64,000 nt of DNA. Origin: an uncultured delta proteobacterium. Lineage in GTDB: Bacteria; Desulfobacterota; Desulfobaccia; Desulfobaccales; 0-14-0-80-60-11. This document shows positions 1 through 64,000 of the stretch, piece after piece. A program made the position numbers and the translations under genes. Numbering within the stretch: the first letter of the stretch is position 1; the number at the start of each line of letters is the position of its first letter. The notes beneath the pieces are model-generated. The model searched no databases and had not been told where the DNA came from. It saw nothing but the letters and a program-made list of their open reading frames with translations. The stretch is from assembly GCA_963705115.1 (NCBI GenBank), contig CAVPIX010000002.1:11555-75554 (forward strand), read 5' to 3'.

Positions 1-747
1 GCGGTTCAAGGCTTCCAGTTCCTCCCAGAGGCCCTGCAATTCCGGGTGGAGCTGCCATTCCGCCGGGCCGGTGGCGTACTGGGCACCCTCATTGATGAAC
101 CGGTACATGTAGACCTCGCAGGCCCGGTACTCCTGCTGATTTCTGGCCCAGCGGGTGAAATTGCCGGGGAAAATGCCGGCCACCCGCCAGCCCTTGCCGA
201 TTTTTAAGGTCTCCCCCTGGGTGATGGTGTGCCAGGTCTCCAGGAAGGTGGTCAGGTATTCCGCCCCCGAGGCCTGGCTCATCCAGGCCATCATGTCCCC
301 CAAAAGAGCCATGAGGCCCATTTGGCGATAATCGGGGCGGGTGCCGGCAAAGGACCATTCTATCTGGAGGTTCCGGTCGAATTTGGTCATGAGGGAGGCC
401 GCGGCCAGGACGCCCGTGGCCTTCTCCTCCGCCACCAGCATGCAGCAGGGTTTCCGGAACGCGTCCTCTTCCCAGGTCTCCAGGAGGGCCAGGCGGGCCT
501 CGTAGTCTTCCGGGAAGAGCATAAAATCATGGACGGAGCCGTAGAGTTCCGGATAGGCCTGGCGCCACAGTTCGGCCGCGTCCTCGAAATCCCCCCGCAG
601 CAGCAGGCGACCCGCAAAACGCCCGTCCCTGGTCTCCCAGGGCTGCGGCCTCATCCAGGACACCCTTTTGTCGCTGATGGGGCGCGTCCGGCAATGCTGC
701 CCCATGGGCCGGAAGGGGTGATACTGAGTCATGTCCAGAAACCGCAT
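1..747 (-). CDS. GNAT-like N-acetyltransferase-fold protein, partial (runs off left edge)
   Basis: Hand translation from ATG at 747 stays open to base 1 (MRFLDMTQY...IEWSFAGTRPDYRQMGLM...LWEELEALNR). TRPDYRQMGLM resembles the GNAT acetyl-CoA-binding motif. It is absent from the ORF track because no stop lies in the window. Confidence 0.6.
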   Translation of the reverse strand, partial: MRFLDMTQYHPFRPMGQHCRTRPISDKRVSWMRPQPWETRDGRFAGRLLLRGDFEDAAELWRQAYPELYGSVHDFMLFPEDYEARLALLETWEEDAFRKPCCMLVAEEKATGVLAAASLMTKFDRNLQIEWSFAGTRPDYRQMGLMALLGDMMAWMSQASGAEYLTTFLETWHTITQGETLKIGKGWRVAGIFPGNFTRWARNQQEYRACEVYMYRFINEGAQYATGPAEWQLHPELQGLWEELEALNR

Positions 748-881
748 AGCTCCCTCTCCATATCTCTGTGGATCAAGTTTTGTGAAAATTTTCTCGTATA
801 ACTCATCCCGATTTTTTGTCGTATCTGGTATTATGCGAAAGTTTCGCATGTTGTCAGCAAATTTTCCCCCGGAGGTCTCAT

Positions 882-1901
882 TTGTCTACCCGGTTTTTTA
901 GCGCCCTTGTCACCCTTGTTCTGGCTTTGACCTTTACCCTGGCCAGTTCCCCTGAAGCACCCGCGGCCCCCAAGAAAAAAAGCGGCAAAGCCGCGACCGA
1001 TGCCAAAAAAACCCAGGCAACCGAAGGGGAGCCCAAGGTCAAATACGATACCGGCGAGGACCCGGAATTTGCCAAAAAGAAAGGTTGGCCGGTGCAAGGC
1101 CCCGCGCCCCTGCCCGGCGCCATTTTGCCGGACAAGCGCATCGTGGCCTATTACGGCAACCCCCTGTCCAAGCGCATGGGGGCCCTGGGTGAGTATCCCA
1201 AGGACGAGATGCTGCGGCGCCTGAAGGTGGAGGTGGACAAGTGGGAGAAGGCCGATCCGACCCTGCCGGTGCAGCCCGCCCTGCACCTGGTGGCCGCGGT
1301 GGCCCAGGGCCTGCCCGGCAAGGACGGCAAATATTCCATGGTCATGCCGGACAAGGTGGTGAACGAAGTCTACGACTGGGCCAAGGAGAACAAAGCCATC
1401 CTCTTTGTGGACATCCAGTCCGGCCTGGGCAATATCCGGGACGTGCTGCCGCGCTTTGAGTGGCTGCTGAAAAATCCTGATGTGCATCTGGGGATCGACC
1501 CCGAATTCAATATGGGCAAAAGCGGCAAGCGGCCGGGGACCAAGATCGGCACCTATGACGCCGCGGACATCAACTATGCTTCAGGTTATCTGGCTGATCT
1601 GGTGAAAAAGTACAACCTGCCCCCCAAGGTCTTTATCGTGCACCGCTTCACCCGGGACATGGTCACCAATTCCAAGAATATCGCGCTGCGCCCCGAGGTG
1701 CAGATCGTCATGCACATGGACGGCTGGGGCGCGCCCTGGCTCAAGCGGGATTCCTACCGGGACTACATCATCGCCGAACCGGTGCAGTACACCGGCTTCA
1801 AGCTCTTTTACCACAATGACACCAAAAAGGGCGACCCCCTGATGACGCCCCAGGACCTGTTGCGGCTAGTGCCCCGGCCCATTTATATCCAGTATCAGTA
1901 G
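882..1901 (+). CDS. Exported conserved hypothetical protein
   Basis: The ORF track gives 816..1901; TTG at 882 follows GGAGG. A hydrophobic signal peptide and Lys/Ala-rich linker precede a globular domain (VAYYGNP, HLGIDPEF, MHMDGWG, GFKLFY). Codon usage is strongly coding-like. Confidence 0.75.
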   Translation: MSTRFFSALVTLVLALTFTLASSPEAPAAPKKKSGKAATDAKKTQATEGEPKVKYDTGEDPEFAKKKGWPVQGPAPLPGAILPDKRIVAYYGNPLSKRMGALGEYPKDEMLRRLKVEVDKWEKADPTLPVQPALHLVAAVAQGLPGKDGKYSMVMPDKVVNEVYDWAKENKAILFVDIQSGLGNIRDVLPRFEWLLKNPDVHLGIDPEFNMGKSGKRPGTKIGTYDAADINYASGYLADLVKKYNLPPKVFIVHRFTRDMVTNSKNIALRPEVQIVMHMDGWGAPWLKRDSYRDYIIAEPVQYTGFKLFYHNDTKKGDPLMTPQDLLRLVPRPIYIQYQ

Positions 1902-1987
1902 GGCGGTTTTCGGTTTTCGGGTTTCAGTTTCCGGTGAACAAAGGGGTGCATAAGGATTATCAGTAACGTCTCTACGGATGCCGCCCT

Positions 1988-2039
1988 GTAGGGGCACAAC
2001 TTGCTGCGCCCTGGTGGGCATGGCAAGGCAAGCCCCTGC
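1988..2039. repeat. REP-like palindromes (GTAGGGGC...GCCC family plus GGCATGGCAAG family)
   Basis: gtaggggcacaacttgctgcgccct; related copies at 13001, 22347 and 48963. Confidence 0.6.
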
Positions 2040-2074
2040 AGCACGAAATTACTATGGCTGCCGGTAGATGACGG

Positions 2075-2497
2075 TCAATAGAAAAACCACAACACGGTGA
2101 TAACACCCAGGGTGATGGCCGCATCCGCGAGATTGAACACGGGCCACCAGCCCAGATCCAGGAAGTCGGTCACCGCGCCGTGCCGGAGTTGATCATAGAC
2201 ATTGCTGGCCGCACCGCCCAGGGCCAGCCCCAGGCCGAGCTGGGCGGCGGGGCGCTGGAAGAAGCGGCCGTGCCAAACAATCAGGCAGATGCCGCCAAGC
2301 AGGGCCGCCAAAACCAGGAGCTGCAGCCGGGTTTGGCGGAACAGCGCCAGCCCCGGCGCGGGGGCCACCCGCCTGATGGTGAGCCAGGAGGTCACCGCCA
2401 CCGACTGCCCAACAGCCAAACCACGGCTCACCAGCATCTTGGTGACCCGGTCCAGGCCAAAAGACAAACCCGCCGCCACGAGCAGCCTGAGATACAT
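2075..2497 (-). CDS. lspA: Signal peptidase II (lipoprotein signal peptidase), divergent paralogue
   Basis: Motifs D-x-x-TK, GGAxxNxxD, GAVTDF and VFNLAD in a multi-TM pattern. Both catalytic Asp motifs are present. Confidence 0.85.
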   Translation of the reverse strand: MYLRLLVAAGLSFGLDRVTKMLVSRGLAVGQSVAVTSWLTIRRVAPAPGLALFRQTRLQLLVLAALLGGICLIVWHGRFFQRPAAQLGLGLALGGAASNVYDQLRHGAVTDFLDLGWWPVFNLADAAITLGVITVLWFFY

Positions 2498-2574
2498 CTT
2501 ATCTCCGCGCCTCAGTACGCTGTTTCAAAAATACAGTAACGTATTTGTGAACGACATGGGGCCAGTGAATTTTT

Positions 2575-2686
2575 CCCCCTCACCCTAACCCTCTCCCCCA
2601 TTGGGGGAGAGGGTTATTAAGAAGATCCTTGACAGGTAACACTCCCTCTCCACCCAGCGGGGGGAGAGGGCTGGGGTGAGGGGGGG
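2575..2686. repeat. Inverted pair of CCCTCACCC-x-x-CCCTCTCCC...GGGAGAGGG (BoxC-like) repeats
   Basis: Copies at 2575-2613 and, in opposite orientation, 2643-2686; a third copy at 12652-12694. Confidence 0.7.
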
Positions 2687-2905
2687 CCGGAATAAGAAAC
2701 GTTACCATATTAAGAAATCGTGTACTTAGGTTATCCCGAGTTTGAATCTTACTCGCAAAGCTTGTTGGTCATCCTGAGGGAAGCAAACGCCTATGCCAGA
2801 ATCGGGCCGACCGGGGGAGAAGAGCCCTGTCTCCGTTCCCCCTTGAACCAATCAGGTCTCTCTTCTCCCCGGCCTTCCCGGGTTACCCCGCGCCACATTC
2901 ATCTG

Positions 2906-3460
2906 TCAACCGGGGGGCCTCTCCCCGATCTGGGGCGGCCGCTCCGGTCTCGGGGGCTTTTCTTCGAAGGGCTCCGGCTTCCGGCAGGGCCGGTCCACGC
3001 ACGCCGGCTCCGGGGCCTTGGGCGGGCAGCAGGCCTCGACCTGTTTGCGCAGCGCCGCTTCCCGCTCCAGGGCCACCGCCGCGTCCCCGTGGGTGGCGGC
3101 GTAGAGATCGGCAAGCTGGCGGCCCGCGTCCTTGATCTCTTCCTGCAACCCGGTCTGGAGGTGGGCTTCATTACAGATGCAGCAGGTGTTCTGGGCAATC
3201 TGCTGCAACTGGCAAATCATGGTGTCATTCTGCTGGTTGTTGTGGAACAGGGCCTGGTTGGTGTACTGCGCCTGGGTGATGAGTTGCTGAAAGCCCCAGA
3301 GGAGCAGCTTCTGCACCAGTTCGATGTCCTTGTCGATGATATCCAGCTTTACTTCAATGGTGGACAGGTGGTTGTTGACCGTGTCCATCTTCCCGTTGAT
3401 TTGGTTCGTGTTGTCCCGCACAGCTTTAATGGCGTCATAAATTTCTTTTGCGGATGGCAT
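2906..3460 (-). CDS. Hypothetical protein: N-terminal coiled coil, Cys clusters, Pro-rich tail
   Basis: 184-aa ORF with RBS (aggagga). Asn-rich heptads, TCCICNE and ACCPP...ACVDRPC. No signal peptide. Confidence 0.8.
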   Translation of the reverse strand: MPSAKEIYDAIKAVRDNTNQINGKMDTVNNHLSTIEVKLDIIDKDIELVQKLLLWGFQQLITQAQYTNQALFHNNQQNDTMICQLQQIAQNTCCICNEAHLQTGLQEEIKDAGRQLADLYAATHGDAAVALEREAALRKQVEACCPPKAPEPACVDRPCRKPEPFEEKPPRPERPPQIGERPPG

Positions 3461-3487
3461 GGATATTTCCTCCTAGCTCGTGAGTAG

Positions 3488-4609
3488 TTATAGGTTGCCG
3501 CCAGCTAAAAAATGGGATTCCAATATGTTTCCAGGTACGACACTTTTATAGAGCGCCACCTCCTGGATTTTCCCCCGAAACGGATACAGACGCTGCGGGG
3601 GGGCCCCGATCACCGGAAACAGGTTGCTGCCCGCGCCGATGATGAATTCCCCCTTGCCGGCAGACGAGGCATCGTTGGGTTTAAAGGTAAAAGGGTTGAT
3701 GAGCAGGTTCAGGGCCGGCGACTCCAGAAGTGCGAGGTCCTCCTCGGTGTCGGGGTGATAGAGCCAGAGCTGTAGTTTTTGGGTTCCATCGTAGGTCAGG
3801 GCCAGATAGGTCCGGGTGAGCGGCGAGCGCCCGGGGTTGGCCACGGCCACTTGCTTATACTCGGAGCCGGTGCCCATCCACACCTGCCAGCACAGCGGCC
3901 CCAAGTGGGTGTTGATGTTTGCCGGTCCCAGGTAGAGGCCCCAACCGGTCTTCTTCTGGCCCAACCCTGTCGGACCGGTGGATTCCACCAGACAGAAATA
4001 AAATTGTTGGGCCCCAGGCCCGGTGTCGAACATGGTGGAATCGGGAGACACCCAGGCTTCCAGGGTGAAGGCCTGAGGGTTGAGGGCGTTGTCCCAGGGC
4101 ACCTGCACGAATCCCCCATCAAGTTGAAGGCAGGCGTAATTATTCTGGGGTGCAACGTCAAGCAGGCCGGGGGTAACTCCGGGAATGACGTCGCCGGCGG
4201 TTTTCGGCGAATGGCGCGCAAAATCCGGGGTATTGACCGGATTTAATTTGAAATGATACCCGTCATACTTGCTGGTGTCAGTCCACCATGGACCCGGGGT
4301 GGTCTTAGCCGTTTTGACCGCGCCAGCCGGTATGGGGTCCGAGGCCTTGAGCACCGTGGTCCCGGTCGGTTCCCCCAGCCGCCAGTAGGCCACCAGATTC
4401 TCGGTTCTGGTAATCCAGTTGCCGTAGGCGCCGTGGTCAGGCGGGGTTGGCGGCGGGGCTGGCGGGGTTGGCGTTGGCGGTGTCTGGGCTGACGGCGGTT
4501 CAGGGTCAGGAGCGGGTGAAGTGCCAAAGGGCTTACAGCCGACAAACCCGCACAACAGCAAGGCGACCAGCAGCGCCAGAGCTCCGATCAAGAAATACAA
4601 TACAATCAT
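3488..4609 (-). CDS. LamG/concanavalin A-like domain putative lipoprotein, copy 1
   Basis: Start at ATG 4609 (MIVLYFLIG...GFVGC, lipobox-like), then a Pro-rich linker and LamG hallmarks LVAYWRLGE, FTLEAWV, YLALTYDG, FIIGAG, FRGKIQEVALY. Confidence 0.8.
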   Translation of the reverse strand: MIVLYFLIGALALLVALLLCGFVGCKPFGTSPAPDPEPPSAQTPPTPTPPAPPPTPPDHGAYGNWITRTENLVAYWRLGEPTGTTVLKASDPIPAGAVKTAKTTPGPWWTDTSKYDGYHFKLNPVNTPDFARHSPKTAGDVIPGVTPGLLDVAPQNNYACLQLDGGFVQVPWDNALNPQAFTLEAWVSPDSTMFDTGPGAQQFYFCLVESTGPTGLGQKKTGWGLYLGPANINTHLGPLCWQVWMGTGSEYKQVAVANPGRSPLTRTYLALTYDGTQKLQLWLYHPDTEEDLALLESPALNLLINPFTFKPNDASSAGKGEFIIGAGSNLFPVIGAPPQRLYPFRGKIQEVALYKSVVPGNILESHFLAGGNL

Positions 4610-4731
4610 GCGAAGCCTCCTTTGGTGAAACTCATGCGGAACCCCCTTTTCACATTGGGTGGACCATAAAACTGATTTTTCAACCTTCTGCTCAGAAATC
4701 TTGAGCAGATATCTCCTCATAGGTAAGTAGT

Positions 4732-5810
4732 CTAGAGGTTCCCGCCAGCCATGAAATGTTGCCTCAGATCTAATTGCACCCCGGCATTATTCGGCGCCGA
4801 CAAATCCCTTTTATAGAGAGCCACCTCCTGAATTCTCCCCTTAAAGGGATAAAGACGCTGAGGGGGGACTCCCAGGACCGGAAACAGATTGCTGCCCGCA
4901 CCGATGAGGAATTCACCCTGCCCGTTGGGAGAAACGTCATTCGGCTGAAAAGTAAAGTTCGGCATGACTATATTCAGGTAGGGCACTTCCAGGGCGTCGA
5001 GATCCATTTCAACATAGGGGAAGTACACCCATAGTTGCAATTTATGAACTCCGTCGAACGTCAGCACCAGATATGTCAAACTGAGTTGTGAAATCACCTG
5101 GTTATTGGCATCCTTGAGATAATCCCATTTGCCGATGGCCACTTGATTGAAGGTATTGTTAAAAACCATCCAGACTTGCCAGACCAGCGAACCGGGATGG
5201 CCCGGGTCAGGCCCCAGGTATAGACCCCAACCGGTTTTCCGGGGGCCCAATCCCGAAGGTCCGGTGGACTCCGCCAGGCAATAGTAGTATTGCGTTTCCA
5301 AGCCGGGATCGGGAGAGACCCACGCTTCCAGGGAGAATTCTTGAGGGTTGAGATGATTGTCCCAGGGCGCCATCACGAACCCCCCATCAACGTAAATGCA
5401 CGGGAAGTCTTCTTGAGGTGGAACTTCGAGAAGCCCGGGGGTTACCCCGAGGGTGATGGTGCCGGTGGTTGGCGGCGACTGGCGCGCATAGTCCGGCGTC
5501 GTAACGGGATTTAATTTGAAGTAGTACCCATCAAACCCGCCGAAGGTGTCCTTGGCCGTTTTTTCTGCACCTGTCGGTATCGGCATCGAGGCCGGCAGGA
5601 CCGGTGCTGTTGCCGGTTCCCCGAGCCGCCAGTAGGCCACGAGATCCGGTGTGGCCTGGATCACTGCGGGGTAGTCATCCGGCGAGGGGGGCGTGGTGCC
5701 GGGGGGGGATCACGTTCAAGGCCAAAAACTACATCGCAGCCGACAAAGCCGAACAATAGCAGGGTGACGAGCACGGCCAGAGCGCCGATCAGGAAATACA
5801 GGGCGATCAT
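4732..5810 (-). pseudogene. LamG/concanavalin A-like putative lipoprotein, copy 2, frameshifted in a C8 tract (G8 at 5701-5708 on +)
   Basis: ATG 5810 gives MIALYFLIG...GFVGCDVVFGLERDPP and then leaves frame. Adding one C gives DPPPGTTPPSPDDYPAVIQATPDLVAYWRLGE, joining the 4732..5664 ORF, which is clearly paralogous to copy 1. Confidence 0.8.
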
Positions 5811-5888
5811 GGTTAGTCTCCTTCTCTGATCTGCGGATTCATATGGCTACCCGCCCCGCCTGCCGGCGCTGGCCGCTCTGACCACGGC

Positions 5889-6626
5889 TTACCGGGGCCA
5901 CATAAACCAAAAACCCGCCAGACAGACCGCGGCCAGGACCACGGCGATGGTACGGTGCAGGCTGAGCCTGCCAACGGTTTCGATGTCCTCCCGGGTGGAC
6001 TCGAGCCACCAGCGCCCCAGGGAGTAGGTCGACACGGTGTAAAGGAAGAGCGCCCCCTCAAACGGGAGCCGGTTCCAGAGTCCCACCAGGCCAAGATAGA
6101 TCAGCGCGGCCCAGCCGGCCTCCAGGAGCTGGGTGGGCACGCGACGGCGCCAGACACCCTGAAGGTTGGGGAGATACAGGGCCAAAGGACCCGAGGTCGG
6201 CCGCCCGGCGCAGCAGCCGTTTAAGAGACAGCCCATCTTGGTGAAGATCATGCCGACAAGCAGGGTGATGCTGGCCGCGTCCCAGAAAGGGCCGATGGGG
6301 ACCCTTAAGAAAGTAAGTAATGGCAGGGACAGGAGAAAAAAGAGGATCAGGCCGCCGTATAACGACGACCCGCCTTCCGACTGCCGCCAGATGCGGCGGG
6401 GCGCGTCACGGTAGGTGTGCCAGTGGGAAATGACGAACAGGAGTCTTGCGCCCACCAGGCCAAAGGGAAACAGAAGGAGCATGGCCAGGTAGACCCGGCC
6501 GGGATTGAGACCCTGCCGCCAGGCGCCGCAGGTGCCGGCGATGATGCCCAGGAGGGTGCCGCAGTAAAGCATGACCGGGTAGGAGTAGAGCTTAAGCCCG
6601 CGCCATTCAAAGAGAATCCGCCGCAC
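5889..6626 (-). CDS. lgt: Prolipoprotein diacylglyceryl transferase family protein, divergent paralogue
   Basis: Likely GTG start at 6626 after GGAGG. Motifs YSYPVM, GGSSLYGG, KMGCLLNGCCAG, PTQLLE and RWWLESTR align with Lgt; multi-TM. Confidence 0.85.
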   Translation of the reverse strand: MRRILFEWRGLKLYSYPVMLYCGTLLGIIAGTCGAWRQGLNPGRVYLAMLLLFPFGLVGARLLFVISHWHTYRDAPRRIWRQSEGGSSLYGGLILFFLLSLPLLTFLRVPIGPFWDAASITLLVGMIFTKMGCLLNGCCAGRPTSGPLALYLPNLQGVWRRRVPTQLLEAGWAALIYLGLVGLWNRLPFEGALFLYTVSTYSLGRWWLESTREDIETVGRLSLHRTIAVVLAAVCLAGFWFMWPR

Positions 6627-6814
6627 AATCCACCCTCCCTGGTGAAAAGACCAAGTTCCGGCCCGGCACGCCAACGTTGCTATCTTTAACTTAAGCTATT
6701 GTTGAGGGTGAGGAAGTCAAGCTCCCTCAGGGAGGAAAATTCGCGAGGGTTTAAAATTGGTTATTTTATACCAACCTCACTTTTATCTGCCGTTGTCGCC
6801 GCCGAAATTTTTGA

Positions 6815-7450
6815 TCAGTTCCCCTTTATGGGCTCGCCAGAGCGGGGCATAAGCAGGTTGGAAACAATCTCCGACAGTTGCTGAATAGCCTTTTCCATGG
6901 CCAGGGAAAATTGCATGGGGGCATAGGCCACAAAGCCGCTGGCATCCTTGGTGGAAGAGCCTTTGCCGCTGGCCGGCAACATTTGCAGGCTCCGCATGGA
7001 CTTGCCGTCCAGGATTTCCATGGTGATGGAAACTTCAGCCTGGGACTTGGCTTCCTGCCTCAAGTAACCGGGGATAAATTCCACCTGGAGCTTGGAGTCC
7101 TGAACATCAAAGGCGATAACCCGCTCGAATTCTCCCGGTCTCGGGGGCACCGTGACCACGGTCACCTGGGAGTAGGCCGCTTGCACGCTTTTCGTCAGCG
7201 CGGCCTGCAGGGCCGGACCCCAATTATAGGTATATTGGTGCTGGGCGCCATACCTGGTGTCGGGCCGCACCGCCACCTCATGGCGCACGAGTTTTGTGCT
7301 AAAATAAACTGCCGCGGGGGCCGAATTTTTCAGGGGCGTGGCCGCAGTGGGGGCAATCTCGGTGGTAACGGTTTTAAAATGTTGCTGTACACAGGCGGCC
7401 GGCAGCATGGCCCACAACATAAGAACAAGGAGAACCTTCCGCATGACCAT
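6815..7450 (-). CDS. Putative lipoprotein of unknown function
   Basis: MRK + hydrophobic stretch + LPAAC lipobox-like site; 211 aa. Confidence 0.7.
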   Translation of the reverse strand: MVMRKVLLVLMLWAMLPAACVQQHFKTVTTEIAPTAATPLKNSAPAAVYFSTKLVRHEVAVRPDTRYGAQHQYTYNWGPALQAALTKSVQAAYSQVTVVTVPPRPGEFERVIAFDVQDSKLQVEFIPGYLRQEAKSQAEVSITMEILDGKSMRSLQMLPASGKGSSTKDASGFVAYAPMQFSLAMEKAIQQLSEIVSNLLMPRSGEPIKGN

Positions 7451-7588
7451 CTCCTGAGACCGCGGCTCCCCCTGGTTGGGGAGAAGACGGCGCGGACTCT
7501 CATCCTGGGGTTGGCGAGATTATCGCACGGATTCGGAAGGCTGCCAAGATTCTAAGGCGCCGGCCTGACAGCCGGAAAGGAGTACGCC

Positions 7589-9214
7589 GTGGAGGTAACA
7601 ACCAGTCTGTCTCACCTGTTCCCCTGGGAAAAGGACATCCCCCCGGATGTCCGGCTGGACGGCCCCATCGCCCAGGACACCTATCTGGTGGGGGGCGAAC
7701 TGATACCCTGGGACGGCCCCGTCCATGAGGTCTTCTCCCCGGTTTATGTGCAGACGGCAGCCGGGCCGGCCCCCAAAAAACTGGGGCATTTCCCCCTGTT
7801 GACCGTGGAGGCGGCCCATAAGGCCCTGGCCGCGGCGGTGGCTGCGTATAACAGCGGCCGGGGGGAGTGGCCCACCGCCAGCGTGGGCTGGCGCATCGCC
7901 CATGTGGAGGATTTCATCTTTCGCATGATAGAGCGCAAAGCCGACGTGGTGAAGCTCCTCATGTGGGAGATCGGCAAGTCCCGCCAGGATTCGGAAAAGG
8001 AGTTCGACCGCACCGTCATTTATCTCCGGGACACCATCGAGGCCTATAAGGACCTGGACCGGGCCAATTCCCGTTTTGTCATCGAAGAAGGCATCATCGC
8101 CCAGATCAGGCGGGCTCCACTGGGGGTGGCCCTGTGTATGGGGCCTTTCAATTACCCCCTAAACGAGACCTTCACCACCCTCCTGCCGGCCCTCATCATG
8201 GGGAACTGCGTGGTGCTCAAGCCCCCGAAGCTGGGGGTGCTGCTGTTCACCCCCCTGCTCGAGGCGTTCCGGGACGCGTTTCCCCCCGGGGTGGTCAACA
8301 TCATTTACGGCCAGGGCCGGGAGATTGCCACACCGCTGATGGCCACCGGCCAGGTGGACATCCTGGCCTTTATCGGCACCAGCAAGCCGGCGGACCTCCT
8401 GAAAAAAGCCCACCCCAAACCCCACCGTTTGCGGTCGGTCCTGGGCCTGGAGGCCAAAAACCCGGCCATTGTCCTGCCGGACGCCGACCTGGACCTGACC
8501 GTGCGGGAATGCCTGAGCGGCTCCCTGTCTTTTAACGGCCAGCGCTGCAGCGCCATCAAGATCATCTTTGTGCATAAGGGCATCGTGGACGCCTTTTTGG
8601 AGAAGTTCACCGCGGCCCTGGCCGCCGCCAAATTCGGCCTCCCCTGGGAGGAGGGGGTGTTTTTGACCCCCCTGCCGGAACCGGGCAAACCCAAAATCCT
8701 CAGCGACTTTGTGCAAGATGCGGTGGCGCAGGGGGCCGGGGTAGTCAACCCGGGCGGGGGCGCGGTGCACCACTCCTTTTTCTATCCCGCCGTGGTCTAT
8801 CCGGTGGCCGGCGCCATGCGGCTTTTCCATGAAGAGCAGTTCGGGCCGGTGGTGCCGGTGGCGCCTTTTGACACCCTCGACACCCCCATTAACTACATCA
8901 TCTCTTCCAATTACGGTCAGCAGGCCAGCATTTTCTCCAGAGACCCCCAGGTAATTGCGGACCTTATCGATCCCCTGGTCAACCAGGTGTGCCGGGTCAA
9001 CATCAACAGCCAATGCCAGCGGGGGCCGGATACCTTCCCCTGGACAGGGCGCAAGGACTCCGCCGAAGCCACCCTGTCGGTGGCGGACGCGTTGCGGGCC
9101 TTTTCCATCCGCACCCTGGTGGCGGCCAAGGCCACGGACTTGAATAAAAAGATCATCACCGACATCGTGCGGGGACAAAAATCCTCATTTTTATCCACTG
9201 ACTATATTTTGTAG
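7589..9214 (+). CDS. gapN: NADP-dependent non-phosphorylating glyceraldehyde-3-phosphate dehydrogenase (ALDH superfamily)
   Basis: PFNYP, FIGTS, LGLEAKNP (catalytic Glu), SFNGQRCSA (catalytic Cys), EEQFGPV, SQCQRGPD, GRKDSA. Confidence 0.8.
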   Translation: MEVTTSLSHLFPWEKDIPPDVRLDGPIAQDTYLVGGELIPWDGPVHEVFSPVYVQTAAGPAPKKLGHFPLLTVEAAHKALAAAVAAYNSGRGEWPTASVGWRIAHVEDFIFRMIERKADVVKLLMWEIGKSRQDSEKEFDRTVIYLRDTIEAYKDLDRANSRFVIEEGIIAQIRRAPLGVALCMGPFNYPLNETFTTLLPALIMGNCVVLKPPKLGVLLFTPLLEAFRDAFPPGVVNIIYGQGREIATPLMATGQVDILAFIGTSKPADLLKKAHPKPHRLRSVLGLEAKNPAIVLPDADLDLTVRECLSGSLSFNGQRCSAIKIIFVHKGIVDAFLEKFTAALAAAKFGLPWEEGVFLTPLPEPGKPKILSDFVQDAVAQGAGVVNPGGGAVHHSFFYPAVVYPVAGAMRLFHEEQFGPVVPVAPFDTLDTPINYIISSNYGQQASIFSRDPQVIADLIDPLVNQVCRVNINSQCQRGPDTFPWTGRKDSAEATLSVADALRAFSIRTLVAAKATDLNKKIITDIVRGQKSSFLSTDYIL

Positions 9215-9622
9215 GACTTCGGCCCCGGAGGGCCCGGCACTTTCCGCCGGGCTCTTGGGGGCGTGCCGGTCCAGCCCCTGGCTTTATTTTCTCGGGTCAA
9301 TCTCTTCCTGAAGATTTCTTGTCCAGGAAGAATTTTCCCGCCGATAGAAAATCTTCTTATCCCACGCTAGTCAGCAGGAGCGTTTTTTGTATCACCGCGA
9401 TGTCGGTTTCCGGCAGTCGGCCTGCATATTTCCCCTGGGGAGATCTGGTAGTCATCCTTTGCTATTCACCAGAAAAAATATATTAATATAATGATAACAA
9501 TTAGTTGTCCATTCTGCGTTATCTTTTTCGATAAAGTCTCGGCGAACTTGGTACGATCCTTGTTATGAGTATGACTATCGCTGCCCCTTAAACTCCTTAA
9601 ATCTCGACTGGCGGCCCTGCGG

Positions 9623-9958
9623 ATGACACAAACAATGAGCGAGTACTTTGTAGCCGGCGGCATCTTTGAAAACCCCATGGGCACAGAGCGGTTCGATTTG
9701 GTCTGTGCCGGTCCGGGGGAGCCGCCCCTGGTGATGGCGGAGAGCGTTATGCATTATTTTCGGCTGGTCTGGCAAAACGCCCACCTTTACCGGGTAGAAA
9801 AAGATTACACCCTGGTCTTGATCGTGTCCTCCCCCGAAGCTCTGGAGCGGGGAGTCAAAGCGCCGCCCCGGGTCACGCCGGACCAGGAATTGTTGGCGAA
9901 ATTGCAGTCAGTTATCAAACATGAGCCCTCATCCCCCACTCCCACCTCTTCACAGTAA
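9623..9958 (+). CDS. Hypothetical protein
   Basis: 111-aa ORF with coding-like codon usage; no recognisable motif. Confidence 0.55.
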   Translation: MTQTMSEYFVAGGIFENPMGTERFDLVCAGPGEPPLVMAESVMHYFRLVWQNAHLYRVEKDYTLVLIVSSPEALERGVKAPPRVTPDQELLAKLQSVIKHEPSSPTPTSSQ

Positions 9959-10006
9959 AGATCAACCCCGTCCAGTGGGAAATTTGGTCAAATTTCTTTT
10001 TATTAT

Positions 10007-10035
10007 TTGACAAATTTGGGCGCTTGCTGTATAGT
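10007..10035 (+). promoter_or_regulatory. sigma70 promoter
   Basis: TTGACA (10007-10012), 17-bp spacer, TATAGT (10030-10035), upstream of the SLT gene. Confidence 0.7.
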
Positions 10036-10174
10036 GAAAAACTACACAATCTCATAGTCCTTTTAAGGGCTTAATCTGCTGAAATAACTGATTAAATCAG
10101 CCAAAGCCCTTTCGCTTTAAACCTTCTCTGTTCCAATCACCACAATTCCAGAACAAACCAGGAGGCAAAATAAA

Positions 10175-10654
10175 TTGAGAACTATTGCTATTTTTTTCCT
10201 TGTAACCTTGTTAAATGTGCCGGTCTGGGCCCAATCCTATTCCAAGTCGCCCCCGCAGATCGGCAGACTGGTCCTCAAACAGGAATATTGGGGGTACATC
10301 CAGGAAGCCGCCAAAAAATACAACCTATCACCCCACCTGATCCAGGCGGTCTGCGCCATCGAATCCCGCTACGACCCTTATGCCACTTCGGGGCGGGGAC
10401 GCTGCATCGGCCTGATGCAATTACACCAGGACACCGCCAGAAAATATGGCGTCGACCCCTACAATCCCCGGGAAAATATCATGGGTGGCGCCGCGGTCCT
10501 GGCCAAATTCATGGAGCGCTACAACGGCGATATCAGGAAGGTGTTGAGGAAATATAACGCCACCTGTACTGCGGCTTATGAGCGCGAGGTCATCCGAGCT
10601 TATGAGCAGGCCCTAACCACCAGCATCGTTTTCGCCAAAAAGCCCTTGAAATAG
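10175..10654 (+). CDS. Soluble lytic transglycosylase (SLT domain), exported
   Basis: Signal peptide; AIES (catalytic Glu), GLMQL and NIMGG motifs; GGAGG before the TTG start. Confidence 0.9.
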   Translation: MRTIAIFFLVTLLNVPVWAQSYSKSPPQIGRLVLKQEYWGYIQEAAKKYNLSPHLIQAVCAIESRYDPYATSGRGRCIGLMQLHQDTARKYGVDPYNPRENIMGGAAVLAKFMERYNGDIRKVLRKYNATCTAAYEREVIRAYEQALTTSIVFAKKPLK

Positions 10655-11357
10655 CCAGGCCTGCTGTTTTTCCTGTAGTCTCGGACCCAAAAATCACCCG
10701 GACAACTTCTGCCTTTCCCGCCGTTTTTGCCAGACGGACAGGCGACTCTCGTCTTCAGGCCGGCGTTTAAGTCCATAATAGCTGGGGAATAGACCGAGCA
10801 TAATCCCGCCCCGCCCTCTCCAGAAAAAATTTTGACTTTCCGGAGGGGGGCCCTTATAATTGATAAAATTTTCTCAAGGGAGGTGCTTCCAGGTGTACCG
10901 GTTTGTGCACATTGTTCGCAGGAAGTCCTGAAGCCCAGGTGCTGCGAGAACCTTGGCAAGGTTCTCCACCGAACCCGGCTGGCTGAGGCGGGAACGGCGC
11001 GCCTGGGAGAAGCTCAACACAGGATAATTCCTGAAGCTCCTGCCAGACCCTCCTTCCCTTCCCAGCGGGGGTTCATTTCCCCGCCACTTCCCTCAAAGCC
11101 AGCAATAATTCAGGATTTTCCAGCCTGGGACAAGAAGGCCATGGACAGATATGCTCTGTCCAATTGACCTCTCCCGGACAGCCATGCGTCAATCCACGCC
11201 GTTGGGTTGGGACCGCGCCGCCTCCGGGTGAACCCAGGCAATCTCCTCGAGGCCTGGGGCTTGGCCTTGTGGATCGTGCCGAAGGGCTGCAACAAGATCG
11301 TCCCCAAGGCATCAACCGTATTATCTTTAAAAAGAGGGAAACGGAGGAAGTGGTGAC

Positions 11358-12449
11358 ATGTCTGCCATAAAAGAATTTTTTGCCTCCCGGACCGGGATCA
11401 TCGGTGTGGGAGCTTTCATCGGCGTCTTTGCAGCCCTGCTGCAAAAATGGGGCAACCCCGGCAACATGGGGATTTGCGTGGCCTGCTTCGACCGGGACAT
11501 CGCCGGGGGCATCGGCATCCACCGGGCGGCCCTGGTGCAGTATTTGCGCCCGGAGATTATGGGCTTCGTTTTGGGCGCTCTCATATCCGCTTATATATTC
11601 AAGGAATTTCGGGCCCGGGCCGGCTCGGCCCCCATCGTGCGCTTTGTCCTGGGCATGATTGCCATGATCGGCGCCCTGGTGTTTCTGGGCTGCCCCTGGC
11701 GGGCCTTGCTGCGCCTGGCCGGGGGGGATGGCAACGCCATCTTCGGCCTCCTGGGCTTAACAGCCGGAGTTGGCATCGGCGCCCTTTTTTTCAAAGCCGG
11801 CTACAACCTGGGACGCACCCAGAAGGCCTACCCCTCGGTGGGCTGGCTCCTGCCTTTGATTATCCTTGGCCTTCTGGCTTTGCGTCTCATCTTCCCGCCG
11901 ATTCCCGGCCAGGAGCAGAGCGGCATCCTTTTTTACAGCCTCAAAGGGCCGGGCTCCATGTACGCTCCTTTCCTGGTCTCCCTGGGGGTGGGGCTGGGGG
12001 TGGGTATCGTGGCCCAACGCAGCCGCTTTTGCACCATGGGGGCCATCCGGGACTTGTTATTATTTCGGCAGATTCACCTGCTCTCCGGGGTGGTGGCTTT
12101 GCTGGTGGCGGCCTTTGTCACCAATCTGATTCTGGGCCAGTTCAAGCCTGGTTTTGAAGGCCAACCAGTGGCCCACACCATGGAACTGTGGAATTTTCTG
12201 GGCATGGTGGTGGCCGGCCTGGCCTTTGCCCTGGCGGGGGGCTGCCCGGGGCGGCAGTTGTTTATGGCGGGGGAAGGCGACGGTGACGCGGCGGTATTCG
12301 TGCTGGGCATGATTGTGGGGGCCGGGGTTTCCCACAACTTCGGCCTGGCCAGCTCCCCCGCCGGCATCGGCCCCCACGGCGTGGCCGCAGTATTTGTCAG
12401 CCTGATGGTGCTTCTGTTCATCGGCTTCACCATGCGGCAAAAGGCCTGA
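11358..12449 (+). CDS. yedE: YedE/YeeE-family putative selenium/sulfur transporter
   Basis: GNPGNMGICVACFDRDIAG, FLGCPWR, RSRFCTMG and LAGGCPGRQL; multi-TM; adjacent TusA-like gene. Confidence 0.85.
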   Translation: MSAIKEFFASRTGIIGVGAFIGVFAALLQKWGNPGNMGICVACFDRDIAGGIGIHRAALVQYLRPEIMGFVLGALISAYIFKEFRARAGSAPIVRFVLGMIAMIGALVFLGCPWRALLRLAGGDGNAIFGLLGLTAGVGIGALFFKAGYNLGRTQKAYPSVGWLLPLIILGLLALRLIFPPIPGQEQSGILFYSLKGPGSMYAPFLVSLGVGLGVGIVAQRSRFCTMGAIRDLLLFRQIHLLSGVVALLVAAFVTNLILGQFKPGFEGQPVAHTMELWNFLGMVVAGLAFALAGGCPGRQLFMAGEGDGDAAVFVLGMIVGAGVSHNFGLASSPAGIGPHGVAAVFVSLMVLLFIGFTMRQKA

Positions 12450-12737
12450 GCGCACAGGCTTCCAGCCTGTGCCGCAACAGGCAAGATGCCTGTTCTCCCG
12501 GTCTAAGGGAGTTGGCGCGGCAGGACGGGCTTTTCGCCCGTCTGGCCCGGGCAGGCTGCCCGTGCTGCCCACATTGAGGGTTAGAGGGTAAAGGACCCTG
12601 CTTTTCCCCCGAGACTTTTTATTGCGATTGCCAGAAGTTCTTTCCTTTAATTCCCTCTCCACCCGCCGGGGGGAGAGGGCTAGGGTGAGGGGGGATAAGA
12701 AAAAACTATTGGCAACAAATATAAATGGAGGCGCACC

Positions 12738-12956
12738 ATGACTGAACAAATCGACGCCCGGGGGCTCTCCTGCCCCCAGCCGGTCTTGCTGACCATGGAA
12801 AAATTGAGAGATTTGCAACAGGGAGAACTGGTGGTCCTGGTGGGCACTGACACCTCCCGGGAAAACGTCAGCCGGGCCGCGGCCAGCCTGGGCTGGCAGG
12901 TGAAAGACGTCCAGCCCGACGGCGAGGAATACCAGATTACCTTACAGAAAGGCTGA
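12738..12956 (+). CDS. TusA/SirA/YedF-family sulfur(selenium) carrier
   Basis: IDARGLSCPQPV motif; 72 aa. Confidence 0.9.
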   Translation: MTEQIDARGLSCPQPVLLTMEKLRDLQQGELVVLVGTDTSRENVSRAAASLGWQVKDVQPDGEEYQITLQKG

Positions 12957-13055
12957 TTAGTAACATATCAACAGCATAACACTATAGATAAGCATCTCTT
13001 GTAGGGGCGACGCATGCGTCGCCCTTACGGACAAACCTGCCATTCTGGAGGAAAC

Positions 13056-13604
13056 ATGGCCTTCTGGCCTTTTAAAAAACGATCCCAACCTAAAGCCGCA
13101 GCTGGTCCCACGGGCGACCGGGGGATTTTGGTGTTTTCCCACACCAGCGAGGTCATTCGGGCCGAAAAGGCCCTCAAAGAGGGGGGCTGGCGGATTCGGG
13201 TCATGGGCCCGCCTCCCGAAATCCAAAGCGGCTGCGACCTGGTGATCGAGTTTCCCATTATCGAGGAATTACAAGTATTGAGGGTCCTGGACCAGGCTCG
13301 CCTGAGCCCCCTGGAGGTGTTGCCGGTGAGCGGCCCCTTGCTGAAGCCGGTAGATCTCTTCCAGGTGAAAGACTTCGGGCGCTTCCTCATGGTGCGGGCC
13401 GCCAACATGAAGCTCACCGTGGACAAGGACACCCGCAAGATCGTCAACGTCTCCGGGGGCGGCTGCCCGGACGTGCCCTACCTGGCCCGGGAACTGGTGG
13501 GCCGCCCTCTGGATCAGGCCCCTCGGCCCCGGGACCTGGGCCACACCCTGTGCGGCTATGCCCTGGAACTGGCCTTTCAGGAGATGGAGCGCCAATGCTC
13601 TTGA
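13056..13604 (+). CDS. DUF3343-like domain protein with Cys-containing C-terminal extension
   Basis: Start at ATG 13056 after GGAGG. F-x-HTSEVIRAE...PPPEIQSGCDL N-terminal domain; GGGCPDVP and TLCGYAL in the C-terminal part. Confidence 0.75.
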   Translation: MAFWPFKKRSQPKAAAGPTGDRGILVFSHTSEVIRAEKALKEGGWRIRVMGPPPEIQSGCDLVIEFPIIEELQVLRVLDQARLSPLEVLPVSGPLLKPVDLFQVKDFGRFLMVRAANMKLTVDKDTRKIVNVSGGGCPDVPYLARELVGRPLDQAPRPRDLGHTLCGYALELAFQEMERQCS

Positions 13605-14467
13605 TCGTCGGCACTATTCCGGACCCGGACTTGCCCCTCAGCGAAGGGGAAGCCAGGCTGGCAGGGCAAAATCTTGTGGCGGCTGGACGGGAGATGCCGG
13701 TGAACCGGGGCACCTTAGCCCTGGCGGCCGCGGCCGCCGCCACCCTGGCCTATCTCAAAAAACCTGCCCCGTTTGTTTGCCTGGCCGGGGATATCGGCAA
13801 GGGCGGGGGCAGCCGCCTGGTGTATGAACACCTGGAACGCACCCTGTCTGACCGGGAGTTCGGGGTTATCTGCTTCCATTATCTCCAACCCGATGTGGAC
13901 TGGCACAACCGGGTCCTGTTCGCGATCCAGGAGATGAACCCCAGGCCCCTCCTTATCGCGGATGCGGGATTCATGTATGTGGCCAAGATGAGCGGCCAGG
14001 CGGCGGAATACGACCTGTTCACCCCGGATGCCGGAGAGTTGGCCTTCCTGGCTGACGAAACCGCGCCCCACCCCTTTTACACCCGGGGTTTTATCCTGCA
14101 TGAAAACAACCGGGTGCCGGACCTCATCGCCAGGGCCTATGCCCACCAGAACGCCGCCCGCTACCTCCTGGTGAAGGGAGAAACGGATTATCTGGCCGAC
14201 TCCACGGGCATCCTGGCCACCGTGGCCGAGCCCCGCCTCGAGGCTCTGGAGGCCATCGGCGGCACCGGCGACACCCTCACCGGCATGGCGGCCGCGCTCA
14301 TCGCCGCCGGCTACAACCTGGAGACCGCCGCGGTCCTGGCGGCCAGAGCCAACCGCCTGGCCGGTCTTCTGGCCGCCCCCACGCCGGCCACCCAGGTAGA
14401 GGAGATTATTCAGTATATTCCGGAAGCCCTGGCGGAATTGCAGGAATCAGTGAGCGGTGAGCAGTAA
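13595..14467 (+). CDS. YjeF-C/ribokinase-like carbohydrate kinase-fold protein
   Basis: LIADAG, FTPDAGE, LLVKG and GGTGDTLTG motifs; overlaps the upstream stop codon. Confidence 0.8.
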   Translation: MLLIVGTIPDPDLPLSEGEARLAGQNLVAAGREMPVNRGTLALAAAAAATLAYLKKPAPFVCLAGDIGKGGGSRLVYEHLERTLSDREFGVICFHYLQPDVDWHNRVLFAIQEMNPRPLLIADAGFMYVAKMSGQAAEYDLFTPDAGELAFLADETAPHPFYTRGFILHENNRVPDLIARAYAHQNAARYLLVKGETDYLADSTGILATVAEPRLEALEAIGGTGDTLTGMAAALIAAGYNLETAAVLAARANRLAGLLAAPTPATQVEEIIQYIPEALAELQESVSGEQ

Positions 14468-14512
14468 GAGGTTGCGCATGAGGTTTGGCTCACCCGTGAA
14501 TGATGAAAGGAC

Positions 14513-14785
14513 CGGTGGGGCGGGCCTCCGTGCCCGCCATTTTGGTGTGCAGTGCGCACCCTACACCTGAAGGAAAAGACTAAACTTAAGGCGGGTACTG
14601 CCCGCCAAATATGTGGTGGGCGGTGCCCACCCTACACAACTTTTCGAAGACAAGTGAGGCTCTTGCAAAATTGTAGCCGCAGGCTTCAGCCTGCGCAGGC
14701 ACAGGCTGGAAAGCCTGTGCCACCAAGGCTTAACTTAGCAACCAGATAAAATCTTCCGCCTGTAAATGTATTTTGCAAGAGGCTC
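14513..14785. repeat. Mosaic of REP-like palindromes, including a TIR-bounded MITE-like element (14656-14785)
   Basis: Hairpins ggtggggcgggcctccgtgcccgcc, ggtgggcggtgcccaccctac, gcaggcttcagcctgc and gcacaggctggaaagcctgtgc. GAGGCTCTTGCAAAA and TTTTGCAAGAGGCTC form inverted repeats. Confidence 0.7.
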
Positions 14786-14852
14786 AAGTATCAGGGAAAA
14801 GTTGGGTATCAAACAGAACAATGGCCACTGATCCCTACTCGTTGCTCACTGC

Positions 14853-17800
14853 TCAAAGCTCACTGCTCACTGCTCGCTGCCCTTTGGCCCGTTCATAGCG
14901 CTCACTCAATCCCTGCAAAAGCACAAAAAATACCGGCACAAAGGGAATGGCCAGGAGCGTCGAGGAGAGCATGCCCCCGAAGACCACGGTGCCGATGGCC
15001 CGCTGGCTGGCGGCCCCGGCCCCGCTGGCGTACAACAGGGGCAGGACCCCCATGATGAAGGCGAAGGAGGTCATGATGATGGGGCGGAACCGTCGGCGGG
15101 TGGCCTCCACCGCGGCCTCGGTGATGGACAGGCCTTCCTGCCGCATGTCCCGGGCGAACTCCACGATGAGGATGGCGTTTTTACTAGCTAAAGCGATCAT
15201 CAAGACCAGGCCCACCTGGGTGTAGAGGTTGTTGTCGTAACCACGGACCGCTTGAGCCGCAACAATCCCCACCAAGGCCATGGGCACGGCCAGGATGACG
15301 GCCACCGGGCTCGTCCAGCTTTCGTACTGCGCGGCCAAAACCAGGTAAACCAGGGTCAGGGCCAGGGCGTAAATGGCATAGGCCTGAAAGCCCACCTGTT
15401 TTTCCTGGAAGGAGGTGGCGGTCCATTCCGCGGCCATCCCCTGGGGCAGGGTGTTGGCGGCCACCTGTTCCATGAGGTTCAGGGCCTGCCCCGAACTGAA
15501 CCCGGGCGCGGCGGAGCCGAAAATGGTGGCCGCGGGGAAAAGATTATAGCGGGGCACCAGTTCAGCTCCCACAGAGCGTTCCACCTCCATAATGGTGCCC
15601 AGGGGCACCATCTGGCCCTTGAGATTCCTGACATGCAGCTTTTTGATATCCTCCCGGCGGAGGCGAAACTGGGCGTCGGCCTGGATGTACACCTGGAACA
15701 CCTGGTTGAACTTATTGAAAAGATTGACAAAGGAAGATCCCAGGTAGGCTTGCAGGGTTTCAAAAACCGTGTTCAGGGGCACTTGCAGGGACTCGGCCTT
15801 GGTGCGGTCGATTTCCAGGTAAATCTGGGGACTGCCGGCGCTGAAGGTGGTAGTGAGGCCTCGCAGGCCTGACTGGCTGTTGCCCGCGGCAATGAGTTCC
15901 CGCACGGCTTTGCTGAGCTCATCTAAACCCAGCCCCCGGCGGTCTTCCACCACCATCTGGAAGCCCCCGGCCTGGCCCAAACCCCGGATGGAGGGCGGCA
16001 CCAGGACAAAGGCCAGGGCGTCCGGCACCGAGGCCAACTGCCGATTCAAGCCGCCGATAATGTTTTCCTGGCTCAAAGCCGAGCCGCGCTTGCTCCAGGG
16101 TTCATAAACAATAAAAGTGGTGGAAATGTTGGAGATATTGGCGCCGTCCAGGACGGAAAAGCCGCCGATGCTCACCCAACTGGCTATGCCGGGAGTCTTT
16201 TCCAGAATCCCGTCGATCTGGTTGGACACCGCCCGGGCCCGGGGCTGGGAGGTGGCCTCCGGCAGCCGGCTTACCAGGATACCGTAGCCCTGGTCCTCCA
16301 CCGGCAGGAAGCCCACGGGCTGCAGGCTGTAGACCCAAGCCGCCGCCGCGATAATGAGGAGGAAAATCAGCAGCATGAGCTTTGGGTGCAGGACCATGCG
16401 GCGCACCAGGACCACATAGGCATGCTCCAGGACAGCGTAGACTTTGTTGAAGTGGCGGTAGAACCAGTTGGGCTCTTTATCGCTGGGAGGACGCAGCCAC
16501 AGGGCGCACTGGGCCGGCTTCAGGGTCAGGGCGTTAATGGCGCTGATAACCGCAGTGGCGGCGATCACCAGGGCGAACTGCCGGAAGAGTTGGCCGGTGA
16601 TGCCCGGAAAAAACGCGGCCGGCAGAAAGACGGAAACCAGCACCAGGGTGATGCCGATGACCGGACCGGTGACCTCCCCCATGGCCTTGATGGTGGCCTC
16701 TTTGGGGGGCAGGCCCCGCTCCACGTGGTACGAGGAGTTTTCCACAATGACAATGGCGTCGTCCACCACGATGCCGATGGCCAGGATGAGGGCGAACAGG
16801 GTCATGAGGTTGACGCCGAAACCCAGGGCCGCCATGGCTGCAAAAGTGCCGATAAGGGTCACCGGGATGGTGGTGGCCGGCACCAGGGTGGCCCGCCAAT
16901 TTTGCAGGAATACCATAATGACCAGGAGGACCAGGAGAGCGGCCTCCAGCAGGGTTTCATAGACCTTGGCCACCGTGTCCCGCACAAACCGGGTGGTGTC
17001 GTAGCGGATGATGTAATTGAGGCCCTCGGGAAAATCCTTACTCATCTCGGTCACGGCCTTGTAGACCTGGTCGGCCACATCAATGGCGTTGGCGTCAGGC
17101 AGAGCGAAAATGACAATCTGGGCCGACCGCAAGCCGCCCACATTGGCGTAGTTGGCGAAGCTCTGCTGGCTCAACTCCACCCGGGCGATGTCCTTCACGC
17201 GCACCAGTTGGGCCGTTTCATCCCGCTGACTTTTGACAATGATATTCTCGAACTGGGCTACATCGGACAGCCGGCCCAGGGCGTTGATGGTGAACTGGTT
17301 GACCTGATCCGGGGGTGTGGGCGGCCCGCCCAGTTGGCCGGCCACCACCTGGACGTTCTGGCGGCGGATGGCGGCCAGGACATCCAGGGTGGTGAGGTTG
17401 TAGCTCTGGAGGCGCTGGGGGTCCAGCCAGACCCGCATGCTGTAAGGGCCGGCCCCCACCACCCGGATCTGGCCCACCCCCGGCAGGCGCCCCAGGGGAT
17501 ACTGCATGTTGATGACCGCATAGTTGGACAGGAAGGCCTCGTCGAAGCGGTTGTCCTTGGAATACAGGCTCACCACCATGAGGATGTTGGTGGACACCTT
17601 TTTGATGGTGAGCCCCTGTTCCCGCACCTCCACCGGCAGCTGCGCGGTGGCCGTGGTGAGCTGGTTTTGCACCAGGGCCAGGGAGGTGTTCAGGTCCGTG
17701 CCCACATTGAAGGTGATAATCAGATTGTAGGAGCCGTCATTGGTGCTGGTGGACGACATGTAGATGGAATTTTCCACGCCGTTCACCGCCTGTTCGATGG

Positions 17801-17993
17801 GCGCGCCCACCGTGGCCGCGATGACCTCGGCGCTGGCGCCGGGATAGCGGGTGCTCACCTGGATGGTGGGCGGCACGATCTGGGGGTATTGGGACACCGG
17901 CAGGCGGTACAGGCAGACAAAGCCAATGATGATAAAGATAATAGCGATGACGTTGGCGAAGATGGGCCGCTCAATGAAGAACCGGGAGATCAT
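14853..17993 (-). CDS. RND efflux permease (HAE1, AcrB/MexF-like)
   Basis: MISRFFIERPIFA, LPVSQYP, GIVVDDAIV and KNAILIVEFA; 1046 aa. Confidence 0.97.
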   Translation of the reverse strand: MISRFFIERPIFANVIAIIFIIIGFVCLYRLPVSQYPQIVPPTIQVSTRYPGASAEVIAATVGAPIEQAVNGVENSIYMSSTSTNDGSYNLIITFNVGTDLNTSLALVQNQLTTATAQLPVEVREQGLTIKKVSTNILMVVSLYSKDNRFDEAFLSNYAVINMQYPLGRLPGVGQIRVVGAGPYSMRVWLDPQRLQSYNLTTLDVLAAIRRQNVQVVAGQLGGPPTPPDQVNQFTINALGRLSDVAQFENIIVKSQRDETAQLVRVKDIARVELSQQSFANYANVGGLRSAQIVIFALPDANAIDVADQVYKAVTEMSKDFPEGLNYIIRYDTTRFVRDTVAKVYETLLEAALLVLLVIMVFLQNWRATLVPATTIPVTLIGTFAAMAALGFGVNLMTLFALILAIGIVVDDAIVIVENSSYHVERGLPPKEATIKAMGEVTGPVIGITLVLVSVFLPAAFFPGITGQLFRQFALVIAATAVISAINALTLKPAQCALWLRPPSDKEPNWFYRHFNKVYAVLEHAYVVLVRRMVLHPKLMLLIFLLIIAAAAWVYSLQPVGFLPVEDQGYGILVSRLPEATSQPRARAVSNQIDGILEKTPGIASWVSIGGFSVLDGANISNISTTFIVYEPWSKRGSALSQENIIGGLNRQLASVPDALAFVLVPPSIRGLGQAGGFQMVVEDRRGLGLDELSKAVRELIAAGNSQSGLRGLTTTFSAGSPQIYLEIDRTKAESLQVPLNTVFETLQAYLGSSFVNLFNKFNQVFQVYIQADAQFRLRREDIKKLHVRNLKGQMVPLGTIMEVERSVGAELVPRYNLFPAATIFGSAAPGFSSGQALNLMEQVAANTLPQGMAAEWTATSFQEKQVGFQAYAIYALALTLVYLVLAAQYESWTSPVAVILAVPMALVGIVAAQAVRGYDNNLYTQVGLVLMIALASKNAILIVEFARDMRQEGLSITEAAVEATRRRFRPIIMTSFAFIMGVLPLLYASGAGAASQRAIGTVVFGGMLSSTLLAIPFVPVFFVLLQGLSERYERAKGQRAVSSEL

Positions 17994-19240
17994 GGCCCTG
18001 TTTTCGCCTTCTGTGGGGGGGTGGCGGCGTCAGTGGAGGCCGGGCCGGAGGCTTCTGGCTCCTGGCGTTCCGGCGTCACCGGCCGTCCGGGGATGGCCCG
18101 GATGAGATTGGTGGTGATGACCCACTCATCGCCCTGGAGGCCTTCCTCCACAATGCGCAGATTGTCCACCGGCGGCCCCACCTTCACCGGCCGCCGCTCC
18201 ACCAGGTTTTTGTCATTGACCACCAGCACAAAGGGGCCCTGCTGATCGTAGCTCAGGGCCACCTGGGGCACGAGCAGGGCCGACCGGTTCTGATTCAGGG
18301 GGATGCGCACCCGGGCGAAGAGGCCGGGCACCAGCTTGCCGTCGGGATTGGCCAGGATGCCCCGGAAAAGCTGGGTGCCGGTGGTGGAATCGAGGCTGAT
18401 GGCGGCAAAATCCAGATAGCCCTGGTGGGGGAAGCCCTTTTCATCGGCCAGGCCGACGCTCACCGGTATGCTCTTGGCTTTGACGTTGCCCGGCATGTCC
18501 TGGGAATAATCCATGAGCCGCAGGAGGTCCCGCTCGCTGATATTAAAATACACGTAAATGGGGTCGATCTGGTTGATCTCCGCCAGGACGGTGCTTTCCC
18601 CGGAGCCCACCAGGTTGCCCACGTCTTTTAGGCGGCGGTCGATGCGGCCGTCGAAGGGCGCCGTCACCCGGGTATAGCTCAGGTTCAGCTTGGCCAAATC
18701 CCGCCGGGCTTCCGCGGCCTGGAGCGCGGCTGCCGCCGCGTCCTGCTCATAGCGCCAGCGGTCCACTTCCGACTGGGACGCGGCCTTCTTCTGGACCAGG
18801 GTGAGATTGCGGGCCAATTCGGTTTGGGACTGGGTGAGGCGGGCCTTCTGGGCCTGAATTTCCGCTTCCGCTTCCTTGAGCTTGGCCATATAGGTGTTGG
18901 GCTGGATGAGAAAAACCAGTTGCCCTTTTTTCAGGTTCTCCCCGTCCTTGAAGAGGGCGGCCTCCAGGTAACCCTCCACCCGGGCCCGGAGTTGGACGGT
19001 GTTGATGGCCTGGGTGTTGCCGGTGAACTCGAGATAATCGGTGACTTCCCGGCGTACGGGGTGGCTCACCATGACCTTGGGGGGCGGGGGCGGCGCATAG
19101 ACATTTTTGTCGCCGCAGGCCGCGGCCAGGAACAGCAGAAGGAGTGCCGCTCCCCAGACCGGCCGGCGTCGGCTCTGCCGGGGCTCGCCTCGGTGGCGCC
19201 TATCCATAGACAAGTTCTCCAGGAGTGTCCTTGCTGTCAT
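17990..19240 (-). CDS. RND membrane fusion protein (periplasmic adaptor)
   Basis: V-x-LRARVEGYL, LNLSYTRVTAPFDG and PGLFARV; lipobox-like LAAAC. Confidence 0.95.
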   Translation of the reverse strand: MTARTLLENLSMDRRHRGEPRQSRRRPVWGAALLLLFLAAACGDKNVYAPPPPPKVMVSHPVRREVTDYLEFTGNTQAINTVQLRARVEGYLEAALFKDGENLKKGQLVFLIQPNTYMAKLKEAEAEIQAQKARLTQSQTELARNLTLVQKKAASQSEVDRWRYEQDAAAAALQAAEARRDLAKLNLSYTRVTAPFDGRIDRRLKDVGNLVGSGESTVLAEINQIDPIYVYFNISERDLLRLMDYSQDMPGNVKAKSIPVSVGLADEKGFPHQGYLDFAAISLDSTTGTQLFRGILANPDGKLVPGLFARVRIPLNQNRSALLVPQVALSYDQQGPFVLVVNDKNLVERRPVKVGPPVDNLRIVEEGLQGDEWVITTNLIRAIPGRPVTPERQEPEASGPASTDAATPPQKAKTGP

Positions 19241-20829
19241 TGTCGCTTCGGCCAGGGTGAGCCGGAGGGGGTTGCCTCCGGCCGGGGGGTGTGGGCCGCG
19301 GGCTCAAGCAGCCGCCCCCAGTTGGTGCGCCTGGCCATATCAGCTTTCACTGCGTCCGGCACGAAATCCTGGCCCTCCCTGAGTTCCCAACCCCCTCCCA
19401 GGGAGCGGTACACGCCCACCAGGCTCCGGGCGATGTCTCCCAGGGTGTTGGCCAGGCTTTCCTGTTCAGCGAGCAGGGCCTGCTGCGCCGTGAGCACCGT
19501 GGTAAAGTCGGTTTTCCCCTCCCGATATTGCAGGAGGGCCAGATCCAGGGACCGTTGGGCCGCCTCGGCGCTTTGGGCCAGGCGTTCGGCCCGTTCCTGG
19601 GTGCGCAAAAACGCAACCAAGTTATCCTCCACCTCCTGCTGGGCCTTGAGCACCGTGTTCTGGTAAGTAAGGAGCAGTTCCTGAAAGCGGGCGTCCTGCA
19701 CCCGCACCAGGTTGGCCAACCGGCCGTAATTGAGGATTTTCCAGCGCACCGCCGGGCCCCCCACCACATTCAAACTGCTCCCTTGGAACACCTCCCCCAG
19801 GGAAAAATTACTGGTGTTGCTGGATAGATAGCCGAAGGTGCCGGACAGGGAAAAAGCCGGAAACAGATCCGCCTTGGCCACCCCGATTTTGGCGCATTGG
19901 GATGCGGCCTGGTATTCCGCGCTCCTGATGTCCGGCCGCCGGCGCAGCAGGTCCGCCGGAATGCCCACTGCCAGCCGGGGGGGCGGCACCGGGATGGTCC
20001 GAGGGCCGGTGAGAATATCGGTGAGGGGGCCCGGGGGCCGGCCCAACAGCACCGACAGGGCGTTTTGGGTCTGGCGCAGGAGGCTCTCCAGCGCGGGAAT
20101 CTGGGCCCTGGTATTCTGGAGCACGGTCTGGGCCTGCTCCACGTCCCGCTGGGAGGTAGCCCCTCCCTGGAAGCGGGCCTCGGAGATTTCCAGGCTTTCC
20201 TGCTGGGTCTTCACATTCTGGCGCGCAATGGCCAGGCGTTTTTCCAGGGTCCGGTGCAGGATGTAAAGGTTGGCCACATCCGCGGTGAGACTCACGAGAG
20301 CGCTGTCGTAGTCGGCCACCGCGGCCATGAGGCTCGCGTCGGCGGACTCTATGGCCCGGCGGAATTTGCCCCAGAAGTCCAGCTCCCAACTGGCCACCAG
20401 GCCCGCCTGATCGGTGATGTAATCCCGGGTGCCCCGGCCGGCTGCCTGGGGGCTGCGCAGGCTGAGGCGGTTATATTCCAGAACCCCGACGGCCTGCTGG
20501 GTCTGGGGAAAAAACTCGCCTTTGGCAAAACCCAACTGGGCCCGGGCTTCCAGAACCCGCACCCCGGCAATCCTTAAGGGCAGGTTCTCCTGGTAGGCCT
20601 GGCCGATGAGCCGGTCCAGGGTGGGGTCCTTAAAGGAGCGCCACCAGTAGCGATAATCCGCAGGCGCGCTTTGCACCCTTTGGTCGGCCGCGTCCTGCCA
20701 GGCGGGCTCCACCTTGGTGTCGGGCCGGACAAAATTGGGGCCCACCTTGAGGCAGCCGCCCGCCAGAAGGGAAAAAATCACCGCGACCAAAAGGCGCGCC
20801 CGACCGCCTGGTTGGAAAAAGCCGTTCAT
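19237..20829 (-). CDS. RND outer membrane factor lipoprotein (NodT/OprM-like)
   Basis: LAGGC lipobox; WELDFWGKFRR, LLRRRPDIR and YRSLGGGW. Confidence 0.95.
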   Translation of the reverse strand: MNGFFQPGGRARLLVAVIFSLLAGGCLKVGPNFVRPDTKVEPAWQDAADQRVQSAPADYRYWWRSFKDPTLDRLIGQAYQENLPLRIAGVRVLEARAQLGFAKGEFFPQTQQAVGVLEYNRLSLRSPQAAGRGTRDYITDQAGLVASWELDFWGKFRRAIESADASLMAAVADYDSALVSLTADVANLYILHRTLEKRLAIARQNVKTQQESLEISEARFQGGATSQRDVEQAQTVLQNTRAQIPALESLLRQTQNALSVLLGRPPGPLTDILTGPRTIPVPPPRLAVGIPADLLRRRPDIRSAEYQAASQCAKIGVAKADLFPAFSLSGTFGYLSSNTSNFSLGEVFQGSSLNVVGGPAVRWKILNYGRLANLVRVQDARFQELLLTYQNTVLKAQQEVEDNLVAFLRTQERAERLAQSAEAAQRSLDLALLQYREGKTDFTTVLTAQQALLAEQESLANTLGDIARSLVGVYRSLGGGWELREGQDFVPDAVKADMARRTNWGRLLEPAAHTPRPEATPSGSPWPKRQ

Positions 20830-21021
20830 GGAGAAATCGTCTGAAAAGAAGCTTCTCTAAGGTAACGTGCCATCAAGGGCCGGCCGTCATCTTCATCGCC
20901 AGACCTTGACACATCCCAGAAGATTAAAGCGGGAAAGCCAGGTTAAGGCAAGCTCTTTTTGGCGGCTGGGAAAGGTATGCCAGGGCCAAAATAACAAGTG
21001 CGCCCGGTCTATACTTCTTCT

Positions 21022-21530
21022 GGTTTCCAAACTCCCGCTGGGGACCCATTATAGGAGGCATAGCTCTGCTTAGCACCGAAGTGGGGAACTCCGATGGGAG
21101 GCAGCCGTGAAAAGCATATTGGTCATCCTGAGCGAAGCGAAAAATCTCCTGTGTTCAGGGAGTCTTTTGGGATTCTTCGGTCGCTTTGCTTCCTCAGGAT
21201 GACACTTTGAAGGACTTTCGCAGAGATAGCGACGATGAAGCTGCCAGGGCCAGAGTCAGCCTGGCGTCCACGGGCGTCCCCAAGCAGGAGCTGGGGGACG
21301 AGACGACCGAGGTTCTAAATAATTCCCTGATACCGAGTCGCATTCAACTGGCAATAATAATGTAGCCGCAGGCTTCAGCCTGCGCTCGGGCACGGCAAGC
21401 CGTGCCCCTAAGATTAATTGTCGGTTGGCTGCACAATGGTATTAAAATCCTTTTCCTGACCATTTGCTCATGAGCCCTGGGCTACCCCATGAATTTGCCA
21501 AAGCCGGTGGGGCGGGCGTCCCCGCCCGCC
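21022..21530. repeat. Composite REP/REPIN-like intergenic mosaic
   Basis: Inverted pair gtcatcctgagcgaagcg...cctcaggatgac (21122-21203), gcgtccccaagcaggagctgggggacgag, and tgtagccgcaggcttcagcctgcgc (identical to 14672-14696). ggtggggcgggcgtccccgcccgcc resembles the copy at 14513. Confidence 0.7.
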
Positions 21531-21531
21531 A

Positions 21532-22242
21532 TTAGCCATTCTCCTCAATGGAATCCAACTTGACCGCCGCAGCCTCATCGGCAAAAACCAGGGCCTGGTC
21601 CCGGCGCACCCGGCCGGCAGGGATAGAGGGATCCCCAACCCGCAGGCGCACCAGCATGTCGGCCTTGTCCGTCCCGGTCACCAGCCACAGGATGCGCCGG
21701 GCACGGTTGATGATGGGATAGGTCAAAGTCAGACGGCGCCTCCCCTGATAGATTCCGCTTACGGCCACATCCCGGTCCATGACCTCCAGAACCGGATCAT
21801 CCGGCACCAGAGAGGCGGTGTGGCCGTCCGGCCCCAGGCCCAGGTGGACCAGGTCCAGGACCGGGGGCGAACCGGCGATTTCCCTGAGGGTTTGGGCATA
21901 ACGGGCCGCGGCCGCCGCTGGATCATCATCCTCCACCGGCATGGCATGGACCTGCTCCGGCCTAAGGGGGGCGCGCCCCAGCAGGCTCTCCCGCAGGTGG
22001 GTGAGGTTGCGCTCCGGGTCGCCCCATGGGGCCACCCGTTCATCCACCTGGAGGACCTGCACCCCTTCCCAGGGAAGCTCCTGGTCCGCCAGGGCTCGGA
22101 GCATAAGCCAGGGGGTGCGGCCGCCGCTCACCGCCAAGGTGAACCGGCCCCGTCCCGCCACCGCCGCCCGGGCCGCCTGGGCGATGAAAATCGCCGCCTC
22201 CCGGGCCGCGGCCTCAGGATTGGGAAGCACGATTATGTTCAA
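21532..22242 (-). CDS. pgl: 6-phosphogluconolactonase
   Basis: AVSGGRTP, QVDER, LGLGPDGHTASL and RLTLT; probable TTG start at 22242 after GGAGG. Confidence 0.92.
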   Translation of the reverse strand: MNIIVLPNPEAAAREAAIFIAQAARAAVAGRGRFTLAVSGGRTPWLMLRALADQELPWEGVQVLQVDERVAPWGDPERNLTHLRESLLGRAPLRPEQVHAMPVEDDDPAAAAARYAQTLREIAGSPPVLDLVHLGLGPDGHTASLVPDDPVLEVMDRDVAVSGIYQGRRRLTLTYPIINRARRILWLVTGTDKADMLVRLRVGDPSIPAGRVRRDQALVFADEAAAVKLDSIEENG

Positions 22243-22484
22243 GGGGGGTCCTCCATTCACCCAATCCTGACGTGACGAAATGCGGCTGGTTTCTAACGCC
22301 TCAGGATAATTGCGGAACAATTATCCCCCTTCCATCCTTCTCCCTCGTAGGGGCTTGATTCATCAAGCCCGGAGGGCGCCATAAATTGCGCCCCTACACG
22401 GGGTTGGCAGCATGGGCTTCTTGGTCTGCAGAAGCTGCCGTCCCCTTTCCCCAAGGCTATTACAACTATTTCAAGGAAATACCA

Positions 22485-23222
22485 TCACTCACTATAATTC
22501 CTTACCAACACCATGGCCCAGATGAGGCTCGCCGCGCTGTAAACCGCCAAGACCCCGAGGGAGACCAGGGCGCCCGTGCTCCACACCGGGGAGCGCAAAA
22601 GGTCGTTGGTATGGGTCAGGGGGAGACAGCTCACGACAATCTGCAAAACCCAGGGCATCTGGTGGATAGGAAAGAAGGTGCCGCTGAAAAAGGCCATGGG
22701 CATGATGAAAAAATTGCTGAAATTGGCGGTGTCTTCGTGGGTTTTGGAGCGCATGCCCACCACCACCCCCAGAGCCGCGAAGAGCAGGCAGTTAATGAGC
22801 AGGGTCAGCAGGAACACCAGGTTCAGTTTGAGGCTGCTCCCCACCGCGAGCCCTACCACCACCAAAATGACCGACGAAAACAGGCCCCGCAGGATGCCCG
22901 CGGCCACCTGGCCCCAGACAATGGCGGCCGCGCTCACCGGGGCCTGAACATAGACCTGAAAGGTATGGAAGTACAGGCGGCCCATGGTGAGGCCGTTGGC
23001 CACCCAGGTGTAGGAGTTGATCATGGAGCTCATGGCCAAAAGCCCGGGGAGAAGATAGTTGAGATAGGTGCCCTCATCGATGGCGACCTTGCGGCCCAGC
23101 CCCAGCCCGAAGGCCAACAGATACAGGAGGGGCATGAGAAAGGCCGACACCACATACCCCAGGCGCAAGAGGCGCCGCTGGAAGATCAAGATCTCCCGCA
23201 AAAAAATGGGATACCAGTTCAT
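22485..23222 (-). CDS. ABC-2 type exporter permease
   Basis: Six-TM pattern; YLLPGL, PMAFFSGTFFP and PLTH. Confidence 0.9.
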   Translation of the reverse strand: MNWYPIFLREILIFQRRLLRLGYVVSAFLMPLLYLLAFGLGLGRKVAIDEGTYLNYLLPGLLAMSSMINSYTWVANGLTMGRLYFHTFQVYVQAPVSAAAIVWGQVAAGILRGLFSSVILVVVGLAVGSSLKLNLVFLLTLLINCLLFAALGVVVGMRSKTHEDTANFSNFFIMPMAFFSGTFFPIHQMPWVLQIVVSCLPLTHTNDLLRSPVWSTGALVSLGVLAVYSAASLIWAMVLVRNYSE

Positions 23223-24064
23223 GCCGCGCTTTTCTCCCCCAGGCTCTCACCGGTGAGCCTGATAAAGACATCTTCCAGGTTCACCCGGCGGACGGTGACC
23301 CCTTGGGGTTCCTCAAGGGCGCGGCGGTGAGCCTCCTCCCGGTCCTGGACGTACTCATAATGCCGGCGGCCGTTGCGCCGGGATTCCACGGTGTAGGCCC
23401 CGGTCTGGGCCTTGAGGGCCTGGGGGGTGTCCAGGGCTATGAGGCGGCCCCGGTTGAGGATGCCCACCCGGTCGCAAAGAACTTCCGCCTCTTCGATATA
23501 GTGGGTGGTGAGGAGCACCGTCATGCCCTCGGCCTTGAACTGGGTGACGAGGTCCCACAGGGTGCGCCGCAGTTGGGGGTCCAACCCCACGGTGGGCTCA
23601 TCCAGAAAAAGCACCCGGGGCCTGGTCATGATGGCCCTGATCATAAGGAGCCGCCGCTGCATGCCCCCGGAGAACTCCCGCACCCGGTGGCGGGCCCGGT
23701 CGCTGAGCTCCCCCAGCTTCAGGAGGTCGGTGATGCGGCCCTCCAGATCGGCAACCCGATGAAGTTTGCCGTAGATGAGGAGGTTCTCGTACGCAGTTAA
23801 TTCCTTGTCCAGATTGATGTCCTGGGGCGACACCCCGATCAGTTTTTTCACTTCCAGGGGCTGGCGCACCACATCATAGCCGGCGATGCTGGCCTGGCCC
23901 CGGGTGGGCCGGGCCAAGCCGGTCAAGATCTTGATGAGGGTGGTTTTGCCCGCGCCGTTGGGCCCCAGAAGGCCGAAAATCTCCCCGCCCTCAATCTCCA
24001 GGGACAAGTCCGCCAGCGCCGCGATGTCCTGATATTGTTTGCTTAAATGGTCAATAACAATCAT
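23219..24064 (-). CDS. ABC exporter ATP-binding subunit (DrrA/NodI-like)
   Basis: GPNGAGKTT, FSGGMQRR, LFLDEPT and TTHY. Confidence 0.95.
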   Translation of the reverse strand: MIVIDHLSKQYQDIAALADLSLEIEGGEIFGLLGPNGAGKTTLIKILTGLARPTRGQASIAGYDVVRQPLEVKKLIGVSPQDINLDKELTAYENLLIYGKLHRVADLEGRITDLLKLGELSDRARHRVREFSGGMQRRLLMIRAIMTRPRVLFLDEPTVGLDPQLRRTLWDLVTQFKAEGMTVLLTTHYIEEAEVLCDRVGILNRGRLIALDTPQALKAQTGAYTVESRRNGRRHYEYVQDREEAHRRALEEPQGVTVRRVNLEDVFIRLTGESLGEKSAA

Positions 24065-24572
24065 AGCTGATGAAAGAACCATATTTTTGGAAAATCAGGG
24101 GGCACGGGGTCATGGACCTCTGCCCCTTTCCTCGCACGTCCCTTCCTGAGTCCTGCCACTTGGAAAACCGCGCTTTCGCCTCAGGGGCGGGCTGCCCGGC
24201 GTTGCCCCCCGATCTTATCGGCTTTGCTTGCCTTATAGAAAGTTATGCACCCGTTTTGAGAAACGCAATGGATAGCGCCACTACAAATGGCGGAAGACGC
24301 CGCGCTTTCCGGCCTGGGACCTGTTAAGCTCTGCCCAGGAAAAAGGCGGGCCCGGAGGCCCGCCCCACCAATGATAAGAGGGACCATTGCGACCATCCCT
24401 CGTGAATCCAAAAGTTTTTTATAGCGGTTGCCAAAGGCAATTCGGTCTTTTAGGGGCATGGCTTGCCAGGACCCCAGGGTACAATCTTTCTTGCTGGTGG
24501 CCGGGCGCGGCAAGCCGCGCCCCTATCCTTTTTAATTCATTTGACTGCAACGCGATATAAGAATGGCAATCC

Positions 24573-26075
24573 TCAGGATGTGTTATTCCCAGGGAAGGAA
24601 AGCCGGTACAGGGGCAGTTCCACCGCAAAGGTTGTCCCTTTGGGGCTTGTTTCCTTAACCCAAATCCGTCCCTTGTTCTCCTTGATGATGCCATACGCGG
24701 TGCTCAGACCCAGCCCGGTGCCCTTTCCCGGCGCTTTGGTGGTGAAAAAGGGGTCGAAGATCCGGGGGAGGTTCTCTTTCGGAATACCCCGCCCCGTGTC
24801 GGCCACCTCAATATAGGCTTTGCCCGCGGACTTGTGGCGATAGGTGCGCAGCGTCATGGTCCCTTGATGGTCCATGGCGTCCACGGCATTCAAAATGAGA
24901 TTGACAATCACCTGGCCCAGCTGATCCCTATCCCCTTTGACGAGCATGATTTCGTCGGAAAGCTCTTTTTTGATCTGGGTACCCATGAAAAATTTGGGGT
25001 CGCGGATGAGATCCAGGCTGTGCTCCAGCAGGGTATTGACGTGCAGGATTTCTTCGCTGTGGCTTTGCTGTCGGCTGTAGGTCAGAAGGTTCTTGATAAT
25101 CTTGCCGCACCGTTTGGCGTCTTCATACATGCACTTGAGATTCTGCCGCCGGGGATCATCCTCTTCAAGGGTGTTCAATAACAGATCGGCATAGAAAATA
25201 ATACCGGTCAGGGGATTGTTGATCTCATGGGCCACCCCGGCCGCGAGCTGGCCCAGGGAAGCCATTTTTTCCGCCCGGGAAATCCGTTGGGCCATCTCCC
25301 GCATGGCCTGCTCGTGTTTGAGCTTCTCCCTTAAATCATTAAACAAGCCCATGGTGGCGACTTCCTGATCGCCCTCGTAAATGATGGCGGCCGTGAGTTC
25401 CACCGGGATCTCTTCCCTTCGAGCATTGATAAGGGTGACTCTGCTCAGGTGCAGCTTGCCTCTCCCCCCCTTGGTACCGTCCCTCAAAATACCCATCATC
25501 GCCCTGGCCTGCCCCTGGGGGTAAAGGTCCTTGGCGGTTACATTTTTGGCCTGGGCCTCCTGCAGCGAATATCCTGTGAGTTCCTCGGCCGCGGGGTTCA
25601 TGGTGAGAATCCTGCCCTGGAGGTCAGCGGCAATAATGGCAGTGGTGGAGCTCTCTATAAGTTTTTCGTTAAGGTCTTTGGCGCCCGAGAGTTCCCGCTC
25701 GAGCCTCTTCAAGTTCGTGACATCATGAATACATTCCACGACGTACAGAACTTCGCCATTCTCGTCGAGGATGGGGGAGAACACGCGATTATCCCATTTT
25801 TCTATGCCATTGCTGCAGGTGACATACGCCTGGACGGAATGACCGCGGCGGTCCGACAGAACCTTGGCCAGAGCGCACGTTTCCATGGGGCAGGGCTCCA
25901 CTGAGTTGTAGAAGAAATCGTGACAGGTCTTCCCTACTATATCCTCTTTACTGGACCCGAACTTCTCCAGGAAATTCGTGTTCACGTCCACTACGATTTT
26001 ATTGGGTTTCAGGATCAGGGTGGGAACAGACAGGCTGTCGAAAAGTCTGTTTTTCCAGATGTGGGGAGTCTGCAT
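24573..26075 (-). CDS. Cytoplasmic PAS-PAS sensor histidine kinase
   Basis: Two PAS-like domains (first has GKTCH...PCPMETC); AHEINNP H-box; DTGRGI and GTGLGL; no TM segment. Confidence 0.93.
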   Translation of the reverse strand: MQTPHIWKNRLFDSLSVPTLILKPNKIVVDVNTNFLEKFGSSKEDIVGKTCHDFFYNSVEPCPMETCALAKVLSDRRGHSVQAYVTCSNGIEKWDNRVFSPILDENGEVLYVVECIHDVTNLKRLERELSGAKDLNEKLIESSTTAIIAADLQGRILTMNPAAEELTGYSLQEAQAKNVTAKDLYPQGQARAMMGILRDGTKGGRGKLHLSRVTLINARREEIPVELTAAIIYEGDQEVATMGLFNDLREKLKHEQAMREMAQRISRAEKMASLGQLAAGVAHEINNPLTGIIFYADLLLNTLEEDDPRRQNLKCMYEDAKRCGKIIKNLLTYSRQQSHSEEILHVNTLLEHSLDLIRDPKFFMGTQIKKELSDEIMLVKGDRDQLGQVIVNLILNAVDAMDHQGTMTLRTYRHKSAGKAYIEVADTGRGIPKENLPRIFDPFFTTKAPGKGTGLGLSTAYGIIKENKGRIWVKETSPKGTTFAVELPLYRLSFPGNNTS

Positions 26076-26109
26076 GGTCGGTCTCTAGGGCAGCGTCTGT
26101 CGCTGCCGG

Positions 26110-27471
26110 TTAAGCATGGGAGCCCCGGTTGCCATTGGCTTTGAGGTTGTAATGCTTAATTTTGCTGTGCAGCGTCACCCGGCTGATTTCCAGGGCCTCC
26201 GCGGCCTTGGAAATGTTCCAGCCATGAAGCGCCAGAATCCGCTCGATGTGCTGCTTTTCGTTCTCTTTTAATGATTGCGGCAGGTCCTGGGTGGAGGATC
26301 GCAAGAGAAAGGCAAAATCATCCTTGGTAAGGTAGTGCCCTTTAGCCAACACCACGGCCCGTTCCACCGCATTTTCCAACTCCCGGACATTGCCGGGCCA
26401 CGGATAACTCTTCAGGGCGCTGATGGCCTGCGGATTGATGCCCGCCACCGGTTTATTGGTTTCCTGGCGGATGCGTTCCAGAAAGTGCTGGGCCAACACG
26501 GGGATATCATCAAGTCGAGCCCTGAGGGGCGGAATTTCAAGGTCAATGACATTCAAGCGATAGTAAAAATCCTGGCGAAAGGCGCCCCGCTCGATCTCCT
26601 TGGCAAGGTCCCGATGAGTGGCGGAAATCAGGCGGAACTCAATGGGAATCTTCTCGGTGCCGCCCACGCGGTGAAAGGATTTTTCCTGCAGCACCCGCAG
26701 AAGATCGATTTGCATTTTGAGGGGGATTTCGCCGATTTCGTCCAAAAACAGGGTCCCGCCCTGGGCCATCTCCAGCCGCCCTTTTTTGGCCCTTCGGGCC
26801 CCGGTGAAGGCTCCGCTCTCGTGGCCGAACAACTCGCTTTCCAGGAGCGTTTCGGTGAAGGCCCCGCAGTTTATGGGAATAAAAGGCCCTATACTCCGGT
26901 CGCTCATGGCATGGATGGCCTTGGCCACCAACTCTTTGCCGGTGCCGGTTTCGCCCCGCAGGAGCACGGGAGAATCGAAGGTGGCCACCTGTTCGATCAG
27001 TTTAAACAATTGCTGCATGCAGTGGGAGGCGCCGATCAAATCATCGCAGCGCACCCGGCAGGCCACCTGCTCCCGCAGGATGGCATTTTCATCAATCAGC
27101 TTTTTTTGCCGCAGGAGTCTTTCCAGGAGGCAGGCCAAATCCGCCGGTTCGAAGGGCTTGGTGAGATAATCGCAGGCGCCCCGCTTCATGGCGTCCACCG
27201 CGGTTTCAATGGAGCCGTACGCGGTGATCATGACCACCATGGAGTGGGGGCAGTTCTGCTTCAGGTAATCAAGGACCTGGAAGCCATCCACTTCGGGCAT
27301 TTTGATATCGAGGAAGATGAAATCGTAGTCCTTCTCGTCCACCATATCGAGAGCAGCCCGGCCGCCGTCCGCGCCCTCCACGTCATAGCCCGACATCCTG
27401 AACCAGTCCACCAGGGATTCCCGCACAATCTTTTCATCATCGACAATCAACACCTTCCATCTGCCGCTCAT
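26110..27471 (-). CDS. sigma54-dependent response regulator (REC-AAA+-HTH, NtrC family)
   Basis: DIKMP receiver, [29 protein letters not shown] and Fis-type HTH. Confidence 0.96.
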   Translation of the reverse strand: MSGRWKVLIVDDEKIVRESLVDWFRMSGYDVEGADGGRAALDMVDEKDYDFIFLDIKMPEVDGFQVLDYLKQNCPHSMVVMITAYGSIETAVDAMKRGACDYLTKPFEPADLACLLERLLRQKKLIDENAILREQVACRVRCDDLIGASHCMQQLFKLIEQVATFDSPVLLRGETGTGKELVAKAIHAMSDRSIGPFIPINCGAFTETLLESELFGHESGAFTGARRAKKGRLEMAQGGTLFLDEIGEIPLKMQIDLLRVLQEKSFHRVGGTEKIPIEFRLISATHRDLAKEIERGAFRQDFYYRLNVIDLEIPPLRARLDDIPVLAQHFLERIRQETNKPVAGINPQAISALKSYPWPGNVRELENAVERAVVLAKGHYLTKDDFAFLLRSSTQDLPQSLKENEKQHIERILALHGWNISKAAEALEISRVTLHSKIKHYNLKANGNRGSHA

Positions 27472-27599
27472 AAATCACCTTGCTTCAGAATGTTGGGGTT
27501 CAGGGAGAAACGCGGCCTGAGGTCTTCATCTCGCGCTTGGCCCCGATGACCTGCCTAAAGCTGAACTGTATAGATATTTATCATTATGCTCTTTCCTTG

Positions 27600-27615
27600 T
27601 GCAAAATCAATACCG
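27600..27615 (-). promoter_or_regulatory. Putative sigma54 (-24/-12) promoter for the regulator-kinase pair
   Basis: Minus strand CGGTAT-TGATT-TTGCA (GG-N10-GC). Confidence 0.55.
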
Positions 27616-27772
27616 AACATTTGTTAGCTTCCCGCCGGCAGAAGCGGGCAGGCGCCGCGGCTTTTCTCTTGGGGAACAACTTGATATCTTATCAGAAAGT
27701 GGTTGATACCTGCCTGGCGCAAATACCCCGCTCTGCGATCCCCGGAAATTGGCCTTGGGCCCGGACCCTAAG

Positions 27773-27878
27773 TGTACAGTATCTTAACAGTTGTACATAA
27801 AACCTTTACACTCATATAACACATTGAATTAATTATAATAGTTTTTGGCCTCCTGTAAGCCTGTCAAGATGCTTTACA
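27773..27878. promoter_or_regulatory. Candidate enhancer (UAS) sites TGT-N11-ACA
   Basis: tgtacagtatcttaaca (27773-27789) and tgtcaagatgctttaca (27862-27878), between two divergent sigma54-like promoters. Confidence 0.4.
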
Positions 27879-27989
27879 GTTGGGGAGCCCCACCCCAGAG
27901 AGACCCCTGCAACCGCCAATATCCCGGATGTCCCCCATTGCCACCGTTTACGGTGTTCCCCTTTAAAAAGACCGGAGAAAAAAGCTGCG

Positions 27990-28005
27990 TGGCACAGATA
28001 TTGTA
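27990..28005 (+). promoter_or_regulatory. Putative sigma54 promoter for the Cys-rich/GcvH-like genes
   Basis: TGGCAC-AGATA-TTGTA (-12 is GT rather than GC). Confidence 0.5.
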
Positions 28006-28101
28006 ATGATAGTAGTGCAAATGCGACAAACCAAGTAATAGCTGCTCTTCAACTAAAAGAACACCGTGTTATTACAGGGTTCAACCTGAAGGAGGCTGGT
28101 C

Positions 28102-28530
28102 ATGAGAACGGCAAGCGAACAGCAAAGTCAAGGGAGGCAGGTTTTTTCCATTAACGGTAATCAGTGTGTGTGGATGAAAGCCGGCGTGGTGAATTACAAG
28201 ACCTGCGATAATGCCTTCGATTGTACTTCCTGTACTTTTGATAAGGAAATCAGCAGGAAGTCGGCACAAAAAGCAACTGCCTTGGTTAGTTGGGGAGAGG
28301 TCATGCGGCAACCCCATTTGCATAAGGAATGCCGGCACATGCTGACCGGCCGGGTCCTTTTTAAACTCTGCGCCCACAACTACGAATGTAAGGACTGTGC
28401 CTACGATCAGCAACTGTATGAATATGACCAGCTCATGAATGAAGAGAACCTGTCAGCTATCGCCGCGGTTCAGGTTGATAACTTTCCCGGCTTCACAGTG
28501 TCCATGGTTGACAATTATTGCTCCATATGA
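28102..28530 (+). CDS. Stand-alone double Cys-rich domain (2 x CX12CX5CX2C), duplicate of the N-terminus of the next gene
   Basis: GGAGG RBS; near-identical to the N-terminal ~110 aa of 28621..29541; all eight Cys retained. Confidence 0.8.
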   Translation: MRTASEQQSQGRQVFSINGNQCVWMKAGVVNYKTCDNAFDCTSCTFDKEISRKSAQKATALVSWGEVMRQPHLHKECRHMLTGRVLFKLCAHNYECKDCAYDQQLYEYDQLMNEENLSAIAAVQVDNFPGFTVSMVDNYCSI

Positions 28531-28620
28531 GCATGACGCCGCTCGGCGCCAATAATTCCATTGCCACCCCGCACCGAAGAGAGCGCCTGCTCTGGTGCGG
28601 GGAAATCAAGGAGGGTGATT

Positions 28621-29541
28621 ATGAAAACGCCAGACGGACAAAAAGGCCACAGAGTTAAAGTTTTTTCCATGGAAGACAACCAGTGTGTCTGGATGAAGGC
28701 CGGGGTGGTGAATTTCAAAATCTGCGACAATGCCTTTGATTGCACTTCCTGCGCCTTTGACAAGGGCATCAGCAAGAAGGCGGCGCAAAAGCCCACCGCA
28801 CTGGTCAGTTGGCAGGAGGTCATGCAGCAGCCGCATTTGCACAAGGAATGCCGGCATATGCTCACCGGCCGGGTCCAATTCAAGTTGTGCTCCCACAATT
28901 TCGAATGCAAGGACTGCGCCTACGATCAGCAGCTCTATGAGTACGACCAGCTCCTGGTTGAAGAGGACCTGTGGTCTCATCCCGCGGCGACGGCCAACAA
29001 GATTGGCGGCTTCAGGGTGGCCGACGGCTATTACTACCACAAGGGCCACGGCTGGGCCCGCATCGAGCACGGCGGCTTCGTGCGCCTGGGGGTGGATGAT
29101 TTTGCCTGGAAGCTCCTCGGTTGGCCCACGGATATCTCTTTGCCGAAAATCGGCGCGAAGCTCAAGCCCACTGAGACAGGCTGGTCCATTACGAGAGAGG
29201 ACCATACCGCTGAGGTGCTCTCCCCCATGAGCGGCGTCGTCATGGCCACCAATCAAAACGCCTTGAAGCAGCCCAAGCTCGCCAAACAAGACCCCTACGG
29301 CCAGGGCTGGCTGGTGGTCATTGACCCCTTGAGCGGCCTGAAGAGCAAAACCAGAAGTCTGATGTTCGAGCAGAAAGCCGTTTCCTGGCTCAATGCCGAG
29401 GTCATGAAGCTGGACGACCTGGTGATGAGTGCCTACGGCGTCCCCCTGGCGGCCACCGGTGGTGAAATCGTGGACGATATCTACGGCAACCTGCATGATG
29501 TCAAGTGGGAAGACCTGATGCAGACGTTTCTGCATACCTGA
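28621..29541 (+). CDS. GcvH-like protein 1 (Cys-rich N-terminus, lipoyl Lys absent)
   Basis: YYHKGHGWA, VRLGVDDFA, SPMSGVV and DPYGQGWL define the H-protein fold; the lipoyl-Lys position reads Asp (ITREDHTAE). Confidence 0.85.
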   Translation: MKTPDGQKGHRVKVFSMEDNQCVWMKAGVVNFKICDNAFDCTSCAFDKGISKKAAQKPTALVSWQEVMQQPHLHKECRHMLTGRVQFKLCSHNFECKDCAYDQQLYEYDQLLVEEDLWSHPAATANKIGGFRVADGYYYHKGHGWARIEHGGFVRLGVDDFAWKLLGWPTDISLPKIGAKLKPTETGWSITREDHTAEVLSPMSGVVMATNQNALKQPKLAKQDPYGQGWLVVIDPLSGLKSKTRSLMFEQKAVSWLNAEVMKLDDLVMSAYGVPLAATGGEIVDDIYGNLHDVKWEDLMQTFLHT

Positions 29542-29573
29542 GGGTGGCCCGGCATGAGGGGCGGGGCGGCCAG

Positions 29574-30146
29574 TCAGGCCGGCAGGCTGCGCAGGCTCTG
29601 GCGCAGGGCAAAGCTGCACCGCTCGCAAAAAAAGAGGTCCAAGTCGTCGAGGTGGCGGAGTCCGGGGCTATAACACATGAGGCACTTGGGGGTCTCGCAA
29701 TGGTACAGGGAGAAAGTGTGAGCCAGTTCATGGAGGGCGATCTTGGCCAGACGTTCATAATAGACGCCCTCCGGAGCCACCACCCCGTCTTCCAGGTGCT
29801 TCAGGCGGAAATCGGAAATAATTGCCAGGCTTAGCCCCAACTCCGCCTGACCGAACACAAAGGTGAGTATCGGCGAGCACAGGTCTACGTTCGTGACGGC
29901 CAGGATGCGCAGGTGGTGCGGGAACGGAAAGCCGGCCAGGTGCTTAAGGATGAGCCCGGCATCATACTGATTGCGCTGGCGTTGAAAAGCTTCCGCCGGG
30001 ATGGCCATGGCCGGCAGCATCTCCACCGGCGTTTCCAAAAGCGCCTGGATGTTGGCGGCTATCACCCGCAGCGCGGGGCGCGGCACCCGGCCCATCAAGG
30101 TCAGACCGATGGCGGGGGCCTGGGGCTTTTCTCGTGGCGGCGGCAT
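29574..30146 (-). CDS. Archaemetzincin-like Zn metalloprotease
   Basis: TFVFGQA, HELAHTFSLYHC...CLM...FCERC (HExxHxxGxxH with Gly replaced by Ser; Cys4 site retained). Confidence 0.85.
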   Translation of the reverse strand: MPPPREKPQAPAIGLTLMGRVPRPALRVIAANIQALLETPVEMLPAMAIPAEAFQRQRNQYDAGLILKHLAGFPFPHHLRILAVTNVDLCSPILTFVFGQAELGLSLAIISDFRLKHLEDGVVAPEGVYYERLAKIALHELAHTFSLYHCETPKCLMCYSPGLRHLDDLDLFFCERCSFALRQSLRSLPA

Positions 30147-30745
30147 ATCAAAAAGCCCGGGGGGGGGGATTCATAGACATGGTTTCACATTATGGGCGGG
30201 ACTGTAGGGTCTTTTCCCTCCATAAGTCTTTTTGAATTTTAGATGTTCTCTCCCACTTCTGCTTTCAGAAAATAGCATGCGCAGTCCTCCCGTCAAGGCC
30301 AAACCTGGGACCCGCTCCCCTGGGCCTTGATCCGCCTATTCCCGCACTACCAGCCATGGCCAAACCGCATTTTTCCCGAAGGGCAGGACCTAAGGTCCCT
30401 GCCCTCCCCCATCCCCTCTCCCAACCCCTTGAGAAGCCGCCGGGTCCATTGACTACAAGTCTCTGGGATTGATGAAAATCCCATCAAAAAGTGATATCTT
30501 AGATTTACCTGTTGCGAAATAAATCACAAAAGGCCTAGGATTTTTCTGGTCAAGGCTGGTAACTTTTCGTAATATCGTGAAAATACTATTTCCCTGAGGC
30601 ATCATGAGCAAGACCGGCAGCGGCAAAGGCCCCCTGGTGGGCCACTTCACCTGCGACCCCGTGCTGCGTCGGCGCCCCCCTTTCCGCCGCGATCTCCCCT
30701 GGATTGAGGTGACAGGCGGTCCTGCTCCTTTCCCGGAGTGTTCTC

Positions 30746-33001
30746 ATGAGTCCTTTTAAATCCAACTACAATCTTGCCATAGTGGGCGCCGGCCGGCAGG
30801 GGGTGTCCATCCTGGCGGCCCTGGTGCCGCCCCGCAAGGAAAATGAATTTCTCCGGGTGGTGGGCATAGCGGACCTCAATCCCCTAGCTCCCGGCATCGT
30901 CTACGCCAACCGCCACGACCTTTTCGTCACCGACAATTTCACCGATCTCCTCAAGATTCCGGACCTGGACATCATCGTCAACGCCACCGGCCGCCCGGAG
31001 GTCCTGGAGCAATTGAACGAGCAGCGCCCGGAGGGGCTCATCATCTTGAGCGTTAACCGCCCCTATTCCTGGGAAGATTTCTGGGACCTCGTCTCCATGG
31101 AGCTGTCTGCCCCGCAAGTCGCGCCCATACGCCTGGGCATCGTGGGGGGCGGCAAGGCGGCCCACGAAGTCCTCCAGCTTATTACCAAAGACCGCCGCCA
31201 CCAACGGCGCATCGACATTGTCGGCGTGGCTGACCCCGATAAGGAAGCCCCGGGGGTTATCCTTGCCCAGCACATGAAAATTCCGGTTTTCAAGAATTGC
31301 GCCCTGCTGTTGGCGGAAAAGCCGGATGTCATCCTGGAGCTCACCGGCGACCCCAAGGTGCGGGAGCAGGTTATCCAGCAGAAGGACCCTCATGCCCAGA
31401 TTATCGACCACATCAAGGCCCGTTTGTTTTGGGACCTCCTGCGTTATGAAGAGGAAGGCCTGCGCCGGAAAGTGGAAAGTGAAATCAAAATTGCCGGCCA
31501 GCGGGACCGGTTTCAGAGAATTTTTGACCATCTCCCTGATCCGGTGCTGGTGTTAAGATCGGATTATCTCGTGGAGGATGCCAACCTCCCCTCTTTAGAG
31601 CGCTTTCAGAAAAAGGCCGAGGAAGTGGTGGGCCGGCCTTGCTATGAAGTTTTTCATGGCTTTGAGGACCCCTGCGATCACCTGGGCATGACCTGCCCCT
31701 TGCCGGAGGTTTTGGACAAGTGCCAGGCCGTCAAGGTCTTGCAGCGCTGTGACCAGGCTGACGGCACCCAGAGCTATGACGAAATCACCATGGCGCCTCT
31801 GTGTCCGCCGGAGGGCGCCAAAAAAAGGGTGATCGAGGTCATCAGGGATGTCACCCCCCGCAAGAACTTGGAAGAAGCCCTGCGCCTTTCGGAAAAAAGG
31901 GTCCGCAAGGATAAGGCCTTTCTCGAGACCATTGTCAACGGCATCCAAGATCACATGATGGTCATCGGCCTGGATTACCGGATCATCGAGGTCAATGAGG
32001 CCCTGCTGCAGATGGTGGGCCAGAAGCGGGAAGAGGTAGTGGGCAAGCATTGTTATCAGGTGTCCCACCACTTGCATGAGCCCTGCACCGACCCCGATCA
32101 TCCCTGTCCCTTAAAGGATGTCCTGACCACGGGCAAGGCGGTCTCCGCCACCCACGTACACTTCGACAAGGACGGCCGGGAGCGCTATTACCAGGTGGTC
32201 TGCCACCCCATATACGATGATAACGGGCGCATCCATCAGGTGGTTGACCTGGCCCGGGATGTCACCCAGGAAATCACCAGCCGCACCCAGTTGCTGCACG
32301 ACGACAAGATGACGTCCCTGGGTAAGTTATCCGCCAGTGTCGTCCATGAAATTAACAACCCGCTGACCGGAATCCTTAATTTTATCAAATTGATACAGAG
32401 ATTGGTAGGCAAAGGCGAGCTGGACGAGGATGATCTGTCGCAATTATCCGGCTACCTCGATTTGGTTTATAAGGAAACCTACCGGGTCAGCAAAACGGTA
32501 TCCAATCTTCTGATGTTTTCCCGCAAGACCAAGGCGGAGTTCCGGCCCGTGAATCTGAATAACCTGATCTCCGAGACCATCTCCCTGGTGGAAAGCCAGT
32601 TGCGCTTGCAGGACATCAAGGTGAAGCGCCGCCTATCCGCCGACCTGCTGTCCGTCATGGGGGATCAGAGTCAGTTGAAACAGGCGCTCTTAAACCTGTT
32701 GCTGAACGCCATTGAGGCCATGCCCACCGGCGGCGCCCTGACATTGAGCACCAAAAACACCCGGAGCCAGAATGTGGAGATGCAAATCGCCGACACCGGG
32801 GTAGGCATCCCCAAAGAAAGTTTTTCTTATATTTTCGAACCCTTCTATACCACAAAGAAAACCGGCTCCAGCGTAGGTCTTGGGCTTTCCGTGGTGTATG
32901 GCATCATCCGCGACCACAAAGGCACCATCAAAGTGGATAGCACTGTGGGGCAAGGGACGGTCTTTACTGTCCGACTGCCTGCTACTAAACCGGAGGAATA
33001 A
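30746..33001 (+). CDS. Cytoplasmic histidine kinase: two Rossmann-like domains, two Cys-motif PAS domains, HisKA-HATPase
   Basis: IVGAGRQG...GIAD and IVGGGKAA...GVAD; GRPCYE...PC...CPL and GKHCYQ...PC...CPL; VHEINNP; DTGVGI; VGLGL. Confidence 0.92.
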   Translation: MSPFKSNYNLAIVGAGRQGVSILAALVPPRKENEFLRVVGIADLNPLAPGIVYANRHDLFVTDNFTDLLKIPDLDIIVNATGRPEVLEQLNEQRPEGLIILSVNRPYSWEDFWDLVSMELSAPQVAPIRLGIVGGGKAAHEVLQLITKDRRHQRRIDIVGVADPDKEAPGVILAQHMKIPVFKNCALLLAEKPDVILELTGDPKVREQVIQQKDPHAQIIDHIKARLFWDLLRYEEEGLRRKVESEIKIAGQRDRFQRIFDHLPDPVLVLRSDYLVEDANLPSLERFQKKAEEVVGRPCYEVFHGFEDPCDHLGMTCPLPEVLDKCQAVKVLQRCDQADGTQSYDEITMAPLCPPEGAKKRVIEVIRDVTPRKNLEEALRLSEKRVRKDKAFLETIVNGIQDHMMVIGLDYRIIEVNEALLQMVGQKREEVVGKHCYQVSHHLHEPCTDPDHPCPLKDVLTTGKAVSATHVHFDKDGRERYYQVVCHPIYDDNGRIHQVVDLARDVTQEITSRTQLLHDDKMTSLGKLSASVVHEINNPLTGILNFIKLIQRLVGKGELDEDDLSQLSGYLDLVYKETYRVSKTVSNLLMFSRKTKAEFRPVNLNNLISETISLVESQLRLQDIKVKRRLSADLLSVMGDQSQLKQALLNLLLNAIEAMPTGGALTLSTKNTRSQNVEMQIADTGVGIPKESFSYIFEPFYTTKKTGSSVGLGLSVVYGIIRDHKGTIKVDSTVGQGTVFTVRLPATKPEE

Positions 33002-34352
33002 GTGCTGCCGCATAAAAAGATCAGGATCCTCGTCGTGGACGACGAACTGAGCATCCGTGAATCCCTTAAAGGTTGGCTGCAACTGGACGGCTACCAGGTG
33101 GACGCCGCGGCCGGCGGTTCGGAGGCCCTGGCCAAGAACGCCGAGAACCGCTTCGACATCATGCTCATCGACGTCAAGATGCCTGAAATGGACGGCTTGA
33201 CCTTGCTGAAAAAGGTTAAGGAAACCGATGCCGATATCGCCATTCTCATGATGACCGCCCACGGCGCCATTCGGGATGCGGTGGAAGCCATGAAACTGGG
33301 CGCCTACGATTATCTGCTCAAGCCCTTCGAACTGGAGGAATTAAGCCTCAGCATCGAAAAACTGGTGCATTTGCAAACCCTGGCCATGGAAAACCTTATC
33401 CTGAAGGAGCGGGTCGCCAGCATCACCCGGTTTGAAAACCTGGTGAGTCAGGCTCCGGTCATGATTAAGCTGTTTGAAACCATTGTGGATGTGGCCCAAA
33501 CCGACGCCACCGTCCTCATCACCGGCGAAACCGGCACCGGCAAAGAGTTGGTGGCCCGGGCCATCCATACTCAAAGCCCGCGCTGTTACGCCCCTTTCAT
33601 TGCCATCAACTGCGGGGCCTTCACCGAACAACTCCTGGAGAGCGAACTCTTCGGCCACGAGCGGGGCGCGTTCACCGACGCCAAAAGCGCCAAGAAGGGC
33701 CGCCTGGAAATGGCCAATGCCGGCACCCTCTTCCTGGACGAAGTGGGTGATATTTCCATGAGGATGCAGATTGACCTGCTGCGGGTGCTCCAGACCCGGG
33801 AATTCACCCGAGTGGGCGGCACCCTCACCCTGCGCAGCGATTTCCGGGTCATCGCCGCCACCAACCAGGATATCCAGGAAGCCATCCAGAAAAAGACCTT
33901 CCGATCCGACTTGTTTTACCGGTTAAATGTGGTTCATCTCGAGGTACCGCCCCTGAGGGAGAGGCCGGAAGATATTCCCCTTTTTGGCCCAGCATTTTTT
34001 GTGGTGCTATGCCACCGAGACCAATAAAAAGATCGACTCCATCCATCCGGAGGCCATGGAGGCCTTGCGGCGCTATCTGTGGCCCGGAAATGTCAGGGAA
34101 CTGGAGAATGCCATCGAACGGGCCGTAGTGGTGGGGAAAGGCCGGCAAATCCAACTAAAGGATTTGCCTTTTACCATTGCTTTGGGAGGCGCGGCGGAAA
34201 TGGAAAAATTGTCTCTGGAGGAGATGGAGCGCCAGCATATTGCCCGGGTCCTGGCCATCGAAGCCGGCAATCTTTCCAATGTTGCCAGAGTCCTGCGCAT
34301 CAACCGCTCCACGCTTTATGCCAAGATCAAGAAATACGGCTTGGCGCCCTAA
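33002..34352 (+). pseudogene. sigma54-dependent response regulator split by a +1 frameshift (T5 at 33981-33985)
   Basis: ORF 33002..34027 carries REC and AAA+ (GAFTDA). Removing one T gives DIPLLAQHFL and joins ORF 33984..34352 (WPGNVRELEN, HTH). Confidence 0.85.
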
Positions 34353-34392
34353 AACCGTTTCTTAAACTCTCCAATGCTAACTTATGGGTTGA

Positions 34393-35031
34393 ATGGCAAA
34401 CCATCCGTTTTTAGGCCTGGTGGCCTTAGGTCCCGTCGATCCGGACATCCTTCGGAGACTGCGCACCACCCTCGCTAAGTTCCTCAAGCTGCCGGTGCGG
34501 GTGCTGAAACCCAAGCCCCTGCCGGCGCAGACGTATCACTTGACGCGGCAGCAGTATAATTCCACCCAGTTGCTGGAATTTCTCCTGGACCATGTAAAAA
34601 CCAGGGCCCTGCGGGTTTTAGGGGTGACGGCCGGGGATCTTTATATTCCCATCCTGACTTTCATTTTCGGTGAGGGCCTGGTAAACGGCAAGGCTGCCAT
34701 CATCTCCCTGTTCCGTCCCCGGGGTGACGCCGATGGGGTCACACCTTCCCGGACGGTCCTCATGGAACGCCTTATAAAGCTGAGCCTGCACGAATTGGGT
34801 CACACCTTCGGCCTGGGGCATTGCCGCGAAAAGGGGTGTTTAATGGGATTTTCGTCGAATTTGGAAAAATTGGACCAGACAGAAATTGCTTTCTGTGATT
34901 ATTGCCAGGTTTTAATGACGGATTTCTTTCTGGAGCAAGGCTTGCAGCCGCCCCTCAAGCGGTATGCAGAAACTCCTGTACAAGTCGCTTCCAACCCAGG
35001 TTCGGGTAATTCCCATAAACATCGTCAATGA
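34393..35031 (+). CDS. Archaemetzincin-like Zn metalloprotease
   Basis: TFIFGEG, HELGHTFGLGHC...CLMGFS...FCDYC (canonical motif). Confidence 0.9.
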   Translation: MANHPFLGLVALGPVDPDILRRLRTTLAKFLKLPVRVLKPKPLPAQTYHLTRQQYNSTQLLEFLLDHVKTRALRVLGVTAGDLYIPILTFIFGEGLVNGKAAIISLFRPRGDADGVTPSRTVLMERLIKLSLHELGHTFGLGHCREKGCLMGFSSNLEKLDQTEIAFCDYCQVLMTDFFLEQGLQPPLKRYAETPVQVASNPGSGNSHKHRQ

Positions 35032-35836
35032 TCGTCCCTCCGGAAGGCAGGAAGGCTCCCGGAGCGGCTTGCAGCATCCCCAACAGCTTGATGATTTCGC
35101 TCTCGGTCCAGGCGATGTTGCACTGGCCAAAAAGCATCTCTTCCAGATCCCCCTTCAAGTTGGTGGGAGTAACTACAAAGAGCCAGCCCTCACCGTAGGG
35201 ATCGTCATGGGTGATTTGCGGTCTTTCCCGGACCTTGGGATTAATGGCGTCGATGGTCCCGTCAAGGGGCGCCAGAACCTCAGCCTTTTTCCTCTGGCGG
35301 CCCAGGCTCATGAACGGTTCGTTAGCTCTAATTTTTTGGCCGATTTTCGGAAAATCCATCCTGGTGACCGGGCCCAGGAGTTTTTGCGAGAAGTCGTCCA
35401 AGCCGAGACGCACCCGGTCAGCCTTCTCCAGAGCCACCCAGGTGTGGCCCAGATGCAGAAAATTGGAGGTGGGCACTTGAATGCCGAAAATTTCATGCAC
35501 CCGGGGTTGGGGGGGGGCCAGGAAAAAATCGAATTGTTCTTCCAGAAGCTCGTCAAAGGAACACTGGTGGCAGAAATTTGTCTTCATCAACGGGCACTGG
35601 CGGCGTTCCCCGAACCGTTGGTGCATCTTGTTTTCCCACGGCAGCCGCTTTACTGCCTGTGCCGCAGGATCCTTCGCTGACTGTCGCCGGGCCAGTTGTT
35701 TGACCGCGGATTCGGTCATGGCCTGGTCGAATTCGCAGGCCTGGCAATCGAAGTTATTATCACAGAGCTTGAACTGGATCACCCCGGCATCCACCCAGAT
35801 GCAGGATTTCTTACTTTCCATAACTCTCTCTGCCAT
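34955..35836 (-). CDS. GcvH-like protein 2 (Cys-rich N-terminus, lipoyl Lys absent)
   Basis: Start at ATG 35836. CIWVDAGVIQFKLCDNNFDCQAC; LHLGHTW, LGLDDF, APLDG and DPYGEGW; the lipoyl position reads Arg. Confidence 0.85.
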   Translation of the reverse strand: MAERVMESKKSCIWVDAGVIQFKLCDNNFDCQACEFDQAMTESAVKQLARRQSAKDPAAQAVKRLPWENKMHQRFGERRQCPLMKTNFCHQCSFDELLEEQFDFFLAPPQPRVHEIFGIQVPTSNFLHLGHTWVALEKADRVRLGLDDFSQKLLGPVTRMDFPKIGQKIRANEPFMSLGRQRKKAEVLAPLDGTIDAINPKVRERPQITHDDPYGEGWLFVVTPTNLKGDLEEMLFGQCNIAWTESEIIKLLGMLQAAPGAFLPSGGTIIDDVYGNYPNLGWKRLVQEFLHTA

Positions 35837-35986
35837 GATCTTAGCTCCCAGCCTGACAAACCCTGGCGGATTTACCAATGAGCAAGGTTTGCCCAATCCA
35901 CCCTGCCTTCACCCTTCTCCAGGAAGGGTGAAGGCCAGGGAACAGGAGAAACAGCTGCGTTCTCCTGATTTTCAGGTCTCCCTCCT

Positions 35987-36601
35987 TTACTTCACCGGAC
36001 GGATGAGACCCTTTTTCATCAGGTTTTTCAGGAAAAATTCCTGGACCAGGAGCTTCCAGCCCAACTCCTGATAATTGCCATAGACGTCGTCGACGATTTC
36101 GCCGCCGTCAGGCAGGGTGACGCCAATCCTGGTCTCCATCAGGTTCAGCAGGCGGTGCGACTCCTTTTCCATCCAGATGACCGCATCCTCGCCGGTGAGC
36201 AGGTTCTCCAGATTGCGGCGGAGATTGATGGGCTTGACCATAAACAGCCAGCCTTCCCCGTAAGGATCATCATGAATGAGACCAGGGTTTTGCTGGACCT
36301 TGGGGTTGACCTCCTCAATGGCGCCGTCCACCGGAGCCTCAAAGGAAGCCTTTTTCCCCTCCCGGATCAAAGCCAGGCAAAGATGATCCTGAAAGTAGAC
36401 CTTGCCGATCTCCGGCAGCCTGACTTCCTTTGCCAGGCCCAGGAGCTTTTGAGAGAAGTCATCCAGTCCCACCCTTACCAGATCGTCGCCCTCAGGCGCC
36501 GCCCAGGTATGGCCCCGGTGCAGGTAATAATTCTCGGTGGGCACTTGAAAACCGAAAACCTCGCTCATCTGTGACCGTGTGATCTTTTCCTGAGGCATCA
36601 T
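35987..36601 (-). CDS. GcvH-like protein 3 (no Cys-rich domain, lipoyl Lys absent)
   Basis: Start at ATG 36601 after AAGGAGG; LHRGHTW, VGLDDF, APVDG and DPYGEGW; the lipoyl position reads Gly. Confidence 0.85.
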   Translation of the reverse strand: MMPQEKITRSQMSEVFGFQVPTENYYLHRGHTWAAPEGDDLVRVGLDDFSQKLLGLAKEVRLPEIGKVYFQDHLCLALIREGKKASFEAPVDGAIEEVNPKVQQNPGLIHDDPYGEGWLFMVKPINLRRNLENLLTGEDAVIWMEKESHRLLNLMETRIGVTLPDGGEIVDDVYGNYQELGWKLLVQEFFLKNLMKKGLIRPVK

Positions 36602-36677
36602 GACCTGTCCCTCCTTAAAGGACATACTGAAGTTCGATGTTTCAACCTCTGCCACTATCTCGCGGCAGAGGGGACCG

Positions 36678-37583
36678 TTATGCATTCGGAGTGACAGCCA
36701 CCATATGGCTGATGACGGCGTCCCTGGGAACGTTGCAAATCGACGCCACCTGTTTGGGATCAAATCCCAGACAGAGGGCCAGCAGCTGGTTGTAATCGAA
36801 CACCGGGATCTTGTAGCGCTCTTCGCCCAATTGTTCGTTGAGGATATTCTGAACCCTTTCCATGTGCATCAGACAGGTAATGCAGGAGACCGCGATGAAA
36901 TCGGCCTTGGTTTCTTCAAGGATGGCGTCGAATTTCTTTTGGGCGAACTCGATGGCCTGCTCCGGGGTGCTTTTCATAAAGCCGCCGGCCCCGCCGCAAC
37001 AGTCCAGCTCGCGACTAAAGCCGTCCACCTCGGCTCCCAGGGCTTCCACCAGCAGCCGCAGGCCCTTGGGCGCCCGGGGAGATTCCTCAAACCCCACGAC
37101 TTCGCTGGGGAACAGGGTGTGGCAGGGGTACTGCACCACCCCGTGGAGTCCCGTGAGGCTCTTTTTGAGATTCGAGGAAATTTTCTCCGGACCTACTTCC
37201 CGCAAGAGGACCTCCGACACATGGCGCACCTTGGATTTCCCGGTGACGGACCGCCCGGTGGGCTCGAGCAGTTCATTGACGTGGGCCAGTTTTTCCTGGT
37301 CATGGATCATGTGCTCGCGTCCCATGCGCAGGGAACTGTAGCAGGAACCGCACTGGACTACGAAATCACAGCCATGCTGCTCGGCAATGGAAAGGTTCCA
37401 GCCGCTGGTGGCCATCCAGGCCTCCTCGTCGGACGATGGGAAAGACCCGAAGGCCGGACAGCAGACATAGTTGTCGGCATCCACGATGTCAATGCCCAAG
37501 ACCGGCATTGACGCCCGAATGGCCCGCTCCACATCCGGCCGGATGGCAGGGGTGTTACAGCCCGGGAAGAAACATAGTTGCAT
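36678..37583 (-). CDS. hdrB: Heterodisulfide reductase subunit B (two CCG domains)
   Basis: Start MQLCFFPGC at 37583; VCCPAFG, QCGSCY, QYPCH, DCCGGAGG and SCITC. Confidence 0.9.
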   Translation of the reverse strand: MQLCFFPGCNTPAIRPDVERAIRASMPVLGIDIVDADNYVCCPAFGSFPSSDEEAWMATSGWNLSIAEQHGCDFVVQCGSCYSSLRMGREHMIHDQEKLAHVNELLEPTGRSVTGKSKVRHVSEVLLREVGPEKISSNLKKSLTGLHGVVQYPCHTLFPSEVVGFEESPRAPKGLRLLVEALGAEVDGFSRELDCCGGAGGFMKSTPEQAIEFAQKKFDAILEETKADFIAVSCITCLMHMERVQNILNEQLGEERYKIPVFDYNQLLALCLGFDPKQVASICNVPRDAVISHMVAVTPNA

Positions 37584-37615
37584 CTTATTGTCCTCGTGTG
37601 TATGAACTTGCTCTT

Positions 37616-38128
37616 TTATCCCTTGAACATATAGTCGTTTTCGCTGACTATCTGGGTCTGCATGAGCATTTCCTGGAACATGGCCAGTTGCTCCGGGTTT
37701 TTGGTTATGATGGGCAAGGGGGGCAACCCCAGGGAATCGCGCAACTCCTGGTTGGCGCCGGCCGCCTGGGTATAGCCCCGCTTGTAGATCTCCACGATGG
37801 CCGACGGGATCAGGGTCTCGTCGTTTTTGCACTGCCATTGCCGGATGGAGAGGATCATCTCAAAGGGCATGACATTTTGGGGGCACATCTCCTCGCACCT
37901 GGAACAGGAGACACAGGCCCAGGGCGTGTCATCCATGAGGAGATCCTCCTCCAGTCCCAGGATCACCTTCCGAGCCAGATTCCTGACCAGCAGCGGCGGG
38001 TCCCCATGGGAGGCCGGACAGCCGGAGACACAGGTGCTGCAATTGAAACAGTAATGCAGGTTGCCGGTGTTATAGATATCTTTCCACAGATCCTTGGTCG
38101 ATCCTTCTTGCAAGTCCATGATCCCCAC
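37616..38128 (-). CDS. hdrC: Heterodisulfide reductase subunit C (2x[4Fe-4S])
   Basis: CFNCSTCVSGCP and WACVSCSRCEEMCP. Confidence 0.9.
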   Translation of the reverse strand: MGIMDLQEGSTKDLWKDIYNTGNLHYCFNCSTCVSGCPASHGDPPLLVRNLARKVILGLEEDLLMDDTPWACVSCSRCEEMCPQNVMPFEMILSIRQWQCKNDETLIPSAIVEIYKRGYTQAAGANQELRDSLGLPPLPIITKNPEQLAMFQEMLMQTQIVSENDYMFKG

Positions 38129-38131
38129 CTC

Positions 38132-41100
38132 TTATCCGGCAGTTGATGAAAACAAGCTGTCAATGAGTTTGGCGTCAATGACAGCCATCAGTTGCTTGTC
38201 ACTCCAGCCTCTGACCTCAGCCGCATTGTTCTGGCACTCCACCGCGCACATGCCGCAGGCCTGACAGGCTGCCGCATCGATCTCAATGCAATTATCCGCC
38301 TCATTAAAGGATCTCGCCTCAAACGGGCAGATGGGCACGCATCTCTGGCAGCGCACACACAAGGCGTCTTTCACCAGTGAGGTGACCGCAGCCGTGTGCA
38401 CCTCCCGGCGGGACAGATAGGTGTAGGCCTTCTGGGCTGCCGCCTCGGCCTGCAAGAGCACGCTCCTTAAAGGCATGGGCGAATGGGCCGTGCCGGCCGC
38501 ATAGATGCCCACCTTCTGGAATTCGATGGGACGCCATTTGGAATCCGCCTCGGCAAAAAACCAATCTCCGGTTACCGGGATATTGAAGGCTTCGGCCAGG
38601 TGCAGATTGGACTCTTCCGGATCCACGCCGGTGGCCAGAACCACCAGGTCTGCAGGTACCTGCAATTCTTCCTGGAGGACCGTATCCATGATTTTGACCA
38701 CCGGCTTGCCGTCCTCGCCAATTTCCACCTGGGGCTTGTTATCCAGGCTGTAATTGATGAAAATCACCCCGGCGGCCCTGGCTTGGGAGTAATACTGCTC
38801 GTAGAAGCCATAGGTCATGATGTCCCGGTAGAGCATGAAGACCCGGGCTTCGGGATTCATTTCCTTGATCTTCAGGGCATTGCCGATGGCTCCCAGGCAG
38901 CAGATCCGGCTGCAGTAGGGGCGCCCGGTCTTCTCCCGCGACCCCACACACTGGATCATCACCACATTTTCCAGTTCTCCGGGGTCGATGTCGCCGCTGG
39001 CGAGCCCCTGGCGCAATTCCGCCTGGGTCAGGACCGCGTCCGAGGTCCCGTAGCCGTATTCGTCGGCGGCGCCTTCATGCCCGCCGGTGGCCATGATCAC
39101 CGCCCCGTGATGCAAATAGGTGTCATTGCCGCTATCCTTGAAATGCAGCTTGGACTCGAAATCGCCCAGGTTGCCCACGGTTTTCTCAACCTCGCAATTC
39201 AGGTGGACATTGATGTTCTTGTGTTCGAAAACCTTGAGCTTCATATCATTGGCCATGGCCATGGGAGCCAGGCCATCCACCGTCCTCTCCACCCGGGTGC
39301 CGAGATAGCCGCCCAGATGGGCTTCCTTTTCCACCAGATGCACCGGCACCCCCCGTTCCGCCAGGGACAGGGCGGTGTGCATGCCGGCGAGGCCGCCGCC
39401 GATCACCAGGGCGTTCTGGTTGATGGGCAGAGTGCTCACCGAAAGATCCGGCTTAAATCTGAGCTTTTCGATATCCCCTTTGATTTCCCTGGCTGTCCGC
39501 AAGGTCCAGTCCTCGGTGGACGGCTCGGCCAGGCCTTTCCTGGCCATGCCGAACAGATCGAAAATCTCCACCATGGAGGAGTTGAAGCCGGCCTTCCTGG
39601 CTTCATTCTTGAGATGCCGCCGGTACATGAAAGGGTGGCAGGCCCCGATGACCAACCGGTTGCATTTGGACTTGCCCAAAACATCCTCGAGGACCGCCTC
39701 GCCATCGGCCATGCACATGGAATCGATGACCTGGACCGCGCCCACGCCCGGGTAGCGTTTCAATTCGGCGCCCAGGAGCTCGTAATCGAGCCCTTCCGCA
39801 CCAGGCTTTTCCCCGCATTTGCACAGGGCCACCGAGACCAGGGGCATTTCCCGCCGATGGCTGGTGGGTTCGGGGATTTCCTCTTCCTGCACCTTGTCCA
39901 GGCCCAGGGAAGCGAGGAATTTGGTGGCCTCTCCCGCCGCGGCGATACCGCTGGACACGGCCTCGCTGATATCCGTGAGTCCCATGAGCGAGCCGCAGAG
40001 AAACAGGGCGGGCTTGCCCTCAACCCTCACCTTGCTGGCCTCTTCGGTGGCGATCAGGCCCCGCTCATCCAGGGGGGCGTTCACCAGGCCGGCCATTTTT
40101 ATATGGGTCTCATAGGGCATCTGACCTGTGGACATTACCACCAGGTCATAATCCTGCACATGGAACTCGTTGGTCTCGGGATCGATATAACGTATGGCCA
40201 GACTACCGTCAGGCTTGGCCATCACCCCCTGCACCCGGCAGCGGATCAGGTTCACCCCATGTACGTCCACGGCCTCGTCCCGGTACTGTTGGAAGCCTTT
40301 GCCGAAGGTCCGCATATCCATGTAAAAAATGGTGGTGTCCACCTCCGGCCCGCCTTTTTCCTTGGCCAGGACGGCCTCTTTCAGGGCAAACATGCAGCAT
40401 ATGGAAGAACAGTAATCTCTTCCCTGCCGCCGGTTGCGCGAACCCATGCACTGGATCCAGGCAATGTTTTTGGCGGGCTGGCCGTCGGACGGCCGTCTGA
40501 TGACGCCGTCCTGATAGGTGCCGGAACCGCTCAGCATCCGCTCAAAGGCGAGGGAGGTGACCACATCCGGCGACACGGCATAGGACTTGGCGTCCTCGTA
40601 ATCCCGGGTGTTATAGAGCTTGACCCCGGAGGCCAGGATAAGGGCGTGGACCTCTCTCGTCTCAGCAAGGTCCTGGGCCTCCAGGTTGATGGCATTGGTG
40701 GGACAAACCTTGAGGCACTCACCGCAGCTGGTGCAAGCCTGTTTGTCGATGAGCAGCATCCTCGGGGTATTGTGGGGCACCGGCTGGTAGATGGCCTTGC
40801 GCGTGGTCAGCCCCTGGTTGAACTCATCTGGGACCTCCACCGGGCAAACGTCCAGGCATTCCCCCATCTCGTTGCAGATGGCCGGGTCGATATAGCGGGC
40901 CTTTTTCAGCAACTCGACCTTATAATTCCCCGCATCCCCTGTTACCGAGGTGATCTCCGTAAAGGGCAGGATCTCGATATTTTCGTGAAACAGGCTTTTG
41001 CGCATACAGTACTGCGAGGCATACTCGCGGCCCACCAGGGGCAGCATTCTGCACATGCCGCAATGATCCGTGGGGAATTGGTAATCAAGTTTGGCCAGGA

Positions 41101-41233
41101 TGCCCCCCATCTGGGGGGAATCGTCGGTCAATATGACCTTGTAGCCCGATTCGGCCAACTCTATGGCCGCCTTGACCCCGGAAATGCCGGCGCCGGCTAC
41201 CAGGACGGTTCCTATAGGCTTTTTCTCCGCCAT
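38132..41233 (-). CDS. hdrA: HdrA-like flavoprotein with two FAD modules (tandem, QmoA/QmoB-like arrangement)
   Basis: GAGISG and GGGLAG dinucleotide motifs; two IQC-x-GSR...YCS-x-ICC motifs; internal CKCG; ferredoxin motifs. Confidence 0.88.
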   Translation of the reverse strand: MAEKKPIGTVLVAGAGISGVKAAIELAESGYKVILTDDSPQMGGILAKLDYQFPTDHCGMCRMLPLVGREYASQYCMRKSLFHENIEILPFTEITSVTGDAGNYKVELLKKARYIDPAICNEMGECLDVCPVEVPDEFNQGLTTRKAIYQPVPHNTPRMLLIDKQACTSCGECLKVCPTNAINLEAQDLAETREVHALILASGVKLYNTRDYEDAKSYAVSPDVVTSLAFERMLSGSGTYQDGVIRRPSDGQPAKNIAWIQCMGSRNRRQGRDYCSSICCMFALKEAVLAKEKGGPEVDTTIFYMDMRTFGKGFQQYRDEAVDVHGVNLIRCRVQGVMAKPDGSLAIRYIDPETNEFHVQDYDLVVMSTGQMPYETHIKMAGLVNAPLDERGLIATEEASKVRVEGKPALFLCGSLMGLTDISEAVSSGIAAAGEATKFLASLGLDKVQEEEIPEPTSHRREMPLVSVALCKCGEKPGAEGLDYELLGAELKRYPGVGAVQVIDSMCMADGEAVLEDVLGKSKCNRLVIGACHPFMYRRHLKNEARKAGFNSSMVEIFDLFGMARKGLAEPSTEDWTLRTAREIKGDIEKLRFKPDLSVSTLPINQNALVIGGGLAGMHTALSLAERGVPVHLVEKEAHLGGYLGTRVERTVDGLAPMAMANDMKLKVFEHKNINVHLNCEVEKTVGNLGDFESKLHFKDSGNDTYLHHGAVIMATGGHEGAADEYGYGTSDAVLTQAELRQGLASGDIDPGELENVVMIQCVGSREKTGRPYCSRICCLGAIGNALKIKEMNPEARVFMLYRDIMTYGFYEQYYSQARAAGVIFINYSLDNKPQVEIGEDGKPVVKIMDTVLQEELQVPADLVVLATGVDPEESNLHLAEAFNIPVTGDWFFAEADSKWRPIEFQKVGIYAAGTAHSPMPLRSVLLQAEAAAQKAYTYLSRREVHTAAVTSLVKDALCVRCQRCVPICPFEARSFNEADNCIEIDAAACQACGMCAVECQNNAAEVRGWSDKQLMAVIDAKLIDSLFSSTAG

Positions 41234-41243
41234 AATCCCGCTC

Positions 41244-42374
41244 CTATTTGACCTGACCGGTCACTTCCATCAACTCATCTGATTTGAAGACAGCCATGGG
41301 CTGTTCTTCCTCAAGAGACCGTCCTGCCTGATAGTTGAACCGGGCCTGAGTCTTGTCGGCGCAAGTTCTGAACAACGGCATCAGATCAATGTCATTGGGG
41401 CAGGCGCTGGTGCACTGACCGCAGCCGACACACATGAGGCTCATGTGGGTCATGCGGACCAGGTGATAGAACAGGGTGTCGTTGGGCAGCTTCAGCGCCC
41501 CGCTTTGATCGGCCCACAGCATGTATTGGTCGCCAGTGTGCCGGAAGGTGTCGGTAACGAAGACGCATTCCTTGCAGTAGCACACCGGGCAGGCCACCCG
41601 GCAGTTGTAACAGTTGATACAGGCGGACAGTTTGTCGGCCAGCGCCTCAAAGTTGCTGGTCTCATCCCGGAATTCAGCAAATTTCTTATCCCTGGCCTCG
41701 GTGCGGGCCGCCATCAGTTTCTTCACCGCTTCGTCCCGCCCGGCCGGAGCCGCACCCGATTTCAGGCCCGATTTTTCCAGGGCTTGCTTGCCTTTGGAAG
41801 TAATGGCTTCGATGAAGACCGCGCCATTGCCCGCGCCCAGGGAGCACAACCTCATATCCACCTGGTCAGCCGTGGGGAATTCGCAGATCTGGCAGGCGCC
41901 GCAGATGTCGACATCCCCCATGGCGGTCTTGCCGGCCTGGGCGTTTTCCAGGAAGGACTCGGAGGTCCCGCCCTGCTCCTGGAATTTGGCAAAATCGGTA
42001 TTCTCATAGCGGCCCAAGCAGTCCACGCTCATCAGCAGGACATCATCGAGGGCCACCTGCTTTAACTTGGCCAGTTCCACCACGGCGCGAATCTCGCAGG
42101 GGCGCAGGACCATGACCAGCCTGCGGCCGGAGGGCCGAGCGGTCAGCGAAGAGGCAATCTTGGCGCCGCTCACCGCCGCTATGGGGGCAAAAGGATCCAC
42201 CCGGTCGGTATATTCAGGGGAGGTGATCAGAGAAAGCCGAACCCCCTTCTTGGGTTGCGCCATGGGCACCAGGACCCCATCAACCGCGCCCTTTTCCAGC
42301 ATGCCCTTGAAAAAGGCGCCCAGTTTCGTATTCATCTCGTCTTTCTGAAAAGACAGTTGCGCATAGTTAGCCAT
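41244..42374 (-). CDS. FdhB/FrhB-N (FlxD-like) iron-sulfur protein
   Basis: RPCEIRA, SVDCLG, CGACQIC, CINCYNCRVACPVCYC and CVGCGQCTSACP. Confidence 0.8.
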   Translation of the reverse strand: MANYAQLSFQKDEMNTKLGAFFKGMLEKGAVDGVLVPMAQPKKGVRLSLITSPEYTDRVDPFAPIAAVSGAKIASSLTARPSGRRLVMVLRPCEIRAVVELAKLKQVALDDVLLMSVDCLGRYENTDFAKFQEQGGTSESFLENAQAGKTAMGDVDICGACQICEFPTADQVDMRLCSLGAGNGAVFIEAITSKGKQALEKSGLKSGAAPAGRDEAVKKLMAARTEARDKKFAEFRDETSNFEALADKLSACINCYNCRVACPVCYCKECVFVTDTFRHTGDQYMLWADQSGALKLPNDTLFYHLVRMTHMSLMCVGCGQCTSACPNDIDLMPLFRTCADKTQARFNYQAGRSLEEEQPMAVFKSDELMEVTGQVK

Positions 42375-42393
42375 GTCCGTCCTCTCCGTGTCC

Positions 42394-42822
42394 TCAGATT
42401 GCCATTTGAGCCAAGGCCCGCAGCGGGCTTGGTCCTAAGTGCCTCAATTTTTTGGTCATCTCGTCCGCGACTTCTTTCAGCATGGTGCCCTCACTGGCGG
42501 CGATCCACCTGAGCCAGAAACGCTGTTCATCGATGCCGTACTGTTTCAGGATCTCGGTGAGGTTGGCCACCCGGCGCCGGGCCTTCAGGTTGCCGTTGAT
42601 ATAATGACAGTCCCCCGGCCAGCAGCCGCCGATGAGGACGCCGTCCGCGCCGTTCAGAAAGGCCTTGATGACGTATTTCGGGTCCACCATGCCGGTGCAC
42701 ATAACCCGGATGATCTTGAGGTTGGGCGGGTACGCCAGGCGCGAAGTGCCGGCCAGGTCGGCGGCAGTGAAGGTGCACCAGTTACAGAAAAAGGCTACGA
42801 TTTGGGGTTCTAACTCGCTCAT
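42394..42822 (-). CDS. mvhD: MvhD-like [2Fe-2S] subunit
   Basis: FFCNWC, RVMCTG, GADGV and GCWPGDCHY. Confidence 0.93.
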   Translation of the reverse strand: MSELEPQIVAFFCNWCTFTAADLAGTSRLAYPPNLKIIRVMCTGMVDPKYVIKAFLNGADGVLIGGCWPGDCHYINGNLKARRRVANLTEILKQYGIDEQRFWLRWIAASEGTMLKEVADEMTKKLRHLGPSPLRALAQMAI

Positions 42823-42825
42823 CGC

Positions 42826-45800
42826 CTAGGCTCCTTGTTGAAATAAAAGTCCGTCGATTTCGGCAAAAATCTGCTTATCGGTGAAGTGTCTCACCTTGGC
42901 GGCGCCGCTGGGACAAGCACCGGAGCAGCTTCCACATCCTTTACAGATGGCGCTGTTGACCTCACTGATGCCCCCATACTCATTGAACTCGATGGCCGTA
43001 TAGGGGCAGAGGCCGATACAGAGTTGGCAACCGACGCAGATGTCCGGATCAATGCCGGAGATCATGGGCGGGATCTCCACCTGACCCGCGGAGGACAGCG
43101 CCAGGCATTCCGCCGCGGCCCCCTTGGCCTGGGCCACCGTGTCCGGGATGTCCTTCGGTCCCTGGCAGGTCCCGGCCAGAAAAACACCGCTGGTGGGGGT
43201 GGATACAGGCGCCAGTTTCGGATGCTGCTCCTGGAAGAAGCCGTCCTGACCGATGCCGATACCGAATTTGCGCATGACGTCGGTGGCGTCGGGTCTCGGT
43301 TCCATGGCGGTGCAGAGGATGACCATCTCCACCGGGACTTCGATCAGGCGGCCGGAGAGGGTATCCTCCCCCTTCACGGTGAGGATGCCGTTGGCATCTT
43401 CGGTGATGGAACCGGCCTTGCCGCGAATCATCTTGACGCCTTCGGCCTGGACCTTTTTGTAGAATTCCTCGTAGCCCTTGCCGAAGCAGCGCATGTCGAT
43501 GTAGAAGTTGTAGATTTCGGTGTCGTGCCCGCATTTGTCTTTCAGCAGATGGGCATACTTCAGGGCATACATGCAGCAGGTGCGGGAGCAGTATTCGTGG
43601 TAGTTCTTGTCCCGGCTGCCGATGCAGTGGAGAATGGCCACGCTCTTGGGCGGGTCCGTGAACTTCAGGGGATCTTTCAGATCACGCTTCAGGAGCTTGC
43701 CCGCGGTGGGCCCGGTGGCGTTGCTGAGCCGCTCGAACTCCAGGTTGGTAAAGACGTTCCGGTACTTGCCGTAGCCGTACTGGGTCATCTTGGACGGATT
43801 CATGGGGTCAAAGCCCGTGGCGATGATGATGGAGCCGACGTCGATGGTTTCTCTCTTGTCAACCATCTCATGGTCAATGGCCTTGGCCTGGCAGGCATCC
43901 ACACAGAGCCTGCATTCGCAGCAGCCGCCGCAATCCACGCAGCGGGCCGCCTCCGCCTTGGCCTGCTCCTCACCGAACCCCAGTTCCACTTCCTTGTAAT
44001 TGTGAATCCGGTCAGCTACCGGCAGGAGGGGCATCTTGGCCCGGGGTGCAGACTTGACCTCTTTCGGGATGGCCTTCCAGTTGCTGCCGGCGGGCTTGGG
44101 CGGTCTGTTTTCCGCCAGATCCTCGCCCAGCAGGTATTTTTCTATGGAGATGGCCGCCTGCTGGCCTGCGGCGATGGCGTCCACCGCGATGGAGGGCCCG
44201 GTGAACAGGTCGCCGCCGGCAAAGATGCCTGGGTAGGTGGTCTGGAAGGTCACCGGATTGGCCACCACCGTCCCCCACCTGGATAGCTCGATCCCTTCCG
44301 TGCCTTCCAGGAAACTGCTGTTGACGTGCTGGCCGATGGCCGGGATAATCATGTCGCAGTCCACGTCGAATTCCGAACCAGCCACCGGCACCGGTCTCCT
44401 TCTGCCGGAGACGTCCGGTTCGCCCAGTTCCATCTTGATGCAGCGGAGCCCCGTAACCTTGCCGTTTTCGGTGAGGACGGCCAGTGGAGCCACCAGCAGT
44501 TCGATCTTGATGCCTTCTTCCTCCGCGGCCTTGACTTCATGCTTGGAGGCCGGCATCTCGTCCCGGCTCCGCCGGTACAGCATGGTCACCTCGGAGGCGC
44601 CTTGCCGCAAAGCCTCCCGGGCCGAGTCGATGGCCGTGTCGCCGCCGCCCACCACCGCTACCTTTTTCCCGGTCTTCACCGGTTCCCTGCGGTTGAGCAT
44701 GCCGAGATAATCGACCCCGTGCACGACGCCTTCCGCATCCTCGTTTTCGATCTTCATCTTCATGCTGCTCTGGGCGCCGGTGGCCAGGTAAACGGCCTTA
44801 AAGCCCTCATTGAAGAGACCGGCGATGGGGCGGTCCTTGCCGATGGAGACGTTCAGCTGGATATCCACACCCAGCTTCTTGATGTAGTTGACCTCCCGTT
44901 CGAGAACCTCGGGTGGCAGGCGGTAGTCCGGAATGCCGGCCCGGAGCATGCCGCCGACAAAGGGGGCCCCTTCGAAGATGGTGGGATGATAGCCTTTTTT
45001 GGCCAGGAAATAGGCAGCGGTCAGGCCGGCCGGACCCGCGCCGATGATGGCCACCTTCTCGGTTTCCGGCTGCTTGTCGATTTCCGGCACCGGCAGGGTG
45101 TCCCAATCCACCTGATCCGCGGCAAACCGCTTCAACTGGCAGATGGCCAGGGGAGATTCCACCTCTTTCCGGCGACATTGCCCCTCACAGGGAGCGGGAC
45201 AGATGCGCCCCAGGGAGCCGGGCAGGGGCATGGTCTCCATGATCACCTTGAGTGATTCCTCGTACCGGCCTTCCCTGATGAGGGCGACAAATCCCTGGAT
45301 ATTGATACCCGCGGGGCAGTTCTGCACGCAGGGGCCCCGGTCGTATTTTTCGATGGCGTAGCGCACCGGCACCGCCTGGGGGAAAGAGATATAGATGGCC
45401 TTGCGCATCTTGGTGCCCGCGTCCCATTCGTTGGGCGACTCCACGGGACAGACCTTGGCGCAGTCGCCGCAGCCGGTGCAGTTGGTCTTCACAAAGCGGG
45501 AGCGCTGATTGACGTTGACCTTGAAGTTGCCCACAAAGCCGCTGACGCTCTCCACCTCGGAGTTGGTCATCAGATTGATGTTCTTGTCCTGGCCCACGGC
45601 CACCATTTTCGGGGTGCCGATACAGGCGGCGCAGTCCAGGGTGGGGAAGGTCTTGTCGTACTGGAGCATGTGCCCCCCCACGGTGGGCTGCCGCTCCACC
45701 AGGAAGACCTTGTTGCCGGAGCTGGCGATGTCCAGGGCCGCCTGCATGCCGGCGATGCCCCCACCCACCACCAGGGTGTTGGGGTTGACCGAGAAGGTGC

Positions 45801-46209
45801 TCGGGTAAAGCGCGCTCTGGTTCTTGACCCGCCGCAGACCGGCCCGGATCAGGACAATGGCCTTGGCCGTGGCCTCTTCCTCGCTTTCCGTCACCCAGGA
45901 GCCGTGCTCCCGGACACAGACCATGTGGAAGGCCCGGTAGGGATTCAACCCGGCCCTCTGGCAAGCGGCCCGGAAGGTCTTTTCGTGCATGCGGGGCGAG
46001 CAGGCGGCCACCACCACATGCGACAGGTTTTGATTTTTGATTTCTTTTTCAATGAGATCCTGCCCCGGGTCCGAGCACATAAACAGATAGTCGTTGGCCA
46101 CGATGACATCCGGGAAGGAGGCCGCATACTCCGCCACATCTTTCACTCTCACCTTGGAGGCGATGTTGATCCCGCAGTGGCAGATAAAAAAACCGATTCG
46201 CTCAGACAT
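42826..46209 (-). CDS. hdrA: HdrL-type protein: HdrA with inserted GltD-like NAD(P)H:flavin oxidoreductase
   Basis: CHCGINI, ACSPRMHE and GGGIAG; insert from CVQNCPAG through GAGPAG, GGGDTA and FAGGD; then HCIGSRD...YCSRTCC and a C-terminal ferredoxin. Confidence 0.88.
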   Translation of the reverse strand: MSERIGFFICHCGINIASKVRVKDVAEYAASFPDVIVANDYLFMCSDPGQDLIEKEIKNQNLSHVVVAACSPRMHEKTFRAACQRAGLNPYRAFHMVCVREHGSWVTESEEEATAKAIVLIRAGLRRVKNQSALYPSTFSVNPNTLVVGGGIAGMQAALDIASSGNKVFLVERQPTVGGHMLQYDKTFPTLDCAACIGTPKMVAVGQDKNINLMTNSEVESVSGFVGNFKVNVNQRSRFVKTNCTGCGDCAKVCPVESPNEWDAGTKMRKAIYISFPQAVPVRYAIEKYDRGPCVQNCPAGINIQGFVALIREGRYEESLKVIMETMPLPGSLGRICPAPCEGQCRRKEVESPLAICQLKRFAADQVDWDTLPVPEIDKQPETEKVAIIGAGPAGLTAAYFLAKKGYHPTIFEGAPFVGGMLRAGIPDYRLPPEVLEREVNYIKKLGVDIQLNVSIGKDRPIAGLFNEGFKAVYLATGAQSSMKMKIENEDAEGVVHGVDYLGMLNRREPVKTGKKVAVVGGGDTAIDSAREALRQGASEVTMLYRRSRDEMPASKHEVKAAEEEGIKIELLVAPLAVLTENGKVTGLRCIKMELGEPDVSGRRRPVPVAGSEFDVDCDMIIPAIGQHVNSSFLEGTEGIELSRWGTVVANPVTFQTTYPGIFAGGDLFTGPSIAVDAIAAGQQAAISIEKYLLGEDLAENRPPKPAGSNWKAIPKEVKSAPRAKMPLLPVADRIHNYKEVELGFGEEQAKAEAARCVDCGGCCECRLCVDACQAKAIDHEMVDKRETIDVGSIIIATGFDPMNPSKMTQYGYGKYRNVFTNLEFERLSNATGPTAGKLLKRDLKDPLKFTDPPKSVAILHCIGSRDKNYHEYCSRTCCMYALKYAHLLKDKCGHDTEIYNFYIDMRCFGKGYEEFYKKVQAEGVKMIRGKAGSITEDANGILTVKGEDTLSGRLIEVPVEMVILCTAMEPRPDATDVMRKFGIGIGQDGFFQEQHPKLAPVSTPTSGVFLAGTCQGPKDIPDTVAQAKGAAAECLALSSAGQVEIPPMISGIDPDICVGCQLCIGLCPYTAIEFNEYGGISEVNSAICKGCGSCSGACPSGAAKVRHFTDKQIFAEIDGLLFQQGA

Positions 46210-48526
46210 GAAGCCCCTCCTGAGAAAGCCCCATTACAGCCCCGATATTTTTTTTGCCGGTTTTGGCAATGGTATCCGTCAGATCAACCGATTGCAGCAG
46301 CAGCTCGGCGACGTCCTGAACCTTGATCAGGTTGCTGACGCCCTGTTTGGCGATGGCCTCATTGAGAATGCGTATGCAATACGGGCAGGCGGTGGCGATG
46401 ACCTCAGCCCCGGTGGCCAGGGCCTCTTTGAGCCGCGTTTCCCCAAGACTCTCCTGGCCGACCCCGTCTTTCCAGGGGCCGCCGCCGCCACCGCCGCAGC
46501 AGAAGCTCCGCTCCCGGTTATTCTGCATTTCAATCAGGGTGACGCCCGGTATGGCTTCCAGGATGCGCCGGGGTTTGTCATAGAGGCCGGAATGCCTGCC
46601 GAGATAGCAGGGATCATGGTAAGTAACTTTGAGGCCGAGGCTGTTGACGGGCTTGAGGTCGCCCGCCCGGATGAGTTCATCCAGGAGCTCCACGGCGTGA
46701 ACCGTGGTTATGTCCTTCAGCCCTTCATACCTTTTCTTGAAGGAATCAAGACAATGGGGCGAGATGGTCAGGATTTTATTGGCCCCGGCCTCAAGAAACA
46801 TCTCGGTATTCTTCTTGGCCAGATCTGCGGCCACGTTTTTGGCGCCGATCTTATCGGCCAGGTCGCCGCAGCAATTTTCCTTGGCGCCCAGCGTGCCAAA
46901 AGAGACGCCGGCATGATTGAGCAGGGTCAAAAGGGCCAGGCCGGCCTTTTGGCTGCCTTTGGCGGCGTTGGTGTCATAGGCCGTGGTGCAGCAGGTGAAC
47001 AGGCAGTATTCATGCTCCTGGTTATACGCGGGCAGCTCGTTGCCCTTGGCCCAATCCAGGCGCTTTTCCCTTTGGCCCTGCCAGGGATTGCCTTCTTTTT
47101 GCAGACTTTGCACCACATGATTAAAAGATTTCGGCATCAAGCCGGCCTCCGCCACATGGCTGCGCACGGATTTAACCATGTCAACCAGGCCGATGCCCCG
47201 GGGGCAGCTTTCCACGCAACTATTGCAGGTAGTGCAGGTCCAGGAGGCCTCATCCACGGAGACGTTGTTGGGCCGGTCCAAAGCCACATCCCGGAGGACT
47301 TTCCGGGGACTGTAGCTGGAAATTTCGCTGTAGGGGCAGACCCCGGTGCAGGCGCCGCACTGCATGCAGCTCTGGAAATTCTCCCCGATGTCATGTTTGA
47401 CCATGGCCAGATCAACCTGGGATTCCCGCAGCGCCTTTTGCTTCAGCGTGGTCAGGAAAATGGCCAGGGGCCGGTACATCAGATGGGAGAGCTTGCCGAA
47501 GGGAATCATCAGGACCAGCATGCTGGCGGCGATGCCCACATGGATGACGTAAACGGTGTAGGTCATGATGGGCAGGCCAAGGAGCCGCAGGAAATGGACC
47601 ATGATGCCGGTGGCTGCCACCGTGATAATCAGCACCAGAAAAAACACATCGGTAAAATCCGAATACCGGTGAAGATTCTCTTCCTTTTTGAACCAGCGGC
47701 TGTAGAGCATGGTGGTGGCGGCAAACATCAGGGCGATGGTGGCGTAATAGCCCAACAGGCGGGTCCAATGCCAAAAGGGATGGACAATATCGGTCTGAAA
47801 TTCCGACAGGTAGGCCATGACCAGAATTTCCATGGACACCCACCCGGAAAACAGTAAGATATGCCGCCACCAGGCGCTGCCCGGGCCGGTGCCGCATTTG
47901 CGCCAGCGTTTCTGGGTGAAATAGTTAAGGAAGAACACCGGCGCCTGGGTCAGGAAAAGATAGGGCGGTATCTTGGTGCCCTGCATGATCTTGCGATACA
48001 TGTGAAAGGCATTGGAGAACAGCATCAGGAAGATCAAACCCACCATGATCTGGTCGCCCAGGTGAATCGTGTGCACCGGCGCAAAGGTGGTGAGTTCCAC
48101 CCGGTCGGTGACCACCGGCCCCCGAAAGATCAGGAGCAGGGCGACCACCAAGAAGAATACGCCGAGAAAAGCCCCAACCTCCCATTTCGGCGAGGCATAA
48201 AATCTCTTGGCGAGCCCGGTCCAGTCATACTGGGTCATGAGCCAGCGCCGGGTGGCCATCATGGTCTCGGCGGGTTCCGCGCCCCGGGGGCAGTCGGTGT
48301 TGCAGGTGCCGCAATAATAGCAGAGCCAGGGTTCTGGAGATTCCAACAGCTTATCCCGCAGGCCGAGTTGGAGGTAACGATAAATCTTCCGAGGAAACGT
48401 GTTGTCCCCGGTGGACAAGGGACAGGCGGAGGCGCAGTTGCCGCATTGGAAGCAGGCCTCCATGTCCCTGGCCCCGAGCTTCTTGACCTCGCTGTACAAA
48501 TCAGGGCTGATACTGTTTTTGTTCAC
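46202..48526 (-). CDS. QmoC-like (ferredoxin + heme-b-type membrane domain) fused to an HdrD-like ferredoxin-CCG module
   Basis: CFQCGNCASACP and CYYCGTCNTDCP; TM region with His residues (HILL, HFLR, HVGI, KLSHL); CMQCGAC, NCCG, YHDPC, FCCGGGGG and TACPYC. Confidence 0.85.
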   Translation of the reverse strand: MNKNSISPDLYSEVKKLGARDMEACFQCGNCASACPLSTGDNTFPRKIYRYLQLGLRDKLLESPEPWLCYYCGTCNTDCPRGAEPAETMMATRRWLMTQYDWTGLAKRFYASPKWEVGAFLGVFFLVVALLLIFRGPVVTDRVELTTFAPVHTIHLGDQIMVGLIFLMLFSNAFHMYRKIMQGTKIPPYLFLTQAPVFFLNYFTQKRWRKCGTGPGSAWWRHILLFSGWVSMEILVMAYLSEFQTDIVHPFWHWTRLLGYYATIALMFAATTMLYSRWFKKEENLHRYSDFTDVFFLVLIITVAATGIMVHFLRLLGLPIMTYTVYVIHVGIAASMLVLMIPFGKLSHLMYRPLAIFLTTLKQKALRESQVDLAMVKHDIGENFQSCMQCGACTGVCPYSEISSYSPRKVLRDVALDRPNNVSVDEASWTCTTCNSCVESCPRGIGLVDMVKSVRSHVAEAGLMPKSFNHVVQSLQKEGNPWQGQREKRLDWAKGNELPAYNQEHEYCLFTCCTTAYDTNAAKGSQKAGLALLTLLNHAGVSFGTLGAKENCCGDLADKIGAKNVAADLAKKNTEMFLEAGANKILTISPHCLDSFKKRYEGLKDITTVHAVELLDELIRAGDLKPVNSLGLKVTYHDPCYLGRHSGLYDKPRRILEAIPGVTLIEMQNNRERSFCCGGGGGGPWKDGVGQESLGETRLKEALATGAEVIATACPYCIRILNEAIAKQGVSNLIKVQDVAELLLQSVDLTDTIAKTGKKNIGAVMGLSQEGLHV

Positions 48527-48571
48527 GATCTTCCCCTTAATAGACCAACGTGGTTATTGCTATGCCAAGGA

Positions 48572-48587
48572 AGCAAGACACATGCCA
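48572..48587 (-). promoter_or_regulatory. sigma54 (-24/-12) promoter of the hdr operon
   Basis: Minus strand TGGCAT-GTGTC-TTGCT, a consensus match about 45 bp upstream of the start. A TGT-N11-ACA site lies at 48652-48668. Confidence 0.8.
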
Positions 48588-48900
48588 CTTGCTTAACTAA
48601 TTAATTTATTTAGCTATTATAAATTTCCTTAAGATTTTTGGGGTTCTTATCTGTCTTATAATCCAACAGCCATTACGACCGCATTGAGTATCTATTTGAT
48701 TTTACTAAGAATTTTATTTTGGAAAATCCGACAGCAACTTTTTCAGGTTGTGGCATAGATGGACAAAGGGAGGATGATTTGCCGGGGGCAAGGAAACCGG
48801 CGCTCATGTCAATACCCAGGATAGGCCGGCCAAGATGGCGGCGGCCAGGCGGGGAGGGTCAAGGGGACGGGTTAATACAGTTTGCAGTCACACGCTGGCC

Positions 48901-48991
48901 CAGGCTTTCCAGCCTGTGCCCGGGCACGGCAAGCCGCACCCCCTAGAATTATACCAAGGTTTGTAGGGGCGGGTTTAAAACCCGCCCCTAC
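48901..48991. repeat. REP-like palindrome cluster
   Basis: caggctttccagcctg, gggcacggcaagccg and gtaggggcgggtttaaaacccgcccctac; the same families occur at 12452, 14700, 21388 and 13001. Confidence 0.65.
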
Positions 48992-49183
48992 GTGTGATAT
49001 CAATAGGTTATCTGAGTGATTTGCTTGATTTCAAGGCGAACTTGGTATTACTTGTCGGTTGGCGGCACCATGGTATCAAAACCTGGCGAACCCGGAGATC
49101 CGACCCGACACGGGTGTCCGGTAGGGTTTGGCACATGGAGTTCCAGGTGCCCAAGACCCCCTGAGGCAACTAAGGGGATTAAC

Positions 49184-49228
49184 TGGTCGGGACGGGCGGA
49201 TTTGAACCGCCGACCTCCTGCTCCCAAG
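49184..49228 (-). tRNA. 3' half only of tRNA-Pro(TGG); probable attachment-site remnant, not a functional tRNA
   Basis: Minus strand CTTGGGA-GCAGG-AGGTC-GGCGG-TTCAAAT-CCGCC-CGTCCCG-ACCA: anticodon loop, T arm and 3' acceptor strand. The upstream sequence cannot supply the D arm or the 5' acceptor strand. Confidence 0.85.
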
Positions 49229-50027
49229 ACGGATAAAGGGGGTTTGGGAAACAGGTTGAACTAATTCACTAAATTGATTTTATTATGAAATTGGGTGTTG
49301 ACATAATTAAGACTTTGGGGGCACTTTGGGGTCTGAAAATAATTAATGGACACTTTTTGGACAACCAAAATGCCCCCCTTGATATCTGTATCAAAATGTT
49401 CTTTTTTTCTATGAATAAAGCAAACTGCCGGGGTGTATGCTGGAAATGGGGCCGGATATCTTGAACCAGGACGTCTCACGGTTTCCACCCATAGCGGCCT
49501 TGGTTTATGCTATGTCTTATTTCTTCCTCTACAAACCGATGCCGTTCCCGGGAGAATCCTGTCATACGGGCCAAATGGCTGGATGGCTGCCCGATTTTTC
49601 GAGAAGCTAAATTATGAATGATCGTGGTTGGGGCAAGTCGCAATATATCTAAATAATATCGAAACCTCTCAGCGGAGATTACAAATGCCAGATAGAGGGC
49701 AGTGAGCACCACATCCGCCCCTGTTCAAATAGTCGACTATTTGATCAAAGTAAAGATCAGAGTTTATCATCCTGCCCTGCGTCCGACTTTCTTTTTTCCC
49801 TTGCCGAATTGTATATGTCAATTCCCAATATTTGACCTACAAACACGCCACCATTGTTACCAGGGCCCACAACCGAGTCGCATTAAGTTGCTCGTTTTTT
49901 TCTTGGTCTTGGATGGTTAAGTCTGCTATTGTGCCAAATACCGCGTCCAATCATCCAACAACTTTCCTCATCTAAAGCGCCAAGGGCTACGGATAGCCCT
50001 GGCGTTCCTAAGGAAGGGGGTCAGGAT

Positions 50028-51098
50028 ATGCTGAAGAAATGGTTTATCGTTTTCTGCGCTCTGTGGTTTGCTTTAACTTGGGACACCGGTACGTCTGTGG
50101 CGCAAAGGACCTCACCAGACGGCCTGCAACTAAGTAATTTTAAAGTTACCCCTATGCAGGCGCAGGTTGGGGACCAAGTGCAAGTATCTTTTGTCCTAAC
50201 AAACACGACGGCCCACCCCATCACCATCAGTCCCGAATCTGGCGTCTTTGTGGGTGCGAGGTGGAATTCCACAACCGATGCGAACAACCGAGATTTTAGT
50301 CATAGAAACAGAGGAAGATTCTTGAAACCTGGGGACAAGGTCAAGATGGAGGCAACCAGAAAGCTCGATGCGGCGGGCACCTGGAGGTTCTGGCCCGCCT
50401 ACAAGGTCAACGGTCACTGGGGGCCTTTCAGGTGGAATGAAATCGTTGTCGAAGTGGCAGAAGCGACTACGGGAACCCCACGGCGGGATGATGGCGTCTG
50501 CCCGGTGCACGGCGTAAGGATGGAACCCATAAATCTGCGGGTTATTTACGGAATGCCATCCCAGAAAGAATTCCTAGAGATGCGCGCTGGTAAGTCGCTT
50601 TTTCCCTATGGCCGTGACTATGTTCTGGGCGGTTGTGTGGTGAAGCCGGAGAAGTTCCGGAAAGGCTTCCTCTGCCCAGAGTGTGTGAAGGCGCGCAATG
50701 CCTGGATCGCGTCACAAAAACACGGGGATAAAATTTCGCGAGCCAGCCAAGCTAGCCTCGAGGAATTCTTTGCAATCGTCAACAGCCGGGATGTCGATGG
50801 GGCCATGAAGTCAATGGCACCAGGCATGCTTAAGACGCCGGAGCAACGTGAGGCCTGGCGGAGACAGCTTGCTGCCTTTCGCTCAATCCATGTAATTGAT
50901 GTAGAACCGGCGAACGTGAACGACTGGAGCAGCACCCGCCATATCTTCAGAGTCACGCTGGAAGCATACGTCAAAGAAGAGCCCGGCGCCCCAATCCCAT
51001 TTTTTGGCTGGCACGATAACCCAAACGTCCGCTGGATCACGATGGAGCTGAACAACAATCACCGCTGGGTTGTCGCTGGAATCGCAACTGGCCCGTAG
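50028..51098 (+). CDS. Exported three-domain protein (Ig-like, small Cys domain, NTF2/DUF4829-like C-terminus)
   Basis: ATG 50028 after AAGGAAGG; signal peptide; beta-sandwich pattern; CPVH...IYGMP...LGGC...CPEC; C-terminal WVVAGIATGP. Confidence 0.7.
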   Translation: MLKKWFIVFCALWFALTWDTGTSVAQRTSPDGLQLSNFKVTPMQAQVGDQVQVSFVLTNTTAHPITISPESGVFVGARWNSTTDANNRDFSHRNRGRFLKPGDKVKMEATRKLDAAGTWRFWPAYKVNGHWGPFRWNEIVVEVAEATTGTPRRDDGVCPVHGVRMEPINLRVIYGMPSQKEFLEMRAGKSLFPYGRDYVLGGCVVKPEKFRKGFLCPECVKARNAWIASQKHGDKISRASQASLEEFFAIVNSRDVDGAMKSMAPGMLKTPEQREAWRRQLAAFRSIHVIDVEPANVNDWSSTRHIFRVTLEAYVKEEPGAPIPFFGWHDNPNVRWITMELNNNHRWVVAGIATGP

Positions 51099-51149
51099 CT
51101 CCCTCGCTTTCCATTTCTTCAATTCCTGCTTTCAGGTTTGCCCGGTTTA

Positions 51150-51363
51150 TTAGTCAGAGCATTAAACTGATCAACTTTTCAGGCTGCGCAGTGGATATGT
51201 TCTCCCATGAAAACGTGGGCAACAATGTCCGGTTGGCATTTGCGGCTCACCCGGGCGTTGGGGCCCCAGGGCATTATTTTTGACATCTTGGATGAGCAAT
51301 TCATCCCGGTTCAGCTCGGGACCATAACTGGGAAGGAATACGGGGCGAATCCGCTCCTCATTC
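51150..51363 (-). mobile_element. IS630-family transposase 3' remnant
   Basis: VFLPSYGPELNRDE matches the IS630 LP-x-YSPELNP-x-E motif; truncated at the IS3 end. Confidence 0.65.
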
Positions 51364-52631
51364 TGACCTGCCATCAGTAATTGTACCAAGTTTTAAGTTA
51401 GGATGGGGTTCAAGTCAAGCCAGAGATTCTGGCGGAGCCTAGCGTAGCCAGGATCTCTGGGAATCGGCCGTATGGCCTTAGGTGGCAGTGGCCGATAATT
51501 CAAAGCACTATGAGGCCTGATCGTGTTGTATGCTTTCCGCCAACGCTCGATCAGAATCTTGGCCTCTTTCAAGGTGTAGAAAATCTCCCCCTTGAGCAAC
51601 TCATCCCGCAGCTTCCCATTGAAGCTCTCGTTGTAACCATTCTCCCAAGGACTGCCAGGTTCAATGTAGAGCGTGTTGACTCCTACTCGGCTTAACCACT
51701 CCCGAACCACCTTGGCCGTAAACTCCGACCCGTTGTCCGACCGGATATAGTCTGGTGGGCGCCTTGACACAAACAGCTCCGTCAACCGATACAACACCGC
51801 ATCTGCATCAAAACGCCGGGATACCTCGATGGCCAGGCATTCCCGCGTGTACTCATCAATGATGGAGAGCATACGGAAAGCCTTGCCATCGTGTGTCCGC
51901 GCCATGACGAAGTCATAGGACCAAATATGGTCCGCCCAGCACGGCCGGAGACGAACACAAGATCCATCGGTTAACCACAATCTGCTCCGCTTTGGCTGCT
52001 TCTGGGGCACCTTCAGTCCTTCCTGTCGCCAGATCCGTTCCACCCGCTTGTGGTTTACTCTCCAGCCCTCTCGATGGAGCAAGGCAGTGATGCGGCGATA
52101 GCCATACCGGCCGAAATGCGTGGCATAGCCAATGATGGCAGCAGTCAGCCCCACCTCGTCATCAGGCTCGGTGGCTTGGTAACGCTGGGTCGCACGGGGT
52201 TGCCCAATCACCCCGCAGACCCGGCGTTCCGACACCGGCAGAGCCTTCCGGATATGCTCTAGGCTTTGCCGGCGACGGGTCGGGCTTAGAAGTTTCCCCC
52301 TACCGCCTCCTGGAGGATCAGTTTGTCCAAGGTCAGATCCGCCACCGCCCGTCTCAGCCGGGTATTCTCTTGCTCTAAAGCCTTGAGCCGCTTGGCCTGT
52401 TCTATCTTTAAACCCCCTTACTCCCGGCGCCACCGATAGAAGGTCTGTTCGGCAATACCCAAAGTACGGCAAACCTGGGCCGCCGTCTGCCCTTGGGCCA
52501 GGGCCACCTCTGCTTCCCGCAGCTTTCCAATGATCTGCTCCGGCGAATAACGCTTCCTACTCATCTCCCTGCCTCCCTTCGATCCATTACTCTAAACAAT
52601 ACTTATGGATCAGTTTTCGGGGGGCAGGTCA
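51364..52631 (-). mobile_element. IS3-family insertion sequence (~1268 bp); orfA carries a nonsense mutation
   Basis: Terminal IRs TGACCTGCC... at both ends. orfA from ATG 52564 (MSRKRYSPEQII...) has TAA at 52418-52420 in place of the EYGG Tyr. Slippery G-GGA-AAC at 52292-52298. orfB is an rve-type integrase (WSYDF, RSDNGSEF, ENGYNESFNG). Confidence 0.93.
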
Positions 52632-52858
52632 CTTGGTCTTACGGACACTCTAACGCGCTTGCAGGAACTTTCCCTGCCGGAGCGAGGTTATTTTAAATAG
52701 CTAACCAGGGCTTAGCAAAATAGGAAGATACTATTTCTCTGTCTTTTTTTTGGATTTCTGTTCAATTTTATGGATTAATAACTTATTTTTGTCCAAATAT
52801 TGAAACATATTCAACTTATAATTTATATTAACCATAATAATATCAGATATATATGATT

Positions 52859-52874
52859 TGGCACAAAAATTGAT
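52859..52874 (+). promoter_or_regulatory. Putative sigma54 promoter upstream of flp
   Basis: TGGCAC-AAAAA-TTGAT in an AT-rich region (-12 is GA). Confidence 0.5.
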
Positions 52875-52996
52875 TAAATATCATATAGCTATGGTTTAGA
52901 TGACCAACGAGTTTGGTCGGCCGTTTAAGTTCAAACCCCTAAATACATTATGATGGCCGAGGCTGTCACATGATCTCGGGTAAATGGGGAATCGAT

Positions 52997-53161
52997 ATGC
53001 TAAGGAACGATTTTATCAAGGAAGAGGACGGCGTGATAACCACTGAATATGTCGTTTTTGTGGCATGTATCGCCATACTTCTGATTGCCGGGGTTTCCGG
53101 GCTTTACAATGCTCTGGGCGGATACTTCAACAGGTGGGCCGGGTTTTTCGCCGGGAGTTGA
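52997..53161 (+). CDS. flp: Flp/Fap type IVc prepilin
   Basis: EEDG|VITTEYVVF: canonical Gly-1, Glu+5 and Tyr+6, then a hydrophobic helix. Confidence 0.88.
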   Translation: MLRNDFIKEEDGVITTEYVVFVACIAILLIAGVSGLYNALGGYFNRWAGFFAGS

Positions 53162-53325
53162 ACTCCTTGCAGATGAGCGGTTTCACTCCCCTCAGAATGA
53201 CAAATTGGGGGCCCGGGGGTTTGGCGCCTAAATTCCAGAAGGAGATGATAACCCCAAGGAAAAGTAGATTGAGGATAGAAATAATGTTCAAAAAACTAAA
53301 CATAACAAAGCAGGAGGATTGGCAA

Positions 53326-53535
53326 ATGGAAAGGATCAAACGGTTTCTCTTGGATGATGCGGCCACGGCGGAGGCGACCTCCACCGTGGTCATGATTGCC
53401 TGTGCGGCCGTCTTGCTGGTCGGCTTGGTGGCTGTCTGGTACAACACGGGCTTAGGCGGTTTCTTTAACACTGCCTCCACGAGGGTGTCTGGGTGGGGAA
53501 CTAACATCCCCGCATCGGTACCCACAGGCAGTTAA
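53326..53535 (+). CDS. Flp-like prepilin with non-canonical cleavage motif
   Basis: GGAGG RBS; MERIKRFLLDDAATAEATSTVVMIAC + hydrophobic helix; 69 aa. Confidence 0.7.
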   Translation: MERIKRFLLDDAATAEATSTVVMIACAAVLLVGLVAVWYNTGLGGFFNTASTRVSGWGTNIPASVPTGS

Positions 53536-53642
53536 AAGAACCAGGCCTCGGGGGGAGGCCAAACCGGGCTTCCCCCGTTAGCCGGTGCACTGTTTTAAAT
53601 GGCAGTGGGTCAGAGAAGGTTCTTTGCCTGCGAGAGCCAGCC

Positions 53643-54084
53643 ATGAACAACGGTTTTCTGAAGATCTTCAAAAAAACCCGCTTTGGGGCCGGGCAAGAAG
53701 GGAGCATCTCGGTGGAGTTTGTCATCCTGTTTCCCCTTCTGGCTCTCATCGTGGTGGCCATGATGGAATTCGGCTACCTGTGGTTTGTGCGCCACACCCT
53801 CACCAACGCCAGCCGGGAGGGGGCCAGGGCTGCGGTGGTCTTCTACACCGGCGGCGAGCGGGCCACCTGGGCCCAAAATACGGCCAGGAGCACGGTGGAC
53901 ACATACCTGCAGCATATTCACTTCCCCGGCACCTGGACAGTGATAATCAACCCGGGGGCCAGCACGGGAGACCTGACCACACGTGACGGTCACCACCCCG
54001 AATGGTCTCATGCTGCTGGATAAATTTCTCCCCTCCTATAGAGGGATCACCGTCACAGGCGTAACCACCATGAAAATGGAGTGA
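53643..54084 (+). pseudogene. tadE: TadE-like pseudopilin with +1 frameshift near 53973-53982
   Basis: QEG|SISVEF...ASREGAR N-terminus. The shifted frame continues VTVTTPNG...VTTMKME*, a typical TadE C-terminus, with stop at 54082-54084. Confidence 0.75.
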
Positions 54085-54093
54085 GGCAGAGTT

Positions 54094-54906
54094 ATGAAAA
54101 TATCTCCGGGATTAAAGTATTTCATTCTGGCCGGTCTGGTAGGGCTGGCGGCCGTTTTACTGATCCAGAAATACCTCAACAGCAAATTGGCCGCGGCGCC
54201 TCCGCCCCTAACCGCCCAGGTGGTGGTGGCGGAAATGGACATCGCTCCGGGTACAGCCCTGGAGAGCCGCATGATGAAAGTCTCCAACTGGCCCAGTGAA
54301 ATTATCCCGCCCAAGGCCGTAAGCAGCCCGCAACAGATGCAGGGACGGGTGATCTTGACGCCCATCAGCAAAGGTGAGCCCATCCTCGAGCACAGGCTGG
54401 CTCCGGAAGGCACGGCAGCCGGTCTCACCGGCCTTCTCGACCCCAATATGCTGGCCGTAACGGTGAAAACCGACGAAGTCTCCGGGGTGGCCGGCTTTAT
54501 CAACCCTGGTGACCGCATTGACGTTTTGGCGGAGATGCCCAAGGGGGGCGGCAAAGACGGCAGTGACCATTTCTCCAAAATAATCCTCCAGAACCTGAAA
54601 GTTCTGAGCAAAGGGCAGATTTGGGACCAGACGGGCGATAAACAGCCCAAGGTGGTGCCCACCGTGACCCTGGAGGTGACCCCGGTGCAGGCCGAGATGT
54701 TGAATCTCGCCACCGGTGAGGGGAGAATCCGTTTGGCGCTGCGCAACCAGACGAATCGAAACTTCTTTGCCACCAAGGGAGTGGATATTCCGCAATTGCT
54801 CAACAAGCCACCGGAGCAAGTCGATGCTCTGTCAGAGAAAAAGCCGACATCAGGCCCGAGCGCTATGTTGATCAAACGCATGACGGTTTCCACCCAAAAC
54901 TTTTAA
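54094..54906 (+). CDS. cpaB: Flp pilus assembly protein CpaB/RcpC
   Basis: SAF domain (VVVAEMDIAPG, GEPI), GVAGFINPGDRIDV and TVTLEVTP. Confidence 0.92.
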   Translation: MKISPGLKYFILAGLVGLAAVLLIQKYLNSKLAAAPPPLTAQVVVAEMDIAPGTALESRMMKVSNWPSEIIPPKAVSSPQQMQGRVILTPISKGEPILEHRLAPEGTAAGLTGLLDPNMLAVTVKTDEVSGVAGFINPGDRIDVLAEMPKGGGKDGSDHFSKIILQNLKVLSKGQIWDQTGDKQPKVVPTVTLEVTPVQAEMLNLATGEGRIRLALRNQTNRNFFATKGVDIPQLLNKPPEQVDALSEKKPTSGPSAMLIKRMTVSTQNF

Positions 54907-55027
54907 GGGAGCGGCCCTGGTCTCTCATTATCATAACGGAGAGAACCCAAGGAAATCTGGTGGTGATGACCTCGCTTACTTGGGAATCTCTCCAGGGCAA
55001 GGACAGGTAACCATAGTGTCGCCAGAG

Positions 55028-56245
55028 ATGAAGCCCAAAACCATATCTGTTTCAATTCTTGGAGGCCCCCAGTCCGGAGATCCGGTGCTCCAGGATATGT
55101 TACAGGGCATTCCTGATCTGCGGCTGTTAAAGAGCGTTCAGGATCCTGAGGCTTTCTTGACCACCTATGAGGACAGCCCCCCTGACCTGGTGCTGGTGGA
55201 ACTGAACGGCAAGTCTGCCATCCCCCACTGGCTTGGAAGAGTGACCGAACGGCTCTCCAAATCCAAGGTGTTCGTTTGCTCTCAGAGTCGGGACCCGGAC
55301 TTCCTGATTAAGATCATGAAGCTGCATATCGGGGGTTTTATCCCTCTGCCGCTGCAACAGGAAGAGCTGTTTGCCGCCATTGAACAGATTAAGGCTGAGC
55401 GAGCCCAACAAGCCGACCCCAGTCAGAGCCAGGTCCTGGCGGTTACCGGCACCAAGGGGGGAGTAGGGGTCACCTCCATAGCCGTTAATCTGGCGGTGGC
55501 TATGGCTGAAAGTCTTCAAGAAGGTGTGCTCCTGGTTGATTTGGCCCGGCCCTTCCCCCATGTGGGCCAGTTCTTGGACCTGAAGACCGCCCACACCATA
55601 AGAGAGCTGGCCGAGAGTTCGGAGGCCCTGGATCCTTTGTTCATCCAGAAAGTGATTCAGAAACACACCTCGGGCCTGGACGTGGTTCTCGGGCCGCCAT
55701 CTATCACGTCAGACCCCAAATCGCTGGAATCTGCGGCGTTCCCGGAGCCCCAGTCCCTGAAGAAAGTCTTCCAGGCCTTCAGGTCAATTTATCCTTGGGT
55801 CCTGGTTGATTTGGGATCGTGGTTGGACCCCTTCTATTTCCAGGTGCTGCGGACTGCCGACCAGATTTTGCTGGTGACCGAACTTACCGTGCCGGATTTG
55901 CGGAACCTCAAGACCATCAACACCCTTTGGTATGAGTGGGACCTTTATGACCGGGACTGGAAGGTTGTGGTCAACCGCTATGTGAAAGATTACAGTTTAG
56001 GGCTCAAGGACGTGGAAGAAATCTGTCATCACCCGGTTTTCTTTACCATCCCTGACGACCCGGCGGTCATGCGGGAAGCCGTCAATCAGGGAATGGCGGT
56101 GGGAGACCTGGCACCCCGCTCCAGGCCGTGGCAAAAATTCAAATCCATGGCTTCTGAGTTGGTGGGTGAGTCTAAGCGACAAACGGCAAAACAGATGGAC
56201 GCCCGGCAAGGTATGTTTTGGAGACTATTTCAGAAAAAAGGATAA
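55028..56245 (+). CDS. cpaE: CpaE/TadZ (receiver-like domain + MinD-like ATPase)
   Basis: Receiver-like N-terminus; GTKGGVGVT deviant Walker A; VVNR. Confidence 0.88.
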   Translation: MKPKTISVSILGGPQSGDPVLQDMLQGIPDLRLLKSVQDPEAFLTTYEDSPPDLVLVELNGKSAIPHWLGRVTERLSKSKVFVCSQSRDPDFLIKIMKLHIGGFIPLPLQQEELFAAIEQIKAERAQQADPSQSQVLAVTGTKGGVGVTSIAVNLAVAMAESLQEGVLLVDLARPFPHVGQFLDLKTAHTIRELAESSEALDPLFIQKVIQKHTSGLDVVLGPPSITSDPKSLESAAFPEPQSLKKVFQAFRSIYPWVLVDLGSWLDPFYFQVLRTADQILLVTELTVPDLRNLKTINTLWYEWDLYDRDWKVVVNRYVKDYSLGLKDVEEICHHPVFFTIPDDPAVMREAVNQGMAVGDLAPRSRPWQKFKSMASELVGESKRQTAKQMDARQGMFWRLFQKKG

Positions 56246-56253
56246 AACCGCCC

Positions 56254-57664
56254 ATGGCCTGGTTACCCGCTGATAAGACGGAGCACCGCGACTCCAGAAT
56301 TTATGACACCCAAATAATCTCTGGAGGCCGGCCCCCTTTCCGAAAAGATCGGGAAGACCACTTCCACGACATTAAAAACCGTCTGCACCGCACCCTGGTG
56401 GAGCGCCTGGATACCGGTCAGCTGGACGCCATGGAAGAAAGCCAGGTGGCCACTGAGATCCGCCGGGCCGTGGCCCAACTTCTAGCTCGAAGACCCCTTT
56501 CCCTTAAATTCTGAAGAGCGGGCTCGCTTAGCAGAGGAACTGGAATTCGAAATCCTGGGATTAGGTCCCTTGGAGCCCTTGGTGCGGGACGACACCATTG
56601 CCGACATTTTGGTGAACCGGTTCGATGAGGTGTACATCGAGCGTAATGGCCGCATGATGCTCACCGATGTGCACTTTCGGAACAACGCTCACCTCATGAA
56701 AATTATCCATAAAATTGTCAGTAACGTAGGGCGCCGCATCGATGAGTCCTCCCCCATGGTAGACGCCCGGCTGCCGGATGGCTCCCGGGTCAATGCGGTC
56801 ATTCCTCCTCTGGCCTTGGACGGGCCCATGCTGTCCATCCGCCGCTTCATGGTGATGCGTCCCAACATGGATGAGATCTTGGCCCGGGGAACTCTCACCC
56901 CTGAGATGGCCGAAGTTCTCAAGGCCATAGTCAAGGCCAAACTTAATATTCTGATTTCAGGCGGCACCGGGTCAGGCAAGACCACCTTGCTCAATATCCT
57001 GTCAACGCATCTCGACCCGGAGGAACGCATCATCACTATTGAGGATGCCGCCGAACTGCAGCTGCAGAAACGGAATGTCTGCCGCCTGGAGACCCGGCCA
57101 CCCAACATCGAGGGTAAAGGGGAAATCACCCAAAGAGAACTGGTCCGCAACGCCCTGCGGATGCGCCCGGACCGCATTATCGTGGGTGAGGTGCGGGGGG
57201 TCGAAGTGATGGACATGTTTCAAGCTATGAACACGGGCCACGAAGGCTCCATGACCACGGTACACGCCAACAGTCCCCGGGATGCCTTGCTGCGGCTGGA
57301 GACTATGGTCAACCTGGCCGGCTATCAGATCCCCCAAAAGGCCTTGCGCCATTTAATCACCTCTTCCCTGGACGTTATTATTCATCTGGCCCGCCATTCT
57401 GACGGCGTCCGCCGGCTCGTGTCTTTTTCAGAAATCACCGGCATGGAGGGTGAGGTTATCAGCCTGCAGGACATCTTTCTCTTCGACCGCCATGGGGTCA
57501 AGGAGGATGGCCAGATTTTGGGGGAATTTGCGGCTACCGGCATCAGGCCGCAATTCGTCAACCGATGTCAGAAGTATGGCATTCAATTACCCGGCGAATA
57601 CTTTGTCCCACCCCAACAGGAACGGGTGAGACGCTCAAACAGAGGTTCTCAAGCAGGAAGGTAA
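56254..57664 (+). pseudogene. cpaF: CpaF/TadA pilus ATPase split by a +1 frameshift between 56486 and 56511
   Basis: The first ORF (IKNRLHRTLVERLD) stops at 56512-56514. The next frame reads [31 protein letters not shown] into ORF 56570..57664 ([21 protein letters not shown]). Confidence 0.85.
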
Positions 57665-57670
57665 GCCGTC

Positions 57671-58660
57671 ATGACTTTTACTTGGGGAGAGCTTTGGCAC
57701 GCGACCATCCTGGCGTCAAGTCTGGGGGCAGTATTACTGTTGGCCACGGCGATTTACCATTTTATTATCGTGCCGCTGGCCAGACGCAAAAAAGTAGTCC
57801 GGCGTTTAACTGAAGAAGCCAAGCATCTCCAGCGCATCCAAATTTTGAAGGACCGTTCAGGGGATAAGAAAAATTGGCAAAGAACTTTATTGAGCAGGTT
57901 GTTGAGTGCCAAACGGCTGGACAGACTGCAGGCCCTGATGCTGCAGGGTGACTTGTATCTGGATTCTGAAACTTTTCTGTTTGTCATTCTTCTGAGCAGT
58001 GCAGCAGGATTCCTTCTGGGGTATTGGTTCTTAAAAAATGTCCTTATCGGCTTGCTCATCTTCGTGGCGCTGGGCATCTTGCCCTTTATCTACCTTAAAG
58101 GGAACCAGCTGAGAAAGACTGCTAAATTTGAGAAACAAATGCCGGACGCCATGGAACTGTTAGCTCGTTCTTTGCGGGCCGGCCACACGCTACCCTCCGC
58201 CATCGAGCTGCTCGGAGAAGAAATGGATGCCCCTTTGGGCGCCGAAATGAAGATTGCTTATGAAGAGCAGAAATACGGGATTAGTGTCGCAGATTCATTG
58301 CTGCACATGCTGCAGCGGGTGGAGAGCATGGACTTCAAATATTTTGTGGCAGCCGTGCTCATCCAGCAGGAAACCGGCGGCAACCTGGCCGAACTCATGG
58401 AGAACATCGCCCACGTCATCCGCAGCCGCCTCAATTTTAAAGCAAAAGTCCGTGGGCTGACCGCTTCGGGACGCCTCTCGGCCGGTATTATGATTGTTAC
58501 TCCAGTAGTAACCTTCTTTTTACTAATGTTGGTGGCTCCATATTATGAAAAAATTTTATTTGATTCTTCCCTCGGCCGAAAGATGTTGCTGGGCGGTATT
58601 ATTTCAACCTTCATCGGAGCTATCCTGTTAAGAAGAATAATCCGGTCTGTCCAGACCTGA
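57671..58660 (+). CDS. tadB: TadB inner-membrane platform protein
   Basis: QMPDAMELLARSLRAGH, IQQETGGNLAE and LTASGR. Confidence 0.92.
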   Translation: MTFTWGELWHATILASSLGAVLLLATAIYHFIIVPLARRKKVVRRLTEEAKHLQRIQILKDRSGDKKNWQRTLLSRLLSAKRLDRLQALMLQGDLYLDSETFLFVILLSSAAGFLLGYWFLKNVLIGLLIFVALGILPFIYLKGNQLRKTAKFEKQMPDAMELLARSLRAGHTLPSAIELLGEEMDAPLGAEMKIAYEEQKYGISVADSLLHMLQRVESMDFKYFVAAVLIQQETGGNLAELMENIAHVIRSRLNFKAKVRGLTASGRLSAGIMIVTPVVTFFLLMLVAPYYEKILFDSSLGRKMLLGGIISTFIGAILLRRIIRSVQT

Positions 58661-58681
58661 TGCTATGTTTGGAGCATTACC

Positions 58682-59638
58682 ATGATCTGGATCATTAGAG
58701 CCACAATTTTCATCACTTTCTTCCTGCTGACCCTGGGTTTTGTCACGGTATGGCTGCGCCGCTACCGGGTTAAGGTGCGGATGACCGATGCGGGACTGCA
58801 GTCGGAATCCGTCCTGATGCGGCCCAAAGAGAAGGCCTCGCTCTTCCCGGAATGGCTGTTAAACTGGTTTGCTTTCTCCGGACAATGGGCCCTGCCTAAT
58901 ATGGATAAAATTTCCGAAATCCGCAGGGACCTGCTCAGCGCCGGCTATCATCATCCCCAAGCGCCGGCTATTTATTTGGGTCTAAGAGTTACGATGGCTT
59001 TTGTTTTTTCCCTCCCTTTACTGCTCTTTTTTGTCATGCACGGGAATCTCAGCTTGCTCACTATAGGAGTGGCCTTTCTCGCGGCGCTTTTTGGTTTCTT
59101 TCTGGTAAGCAAGCTTTTAGCGGTAAAAATCAGGCTCCGGCAGGAAAACCTGGATCGGTCATTGCCTGACATCATTGACCTGTTCGTGGTCTGCATGGAG
59201 GCCGGGTTGTCCTTAAACGCTGCTTTACAGCGGGTTTCAGAAGAAATCCAGGAAGTTTACCGGGATTTTTCTTTTGAACTCCAGATTGTTTCCAAGGAAC
59301 TGCGCGCCGGCATTCCCTGGGGTGAGGCTTTTGACAATCTGGGAAAACGCACCAACGTGCAAAGCATTCGTTCCATGGTGGGACTCATGATTCAGTCCAA
59401 TAAGCTGGGGGCCAGCATCGGTGATGCCTTGCGCCACCACGCCGATTTTATTCGCACGCAAAGAATATTAATAGCCGAAGAGAGGGCTGCCAAACTCGCG
59501 TTAAAAATGATATTCCCCTTAATTTTCTTCATTATGCCGGCAATCCTGATAGTTGCAGCCGGCCCTGGCCTTATCCACATCCTTGATACTTTCTTTAAAG
59601 GTGAACTATTCCAGGGAGGCGGGGTCTATATCCGCTGA
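58682..59638 (+). CDS. tadC: TadC inner-membrane platform protein
   Basis: LPDIIDLFVVCMEAGLSL, EERAAKL and FIMPAIL. Confidence 0.92.
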   Translation: MIWIIRATIFITFFLLTLGFVTVWLRRYRVKVRMTDAGLQSESVLMRPKEKASLFPEWLLNWFAFSGQWALPNMDKISEIRRDLLSAGYHHPQAPAIYLGLRVTMAFVFSLPLLLFFVMHGNLSLLTIGVAFLAALFGFFLVSKLLAVKIRLRQENLDRSLPDIIDLFVVCMEAGLSLNAALQRVSEEIQEVYRDFSFELQIVSKELRAGIPWGEAFDNLGKRTNVQSIRSMVGLMIQSNKLGASIGDALRHHADFIRTQRILIAEERAAKLALKMIFPLIFFIMPAILIVAAGPGLIHILDTFFKGELFQGGGVYIR

Positions 59639-59661
59639 GGAATGAATAGAGGAGGTGCGAA

Positions 59662-60849
59662 ATGAAGCGAAAGATTTCCTTCGTAAAAGATTGTCATGGT
59701 TCCATGACGGTCGCTGTCGTCATCCTGATGTTCGTGATTGCCGGGCTTCTGGCTGTCGTCTTTGACATGGCCCATGTGGAGGTGGCCAAAAACGAGCTTC
59801 AGAATGCCGGAGACGCTTGCGCCCTGCGGGGCGCCAGGGCTTTTCTACCGGACAATATCAACCTCACCGGGTATACTCCCATCGACCCTGACCCCGACAA
59901 CGCCAAGCTTCAGGCCCAGAATACCATTGCCAACAATAAATCCGACAACACGGCTTTTCAGACCGGCGACCTGCCCATCTCTGACATTGAGGTGGGTCTC
60001 TGGGATTTTTCCAACCGGACTTTTCTCCCCTGGCAATGGCCCCCTCCCTCCTCCAGGGGGCAGTATGTCGGCCCCGCGGTCAGCCTTCCCACCAAACGGA
60101 CTGACACAGCCAGCCTCGGGCCGGTGAGCACGAAACTTGCTGCTGTCTTTGGTACTCAGACGGTTTCTGTGGTTGCCAGGGCAACTGCGGCCCTGACCCC
60201 GCCCGCGGAGTTGCCCCGTGGGTATAAAGACAGCTTTCCCATCTTTTTCAACGAGGACAAGCTATCTGTAACCGGCGACGAGACCATCTGTGTCACTCTT
60301 GATATGGCGGACCTGGGGGGGTGGACCAGTCTGGATAACTATGGCGAGGCCAACGCCAAGTCGCTTATAGACCTCATCAAACATCTGAAGCAAAATCCCC
60401 AGGTCAAGCTTGATGACAGGATAAATAGGGTCTTAACGTCGTATGTGGATTCTTCGGTGATTGATGCCATCGTGGACTATTATAAAACCAGGCCTGGCCT
60501 CACCGAAGTGGAGACCGGGGTTTATCGGCCCATATCACCCATATATGTGGTGGTACCGGTGGTGAAAATAAGTAAATTCGGGCAAACCTACCGGGGCGTG
60601 GACTTGTTCCTTAATATGCTGGCCCGGGCCCTGCCCTTAGGACCTGGCCAGGCTGTGGCCTGCACCTCCCCCACAGCAGGCCCGGTGAAGGGCTTTACGG
60701 GTGTCAACATTGAAGAGATCAGGAATTCCAAGGCCAATGATGAAAAGAATAGGCTCAAATGCAAGCGCAAAAAAGGCGTAACGGGTGGCACGTCGGGCGG
60801 CGGCCGGTATTATGGTCTGCTGTCAACCGTGCCGAAGTTGGTTGAATAA
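59662..60849 (+). CDS. tadG: TadG-like pseudopilin (Tad N-terminal domain)
   Basis: CHG|SMTVAV...VFDMAH...ELQNAGDACALRGA; C-terminal PKLVE. Confidence 0.8.
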   Translation: MKRKISFVKDCHGSMTVAVVILMFVIAGLLAVVFDMAHVEVAKNELQNAGDACALRGARAFLPDNINLTGYTPIDPDPDNAKLQAQNTIANNKSDNTAFQTGDLPISDIEVGLWDFSNRTFLPWQWPPPSSRGQYVGPAVSLPTKRTDTASLGPVSTKLAAVFGTQTVSVVARATAALTPPAELPRGYKDSFPIFFNEDKLSVTGDETICVTLDMADLGGWTSLDNYGEANAKSLIDLIKHLKQNPQVKLDDRINRVLTSYVDSSVIDAIVDYYKTRPGLTEVETGVYRPISPIYVVVPVVKISKFGQTYRGVDLFLNMLARALPLGPGQAVACTSPTAGPVKGFTGVNIEEIRNSKANDEKNRLKCKRKKGVTGGTSGGGRYYGLLSTVPKLVE

Positions 60850-60946
60850 GGCAACTTGCTTCCCGTGCTTATGTTCAAGATTGGCTCGGTGAGAGGTGGC
60901 CCGGTTATAGCTGGGCCCTCGGACTCCTCGGGTTAAGGGGGGAAAA

Positions 60947-61102
60947 ATGAGCGGTGCTATGGACCCCTTTGTAATCGTTTTGAATAAACTCACCCGAGGT
61001 TTTGACTACACTGCCCAATTTTTTGACAGGCCTGAGATCATCCTTGTCCTGACCATGGTGGCTCTGATGACATCTTTGTGCTTGTTGAGGCTGAGGCGCT
61101 AA
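60947..61102 (+). CDS. Small putative membrane protein (51 aa), not in ORF track
   Basis: Purine-rich RBS; MSGAMDPFVIVLNKLTRGFDYTAQFFDRPEIILVLTMVALMTSLCLLRLRR*; lies between tadG and the ATPase gene. Confidence 0.4.
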   Translation: MSGAMDPFVIVLNKLTRGFDYTAQFFDRPEIILVLTMVALMTSLCLLRLRR

Positions 61103-61134
61103 AAGCGGCACCCCTCCATGCAGGAGGCCATACC

Positions 61135-62625
61135 ATGAATCTGACCAACCGCCTTCTCAAGGCCAAAGTGTTCTCCCCCGCCCAACTGGGCCCCGTCCTG
61201 CAACGCCAGAAAAAACTCAGAGGGTTTTTGGGCAACCACCTCTTAGATCTGGGCCTGATGGATCCTGATGAGTTGGGCAGGTTCTTCGGACCCTACCCTA
61301 CGGTGCCCGAAACCTTAGAGGAGACAGGCCTTCCCGAGAATCTGTTGGCTGACCTTTTACTCAAGCAGGCCTTTTTCCGGTACAACTTCACCATCCGGGA
61401 AATGTCCGAAGCCTTAAAAATCCCTGCAGAGATTGTGGAGTATCTTCTGGAATATCTCAAGCAACAGAAGTTCGTGGATATCAGCCCGAGAGACCTGTTG
61501 CGCCCCAGTCCGGGCCACTTGGCCTCGGAAATTAAATACAAGCTGACCGACACTGGGAAAAAAGCTGCCCAGCAGCAGTTGGAATTTAACGGCTATGTAG
61601 GTCCAGTGCCCATAAGCCTCGAAGACTATTGGGATTGGGTTGAATTTCAAACCGTCCGCCGGGTGAAGATCAAACCAGCGCGACTCCGGGATGCCTTCAA
61701 AGACTATGTGGTGCCGGAGTCCCTTTTCACCGAACTAGGTCCGGCTGTCGCCAGCGGCCGGTCCATTTTTCTCTTTGGTCCTTCGGGCAACGGCAAGACG
61801 GCCCTGGCCAGTTGTGTTGGTGAGGTTTTTGACGACCCGGTCTTCATCCCCTATGCCCTTTACGTCCAGGGACAGATTATCCGGGTTTATAATGAATCCG
61901 TGCATCGGGCCGAGATCTCCTCTCCAGAGACCCCCTCGCCGAACCTCGACCTGCGTTGGGTCCTTTGCCAACGCCCCACCGTCATTGCCGGGGGAGAGAT
62001 GACTGAGGCCGCCTTGGAACCCAAATTCAATCCGGTCTCCAATTATTATGAAGCTCCGCATCAGATTCAGGCCAACAACGGGATTTTCATTATCGACGAT
62101 TTTGGCCGCCAGAAAATCAGTCCCAAGGATTTACTGAACCGGTGGATGTATCCTCTGGAAACCCGCCAGGATTTTTGCAACCTCCACACAGGCCAGCAAT
62201 TTGCCGTGCCTTTTGATCAACTCGTCATCTTTTGCACCAATCTGGAACCTAGCACCCTGGCAGATGAGGCCTTTTTCCGCCGGATTCGCCACAAGGTGTT
62301 TATCGGCTATGTTTCCAAGGAACAATATCTGGAAATCTTTCGCCGTGTCTGCGATCAGTATCGCCTCAAGTTTGATGAGCACATCGTCGAAAAAATAATC
62401 GAGCAGTATTATGTTCGGGATTCCCGGCCACTTCGGGCCTGTCACCCCAGGGATTTGTTGGAAAAACTTTTGGACCGGGCTAATTTCTTGGAAAAAACGC
62501 CGGAACTTACCTACGAGGACCTGGATTTGGCTTGCCAAACCTACTTTATCAAAAATCTAGGCGTCGGTGATTTTGATCAGGCAAGCCAAGAGTCCGTACC
62601 GTGCCTCTACCCGTTTCCTCTGTGA
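61135..62625 (+). CDS. AAA-type ATPase with N-terminal MshEN-like and winged-helix-like regions, inside the Tad locus
   Basis: ATG 61135 after GGAGG; GPSGNGKT and FIIDDFGRQ; N-terminal LLKAKVFSPAQLGPVLQRQ...FLGNHLLDLGLM. Confidence 0.85.
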   Translation: MNLTNRLLKAKVFSPAQLGPVLQRQKKLRGFLGNHLLDLGLMDPDELGRFFGPYPTVPETLEETGLPENLLADLLLKQAFFRYNFTIREMSEALKIPAEIVEYLLEYLKQQKFVDISPRDLLRPSPGHLASEIKYKLTDTGKKAAQQQLEFNGYVGPVPISLEDYWDWVEFQTVRRVKIKPARLRDAFKDYVVPESLFTELGPAVASGRSIFLFGPSGNGKTALASCVGEVFDDPVFIPYALYVQGQIIRVYNESVHRAEISSPETPSPNLDLRWVLCQRPTVIAGGEMTEAALEPKFNPVSNYYEAPHQIQANNGIFIIDDFGRQKISPKDLLNRWMYPLETRQDFCNLHTGQQFAVPFDQLVIFCTNLEPSTLADEAFFRRIRHKVFIGYVSKEQYLEIFRRVCDQYRLKFDEHIVEKIIEQYYVRDSRPLRACHPRDLLEKLLDRANFLEKTPELTYEDLDLACQTYFIKNLGVGDFDQASQESVPCLYPFPL

Positions 62626-63176
62626 TTGCCTGGGGTTGGGGCCATCCGCAGTTTATCATTCCTCTGTTCTTTTCCCTGTGGATGGCTTGGACGGACATCC
62701 GCACCCACCGGATTCCCAATCTCTTGAACCTCTTCTGCGGCCTGTCCGGCCTGGGATACCAACTGGGAACCCGAGGCTTGGGTGGACTGGGAGAAGGCCT
62801 CTTAGGACTGCTCCTGGGGTTTGGCCTAATGATCGGTTTTTACCTGTTCGCCGGCATGGGGGCGGGAGATGTCAAAGCCTTAGCCGCTCTGGGGGCCTGG
62901 CTCGGCCCCTGGGATACTTTTCGCCTCTTCATTTTTATGGGCCTCTCCGGACTTCCTTTAGCTATGCTTTTTCTCTGGTACCGGGGCAAGTTGTTCACTA
63001 AACTCCGTCAATTCTGGGCCTTTGTCGTGAATTTGGCTCTCCTCCGGTTCAAATTCGCCGCCAACCCCAATAAAACTTCGCCTGAACTCGAGGAACGCAT
63101 GCCTTACGCAGTGGCAATTGCCCTTGCTATGGTGCTCCTTTGCCTTTCCAGGTCCGCTGTAAAGAATATCACCTAA
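62622..63176 (+). CDS. cpaA: Prepilin peptidase, A24 family (CpaA/TadV)
   Basis: TDIRTHRIPN and MGAGDVKALAALGAW; GTG start overlaps the ATPase stop. Confidence 0.9.
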   Translation: MIAWGWGHPQFIIPLFFSLWMAWTDIRTHRIPNLLNLFCGLSGLGYQLGTRGLGGLGEGLLGLLLGFGLMIGFYLFAGMGAGDVKALAALGAWLGPWDTFRLFIFMGLSGLPLAMLFLWYRGKLFTKLRQFWAFVVNLALLRFKFAANPNKTSPELEERMPYAVAIALAMVLLCLSRSAVKNIT

Positions 63177-63480
63177 TAAACTTTCGGCTGGTGAGCGGGA
63201 AACTTTGTGAAGTAAGAATCTAATAGACGTTGTTTCCACCTCGTTGAGCCAGGGAAAAGCCGAAAAATTCGACCTTATCTATCATTCCCTTGGCAGTCGA
63301 CGCCCACCAATCCTCAAACACACCATACTCCCTTCAAGAATGGAAGGGAACCCTGGTGGCTGCCGAGTGCGACATAACTTGCCATCCTTGACCATTTCCG
63401 GCACGCCTTCAACTATGAGGCCATGGCCCGGCAGCCTGGAATGGGCAGCTTTTTTGATGGCTGCGATCTGAGGTGAGTTA

Positions 63481-64000
63481 ATGGCTTAAAAACATTTTGG
63501 TGCCCTTTCCTGGCCCTACATGAACAAGCCCGGGGTCGCCCTGGTCGTTAAGGTGGAGTGGGACTCAAAAACCACCGGCTCCGATTACAAGGCAACTGTA
63601 ATTCATGAATCAGAAGAATTCAGTGTGCCAGCCATGTTCAAGGTTTGCTACGAGTTGCAGAGAAAATATGAGATAGACCTGTGGCACGGCGACGCTATGA
63701 ATGAGCCCATGGTTGACCTCTTGTTTCAAGCTGCAGATGGGAAGTCCTTGCCCCTGAGCATGGCGCCCTATATCGACAAGCCCGACGCCACCACGCTCTA
63801 TTTGCAGGCCATCAGGGAGTTGACTCGAAGCGACCACAAGGTGCTATGGTTCGGGGAAGGCAGTAGCCTGCCCGGGCACCTGACCAACCTGCCGAAAGAC
63901 AAGGCCATCGACGTTTCCCATTTCCCCCCGGTGGCGGCCCTTGGTTATGTGGCCGCGGCGCTGTATCTCTGGTTGCAGCTTGAGTATGAGAAAACGCCCA
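63481..64000 (+). pseudogene. Hypothetical, possibly phage-related, ORF running off the right edge; in-frame TAA at codon 3
   Basis: GAGGTG RBS, ATG GCT TAA, then the same frame stays open (KHFGALSWPYMNKPGVALVV...) to the window end. A restart at ATG 63520 is possible. Confidence 0.5.

Follow-up and report, generated by a model that had tools for sequence, protein, structure and literature searches.

Do the Lgt-like and LspA-like genes that stand beside two LamG-fold proteins in this uncultured delta proteobacterium form a private lipoprotein-processing line and, if so, on which face of the membrane would it work? Within the 64,000-nucleotide stretch of DNA analyzed here (the window), five genes lie in the same orientation on the minus strand, in the order lgt-like, LamG-2, LamG-1, coiled-coil Cys/Pro and lspA-like, exactly as a previous sequence-only reading had described them. 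That reading knew of no description of such a cluster, and we found none in the literature either.

Comparison of genomes revealed at least 16 distinct loci in three phyla (in Desulfobaccales, several Acidobacteriota lineages and Rokuibacteriota) that combine an Lgt and an LspA gene with the coiled-coil gene and one to five LamG genes. The gene order is permuted (LspA-Lgt-LamG-CC-LamG in locus L019, CC-Lgt-LspA-LamG-LamG in L023, and Lgt-CC-LamG-LamG followed by the contig end in L010) and the flanks are unrelated between loci. Across the compared loci only these four families are kept, with no fifth conserved family near the cassette, and the neighborhood comparison revealed no conserved biosynthetic genes around it. 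Co-occurrence of the four families in this many loci with unrelated flanks goes far beyond what chance would produce. The genome also carries a separate, adjacent housekeeping lspA-lgt pair on contig C10, which scores 217 (Lgt) and 141 (LspA) bits compared to 120 and 84 bits for the cassette copies. A housekeeping Lgt was likewise present in all 14 other cassette genomes with a captured cassette Lgt (185–259 bits versus 78–122 bits), and a housekeeping-type LspA in 15 of the 16 cassette genomes checked. The earlier proposal of extra Lgt and LspA paralogues is therefore supported, and their linkage to a coiled-coil gene and to LamG genes with a GFVGC leader is conserved across phyla; the cassette enzymes are not the only ones of the genome and their linkage recurs elsewhere, two of the points on which that proposal could have fallen.

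The candidate clients are LamG-1 (3488..4609, minus strand; 373 aa), whose ATG at 4609 is preceded by an AAGGAGG ribosome-binding site, and LamG-2 (4732..5810, minus strand), whose ATG at 5810 lies downstream of the ribosome-binding site GAAGGAGA. LamG-2 is 58% identical to LamG-1 (P0014). Their leaders, MIVLYFLIGALALLVALLLCGFVGC in LamG-1 and MIALYFLIGALAVLVTLLLFGFVGC in LamG-2, agree with the unusual shared leader previously read there, and in this genome the leader is present only on these two genes. LamG-1 starts with the charge-free leader, which ends in GFVGC; a Pro-rich linker leads to a ConA-like jelly roll, and a helix terminating in AGGNL forms the C-terminus. It matches PF13385 (Laminin_G_3) with 35.5 bits for a cut-off of 27.6, and LamG-2 scores slightly below this cut-off (26.1 bits). 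AlphaFold2 modeled LamG-1 as a jelly roll (mean pLDDT 87.5), and a Foldseek search with this model returned generic lectin/LamG folds only (E around 1e-6, TM-scores of 0.3–0.4). The predicted fold is that of a LamG/ConA-like lectin, as a generic assignment only.

According to the family alignment, the leader comprises 25 residues and ends in an invariant G-x-x-G-C (G21, G24, and C25), the box being GFVGC in 77 of 108 members. Set against the lipobox [LVI][ASTVI][GAS]C, Gly at −1 and Val, Ala, Ile or Thr at −2 agree with the consensus; 99 of the 108 boxes deviate from it by a Phe at −3, and the Gly at −4 is invariant. The positively charged n-region of a classical lipoprotein signal peptide is missing from the cassette leaders: 106 of 108 contain neither Lys nor Arg, and 16 of the 108 contain one Asp or Glu. 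In a rough control on lipobox candidates of the same genome, the leader can include a Lys or Arg in 47 of 52. The leaders devoid of Lys and Arg look like the result of selection against a normal n-region.

The cassette Lgt (5889..6626, minus strand; 245 aa) starts from a GTG at 6626 that is preceded by a GGGAGG ribosome-binding site, the longest open reading frame starting at 6674. Its scores place it in the Lgt family and not among the equivalogs (PF01790, 120.5 bits, cut-off 24.9; NCBIfam TIGR00544, 62.6 bits, equivalog cut-off 118.9), and phmmer found no match for it in the PDB. In the tree, the cassette Lgts form one clade with a support of 100/100 and a branch of 1.82 changes per site. 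The alignment shows that the protein keeps Tyr26, Gly154, Tyr235, Arg239, Glu243, and Arg246 (E. coli numbering). It departs from the set of residues essential in E. coli (Tyr26, His103 of the HGGL motif, Gly142, Arg143, Gly154, Arg239, and Glu243) by Tyr at 103, Thr at 142 and Lys at 143, and it lacks the head domain. Across the clade, Tyr26, Gly154, Arg239, Glu243, Arg246, and a basic residue at 143 (Arg in the Acidobacteriaceae cassettes) are conserved, Y-G-G-L replaces H-G-G-L, and position 142 is Thr or Val. Since H103Y, R143K, and G142A/I/V each inactivate the E. coli enzyme (PMC4728403), the cassette Lgt may be inactive or catalyze a different reaction. The genome's own housekeeping Lgt also deviates from E. 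coli, at Asn146 and Glu151, and the E. coli mutant data therefore transfer imperfectly. The substitutions at 103, 142, and 143 had been overlooked in the sequence-only reading.

The cassette LspA (2075..2497, minus strand; 140 aa, without terminal tails) scores 84.8 bits against PF01252 (cut-off 25) and 62.7 bits against TIGR00077 (equivalog cut-off 73.95), and matches the PDB entries 5DIR, 9EMZ, and 6RYO with E-values of 4e-8 to 2.5e-9. It keeps Asp23, Lys27, Asn112, Asp124, Asn140, and Asp143 (P. aeruginosa numbering), and the catalytic dyad Asp124/Asp143 with Asn112 and Asn140 is found in the window and in the clade. The motifs V-T-D-F, F-N-L-A-D, and G-G-A-x-S-N are conserved in both, Asn140 alone without exception. 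All cassette LspAs lack the beta-cradle motif N-x-G-A-A-F (Asn54 and Gly56), have shorter loops and no C-terminal tail. At the position of Arg116, the window enzyme has Gln and other cassette LspAs have Arg.

The fourth family is the coiled-coil Cys/Pro protein (2906..3460, minus strand; 184 aa; family alignment A2), with an MPSA N-terminus, a heptad region, a conserved core containing six invariant Cys including a CC pair, and a Pro-rich tail of the form E-x-CCPP...P-x-C-x4-C. AlphaFold2 predicts a long helix (residues 4–123), a second helix (125–144) and a disordered tail. No family match was obtained in Pfam, NCBIfam, PHROG or PADLOC, and the PADLOC anti-phage defense models matched none of the four cassette proteins. 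The family counts about 224 clusters at 50% identity (E ≤ 1e-10), and no signal peptide was found in any member seen. Fusions of the core to astacin, and to a domain with a BNR-like motif, also exist; both partners are usually secreted.

Taken at the level of sequence, these features make it likely that the cassette Lgt and LspA process the LamG clients in a dedicated manner. The four-family accessory module would have spread horizontally among Desulfobaccales, Acidobacteriota, and Rokuibacteriota. Its LamG-fold proteins would enter the cytoplasmic membrane through the 24-residue charge-free hydrophobic leader ending in the G-F-[VAI]-G-C box; the cassette Lgt, with a Y-G-G-L motif presumably adapted to this odd box, would put a diacylglyceryl group on the box Cys, and the minimal LspA would next remove the leader ahead of it. 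The result would be one to five LamG paralogues with an N-terminal lipid anchor, which would act together with the oligomeric coiled-coil protein.

Two explanations would dispense with such a line. The Lgt-like protein may no longer make classical lipoproteins, LspA alone or neither enzyme processing LamG; it could be an inactive membrane scaffold or receptor for the leader, or could use another group or another acceptor, such as the invariant Cys in the tail of the coiled-coil protein. The three inactivating-type substitutions, the missing head domain, the score under the equivalog cut-off and the six invariant Cys of the coiled-coil protein, CC pair included, speak for this explanation. We nevertheless consider it improbable: Tyr26, Gly154, Arg239, Glu243, Arg246, and a basic 143 are conserved clade-wide, the E. 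coli mutant data apply imperfectly even to the housekeeping Lgt of this genome, and a classical two-step logic is in keeping with the invariance of the G-C box, with the exclusive leader and with the strict pairing with an LspA whose Asp dyad is retained. The second explanation sees the extra enzymes as self-resistance or back-up copies against inhibitors of the lipoprotein pathway, next to LamG genes by accident. Antibiotic biosynthesis clusters with a linked extra lspA are indeed known (PMC8689077), but only the four cassette families are conserved here, with no biosynthetic genes that would mark an inhibitor cluster, the linkage to LamG and coiled-coil genes is found in every locus despite different flanks, and such highly divergent, charge-reversed enzymes do not resemble a spare housekeeping copy. 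Self-resistance is thus barely credible.

To predict the membrane face on which dedicated processing would occur, loops were mapped by alignment and their Lys and Arg residues were counted, following the positive-inside rule. E. coli Lgt obeys this rule and has its active site in the periplasmic half (PMC4728403); it carries 7 Lys+Arg on the periplasm-equivalent side and 13 on the cytoplasm-equivalent side. The window Lgt shows the reverse, with 15 and 4, respectively. The same holds for the cassette Lgts as a group (n = 16; means of 16.2 and 4.2, bias −8 to −16) compared to housekeeping Lgts (n = 18; means of 8.3 and 12.2, bias −2 to +8), and the two ranges of bias do not overlap. The cassette Lgt is thereby predicted to depart from the usual topology, in which the N-terminus and the active-site loops are periplasmic and the cytoplasmic side is positive. 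The window LspA has 5 Lys+Arg on the periplasm-equivalent and 2 on the cytoplasm-equivalent side, and cassette LspAs (n = 18) have means of 7.9 and 1.0. Housekeeping LspAs (n = 14; means of 4.1 and 4.7) are almost unbiased and make a weak yardstick, so the contrast for LspA is less decisive than that for Lgt.

Because both enzymes are charge-reversed, the leader is poor in Lys and Arg and the partner lacks an export signal, we give close to an even chance to active sites located on the cytoplasmic face. Other features count against such an inversion. LamG/ConA-like domains are typically extracytoplasmic. The 15 residues after the leader Cys are acidic (2–3 Asp or Glu) and seldom basic; this flank does not favor a C-in leader, and by the charge-difference rule it would lean mildly to the usual N-in. 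The number of Cys in mature LamG domains is even in 73 and odd in 26 sequences, which are not independent of each other, with 2 the commonest number; an even number would fit a disulfide and counts against inversion. However, Cys206 is invariant even where its likely partner is missing. The fusions of the coiled-coil core to astacin and to the BNR-like-motif domain also count against inversion.

These same features support the reading in which the same dedicated module keeps the usual orientation, with an SRP/Sec-type signal anchor, Lgt and LspA at the periplasmic face and LamG proteins as envelope or surface lectins. The private enzymes would then be needed since the housekeeping ones refuse the G-F-V-G-C box or the chargeless leader, and the coiled-coil protein would be a cytoplasmic chaperone or regulator, or would exit the cell by an unknown route. 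A Pro-rich tether alongside a LamG/ConA-like fold is typical of exported lipoproteins, the acidic flank, the even Cys number of most LamG domains and the fusion partners of the coiled-coil core hint at an extracytoplasmic setting, and the known Lgt and LspA enzymes all act on the outer face (PMC4728403, PMC8689077). However, the usual orientation requires the translocation of Lgt segments with up to 8 Lys+Arg each and 14–19 in total, leaving just 2–6 in the cytoplasmic loops of 15 of 16 sequences; the exception, from locus L028, has 10, with a reading frame that extends well past the gene. LspA shows the same charge reversal, 106 of 108 leaders carry no Lys or Arg, and the coiled-coil proteins seen are all without a signal peptide. 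We therefore hold the usual orientation to be rather unlikely. The earlier idea of dedicated maturation is supported by the extra paralogues, the conserved linkage and the exclusive leader. Its proposed product, a surface lectin or adhesin, or a secreted particle with the coiled-coil protein as stalk, found no support: the coiled-coil family is leaderless, the leader is without a positive n-region and the reversed Lys+Arg of both enzymes would point to the cytoplasmic face.

On balance, we lean towards a self-contained accessory module of four families, a lipoprotein line with a coiled-coil partner that may well work mirror-wise. In its most likely form, the leader would insert N-out/C-in, the active sites would be cytoplasmic and the lipid anchor of the product would sit in the inner leaflet, beside the cytoplasmic coiled-coil protein. 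The full mirror-image pathway, in which flipped Lgt and LspA process N-out/C-in LamG clients and these assemble with a Cys-rich coiled-coil scaffold in the cytoplasm, is more tentative, and we rate it somewhat below even. If true, Lgt/LspA-type lipidation of proteins would for the first time be placed inside the bacterial cytoplasm, a whole post-translational pathway having moved to the opposite face of the membrane. The module could serve as a membrane-tethered binding or scaffold assembly, which is a guess. Families of membrane proteins with oppositely oriented homologues are recognized by their Lys+Arg bias under the positive-inside rule; the diagnostic is the same here, an opposite bias predicting opposite insertion, and no such homologues of Lgt or LspA were found reported in the literature.

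In the housekeeping pathway, Lgt is followed by LspA and, in diderms, by Lnt. The cassette has the enzyme families PF01790 and PF01252 in common with it, along with clients whose hydrophobic N-terminal leader finishes in [small]-G-C, and it retains the LspA Asp dyad and the Lgt network of Arg239, Glu243, and Arg246. It differs by extra, highly divergent enzymes placed beside their own clients, by a box with Phe at −3 and an n-region without positive charge, by an Lgt with Y-G-G-L, Lys/Arg143, and Thr/Val142 and no head domain, by an LspA without the beta-cradle motif and terminal tails, and by the reversed charge bias of both enzymes. It includes no Lnt, and a coiled-coil protein without a leader is obligatory as its fourth member. 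A second lspA outside the housekeeping operon, in a specialized cluster, is also seen in M. xanthus (lspA3/lspA4 in the myxovirescin cluster) and in globomycin producers, where it is thought to provide self-resistance (PMC8689077); unlike the cassette, these are biosynthetic clusters with no private Lgt, dedicated clients or reversed charge. The same concept is seen in the Skillet-1 Lipocone operons (Burroughs et al., 2025, PMC12419801), whose clients have a lipobox-like ‘GS’ leader. There too, a private membrane lipid-transfer enzyme stands beside odd-leader clients with ConA-like/jelly-roll binding domains, but the enzyme belongs to the Lipocone superfamily and not to Lgt, the acceptor is Ser and not Cys, the system is predicted to face outward, and it has neither a private signal peptidase II nor a coiled-coil partner. 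Dedicated pairs such as sortase/LPXTG, exosortase/PEP-CTERM, and rhombosortase/GlyGly-CTERM resemble the cassette in that a sharply conserved terminal membrane-spanning signal is confined to proteins accompanied by a private processing enzyme; their signals, however, are C-terminal, and their enzymes, being transpeptidases or proteases, have no relation to Lgt and LspA.

Metatranscriptome data yielded one exact 217-nt contig covering 4508–4719, which is weak as evidence of expression. In the window, three-frame translation showed that a run of 8 C (5701..5708, minus strand) puts LamG-2 out of frame downstream of the leader. This frameshift is probably an assembly error because, in Logan short-read contigs of two runs (X1 and X2), each from a different study, the run at 5701–5708 is one base longer (9 C), which restores the frame and gives a protein of about 359 aa with the in-frame reading DPPPGTTPPSPDDYPAV, as in its homologues.

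All five genes of the cassette are co-oriented on the minus strand of the window. The Lgt-like gene (6626–5889; PF01790, 120.5 bits) begins with a GTG preceded by GGGAGG, and its homologues share the start M/V-RR[IV]LFEWRG at the same position. Downstream lie LamG-2 (ATG at 5810, end at 4732; PF13385, 26.1 bits), with GAAGGAGA before its start codon, and LamG-1 (ATG at 4609, end at 3488; PF13385, 35.5 bits), with AAGGAGG in the same place. They are followed by a gene encoding a coiled-coil Cys/Pro protein of 184 aa (3460–2906) without any Pfam match and by the LspA-like gene (2497–2075; PF01252, 84.8 bits). In the window, LamG-2 is interrupted by a frameshift at a run of 8 C (5701–5708). Logan short-read contigs from two sequencing runs of different studies, X1 (2017) and X2 (2024), both carry one more base at this run, which gives an in-frame LamG-2 as read in its homologues. 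We read the frameshift as either an assembly error or an uncommon variant and do not regard LamG-2 as a pseudogene. Phase variation at the C run is unsupported, the in-frame length being present in both sets of short-read contigs. Evidence for expression of the cassette is thin: a 217-nt metatranscriptome contig matches 4508–4719 exactly and a diverged one of 266 nt covers 3108–3370.

Lgt and LspA, both antibiotic targets, are generally taken to be housekeeping enzymes, present as single copies and acting on all lipoproteins at the outer face of the cytoplasmic membrane. As the sequence-only reading had supposed, the cassette copies are not the only ones of this genome (4.0 Mb, 20 contigs), which carries an adjoining housekeeping lspA-lgt pair on contig C10 (141.5 and 217.2 bits). 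Both cassette enzymes score under the NCBIfam equivalog cut-offs (TIGR00544, 62.6 vs 118.9 for Lgt; TIGR00077, 62.7 vs 73.95 for LspA). A housekeeping Lgt was found in all 14 other cassette genomes in which the cassette Lgt was captured, at 185–259 bits vs 78–122 bits for the cassette copy, and a housekeeping-type LspA in 15 of the 16 genomes checked. A maximum-likelihood tree places the 18 cassette Lgts in a single clade (100/100 support) whose branch measures 1.82 changes per site, and the housekeeping Lgts cluster by taxonomy. A third LspA on contig C8 was ruled out as a separate gene, because C8:1-15331 duplicates C2:1-15337 (window 1–3783) as its reverse complement, with 99.1% identity and 16 gaps. 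Judged by this match, C8 is a haplotype or redundant contig. The duplicate breaks off inside LamG-1, its copies of LspA and LamG-1 are frameshifted, and the duplication looks like strain-level redundancy or assembly indel error. One identical stretch was also found on both C16 and C18 of the same genome.

By context look-ups and by scanning one genome per species, the four families were again found together in Desulfobaccales, Terriglobales and Acidobacteriaceae, Bryobacteraceae, Vicinamibacteria, unclassified Terriglobia and Rokuibacteriota. Each locus holds 1 to 5 LamG genes, and the LamG-1 family comprises more than 120 clusters, often with two members per contig. The flanks are unrelated between loci (aspartokinase, a MacB-type ABC transporter, Tad pilus genes and others) and the gene order is permuted, with LspA-Lgt-LamG-CC-LamG at locus L019, CC-Lgt-LspA-LamG-LamG at L023, and Lgt-CC-LamG-LamG followed by the contig end at L010 (CC, coiled-coil gene). 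All-against-all clustering of the neighbours at 16 loci gave no fifth conserved gene, only the four families; further neighbour clusters were ruled out as antisense shadow ORFs. The more distant LamG matches, in Verrucomicrobiota and elsewhere, belong to large unrelated proteins, and the other three genes are missing there. The distribution is sporadic: the cassette is present in 7 of 83 genomes of the order, in 3 of 8 of the genus and in 2 of 151 sampled genomes of one acidobacterial family. Another Desulfobaccales MAG, G001, has two distinct full cassettes on different contigs (L012 and L013), with LamG proteins 69% and 73% identical to those of the window, showing that the module can be duplicated within one genome. 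The module is real and conserved. Because the linkage is kept across phyla despite permuted order and unrelated flanks, and housekeeping copies exist elsewhere in the genomes, the earlier proposal of a substrate-linked Lgt/LspA pair withstands these checks.

The two LamG leaders translate as the sequence-only reading had worded them. In the family alignment the leader is conserved far above an ordinary signal peptide, with G21, G24 and C25 invariant. The box reads GFVGC in 77 of 108 members, and Phe occupies position −3 in 99 of the 108 boxes counted; Lys and Arg are absent from 106 of 108 leaders, 16 contain one acidic residue, and the 15 residues C-terminal to the Cys are acidic. Within this genome the leader occurs on the two LamG genes only, and in a rough control a Lys or Arg could be present in the leaders of 47 of 52 other lipobox candidates. 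Genomic data give good support to a dedicated processing line for the LamG clients, which we consider probable. An internal contrast to the charge-free leader is provided by a 211-aa protein (6815–7450, minus strand), encoded on the same strand about 190 bp upstream of the cassette and not kept beside it elsewhere, which has a classical lipoprotein leader, MVMRKVLLVLMLWAMLPAAC, with a positive n-region.

An AlphaFold2 model of LamG built from the family alignment (mean pLDDT 87.5) predicts a membrane helix at the N-terminus, joined by a disordered Pro-rich linker to a single ConA-like jelly roll, with a short helix at the C-terminal end. Foldseek returned only generic jelly-roll lectin/LamG domains with TM-scores of 0.3–0.4, including the lectin-like subdomain of clostridial neurotoxin binding fragments, PAPP-A and sialidase lectin domains; we read these matches as indicating the fold only, with no function implied. 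The LamG proteins have no match in PHROGs, PADLOC or NCBIfam. In some clients (P0074, P0092, P0113 and L019:9650-11500; about 560–620 aa), an unassigned beta-rich segment of about 200 aa is inserted after the NLFP motif and before the last jelly-roll strand, QRLYPFKGKIQEVALY.

The coiled-coil partner has a conserved N-terminal MPSA, a heptad region that varies in length and a conserved core, with six invariant Cys; its tail, E-x-CCPP-x4-P-x-C-x4-C, is rich in Pro. A profile search of 1.84 billion representative proteins gave 224 clusters at E ≤ 1e-10, mostly of 160–200 aa; a few members are fusions, none of them with a signal peptide. PHROGs, PADLOC and NCBIfam returned nothing for this protein, and Pfam matches such as NPV_P10, DUF7310 and XhlA were discarded as generic coiled-coil noise. 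The monomer model, a long and a short helix, is little informative (pTM 0.37) and had no Foldseek matches. Larger proteins containing the core and CCPP tail are P0196 and P0268 (loci L114 and L116) and P0253 and P0219 (L115). In one type of fusion an astacin metalloprotease and about seven 'AWKGSGN[DE]NLNV' repeats precede the core; in the other the core precedes a C-terminal domain of about 500 aa that contains a BNR-like 'S-T-D-x-G-x-T-F' motif. Lgt, LspA and LamG were not seen on the contigs of these fusions, which at 1.7–4.5 kb are too short for context. From its sequence, the core looks like a portable assembly module.

A PDB sequence search with the cassette Lgt gave no match, and the cassette Lgts were aligned to E. 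coli Lgt (5AZB) via the housekeeping Lgt of the window's genome. Tyr26, Gly154, Tyr235, Arg239, Glu243 and Arg246 are kept. His103 is replaced by Tyr and Gly142 by Thr or Val, position 143 is Lys or Arg, and the periplasmic head domain is missing. In E. coli Lgt, H-G-G-L is the proposed lipobox-binding site, and H103Y, R143K and G142A/I/V are each inactive (PMC4728403). Since the substitutions match inactive mutants, activity of the cassette Lgt is not to be assumed; the same changes could equally be an adaptation to the G-F-V-G-C box. Cys146 and Cys151 occur in both the cassette and the housekeeping Lgt and are thus a lineage trait. The latter (L001, C10:1118333-1119533), presumably functional, reads G-R-I-G-C-F-M-A-G-C-C-F-G vs G-R-L-G-N-F-I-N-G-E-L-W-G in E. 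coli, with Cys for Asn146 and Glu151; E151A/Q are inactive in the E. coli enzyme (PMC4728403). The cassette LspAs keep Asp23, Lys27, Asn112, Asn140 and the Asp124/Asp143 dyad, and lack the N-x-G-A-A-F beta-cradle motif and the terminal tails; both outer loops are shortened.

E. coli Lgt obeys the positive-inside rule, with its active site in the periplasmic half (PMC4728403). With loops assigned by alignment onto this enzyme, cassette Lgts (n = 16) have 16.2 Lys + Arg in the periplasm-equivalent and 4.2 in the cytoplasm-equivalent regions (bias −8 to −16), compared to 8.3 and 12.2 in housekeeping Lgts (n = 18; bias −2 to +8), without overlap of the bias ranges, and 7 and 13 in E. coli Lgt (n = 1; bias +6). 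Cassette LspAs (n = 18) have 7.9 and 1.0 (bias −3 to −13) and housekeeping LspAs (n = 14) 4.1 and 4.7 (bias −3 to +8), a contrast that counts less because the housekeeping baseline is weak. The reversed bias in both enzymes, the Lys/Arg-free leader and a partner always devoid of a signal peptide suggest that the cassette pathway might act on the cytoplasmic face, a reading to which we give slightly less than even weight. Against this inversion, LamG folds are mostly found outside the cytoplasm, a C-in topology gains no support from the acidic residues that follow the leader Cys, and the coiled-coil core also occurs fused to astacin and to a domain with a BNR-like motif. The mature LamG domains, mostly with two Cys, also count against it, a point qualified by Cys206, which is invariant even where the other Cys is absent. 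Cys parity (73 even vs 26 odd counts) was rejected as a localisation clue, being ambiguous among related sequences.

A full-text literature search found no published description of the cassette and no report of a cytoplasm-facing Lgt or LspA, and the module is apparently new to the literature. Extra LspA copies described so far serve in self-resistance to antibiotics (PMC8689077). Among published concepts, the Skillet-1 Lipocone enzyme (PMC12419801), which is encoded beside ConA-like clients with a 'GS' lipobox-like leader, comes nearest. If Lgt and LspA can form a private pair linked to its substrates, the pathway would have undergone duplication and adjustment to particular clients, much like sortases and exosortases. 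The sharply defined charge-free leader, together with the altered proposed lipobox-binding motif, offers a natural experiment on substrate recognition by Lgt and LspA, and the cassette gives context to an uncharacterised coiled-coil family of about 220 clusters. If the inversion were true, protein diacylglycerylation would also take place inside the cell, which would imply a novel kind of membrane anchor in bacteria and a new tether for cytoplasmic assemblies.

The coiled-coil gene and lspA are separated by a gap of 408 bp, in which lies a long imperfect hairpin (2575–2684) with arms CCCTCTCCCC...GGGGAGAGGG. Its core motif has about 78 copies genome-wide, which identifies it as a REP/MITE-like repeat. 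An Rfam search of the gap gave only sub-threshold microRNA-like matches, located on the hairpin; the repeat is the source of these spurious matches and also draws unrelated metatranscriptome contigs.

Follow-up and report, generated by a model that had tools for sequence, protein, structure and literature searches.

A widely conserved sigma-54 two-component gene set gives archaemetzincins and lipoyl-less GcvH-like proteins a genomic context

Introduction

Sigma-54-dependent two-component systems of the NtrC family can be encoded beside the genes that they control, as with ZraSR-zraP of E. coli, where zraP and zraSR are arranged divergently. A related case is Desulfovibrio vulgaris, in which the sigma-54 regulator DVU2394 controls adh-hdr/flx genes (PMC3333781). 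Among Hdr-type complexes, the HdrABC/HdrL-MvhD complex of Syntrophobacter fumaroxidans is encoded by Sfum_0819-0824 (PMC5947623), and the sHdr system of sulfur oxidizers includes LbpA, a GcvH-fold protein that is defined by its lipoylated lysine and by dedicated lipoate ligases (Cao et al. 2018, PMC6067878). Archaemetzincins, which constitute the M54 protease family, have solved structures, but what they do in the cell is not known (PMC3427221). The two reports concerned (PMC3427221, PMC4681839) name no physiological partner of AmzA of M. kandleri and A. fulgidus, of AMZ-tk, or of human AMZ1/2.

Relatives of these components occur together in the DNA analyzed here, a window of 64,000 nucleotides from an uncultured member of the Desulfobacterota. 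A first-pass annotation had claimed that a kinase, a sigma-54 regulator, a Cys-rich GcvH-like protein and an archaemetzincin are encoded twice in a block that adjoins an hdr operon, and had proposed a redox-responsive circuit in which a phosphorelay, a lipoyl-fold adaptor and regulated proteolysis control Hdr expression or assembly. No published description of this gene set was found in the literature.

Results

All eight genes of the duplicated module were recovered from ORF ends and Pfam matches. The two tail-to-tail gene pairs also agree with the ORF ends, such that GH1 and AMZ1 are separated by 32 bp (29542-29573), and GH2 and AMZ2 overlap by 77 bp (34955-35031). Absent from the first-pass annotation were GH3, which is a third gene of the GcvH-like type, a separate gene for the Cys-rich domain by itself, and a one-base frameshift in the second regulator gene. 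The two sets are diverged old paralogs that share 31-52% identity (HK, 31%; RR, 52%; GH1/GH2, 36%; AMZ, 39%). Because the only two M54 genes of the 4.0-Mb genome and three of its four GCV_H genes reside in this block, and because the linkage recurs across the phylum, the arrangement of gene types is far beyond chance.

Both kinases are soluble proteins, and in HK1 (24573..26075, minus strand) no hydrophobic segment was found in the protein sequence. Pfam matches define HK1 as PAS-PAS-HisKA-HATPase, with the PAS motif CHDFFYNSVEPCPMETCA, whereas HK2 (30746..33001, plus strand) carries two N-terminal Rossmann-like domains ahead of two Cys-motif PAS domains and HisKA-HATPase (matches to GFO_IDH_MocA, NAD_binding_3, PAS and HisKA). 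A PAS motif with three cysteines (Cys3) is retained in 62 of 73 module kinases, and its conservation would fit the redox sensing that had been suggested for the circuit, or else metal sensing. The first regulator, RR1 (26110..27471, minus strand), combines a REC domain, a Sigma54_activat AAA+ domain with GAFTGA at residue 220, a lid, and a Fis-type HTH_8 domain (Pfam). Its counterpart RR2 (33002..34352, plus strand; Pfam) is split into two ORFs in the assembly (REC+AAA and lid+HTH) because the T5 run at 33981-33985 contains one T too many; public contigs X1 and X4, from two 2017 freshwater metagenome runs, have one T fewer and an intact frame. All NtrC-type domains are present across the two RR2 frames, and the loop reads GAFTDA. 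As judged by domain content, RR1 and RR2 both belong to the NtrC-type sigma-54 enhancer-binding response regulators, and the genome encodes rpoN plus 24 sigma-54 activators. The combination of a HisKA kinase with a REC-AAA+(GAFTGA)-HTH_8 activator resembles ZraSR and the DVU2394 system, but the soluble nature of the kinases, their Cys3 PAS motif and the Rossmann-like domains of HK2 do not.

The GcvH-like proteins are more elaborate than H-proteins of the glycine cleavage system. GH1 (28621..29541, plus strand, 306 aa) consists of an N-terminal domain with two Cys4 repeats, a GcvH fold that lacks the lipoyl lysine, and a conserved C-terminal extension. Its start is most likely at 28621 rather than 28561, because an ATG stands there behind AAGGAGG and because homologs begin with MKT. 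GH2 (34955..35836, minus strand), the last gene of the hdr operon, encodes another Cys-rich, lipoyl-less protein of this type, and GH3 (35987..36625, minus strand) retains the C-terminal extension, has no Cys domain, and is 52% identical to GH2. In a tree, GH2 clades with GH3 and with domains that are fused to HdrA. The absence of the lipoyl lysine that had been reported for these proteins was borne out by alignments: the corresponding column holds D in GH1, R in GH2 and G in GH3, and it varies (D/E/K/R/G/N) among 38 homologs in which the eight cysteines and the C-terminal extension are conserved. These cysteines are invariant or nearly so, and form two C-x12/13-C-x5-C-x2-C repeats. The stand-alone Cys-rich domain protein (28102..28530, plus strand, 142 aa) is a truncated paralog of the GH1 N-terminus (dN/dS 0.16, dS 1.15), and has homologs of 173-183 aa in related MAGs.

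AlphaFold2 modeled residues 121-306 of GH1 with pLDDT >90, and the top Foldseek matches of the model are H-proteins (TM 0.85-0.92, about 26% identity), so that the modeled region can be assigned with confidence to a true H-protein fold plus an unnamed C-terminal extension. The Cys domain gave no confident model (pLDDT <50 and about 60), and therefore metal or cluster binding by this domain is a guess. GH1 matches Pfam GCV_H at 9e-18, and the GH proteins share with GcvH the core motifs HxW, G.DDF and DPYG.GW. Public annotations label them "glycine cleavage system H protein". A role as functional GcvH was nonetheless rejected, as fold alone agrees: the ESVK motif at the hairpin tip has lost its lysine, and the curated GcvH models give bit scores far under their cut-offs (NF002270, 66-80 bits versus 117; TIGR00527, 61-72 versus 115.85). 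Also, the GH proteins have extra N- and C-terminal domains, their genes are not beside gcvP or gcvT, and the canonical gcvH is located elsewhere in the genome (contig C7).

AMZ1 (29574..30146, minus strand; HELAHTFSLYHC...C.LM...CERC) and AMZ2 (34393..35031, plus strand; HELGHTFGLGHC...C.LM...CDYC) can both be assigned to the archaemetzincins from the Pfam M54 model, which they match above its cut-off, and from the extended motif HExxHxxGxxHCx4CxMx17CxxC, two features that are shared with AmzA, AMZ-tk and human AMZ1/2. This motif is exact in AMZ2, and in AMZ1 the position of the metzincin Gly is occupied by Ser. Scores with the NCBIfam archmetzin model (135 and 142.9 bits, respectively) are just below the 145 cut-off. 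Across the module, the catalytic motif HExxHxx?xxHC-x4-CxM...CxxC is intact in 74 of 76 archaemetzincins, and the Gly is replaced by S, D or N in most of them. Unlike the characterized family members, the module proteins are bacterial and are encoded within a sigma-54 two-component operon.

Conservation of the linkage was evaluated with 49 Desulfobacterota loci that have at least 5 kb of flanking sequence on both sides. An archaemetzincin gene lies within 5 kb of the GcvH-like gene in 49 of the 49, and a kinase and a regulator are present as well in 46, although the loci are phylogenetically related and such counts overstate their independence. Failure of the gene types to co-occur in other genomes was among the conditions named beforehand under which the proposal would fall, and the four types do co-occur widely. 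Of 71 loci with an archaemetzincin gene within 5 kb, 55 have it as the immediate convergent neighbor of GH. Furthermore, the linkage outlasts rearrangement, since the genes are co-directional in L093/L094 and the archaemetzincin accompanies short GH paralogs in other families; the short forms of L083-L092 lack the Cys domain and keep both the archaemetzincin and the sigma-54 linkage. The order HK>RR>AMZ, which places the archaemetzincin inside the regulatory operon, is found in most families. On these comparisons the genes form a conserved unit, and an archaemetzincin as constant member distinguishes it from ZraSR-zraP and the DVU2394 system. In about 15 loci, genes for an Mrp/NUBPL-type Fe-S carrier ATPase and a NifX-like (Nitro_FeMo-Co) protein lie several kb away.

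Upstream sequences offer further clues. A candidate -24/-12 promoter for the RR1-HK1 operon, CGGTATTGATTTTGCA, was recognized by sequence at 27600..27615 (minus strand), and the element GGTATC-N4-TTTGCA is also present on the RR1-HK1 promoter strand in most group-1 loci. The genes for the Cys domain and GH1 are preceded by a sigma-54-type promoter, TGGCACAGATATTGTA (27990..28005, plus strand), whose -12 element is TTGT, not the canonical TTGC. Nearly all group-1 loci have TGGCAY-N5-TTG(T/A/G) 5' of GH, and this -12 variation is another difference from ZraSR-zraP and the DVU2394 system. The near-consensus TGGCAC-N5-TTGCW is found 5' of GH on the coding strand of 34 of 82 loci versus 2 on the opposite strand; all 34 are in L039-L082, and nearly all others show the TGGCAY-N5-TTG variant. 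A putative upstream activator site of the TGT-N11-ACA type, TGTACAGTATCTTAACA, is located at 27773..27789, with a weaker second site at 27862-27878. About 25 related loci conserve the activator site 90-290 nt 5' of the -24 element, and the activator sites keep a fixed spacing. In a genome-wide PWM scan the site at 27773..27789, itself part of the training set, ranked first with 30.2 bits versus 21.4 for the next, and within this genome RR1-type sites were confined to the local intergenic region. Because a sigma-54 promoter and the conserved TGT-N11-ACA site stand almost everywhere ahead of the GcvH-like gene, this gene itself appears to be the conserved regulated output of the module. The predicted promoters and palindromic sites again parallel ZraSR-zraP and the DVU2394 system, except that the target is a lipoyl-less GcvH-fold protein, and they agree with the earlier proposal of a phosphorelay, here read as cytoplasmic and as feeding sigma-54 promoters.

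The neighboring hdr operon, on the minus strand, begins with a QmoC-HdrD-like fusion (46202..48526), followed by HdrL, which joins HdrA to a GltD-like NAD(P)H module (42826..46209), a protein named MvhD-like from its own sequence (42394..42822), an FrhB/FdhB-like Fe-S protein (41244..42374), a large HdrA-type flavoprotein (38132..41233), and an HdrB-like CCG-domain subunit (36678..37838; Pfam CCG; TIGR03288, 213 bits). The HdrA flavoprotein, CCG-domain HdrB, MvhD and HdrL with its GltD-like module are those of an HdrABC/HdrL-MvhD type complex, and the subunit set, including an FdhB-like Fe-S protein and HdrB/C, is that of Sfum_0819-0824. The predicted product is an Hdr-like complex and not a CoB-CoM reductase, since all scores are under the methanogen equivalog cut-offs. 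Features that set the operon apart from the S. fumaroxidans genes are the QmoC-HdrD fusion at its start, the pair of GcvH-like genes at its end, and the predicted sigma-54 promoter. To say that the block adjoins this operon is correct and says too little, since GH3 and GH2 come after HdrB in the same orientation, behind gaps of 52 and 150 bp.

The best predicted sigma-54 promoter of the window, TGGCATGTGTCTTGCT (48572..48587, minus strand; 11/12 consensus match), fronts the hdr-GH3-GH2 operon, an arrangement that recalls DVU2394. A candidate activator site, TGTTGGATTATAAGACA on the minus strand, lies at 48652..48668, with further candidates at 48711-48734 and 48749-48765, and in L006 a related site, TGTTGAATTATCCAACA, is found 5' of the sigma-54 promoter of GH3-GH2-hdr. 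From these two similar sites in two genomes we infer that RR2 may act on the hdr promoter. This promoter did not stand out in a genome-wide scan with a PWM trained on distant loci.

Control of hdr expression or assembly, which had been proposed as the purpose of the circuit, finds local support in this promoter and is not the core job of the module. Genes for hdr lie within 10 kb in only 18 of the 49 loci; in S. fumaroxidans the GH module sits at a locus of its own, where the 20.9 kb examined contain no hdr gene, and here the two lie together; in the Desulfosarcina loci a sigma-54 promoter serves the GcvH-like gene, and none was found facing the divergent HdrL gene; and the RR1-type site is restricted to its own intergenic region. 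Even so, 18 of 49 compares with a rough expectation of 5-6%, estimated from some 8 HdrA-like loci across 4 Mb, and the Hdr link is real, if not universal. The GH3 and GH2 genes that end the hdr operon here lead it in L006. A GH2-type domain (52% identity, extension included), sister to GH2 in the tree, is found in five related genomes at the end of a protein of roughly 1000 aa that matches HdrA with 4Fe-4S ferredoxin (Fer4), FlpD/MvhD and Molydop_binding, and MTHFR is adjacent. Because hdr genes are absent within 10 kb of 31 of the 49 loci, and because the partners of GH in other families are an Fe-S protein and a 371-aa protein of no assigned kind, GH proteins may contribute to more than one redox module, or directly to none.

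Genetic linkage of a GcvH-fold protein to an Hdr-like complex is reminiscent of LbpA. In the GH proteins, however, the lysine column is not conserved, and LbpA is not described with their Cys4 x 2 N-domain or C-terminal extension; no lipoate-protein ligase was found among the genes scanned in 22.5-48.5 kb. The organisms here belong to sulfate-reducer or syntroph lineages, and sHdr has been described without a sigma-54 system or archaemetzincin linkage. Alignments exclude GH from LbpA by the criterion of a conserved lipoylated lysine.

Discussion

On balance, we lean modestly toward reading the locus as two anciently diverged copies of one module. A cytoplasmic histidine kinase would perceive a redox, thiol or metal cue, presumably through the Cys3 PAS motif and, in HK2, the two extra Rossmann-like domains, and would transfer phosphate to the NtrC-type activator. 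Bound to its TGT-N11-ACA site, the activator would fire a sigma-54 promoter whose conserved product is a GcvH-fold protein that cannot be lipoylated. Set 1, in which RR1-HK1 diverges from the genes for the Cys domain and GH1, has the appearance of a self-contained, autoregulated unit, and in set 2 the promoter would drive the entire hdr operon with GH3 and GH2 at its end. The GH proteins might then work with flavin-based electron-bifurcating complexes of the HdrA/MvhD type, either as their accessory or adaptor subunits or as their protein substrates. The archaemetzincin, mostly co-transcribed with kinase and regulator, would act most likely on GH, in maturation or turnover. The regulated proteolysis of the first-pass annotation is not supported as worded, as its basis is gene linkage and an intact catalytic motif, and linkage cannot tell who cleaves what.

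Two other explanations seem rather improbable, to about the same degree. GH could be a feedback regulator in the manner of ZraSR-ZraP or PspF-PspA and no partner of an enzyme: as the sole induced product it would bind the kinase or activator and shut the system off, the archaemetzincin would reset the switch by removing GH, and the Hdr neighbors would belong to the same stimulon. Set 1 does have the zraP-zraSR layout: a single target gene diverges from RR-HK, each direction has its own sigma-54-type promoter, and the sites in between are shared. This layout, the restriction of RR1-type sites to this region and the HK>RR>AMZ operons speak for such a switch. It leaves unexplained, however, the fusion of GH2-type domains to HdrA-MvhD proteins, the GH genes within hdr operons, and the two to three GH paralogs per locus. 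Alternatively, the Cys4 x 2 domain could hold Zn, Fe, an Fe-S cluster or persulfide, making GH a stress-induced carrier or chaperone that would supply or shield cluster-rich enzymes such as Hdr, with the Cys3 PAS motif sensing the same species and the archaemetzincin recycling damaged carrier. The eight near-invariant cysteines, the purifying selection on the stand-alone Cys domain, the 62 of 73 kinases with the motif and the Fe-S carrier genes near about 15 loci are compatible with this scenario, but those neighbors occur in a minority of loci, the Cys domain lacks a confident model, and many module GH proteins (GH3 and the short L083-L092 forms) dispense with the domain and keep the archaemetzincin and sigma-54 linkage. 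That a spare H-protein, as the public annotation would have it, came to lie twice by chance beside a peptidase with a housekeeping role and a two-component system with no connection to either is extremely improbable, given the missing lysine, the 66-80 bits versus 117, the canonical gcvH elsewhere, and linkage counts (49 of 49, over families and orientations) that already contradict it.

Concluding remarks

This widely conserved and previously undescribed gene set gives the M54 protease family and the GcvH look-alikes a context. Archaemetzincins now have a partner that is constant across genomes and a place in a regulatory system, which makes their function testable. The label "glycine cleavage H protein", attached everywhere to the lipoyl-less GH family, is wrong for it and distorts pathway predictions such as that of the reductive glycine pathway in Desulfobacterota. 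Sulfate reducers and syntrophs conserve energy by means of flavin-based electron bifurcation, and there is still debate over which substrates bacterial Hdr complexes use in the cell. The GH domains fused to HdrA-MvhD and the GH genes in hdr operons point to an overlooked accessory part of this machinery, and the Cys3-PAS and Rossmann kinases are candidate cytoplasmic redox sensors for the metabolism that depends on it. A more specific version of the favored module is unlikely, though slightly less so than the feedback and carrier explanations: the archaemetzincin might be a dedicated maturation or turnover hydrolase of a lipoate-independent GcvH-fold metalloprotein, and GH a docking arm or substrate for Hdr/MvhD complexes, the counterpart of LbpA in sulfate reducers and syntrophs. 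If true, this would provide the first physiological substrate for archaemetzincins and would define Hdr accessory proteins of a new class, placed under redox control through sigma-54.

Organization of the two gene sets

ORF listing together with Pfam and NCBIfam scans recovered, at the same coordinates, every gene that the first-pass annotation had placed in a duplicated signalling module beside an hdr operon. In set 1, the genes for the NtrC-type sigma-54 activator RR1 (26110-27471, minus strand) and the histidine kinase HK1 (24573-26075, minus strand) form one operon. Divergent from it are CysDom (28102-28530, plus strand), which encodes a stand-alone Cys-rich domain of 142 aa, and GH1 (28621-29541, plus strand), which encodes a GcvH-like protein; the archaemetzincin (M54) gene AMZ1 (29574-30146, minus strand) converges on GH1. 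In set 2, the kinase gene HK2 (30746-33001), the activator gene RR2 (33002-34352) and the archaemetzincin gene AMZ2 (34393-35031), all on the plus strand, converge on GH2 (34955-35836, minus strand). On the strand of GH2, and upstream of it, are a third GcvH-like gene, GH3 (35987-36625), and genes for an HdrB-like protein, HdrA, an FdhB-like Fe-S protein, MvhD, HdrL and a QmoC-HdrD fusion. The tail-to-tail arrangements described earlier, a 32-bp gap between GH1 and AMZ1 and a 77-bp overlap of AMZ2 with GH2, are borne out by the ORF ends.

Paired proteins of the two sets are 31-52% identical, so the sets are old paralogues rather than products of a recent duplication. All of these proteins are predicted to be soluble. 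The genome carries no M54 gene elsewhere, and its one other GCV_H gene is canonical and located on a different contig. Directly downstream of HK1 is an ABC-2 type transporter pair (ATPase and permease, 22485-24082), which is not conserved beside the module in other loci. Shortly before the AMZ1 start codon is a run of ten G residues (30159-30168; C10 on the minus strand); it may mark a weak point of the assembly or, within the 5' leader, a sequence prone to slippage.

An extra T within a homopolymer (T5, 33981-33985) breaks RR2 into two frames. Two independent runs of freshwater metagenomes from 2017 gave contigs that match this stretch but have T4, which restores a full REC-AAA-lid-HTH protein, and the population is therefore taken to have an intact RR2. 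A homopolymer error or a strain variant probably accounts for the frameshift. Raw reads of one run (X22) included none over this region, such that the informative data are the Logan contigs only. Similarly fragmented genes are numerous in related long-read MAG loci such as L005, which suggests homopolymer errors in such assemblies.

Conservation of the module

Scanning a single genome for each species with a pattern and tblastn turned up 460 relatives of the Cys-rich GcvH-like (GH) proteins, and the best 80 were fetched with 10-kb flanks. These loci come from Desulfobaccales, Syntrophobacteraceae, Desulfosarcina, Desulfonema, Desulfarculaceae and related MAGs. Neighbors were counted by BLAST of the six-frame ORFs of each locus with the proteins of the window, using the 49 loci flanked by 5 kb or more on each side. 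Among these well-flanked members of the best 80 of 460, an archaemetzincin gene is present within 5 kb of GH in all 49, an orthologous-grade regulator in 46 and an orthologous-grade kinase in 46. The proposed co-occurrence of the four gene types withstood this neighborhood check, with all three partners of GH found together in 46 of the 49 loci. The archaemetzincin gene is the immediate convergent neighbor in 55 of the 71 loci, again from the best 80 of 460, that have one within 5 kb. Two layouts dominate: regulator and kinase genes divergent from GH, as in set 1 and including S. fumaroxidans MPOB, or kinase, regulator and archaemetzincin genes in that order convergent on GH, as in set 2.

When a 401-genome sample of the phylum was searched with the M54 model and a GH profile, M54 and GH-family genes were found 1-7 kb apart in at least roughly 60 genomes (coordinates compared by eye), in both convergent and co-directional orientations. 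Twelve loci from other families carry kinase, regulator and archaemetzincin genes with one to three GH genes, the latter mostly short and without the Cys domain. An unbiased all-against-all clustering of neighbors revealed no fifth gene near the frequency of the four core genes. Several kilobases from the module, about 15 of the 80 loci carry genes for DUF134+NifX-like (Nitro_FeMo-Co) proteins and for Mrp/NUBPL-type Fe-S carrier ATPases (e.g., L059 18779-19555; L077 18107-19366). A literature search found no description of an archaemetzincin/GcvH-like/sigma-54 unit, nor of any link among the three. The four-gene set is very likely a conserved functional unit.

GcvH-fold proteins without the lipoyl lysine

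The column aligned with the lipoyl lysine of E. coli GcvH holds D in GH1, R in GH2 and G in GH3, and it varies freely among 38 homologues. Curated GcvH models give these proteins roughly half of the cut-off score. Residues 121-306 of GH1 are modeled by AlphaFold2 with pLDDT above 90, and H-proteins are the only Foldseek matches to this model (TM 0.85-0.92). Thus, the GH proteins share the fold of GcvH but not the lysine that defines it. The same difference separates them from LbpA (PMC6067878), with which they share both the fold and an association with Hdr.

Two additional regions distinguish the family, neither of which matches a Pfam family. An extension of about 50 residues past the H-fold (GGEIVDDIYGN...W..LV.EFL.T) is conserved in GH1-3 and the aligned homologues, and the N-terminal domain of GH1 and GH2 contains two C-x12/13-C-x5-C-x2-C repeats whose eight Cys residues are invariant or nearly so. 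Searches with the Cys domain gave no significant match in Pfam or NCBIfam or among PDB sequences. Two AlphaFold2 runs (38 and 91 sequences) modeled this domain at low confidence, so no fold is assigned to it, and a search for other architectures found only GCV_H fusions and stand-alone forms. The stand-alone CysDom gene is a maintained one, as its dN/dS relative to GH1 is 0.16 (dS about 1.15). In a maximum-likelihood tree, GH1 falls within a large clade of stand-alone Cys-rich GH proteins, and GH2, GH3 and HdrA-fused GH domains form one supported clade (100/99). A metatranscriptome search yielded nothing beyond short contigs that cover GH1 and AMZ1 at 94-97% identity, a weak indication of expression in relatives.

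Sigma-54 promoters and regulator sites

The genome carries rpoN and 24 activators. The first hdr gene is preceded by TGGCATGTGTCTTGCT (48572-48587, minus strand), which ranks highest among the sigma-54 promoters of the window; another element, TGGCACAGATATTGTA (27990-28005), lies upstream of CysDom-GH1, and a weaker -24/-12 element faces RR1. Near-consensus promoters occur upstream of GH on the coding strand in 34 of 82 loci, all within L039-L082, versus two on the other strand. Nearly all of the closer loci have TGGCAY-N5-TTG followed by T/A/G at about -100, or before an intervening Cys-domain gene. These patterns make GH a likely sigma-54-dependent output. The GH3-GH2 gap of 150 bp held another promoter candidate, which was rejected as sigma-54 by eye because its GG..GC spacing is one base short. 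This gap also contains a perfect 12-bp inverted repeat, CCTTCACCCTTC-CTGGA-GAAGGGTGAAGG (35905-35935, minus strand), which may serve in attenuation or RNA stability within the operon.

Candidate target sites for the HTH domains of the regulators are TGTACAGTATCTTAACA and TGTTGGATTATAAGACA. Set-1-type loci have the 17-bp site TGTACAGTTTCTTAACA 90-290 nt upstream, and the remaining loci have a TGTAGC-N5-GCTACA-type site at -180 to -240. In a genome scan with a PWM of the set-1-type site, the top score was at 27773 (30.2 bits, versus 21.4 for the next), a position that belongs to the training set, and no site was found near the hdr promoter (48.6 kb). From site distribution, RR1 therefore seems to act locally, on CysDom-GH1 and on its own gene. 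A shared TGT-N11-ACA site that would tie RR1 to the hdr promoter was also considered and discarded, since the PWM is empty near 48.6 kb and the bare pattern is too uninformative.

The hdr promoter has TGTTGGATTATAAGACA at -81, and a similar site was found only by comparison with L006, a locus in which GH3-GH2 lead the hdr operon and a sigma-54 promoter has TGTTGAATTATCCAACA about 180 nt upstream. Both sites would fit a set-2 regulator, which may be RR2; the hdr promoter did not stand out in a scan with a PWM built on distant group-2 loci. No sigma-54 promoter was found facing the divergent HdrL gene in Desulfosarcina-type loci. There is precedent for sigma-54 control of hdr in DVU2394 (PMC3333781). 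The circuit works like NtrC-family two-component systems with an adjacent target, and set 1 resembles zraP-zraSR in layout.

Putative sensing and proteolysis

Within a PAS domain, 62 of 73 module kinases carry a C[YH]-x8-11-(P/E)C-x3-8-C(P/A) motif. The N terminus of HK2 (30746-31500) has two tandem Rossmann-like domains ahead of its PAS domains (motifs IVGAGRQG and IVGGGKAA; Pfam GFO_IDH_MocA and NAD_binding_3), making this kinase a candidate NAD(P)(H)-binding sensor.

Module archaemetzincins look like active enzymes judging from their motifs, as HExxHxx?xxHC-x4-CxM...CxxC is kept in 74 of 76. In most of those from L001-L082, the metzincin Gly (HExxHxxGxxH) gives way to S (34), D (15) or N (14), and only 4 of 74, including AMZ2, retain it. 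Because the archaemetzincin and GH genes are constantly paired, in several orientations, GH is the first candidate substrate. Cleavage of GH is nevertheless a tentative proposal, and the kinase, the regulator or an Hdr subunit are alternatives.

The connection to Hdr

The hdr operon of the window is of the same kind as that for the HdrABC/HdrL-MvhD complex described in S. fumaroxidans (PMC5947623). Three lines of evidence agree on a link between GH and Hdr: neighborhood counts, operon position and fusions. First, Hdr-type genes lie within 10 kb of the module in 18 of the 49 well-flanked loci (among the best 80 of 460). With about eight HdrA-like loci per 4 Mb in this genome, a 20-kb interval would, by rough estimate, meet one about 5-6% of the time. 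Second, GH3 and GH2 end the hdr operon here and in L003, L005 and L007, in addition to leading it in L006. Third, the profile matches listed include, for five genomes belonging to this family or order, a GH domain that forms part of a longer open frame (about 1000 aa).

Two such fusions from related Desulfobaccales were examined (L095 6047-9040 and L096 6604-9522, both minus strand). Each has, in order, an HdrA-like N-terminal part, two Fer4 motifs, FlpD/MvhD, a Molydop_binding-like domain and a C-terminal GH2-type domain, which is lipoyl-less and 52% identical to GH2, extension included. Their genes neighbor those for an HdrA-like flavoprotein and MTHFR and, in L095, an HdrC-like protein; this setting suggests an Hdr complex that is linked to MetF and has its own GH domain built in.

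A universal Hdr role is countered by the absence of a nearby hdr gene from most loci, and by the Desulfosarcina-type loci, where HdrL lacks a sigma-54 promoter. Furthermore, in L087 (9013-12795), which belongs to a family of the phylum with small genomes, next after the two GH genes come those for a Fer4_11 (HybA/DmsB-like) Fe-S protein and for a protein of 371 aa that has no Pfam match, and then the kinase and regulator genes. The opposite strand of this locus encodes cytochrome b561 and a multihaem cytochrome c. On balance, we favor the view that GH works with Hdr/MvhD complexes.

The module had initially been cast as a redox circuit that controls Hdr. What stands is a conserved sigma-54 circuit of redox type that has a GcvH-fold protein as its output and a protease attached to it, whereas Hdr emerges as a frequent partner (18 of 49 loci) rather than the defining target. 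The original proposal is thus partly supported, in the form of a redox-type sigma-54 circuit whose GcvH-fold output would have Hdr as one frequent partner.

Follow-up and report, generated by a model that had tools for sequence, protein, structure and literature searches.

Gene A, a 142-aa open reading frame located directly upstream of a GcvH-like gene (gene B), is a member of a conserved family of stand-alone cysteine-rich proteins and not a private duplicate of the N-terminus of its neighbour. This family membership was overlooked by the first, sequence-only reading of the window, by which we mean the whole stretch of 64,000 nucleotides analysed here (G+C content about 55-60%). Genes A and B share a compact eight-cysteine module, defined here under the working name Cys2x: about 95 residues, made up of two repeats of about 45 residues with four invariant cysteines each. 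The module has no name in the curated libraries searched. It occurs in about a fifth of the sampled genomes of the phylum; in other anaerobic phyla, two-component proteins have it in output or input position. Tentatively, and at slightly less than an even chance, we regard A as a functional, maintained and presumably co-transcribed free Cys2x protein which acts together with B or with the partner of B's Cys2x.

Both genes and their relevant neighbours in the window are the following:

24573..26075, minus strand: soluble PAS-PAS histidine kinase
26110..27471, minus strand: NtrC-type sigma54 response regulator, divergent from A
28102..28530, plus strand: gene A, stand-alone Cys2x protein, 142 aa
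28165..28233, plus strand: A repeat 1, CX12CX5CX2C
28330..28398, plus strand: A repeat 2, CX12CX5CX2C
28450..28527, plus strand: C-terminal tail of A, codons 117-142
28621..29541, plus strand: gene B, Cys2x with GcvH-like domain and helical C-terminal extension, 306 aa
28684..28752, plus strand: B repeat 1, CX12CX5CX2C
28849..28917, plus strand: B repeat 2, CX12CX5CX2C
29032..29388, plus strand: GcvH-fold domain of B, Asp at the lipoyl-lysine position
29574..30146, minus strand: archaemetzincin 1, convergent with B
34955..35836, minus strand: GcvH-like 2, with a full repeat (35735-35803), a shortened CX7CX2C repeat and then a GcvH-like domain
35987..36601, minus strand: GcvH-like 3, without Cys module

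Gene A is collinear with the N-terminus of gene B from the first codon. Their alignment is gapless over residues 1-134, in agreement with the initial observation that the 142-aa gene repeats the N-terminus of the next one. The interval originally singled out, 28102-28970, comprises A, the spacer and the N-domain of B. The start of B was assigned to ATG 28621, and not to the listed TTG 28561, on the basis of orthologues and of an AAGGAGG ribosome-binding site. A six-frame motif scan detected exact CX12CX5CX2C twice in A, twice in B and once in GcvH-like 2, so that the two repeats reported per copy are real; two further matches to a looser Cys pattern in the window are unrelated. The description of the remaining GcvH-like genes was likewise accurate, with one full repeat and a second shortened to CX7CX2C in GcvH-like 2 and zero repeats in GcvH-like 3. 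Copies of the module in the source genome total three (A, B and GcvH-like 2).

Over the core (codons 13-116), A and B are identical at 80.4% of nucleotides and 81.7% of amino acids. Core differences are distributed as 12, 10 and 39 over the three codon positions, i.e. 39 of 61 fall at the third, and the bias previously seen by eye is thus substantiated by counting. Four methods gave dN of 0.10, dS of 0.7-1.4 and omega of 0.07-0.14; because dS is near saturation, these omega values are approximate, their direction being robust. According to the Nei-Gojobori method, there are 24 nonsynonymous differences per 253.7 sites versus 37 synonymous differences per 58.3 sites (Fisher p = 2e-17). Since pairwise omega is about 0.1, neither copy is drifting freely. 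Outside the core, in the first 12 codons and in codons 117-134, divergence between A and B is far greater and close to neutral. Gene A was also tested directly, by comparison of stand-alone orthologues from other genomes. Their omega amounts to 0.10-0.23, versus 0.06-0.11 when this domain is taken from B orthologues. It follows that A itself is constrained, roughly twofold less than B, and the purifying selection suspected at the outset, with dN/dS proposed as its test, is borne out for the A-B pair as well as for the stand-alone proteins.

A length-restricted search yielded 106 short homologues of A, most of them 128-144 aa long and all without names, from metagenome genomes of Desulfobaccales and Syntrophobacteraceae. 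In the N-domain tree, a single clade unites 64 of the 79 short proteins, representing clusters of stand-alone orthologues in Desulfobaccales; the 60-row core of this clade has SH-aLRT support of 96. The other 15 were not counted as stand-alone; they mostly look like frameshifted or cut fused genes and bear tails such as TTTTKGTVG. The tail of A is homologous to the linker and first GcvH strand of B (..VAGFMV) and diverges afterwards to ..N-x-C-S-I. DsrC/TusE-type carriers with a C-terminal Cys arm are marked by the DsrC fold and a conserved penultimate Cys; no match to A was obtained with the DsrC/TusE profile, and the C-x-x ending, most often CSI, is present in only 33 of 63 members of the stand-alone clade. 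This ending adds a ninth cysteine which has no counterpart in B; the tail is probably flexible.

The gene order kinase, sigma54 regulator, A, B, archaemetzincin recurs at three other loci (L005, L006 and L007). Distribution of the close B type is patchy, as it was found in 13 of 83 genomes of the order and in 2 of 8 within the genus. About six of the 13 genomes with this B module possess A and six are without it; of the two modules in G042, only one includes A. In Syntrophobacter fumaroxidans the gene set is present and A is absent. In G060, the A copy is a 73-aa ORF reduced to one intact repeat. Its classification as a pseudogene was withdrawn, since an ORF with an intact repeat resembles the single-repeat ORFs of other families (see below). 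Gene A is dispensable in many lineages.

Signals bearing on expression of A and B are located as follows:

27990..28005, plus strand: sigma54-type -24/-12 element TGGCACagataTTGTA, 112 nt before the ATG of A
28088..28095, plus strand: ribosome-binding site of A, GAAGGAGG, read directly off the sequence
28567..28602, plus strand: stable hairpin in the 90-nt A-B spacer, no T tract

By itself, the sigma54 pattern is no more frequent in the window than chance predicts (7 found versus 6.6 expected), and the -12 part of the element reads TTGT versus TTGC in the consensus. We credit this candidate because its position is conserved, and not for the pattern alone: in 14 further orthologous loci (15 in total), TGGCA[CT]-N5-TTGTA precedes the first gene of the unit by 90-129 nt. 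It precedes A in six loci with both genes, where B is without an element of its own, and it precedes B in six loci lacking A, S. fumaroxidans among them. Since the element occurs only before the first gene, A and B probably share one operon. A near-identical AAGGAGG block is found before both A and B in relatives, from which it can be concluded that the duplicated unit included the ribosome-binding site. Folding of the A-B spacer (28520-28630) gives -42.2 kcal/mol with z = -2.5, and the hairpin core AGAGAGCGCCTGCTCT is common to the A-B spacers of the window, L005 and L014. No terminator-like site was found on the plus strand of the spacer. The hairpin may serve in processing or stabilizing the mRNA and thereby determine the A:B ratio. 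A precedent for sigma54 control of hdr genes is known from Desulfovibrio vulgaris, where the regulator is DVU2394 (PMC3333781).

What kind of domain is Cys2x? The early view that it is unnamed agrees with searches of Pfam-A, NCBIfam and PDB sequences, in which neither single sequences nor profiles gave any significant match. Pfam searched with 46 members at E <= 10 returned only noise, the best hit being zf-CHY with E of 0.02-0.16, far below the cut-off. Two profiles searched against PDB sequences gave nothing significant (E 0.06, L37Ae ribbon, and 4.9). Literature searches found no paper on the Cys2x module or its gene set, nor is the gene mentioned in the proteome paper on S. fumaroxidans. 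Across the family, all eight cysteines and Trp24 are invariant, and G28, D47, L81 and Q103 are nearly so. In having four cysteines per unit of about 45 residues and, in the model described below, CxxC at the start of a helix, Cys2x resembles Cys4 zinc ribbons and treble-clef fingers. Sites binding [4Fe-4S] with CX2CX5C or CX5CX2C spacing occur in FNR, WhiB, EndoIII and RumA, and CX5CX2C of Cys2x recalls some of these cluster sites. The order and spacing of CX12CX5CX2C, however, fit neither the zinc ribbons and treble clefs nor any of the cluster sites. The WhiB/FNR/EndoIII-type motif is C-Xn-C-X2-C-X5-C, whereas in Cys2x the order is reversed (X5 then X2), and no profile match was obtained. 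Spacing in 2x[4Fe-4S] ferredoxins (CX2CX2CX3C) is different as well, and there is no Fer4 match even at E <= 10.

An AF2 model of B, built from a more diverse alignment, has pLDDT of 83, with values of 72-81 in the N-domain and below 50 in the linker (residues 115-119). In each modelled repeat, the neighbours of Cys1 and Cys2 are linked by a beta-bridge, and Cys3-x-x-Cys4 is placed at the N-terminus of a helix. Such a predicted arrangement would allow each repeat a single Cys4 site and fits Zn and Fe-S alike. This pattern and the eight invariant cysteines suggest paired Cys4 metal sites, either Zn or Fe-S, as the most likely reading of the Cys2x repeats. The model of A alone (46 homologues, pLDDT 48.5) was too poor for use.

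The C-terminal part of B has the GcvH fold. B passes the Pfam cut-off for PF01597 (64.7 bits, cut-off 22.2) and fails that of the NCBIfam GcvH equivalog TIGR00527 (60.6 versus 115.85); A matches neither of the two, the GcvH domain being absent. Foldseek search of PDB with the whole B model as query retrieved GcvH structures with target-normalised TM of 0.83-0.91, and only GcvH and biotinyl/lipoyl matches, all to the C-terminal part. The lipoyl lysine is absent in B, as K of ESVK (1onl) aligns to D of TREDHTA. B is comparable to GcvH and to LbpA of the sHdr system in sharing the GcvH fold (PF01597; PMC6067878), and GcvH-like genes of the type described here adjoin Hdr-like genes, another point of likeness to LbpA. 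Unlike B, GcvH and LbpA are without a Cys-rich N-domain.

A scan of 1.84 billion representatives with residues 13-116 of A delivered 335 Cys2x clusters at 50% identity. Among 113 representatives, partner domains are GCV_H (40), receiver (12), TPR (4) and HisKA-HATPase (1), and about half have none. In receiver proteins Cys2x is C-terminal (REC-TPR-Cys2x), and in the soluble histidine kinase it sits between TPR and HisKA. Cys2x thereby takes the places of response-regulator outputs and of kinase inputs such as PAS and GAF, following REC-TPR or preceding HisKA, but it has no homology to PAS, GAF or any other named signalling domain. The REC-Cys2x family is large, with members named from Dehalococcoidia and Aminicenantia. 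At the three loci read, a sigma54-like gene, a kinase and an NtrC-type regulator come before the REC-Cys2x gene; at two of the three, Hdr-like genes come after it. One locus has REC-Cys2x and a Cys2x kinase around NuoEFG-like genes. In L020 (2533-6888) and L021 (2427-6829), the sigma54-like gene upstream of REC-Cys2x is short, coding for about 350 aa with only a Sigma54_DBD match; the gene beside it encodes a histidine kinase, the sensor part of which matches both the C-domain of the [FeFe]-hydrogenase large subunit and the FeS domain.

Within the phylum, a profile census detected Cys2x in 88 of 401 evenly drawn genomes and in 63 of 254 genera. The surroundings (8 kb) of 40 Cys2x loci, taken from 40 genomes, contain a sigma54 activator in 32 cases, a kinase in 33 and an archaemetzincin in 30, along with HdrA in 18, HdrC in 12 and HdrB in 9; because several contigs are short, these counts are lower bounds. 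The archaemetzincin gene directly flanks the Cys2x-GcvH gene at 30 of the 40 loci. Since Cys2x is found in response regulators and sensor kinases of other anaerobes, it looks like a new signalling part. Judged by its partners and neighbours, Cys2x is an autonomous module tied to signalling. The idea that it represents a sensor domain is backed indirectly, by the REC and histidine kinase fusions and by sigma54 two-component neighbours across the phylum.

Free copies are not confined to the clade of A. In G008, dS between A and B is 0.22, the tail of A still reads GFMVADGYYYH and the A ORF ends 11 nt before B; this free copy stems from a younger, separate duplication event. Two other families of the phylum have, immediately upstream of the fused gene, single-repeat ORFs about 70 aa in length. 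Such ORFs share with their neighbour a lineage-specific CX13C spacing (CX13CX5CX2C) and have a conserved ..(R)AA C-terminus. These ORFs are located as follows:

L025, 1934-2308: single-repeat ORF
L026, 1802-2023: single-repeat ORF
L027, 1836-2162, minus strand: single-repeat ORF
L028, 2356-2565, minus strand: single-repeat ORF
L055, 7558-7884: single-repeat ORF

In all, free copies originated on at least three occasions, and this repeated invention beside the fused gene speaks for a selectable role of the extra module. P0337 (91 aa) is a hybrid single repeat: it opens like repeat 1 (CVWMK.G) and continues in frame as the end of repeat 2 (RVLFKLCSHNY.C..C), the product that unequal recombination of the internal repeats should give. 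Two double modules per chain (Cys2x-Cys2x) were found in P0224 and P0225. The former is full-length, 450 aa (L023 5304-6656), and has the organization Cys2x-Cys2x-GcvH with one GcvH domain. Next to it (L023 6907-10362) is the gene of a 1151-aa HdrA-like protein with a GCV_H domain match, and after this gene comes that of an MvhD/FlpD protein. Among loci L029-L068, full-length Cys2x-GcvH paralogues commonly stand in tandem pairs (L048, L057, L059, L060 and L064).

How A might work with B can be outlined as follows. Tandem duplication of the ribosome-binding site and of the first approximately 134 codons of B gave rise to A and set it between B and the candidate sigma54 promoter of B. With A in this position, a single transcript would carry A and B, and it would be made when the divergent PAS kinase and NtrC-type regulator fire. 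The A protein would then associate through its Cys2x, most likely with B itself or with the partner contacted by B's Cys2x, giving two Cys2x units per GcvH-like unit. The setting would be a redox-linked signalling set that consists of kinase, sigma54 activator, archaemetzincin and Cys2x-GcvH protein, often accompanied by Hdr-like genes. Metal binding, co-transcription, A-B contact and the positive or negative sign of the effect of A are points that we infer.

A constructive partner has to be weighed against an inhibitor. The concept of microProteins and truncated-paralogue regulators comes from plant and animal transcription factors. Like microProteins, A is a small truncated duplicate of a multidomain parent that keeps one module; it differs from them in that it is bacterial, is predicted to be co-transcribed with its parent and has a Cys-rich, apparently metal-type module. 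It lacks the effector (GcvH) domain of its parent, has the build of such inhibitors and could be an antagonist that titrates B or B's partner into non-productive complexes and damps the output of the sigma54 circuit, which we consider fairly unlikely. Some observations would suit such a role: A is more relaxed than B and often lost, the stable A-B hairpin could give unequal A:B levels, and the half-modules with one repeat that other families have ahead of the fused gene could act as caps. An inhibitor encoded on the transcript of its own target, however, would have little regulatory freedom, and fusions of two Cys2x with one GcvH suggest that the extra module is constructive. Predicted co-transcription, recurrent origin and the natural Cys2x-Cys2x-GcvH fusions make us lean towards the constructive partner over the antagonist, although an A-B co-transcript of fixed ratio is also compatible with an inhibitor role. 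Alternatively, A might be independent of B, a diffusible Cys2x that acts on the kinase/regulator pair in feedback, or on an Hdr-like complex, and is equivalent to a B fragment released by the archaemetzincin. Fusions of Cys2x to REC and to histidine kinase in other phyla suggest direct dealings with two-component parts; the archaemetzincin is adjacent at three quarters of the loci, the end of A falls at B's low-confidence linker, and half of the clade has the new conserved C-x-x terminus. As the case is entirely inferential, and as the source genome has no REC-Cys2x or HK-Cys2x gene, this alternative is in our opinion unlikely.

Gene A could finally be a functionless duplication scar, held similar to B by gene conversion. 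Tandem copies make conversion possible, A is nearer to its own B than to other A copies in G008 (dS as above) and in L005 (dS 0.42), and it is lost or reduced in several genomes. In the window, on the other hand, A and B have a dS of about 1 and so underwent no recent conversion, although their dN is as low as 0.10. The A orthologues group in a separate clade that has a tail of its own and low omega, and A keeps all eight cysteines, its ribosome-binding site and its start codon. A scar is thus highly improbable.

A functional free Cys2x protein, which we prefer, may be seen in a broader frame. Cys2x might be a new redox- or metal-sensing signalling module of anaerobes, through which sigma54 two-component systems would be coupled with flavin-based bifurcating complexes of the Hdr type. 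In the lipoate-less GcvH-like protein it would replace the lipoyl dithiol arm, and free Cys2x would be a diffusible signal, like the B fragment released by the archaemetzincin. We hold this whole scheme to be quite improbable; if its released-fragment part were true, it would provide the first physiological substrate for prokaryotic archaemetzincins, for which we know of no established substrate. Little is known, too, of how bacterial Hdr-like complexes are regulated and what their physiological substrates are. With about 140 residues and without other domains, A is convenient for expression, metal analysis and partner fishing.

The window codes for a second sigma54 response regulator (33002-34352, plus strand), which is split by a +1 shift into two ORFs, 33002-34027 and 33984-34352. 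The shift coincides with a C4T5 run, CCCCTTTTTGG, at about 33976-33986, and is either a sequencing error or the mark of a real pseudogene. The orthologue of this regulator in L005 is intact and 449 aa long.

Follow-up and report, generated by a model that had tools for sequence, protein, structure and literature searches.

Why should a bacterium encode several proteins of the glycine cleavage H-protein (GcvH) fold when the lysine that would carry lipoate is missing from them? This question is raised by a 64,000-nucleotide stretch of an uncultured delta proteobacterium (hereafter the window), which contains three such genes, W1, W2, and W3. Members of their family bear the database label "glycine cleavage system H lipoate-binding protein", a name that would misleadingly suggest lipoate metabolism or glycine cleavage where, as here, the genome has neither.

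Genes, Fold, and Expression

W1 (28621..29541, plus strand) combines an N-terminal domain carrying two CX12CX5CX2C motifs with a GcvH-like core and a C-terminal helical extension. W2 (34955..35836, minus strand) is a Cys-rich GcvH-like protein with the tail and two Cys motifs, one complete and the other shortened, while W3 (35987..36601, minus strand) is a short form that has the tail and no N-terminal module. The start of W2 is uncertain, as its open reading frame spans 34955-35896 and could begin at TTG 35896, ATG 35836 (likely), or ATG 35821; an AAGGAGG sequence lies 7 nt upstream of the W3 ATG. All three proteins match PF01597 (GCV_H; cut-off 22.2 bits), with scores of 64.7 bits (E 9e-18) for W1, 71.7 bits (E 7e-20) for W2, and 79.7 bits (E 2e-22) for W3.

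The AlphaFold 2 (AF2) model of W3 (pLDDT 93, pTM 0.89) superposes on the H protein 1onl_A in Foldseek with E 5e-13, TMt 0.91, and rmsd 1.6 Å, and that of W1 (pLDDT 80 overall, above 90 in the GcvH part) does so with TMt 0.90. Against 1ONL, 3KLR, and 3A7L, the W1 and W3 models reach TMt 0.90-0.91, which places them in the H-protein fold, and Foldseek returned no matches other than H proteins for the full W1 model. The presence of three GcvH-fold proteins, originally proposed from the nucleotide sequence alone, is thus confirmed by intact open reading frames, by the PF01597 matches of all three, and by the superposition of the W1 and W3 models. W3 is also transcribed, with contigs 100% identical over 36020-36555 in four environmental metatranscriptomes. 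Decay or pseudogenisation of W1-W3 was considered and rejected in view of strong conservation, intact frames, and these RNA contigs.

Absence of the Lipoyl-Lysine and of Lipoylation Enzymes

In MAFFT alignments, K64 of the ESVK motif of Escherichia coli GcvH aligns with Asp in W1, Arg in W2, and Gly in W3, as had been predicted, and the W3 model concurs by placing E81-G82 at the hairpin tip between strands 74-80 and 83-88. The absence is family-wide: Lys occupies the lipoyl column in just 5 of 192 relatives, and among 126 representatives (family members at ≤50% identity) the most frequent residues there include Gly (49), Asp (18), and Ser (13). The original prediction had reported no gcvP, gcvT, or lipoate ligase in the window, and this holds for the entire assembly (96.9% complete), in which profile searches detected none of PF02347, PF01571, TIGR00510, TIGR00545, and TIGR00214. 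With GcvP, GcvT, LplA, LipB, and LipA all undetected and the sole PF03099 (BPL-family) match being a BirA with an N-terminal HTH, lipoylation of W1-W3 on a shifted lysine appears very unlikely.

W2 and W3 do carry a KK pair at positions +1 and +2 of the lipoyl column (K83/K84 in W3), which had been suggested as alternative modification sites, and a fourth, near-canonical GcvH with its Lys in place, overlooked in the earlier analysis, is encoded on another contig. These two observations would favor an explanation in which the displaced Lys is lipoylated, or acylated in some other way, and the proteins are true swinging-arm carriers. Nevertheless, W1 has no Lys at +1 or +2, and both columns vary among the 126 representatives (Arg 41, Lys 32, and His 15 at +1; Ser 21, Lys 17, and Arg 16 at +2), with 128 of the 192 members having no Lys anywhere from -1 to +2. 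In lipoyl domains, moving the hairpin Lys by a single position reportedly abolishes lipoylation. Considering further that no modifying enzyme is encoded, with lipoate ligase, octanoyltransferase, and lipoyl synthase all undetected in a genome about 97% complete, acylation of this kind is regarded as extremely improbable. A carrier role in general is unsupported because the GcvH-like part has neither a conserved Cys nor a conserved Lys across the family. On the other hand, the proposed independence from lipoate is strongly supported by the family-wide absence of the Lys together with the missing enzymes, and W1-W3 are most simply pictured as proteins that would be neither lipoylated nor equipped with a swinging arm. 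Biotinylation was considered separately in view of the BirA gene and was rejected, since the W1-W3 hairpin has no MKM-type motif.

An Extended Family with Variable N-Terminal Modules

The shared non-GcvH tail noted in the original prediction proved to be real. It is a conserved helical extension of ~65 residues present in W1, W2, and W3 alike (PDGGEIVDDVYGNYQELGWKLLVQEF in W3), whose anchor residues G166, G167, W182, and F189 (W3 numbering) are 87-98% conserved among the 126 representatives; the IVDDVYGN stretch is conserved in the closer subfamily only. No PDB match was found for the extension. The three proteins align over a full 190-residue unit comprising the GCV_H core and the extension with its D-G-G, W, and F anchors, and they fit the definition of an extended family with a GCV_H core, a helical extension, and a hairpin without conserved Lys. 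The family is common, with members in no fewer than 53 of the 201 Desulfobacterota species that were sampled and also in Acidobacteriota, Gemmatimonadota, Ignavibacteriota, Bacteroidota, and Planctomycetota. Orthologues are present in the cultured Desulfosarcina variabilis (locus L026) and in Desulfobacca acetoxidans. In the literature searched, a lysine-less GcvH family associated with Hdr, sigma-54, or archaemetzincin was not described, and the family thus appears to be both widespread and undescribed.

Upstream of the core, the 126 representatives include TM-like (66), CX12CX5CX2C (27), other Cys-rich (14), and module-free (8) classes. A stand-alone version of the double CX12CX5CX2C domain (CysN; 28102..28530, plus strand) lies immediately upstream of W1 and is 68% identical to the W1 N-terminus. 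Sequence searches of Pfam, NCBIfam, and PDB detected no relative of this Cys-rich domain, which was modelled at pLDDT 58-78 without a structural relative.

Several known H-protein relatives help to delimit the family. W1 and W3 share with GcvH (PF01597, TIGR00527; PDB 1ONL, 3A7L) the same beta-sandwich (TMt 0.90-0.91, rmsd 1.5-1.7 Å), and W1-W3 mostly retain its H-x-W, VN, and DPY..GW motifs. Unlike GcvH, they have no lipoyl-Lys at the hairpin tip, score about half of the TIGR00527 equivalog cut-off of 115.85 bits (W1 60.6, W2 70.7, W3 72.3), possess the added ~65-residue extension and variable N-terminal modules, and lie under sigma-54 promoter-like control in a genome where neither P/T proteins nor lipoylation enzymes were found. 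They also score far below the cut-offs of two curated groups of H-protein look-alikes that are not GcvH, and therefore lie outside both: NF045810 (GcvH_rel_desulf, "GcvH-related protein"; 24-41 bits, cut-off 150) and TIGR03077 ("not_gcvH"; 39-46 bits, cut-off 144). GcvH-L of the SirTM/LplA2 operon (PDB 5A35) is likewise a divergent H-protein paralogue outside glycine cleavage and gives a weaker fold match (E 2e-6); it is lipoylated and ADP-ribosylated and, unlike W1-W3, has no C-terminal extension, Cys-rich module, or redox-enzyme context.

Genomic Neighborhood and Sigma-54 Promoter-Like Sites

Following hdrCB, W3 and then W2 close a run of co-directional genes on the minus strand. The hdr operon upstream of them (36678..48526) consists of genes assigned by Pfam/NCBIfam matches and separated by short gaps. 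In gene order, it encodes a QmoC/HdrD-like protein (46202-48526), HdrL (42826-46209), MvhD (42394-42822), an FrhB/FdhB-like protein (41244-42374), a double HdrA (38132-41233), HdrC (37616-38128), and HdrB (36678-37583), and no terminator-like site above background was found between hdrB, W3, and W2.

The window also holds two sets of histidine kinase, sigma-54 response regulator, and archaemetzincin (M54) genes, with sigma-54 promoter-like sites upstream. Kinase 1 (24573-26075) and regulator 1 (26110-27471), both on the minus strand, diverge from the CysN-W1 unit, and in 30 of the 38 long loci their orthologues are found beside a family gene. Kinase 2 (30746-33001) and regulator 2 (33002-34352) lie on the plus strand; the latter is split in the assembly by a 1-base frameshift, and a contig of run X1 that is one base shorter at 33981 joins the two frames. 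The zinc proteases are archaemetzincin a (29574..30146, minus strand; HELAHTFSLYH motif, PF07998 E 4e-12, NF033823 135 bits) and archaemetzincin b (34393..35031, plus strand; HELGHTFGLGH motif, PF07998 E 3e-22, NF033823 142.9 bits).

Two -24/-12-like sites stand out by their placement: TGGCACAGATATTGT (27990..28004, plus strand), which precedes the CysN-W1 unit by ~100 nt, and TGGCATGTGTCTTGC (48573..48587, minus strand), ahead of the first gene in the hdr operon, which has W3/W2 at its end. Sigma-54-like sites in the window number 7 against 6.6 expected, which is not above chance, and therefore only site placement and cross-locus enrichment carry weight. In 14 loci, family genes are preceded by a site placed like the one at 27990; across loci, 14 of 23 strong intergenic -24/-12 sites lie upstream of a family gene (p 7e-10, against a baseline in which family genes make up 9% of all genes in the loci), at distances of 2-280 nt, mostly 24-86 nt.

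Possible Functions of the Family

The original prediction had proposed an adaptor for an Hdr complex. In the source genome this is supported by the position of W3 and W2 after hdrCB, and elsewhere by fusions of family members to MvhD, ferredoxin, or CCG domains and by HdrA/HdrL genes in 14 of 38 long loci (37%). These loci (≥15 kb, genes called with a simple ORF picker) were sampled from the six phyla in which the family was found. However, the description is too narrow, because histidine kinase (30/38), sigma-54 regulator (30/38), and M54 (31/38) genes remain constant (~80%) across at least 6 phyla and NrfC/NrfD, present in 16 of the 38 loci (42%), replaces Hdr elsewhere. Not even the closest relatives preserve the position next to hdrB; in one of them (locus L008), a W3/W2 pair stands apart from hdr with a sigma-54 site of its own.

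Given that the kinase, regulator, and protease are the most constant neighbors, the GcvH-like proteins, the Cys-rich one above all, might instead sense metal or redox state for the kinase/sigma-54 pair, or regulate it by feedback, and be processed by the archaemetzincin, with Hdr and NrfCD as no more than co-regulated targets. The divergence of the regulator genes from CysN-W1 in the window, the invariance of the first Cys motif from Ignavibacteriota to Desulfobacterota in alignments, and the strong co-occurrence with M54 would all be consistent with this. In the sampled phylum, M54 is present in at least 49 of the 53 genomes that have the family, as against at least 28 of the 148 that lack it (Fisher p 5e-22, calculated from lower-bound counts and not corrected for phylogeny). 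Furthermore, minimal cassettes of two GcvH-like genes, a kinase, a regulator, and M54 occur in Ignavibacteriota (L077 and L078) without a redox enzyme within 10 kb and suit a signalling role equally well; the Cys-rich member is usually encoded just upstream of the kinase gene. By contrast, the fusions found in relatives are to electron-transfer and not to signalling domains. They include a 972-977-residue Fer4, FlpD/MvhD, Molydop_binding, and GcvH-like protein inside a Desulfobacca HdrL-MetV-MetF-HdrA operon, a 2x[4Fe-4S] ferredoxin joined to a GcvH-like domain, and three GcvH-like domains joined to an FAD oxidase and two CCG domains. In addition, about half of the family is membrane-anchored and encoded between or beside nrfC and nrfD, the receiver domain of the regulator is already kinase-controlled, and the typical 2-3 paralogues per locus exceed the need of a sensor. 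A role confined to signalling is therefore judged unlikely, though it deserves more weight than the other alternatives.

Another explanation would treat these proteins as protein-borne redox substrates, in which HdrB, through its CCG clusters, reduces a disulfide or persulfide of the Cys-rich domain that the GcvH-like core presents. The arrangement would parallel that of DsrC and DsrK. Bacterial HdrABC-type enzymes generally have no known physiological disulfide, which leaves room for such a substrate; W3 and W2 directly follow hdrB, and the triple GcvH-like fusion shows one relative joined to a CCG protein. LbpA of the sulfur-oxidising sHdr systems offers an earlier example of an Hdr partnered by a GcvH-fold protein; its lipoylated Lys is strictly conserved, and it has two conserved Cys residues and dedicated sLpl ligases (Cao et al. 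2018, PMC6067878). Like LbpA, W2 and W3 are encoded with an Hdr-type cluster, following hdrCB, and are likely partners of a CCG-containing subunit; unlike LbpA, W1-W3 have no lipoyl-Lys, no conserved Cys in the GcvH-like part, and no sLpl ligases, and the Hdr here is of the bifurcating HdrL/MvhD/HdrA type instead of sHdr. Against this explanation, four-Cys motifs of fixed spacing, repeated twice, resemble metal or cluster ligands more than a redox pair, conserved Cys residues are wholly absent from W3 and the TM-anchored majority, and these proteins also turn up with NrfCD and in the absence of any CCG protein. A substrate role accordingly seems rather improbable.

The explanation that best accommodates these observations, to which we would give about an even chance, is that W1-W3 are cofactor-less docking subunits through which redox complexes induced via sigma-54, in this case Hdr, acquire Fe-S/Cys-rich modules or membrane anchors. 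The GcvH-like beta-sandwich and its ~65-residue tail would form a docking and oligomerisation module, preceded by nothing, by one or two CX12CX5CX2C motifs that may bind metal or Fe-S, by a single membrane helix, or by ferredoxin or MvhD. Expression would proceed from sigma-54 promoters under the dedicated kinase and NtrC-type regulator, and core and tail would then attach the N-terminal electron-transfer or anchor module to the inducible complex, probably the HdrL-MvhD-HdrA-HdrCB enzyme, whose operon ends in W3/W2, in the source genome and an NrfCD-type membrane module in other lineages. The archaemetzincin that nearly always accompanies the family may act on this system as a protease.

A more far-reaching proposal, for which the probability is low, is that one unrecognised cross-phylum module unites the extended GcvH-like family with the archaemetzincin and the kinase/sigma-54 regulator pair, and that in this module the lysine-less fold is a dedicated cytoplasmic acceptor or docking partner of the disulfide-reductase/CCG or NrfCD end and M54 matures or turns over the fold protein. 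If so, the missing partner of bacterial HdrABC-type enzymes would be named and bacterial archaemetzincins would gain a first functional context. In bacteria, few physiological partners are known for the Hdr, MvhD, CCG, and NrfCD modules to which the family is repeatedly tied, and a defined, sigma-54-inducible partner protein would open this question to experiment. A second testable lead comes from the close association with archaemetzincins, which have no known substrates.

A comparable use of a related architecture is seen in RnfC_N and the NqrA N-terminus, where a cofactor-less barrel-sandwich hybrid of lipoyl/biotinyl-like fold serves as a structural module in electron-transfer complexes. 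The resemblance to W1-W3 is one of use, with no detectable sequence relationship, and does not amount to membership; the triple GcvH-like fusion protein gives a weak RnfC_N match (E 1e-5).

Predicted fold and the lipoyl column

Three proteins, W1 (28621-29541, + strand; 306 aa), W2 (34955-35896, - strand, with a likely ATG at 35836) and W3 (35987-36601, - strand; 204 aa, AAGGAGG 7 nt ahead of the ATG), contain a Pfam GCV_H domain, with scores of 64.7-79.7 bits where the cut-off is 22.2. With the NCBIfam GcvH equivalog they reach 60-72 bits, below the cut-off of 115.85, and with NF045810 and TIGR03077, two curated families of H-protein look-alikes, they fall far under threshold. In MAFFT alignments, the column of E. 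coli GcvH K64 holds Asp in W1, Arg in W2 and Gly in W3, with Lys-Lys directly behind it in W2 and W3. The AlphaFold2 model of W3 (90 sequences; mean pLDDT 93, pTM 0.89) places E81-G82, at the tip of hairpin strands 74-80 and 83-88, where H proteins carry the lipoyl-Lys. Foldseek searches of the PDB returned only H proteins as top matches for W3 (1ONL: E 5e-13, target TM 0.91, rmsd 1.6 Å, 128 columns) and likewise H proteins for the W1 model (TMt 0.90). Alignments, models and structural comparison thus confirm the original observation of three proteins of the H-protein fold that lack the lipoyl-Lys. In the W3 model, residues 137-196 are helices that Foldseek matched to no structure in the PDB (query TM only 0.58).

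A family defined by lysine loss and a C-terminal extension

A homolog search of 1.84 billion representatives yielded 4682 matches, 1609 of them with E <= 1e-10, ordinary GcvH included. Among the best 150 matches, 126 align across both the core and the helical tail of about 65 residues. In these 126 representatives (<=50% identity), the H-protein canonical motifs are kept, the lipoyl column is mostly occupied by G (49), D (18) or S (13), and the two following columns vary (R 41/K 32/H 15, then S 21/K 17/R 16). The tail anchors D165, G166, G167, W182 and F189 are 79-98% conserved, making the tail a new conserved extension. When genes of 71 genomic loci are included, Lys occupies the lipoyl column in only 5 of 192 members, and 128 of the 192 have no Lys anywhere from -1 to +2 of it. 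Lysine loss is therefore a trait of the whole family rather than three separate accidents. Where sources name such proteins, they are called "glycine cleavage system H lipoate-binding protein", and a full-text literature search found no description of a lysine-less extended GcvH-like family. The LbpA study (PMC6067878) stressed a strictly conserved Lys for all Hdr-associated lipoate-binding proteins, in contrast to the Asp, Arg and Gly of W1-W3.

Lipoylation genes in the source genome

The source assembly (4.0 Mb, 20 contigs, 96.9% complete) contains no match to GcvP (PF02347), GcvT (PF01571), LipA (TIGR00510), LplA (TIGR00545) or LipB (TIGR00214), and its sole BPL_LplA_LipB match is BirA, a 356-aa protein that starts with an HTH domain; control searches matched the expected reference genomes. 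Given the missing lipoylation genes, lipoylation of a shifted Lys in W2 or W3 is very unlikely. The proposal that nearby Lys residues serve as alternative modification sites thus finds no support, since the columns vary and the ligase and synthase genes are absent, whereas the description of the proteins as lipoate-independent proved right.

The same genome encodes a fourth, near-canonical H protein (contig 7, 36747-37106, - strand; locus L001:1471-1947) of 158 aa with the Lys kept (VEAKK) and an acidic tail, which scores 124 bits with the GcvH subfamily model NF002270 (cut-off 117). Its gene adjoins a ResB-like cytochrome c biogenesis gene and lacks glycine cleavage partners; it is an unexplained orphan with no visible route to lipoylation.

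N-terminal modules and fusions

The N-terminal part of W1 and W2 is a Cys-rich domain, and a 142-aa stand-alone copy of it, CysN (28102-28530), precedes W1. Across the 126 representatives, 66 have a TM-like, hydrophobic segment in this place, 27 have CX12CX5CX2C once or twice, 14 are otherwise Cys-rich there and 8 lack the part altogether. Members from different phyla share the first Cys motif, C-[VI]-W-M-x-A-G-x4-K-x-C-x5-C-x2-C, without variation; no relatives of the domain were found in Pfam, NCBIfam or the PDB, and its pLDDT in the W1 model is 58-78. A DsrC-like substrate role for this domain is the less likely reading.

Family members are also fused to Fe-S modules, including Fer4 + FlpD/MvhD + Molydop_binding + GcvH-like proteins of 972-977 aa, a 2x[4Fe-4S] ferredoxin + GcvH-like protein, and three GcvH-like domains joined to an FAD oxidase, Fer4 and two CCG domains. 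In a Desulfobacca sp. MAG, the 972-aa form (L016:7631-10549, + strand) comes after HdrL, MetV (DUF5981), MetF (MTHFR) and a small HdrA (3-7478), which connects the family with the Wood-Ljungdahl pathway through its methylene-THF reductase/Hdr module.

Conserved neighbors and alternative redox partners

A scan of GTDB species genomes confirmed 578 relatives. The best 80 loci are drawn from Desulfobaccales, Syntrophobacterales and Desulfobacterales, including the cultured Desulfosarcina variabilis, and from Acidobacteriota, Gemmatimonadota, Ignavibacteriota, Bacteroidota, Planctomycetota, Chlorobiota and others; two or more paralogs occur in 37 of 71 loci. Both tblastn with the window proteins and unbiased clustering of 1069 ORFs agree on the neighbors. 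Across 38 loci of at least 15 kb, a histidine kinase (30), a sigma-54 regulator (30) and an M54 archaemetzincin (31) are the constant partners, while an NrfC/NrfD pair (16) and HdrA or HdrL (14) are alternative ones. In a 201-genome phylum sample, tail-bearing members were found in at least 53 genomes; at least 49 of those listed have an M54 gene, often adjacent, compared with only 28 of the 148 that lack the family. The odds ratio is 52 (p 5e-22, with no correction for phylogeny and with family counts as lower bounds).

Outside Desulfobacterota, a recurrent operon (L044, L071, L072, L076; e.g., L072:6851-15300) encodes a TM-anchored GcvH-like protein, a TAT-signal NrfC-like protein, an NrfD-like protein, a GcvH-like and a Cys-rich GcvH-like protein, the kinase, the regulator and M54. 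No catalytic subunit is encoded alongside the NrfCD pair at these four loci. Minimal cassettes without NrfCD occur in Ignavibacteriota.

Promoter-like sites lie ahead of family genes: of the 23 strong -24/-12 matches located between genes, 14 are directly upstream of a family gene, at 2-280 nt (mostly 24-86 nt), against a 9% share of family genes among all genes (binomial p 7e-10). This marks the family as a typical target of sigma-54, presumably under the neighboring regulator. Because the regulatory neighbors are constant and minimal cassettes exist, a signaling role for the GcvH-like proteins is still a serious rival to the docking role proposed below.

The window locus and a proposed docking role

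In the window, co-directional genes for QmoC/HdrD-like, HdrL, MvhD, FrhB-like, double HdrA, HdrC and HdrB proteins end in W3 and W2, and no terminator-like sites above background separate HdrB, W3 and W2. Sigma-54 -24/-12-like sites precede this hdr operon (TGGCATGTGTCTTGC, 48573-48587, - strand) and, by about 100 nt, the putative CysN-W1 unit (TGGCACAGATATTGT, 27990-28004). In the proposed docking reading, core and tail would form a cofactor-less module that attaches a variable partner, for electron transfer or anchoring, to a redox complex that is inducible and in this genome would be Hdr; bare W3 and Cys-rich W2 probably act as a pair. The suggested role as an Hdr adaptor is therefore plausible at this locus but too narrow for the family, given NrfCD as alternative partner elsewhere, and that of a carrier is unsupported.

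Contigs 100% identical to W3 (36020-36555) are present in four metatranscriptomic runs from two studies, which were picked by W3 words and may include DNA carry-over; the neighboring 3.3 kb has no contig cover in these runs. The 150-nt W3-W2 spacer (35840-35986, - strand) contains two strong hairpins without a T-run, CAGGAGAA..TTTCTCCTG and CCTTCACCCTTC..GAAGGGTGAAGG; processing or stabilization of the W3 transcript is one possibility.

Two sets of kinase, NtrC-type regulator and M54 flank the GcvH-like genes. The reading frame of the second regulator (33002-34352, + strand) is broken in two, 33002-34027 and 33984-34352. In the metagenome run that best represents this DNA, a 757-nt contig has one base fewer at 33981, which would unite them, so the break probably reflects strain variation or a mistake in the assembly and not a dead gene. 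In both kinases (24573-26075, - strand; 30746-33001, + strand), the PAS domains contain three conserved Cys in the pattern C-x11-12-C-x4-6-C-P (e.g., KTCHDFFYNSVEPCPMETCAL and RPCYEVFHGFEDPCDHLGMTCPL), which recurs in cassette kinases of other phyla and is thus a candidate metal or redox-sensing site.
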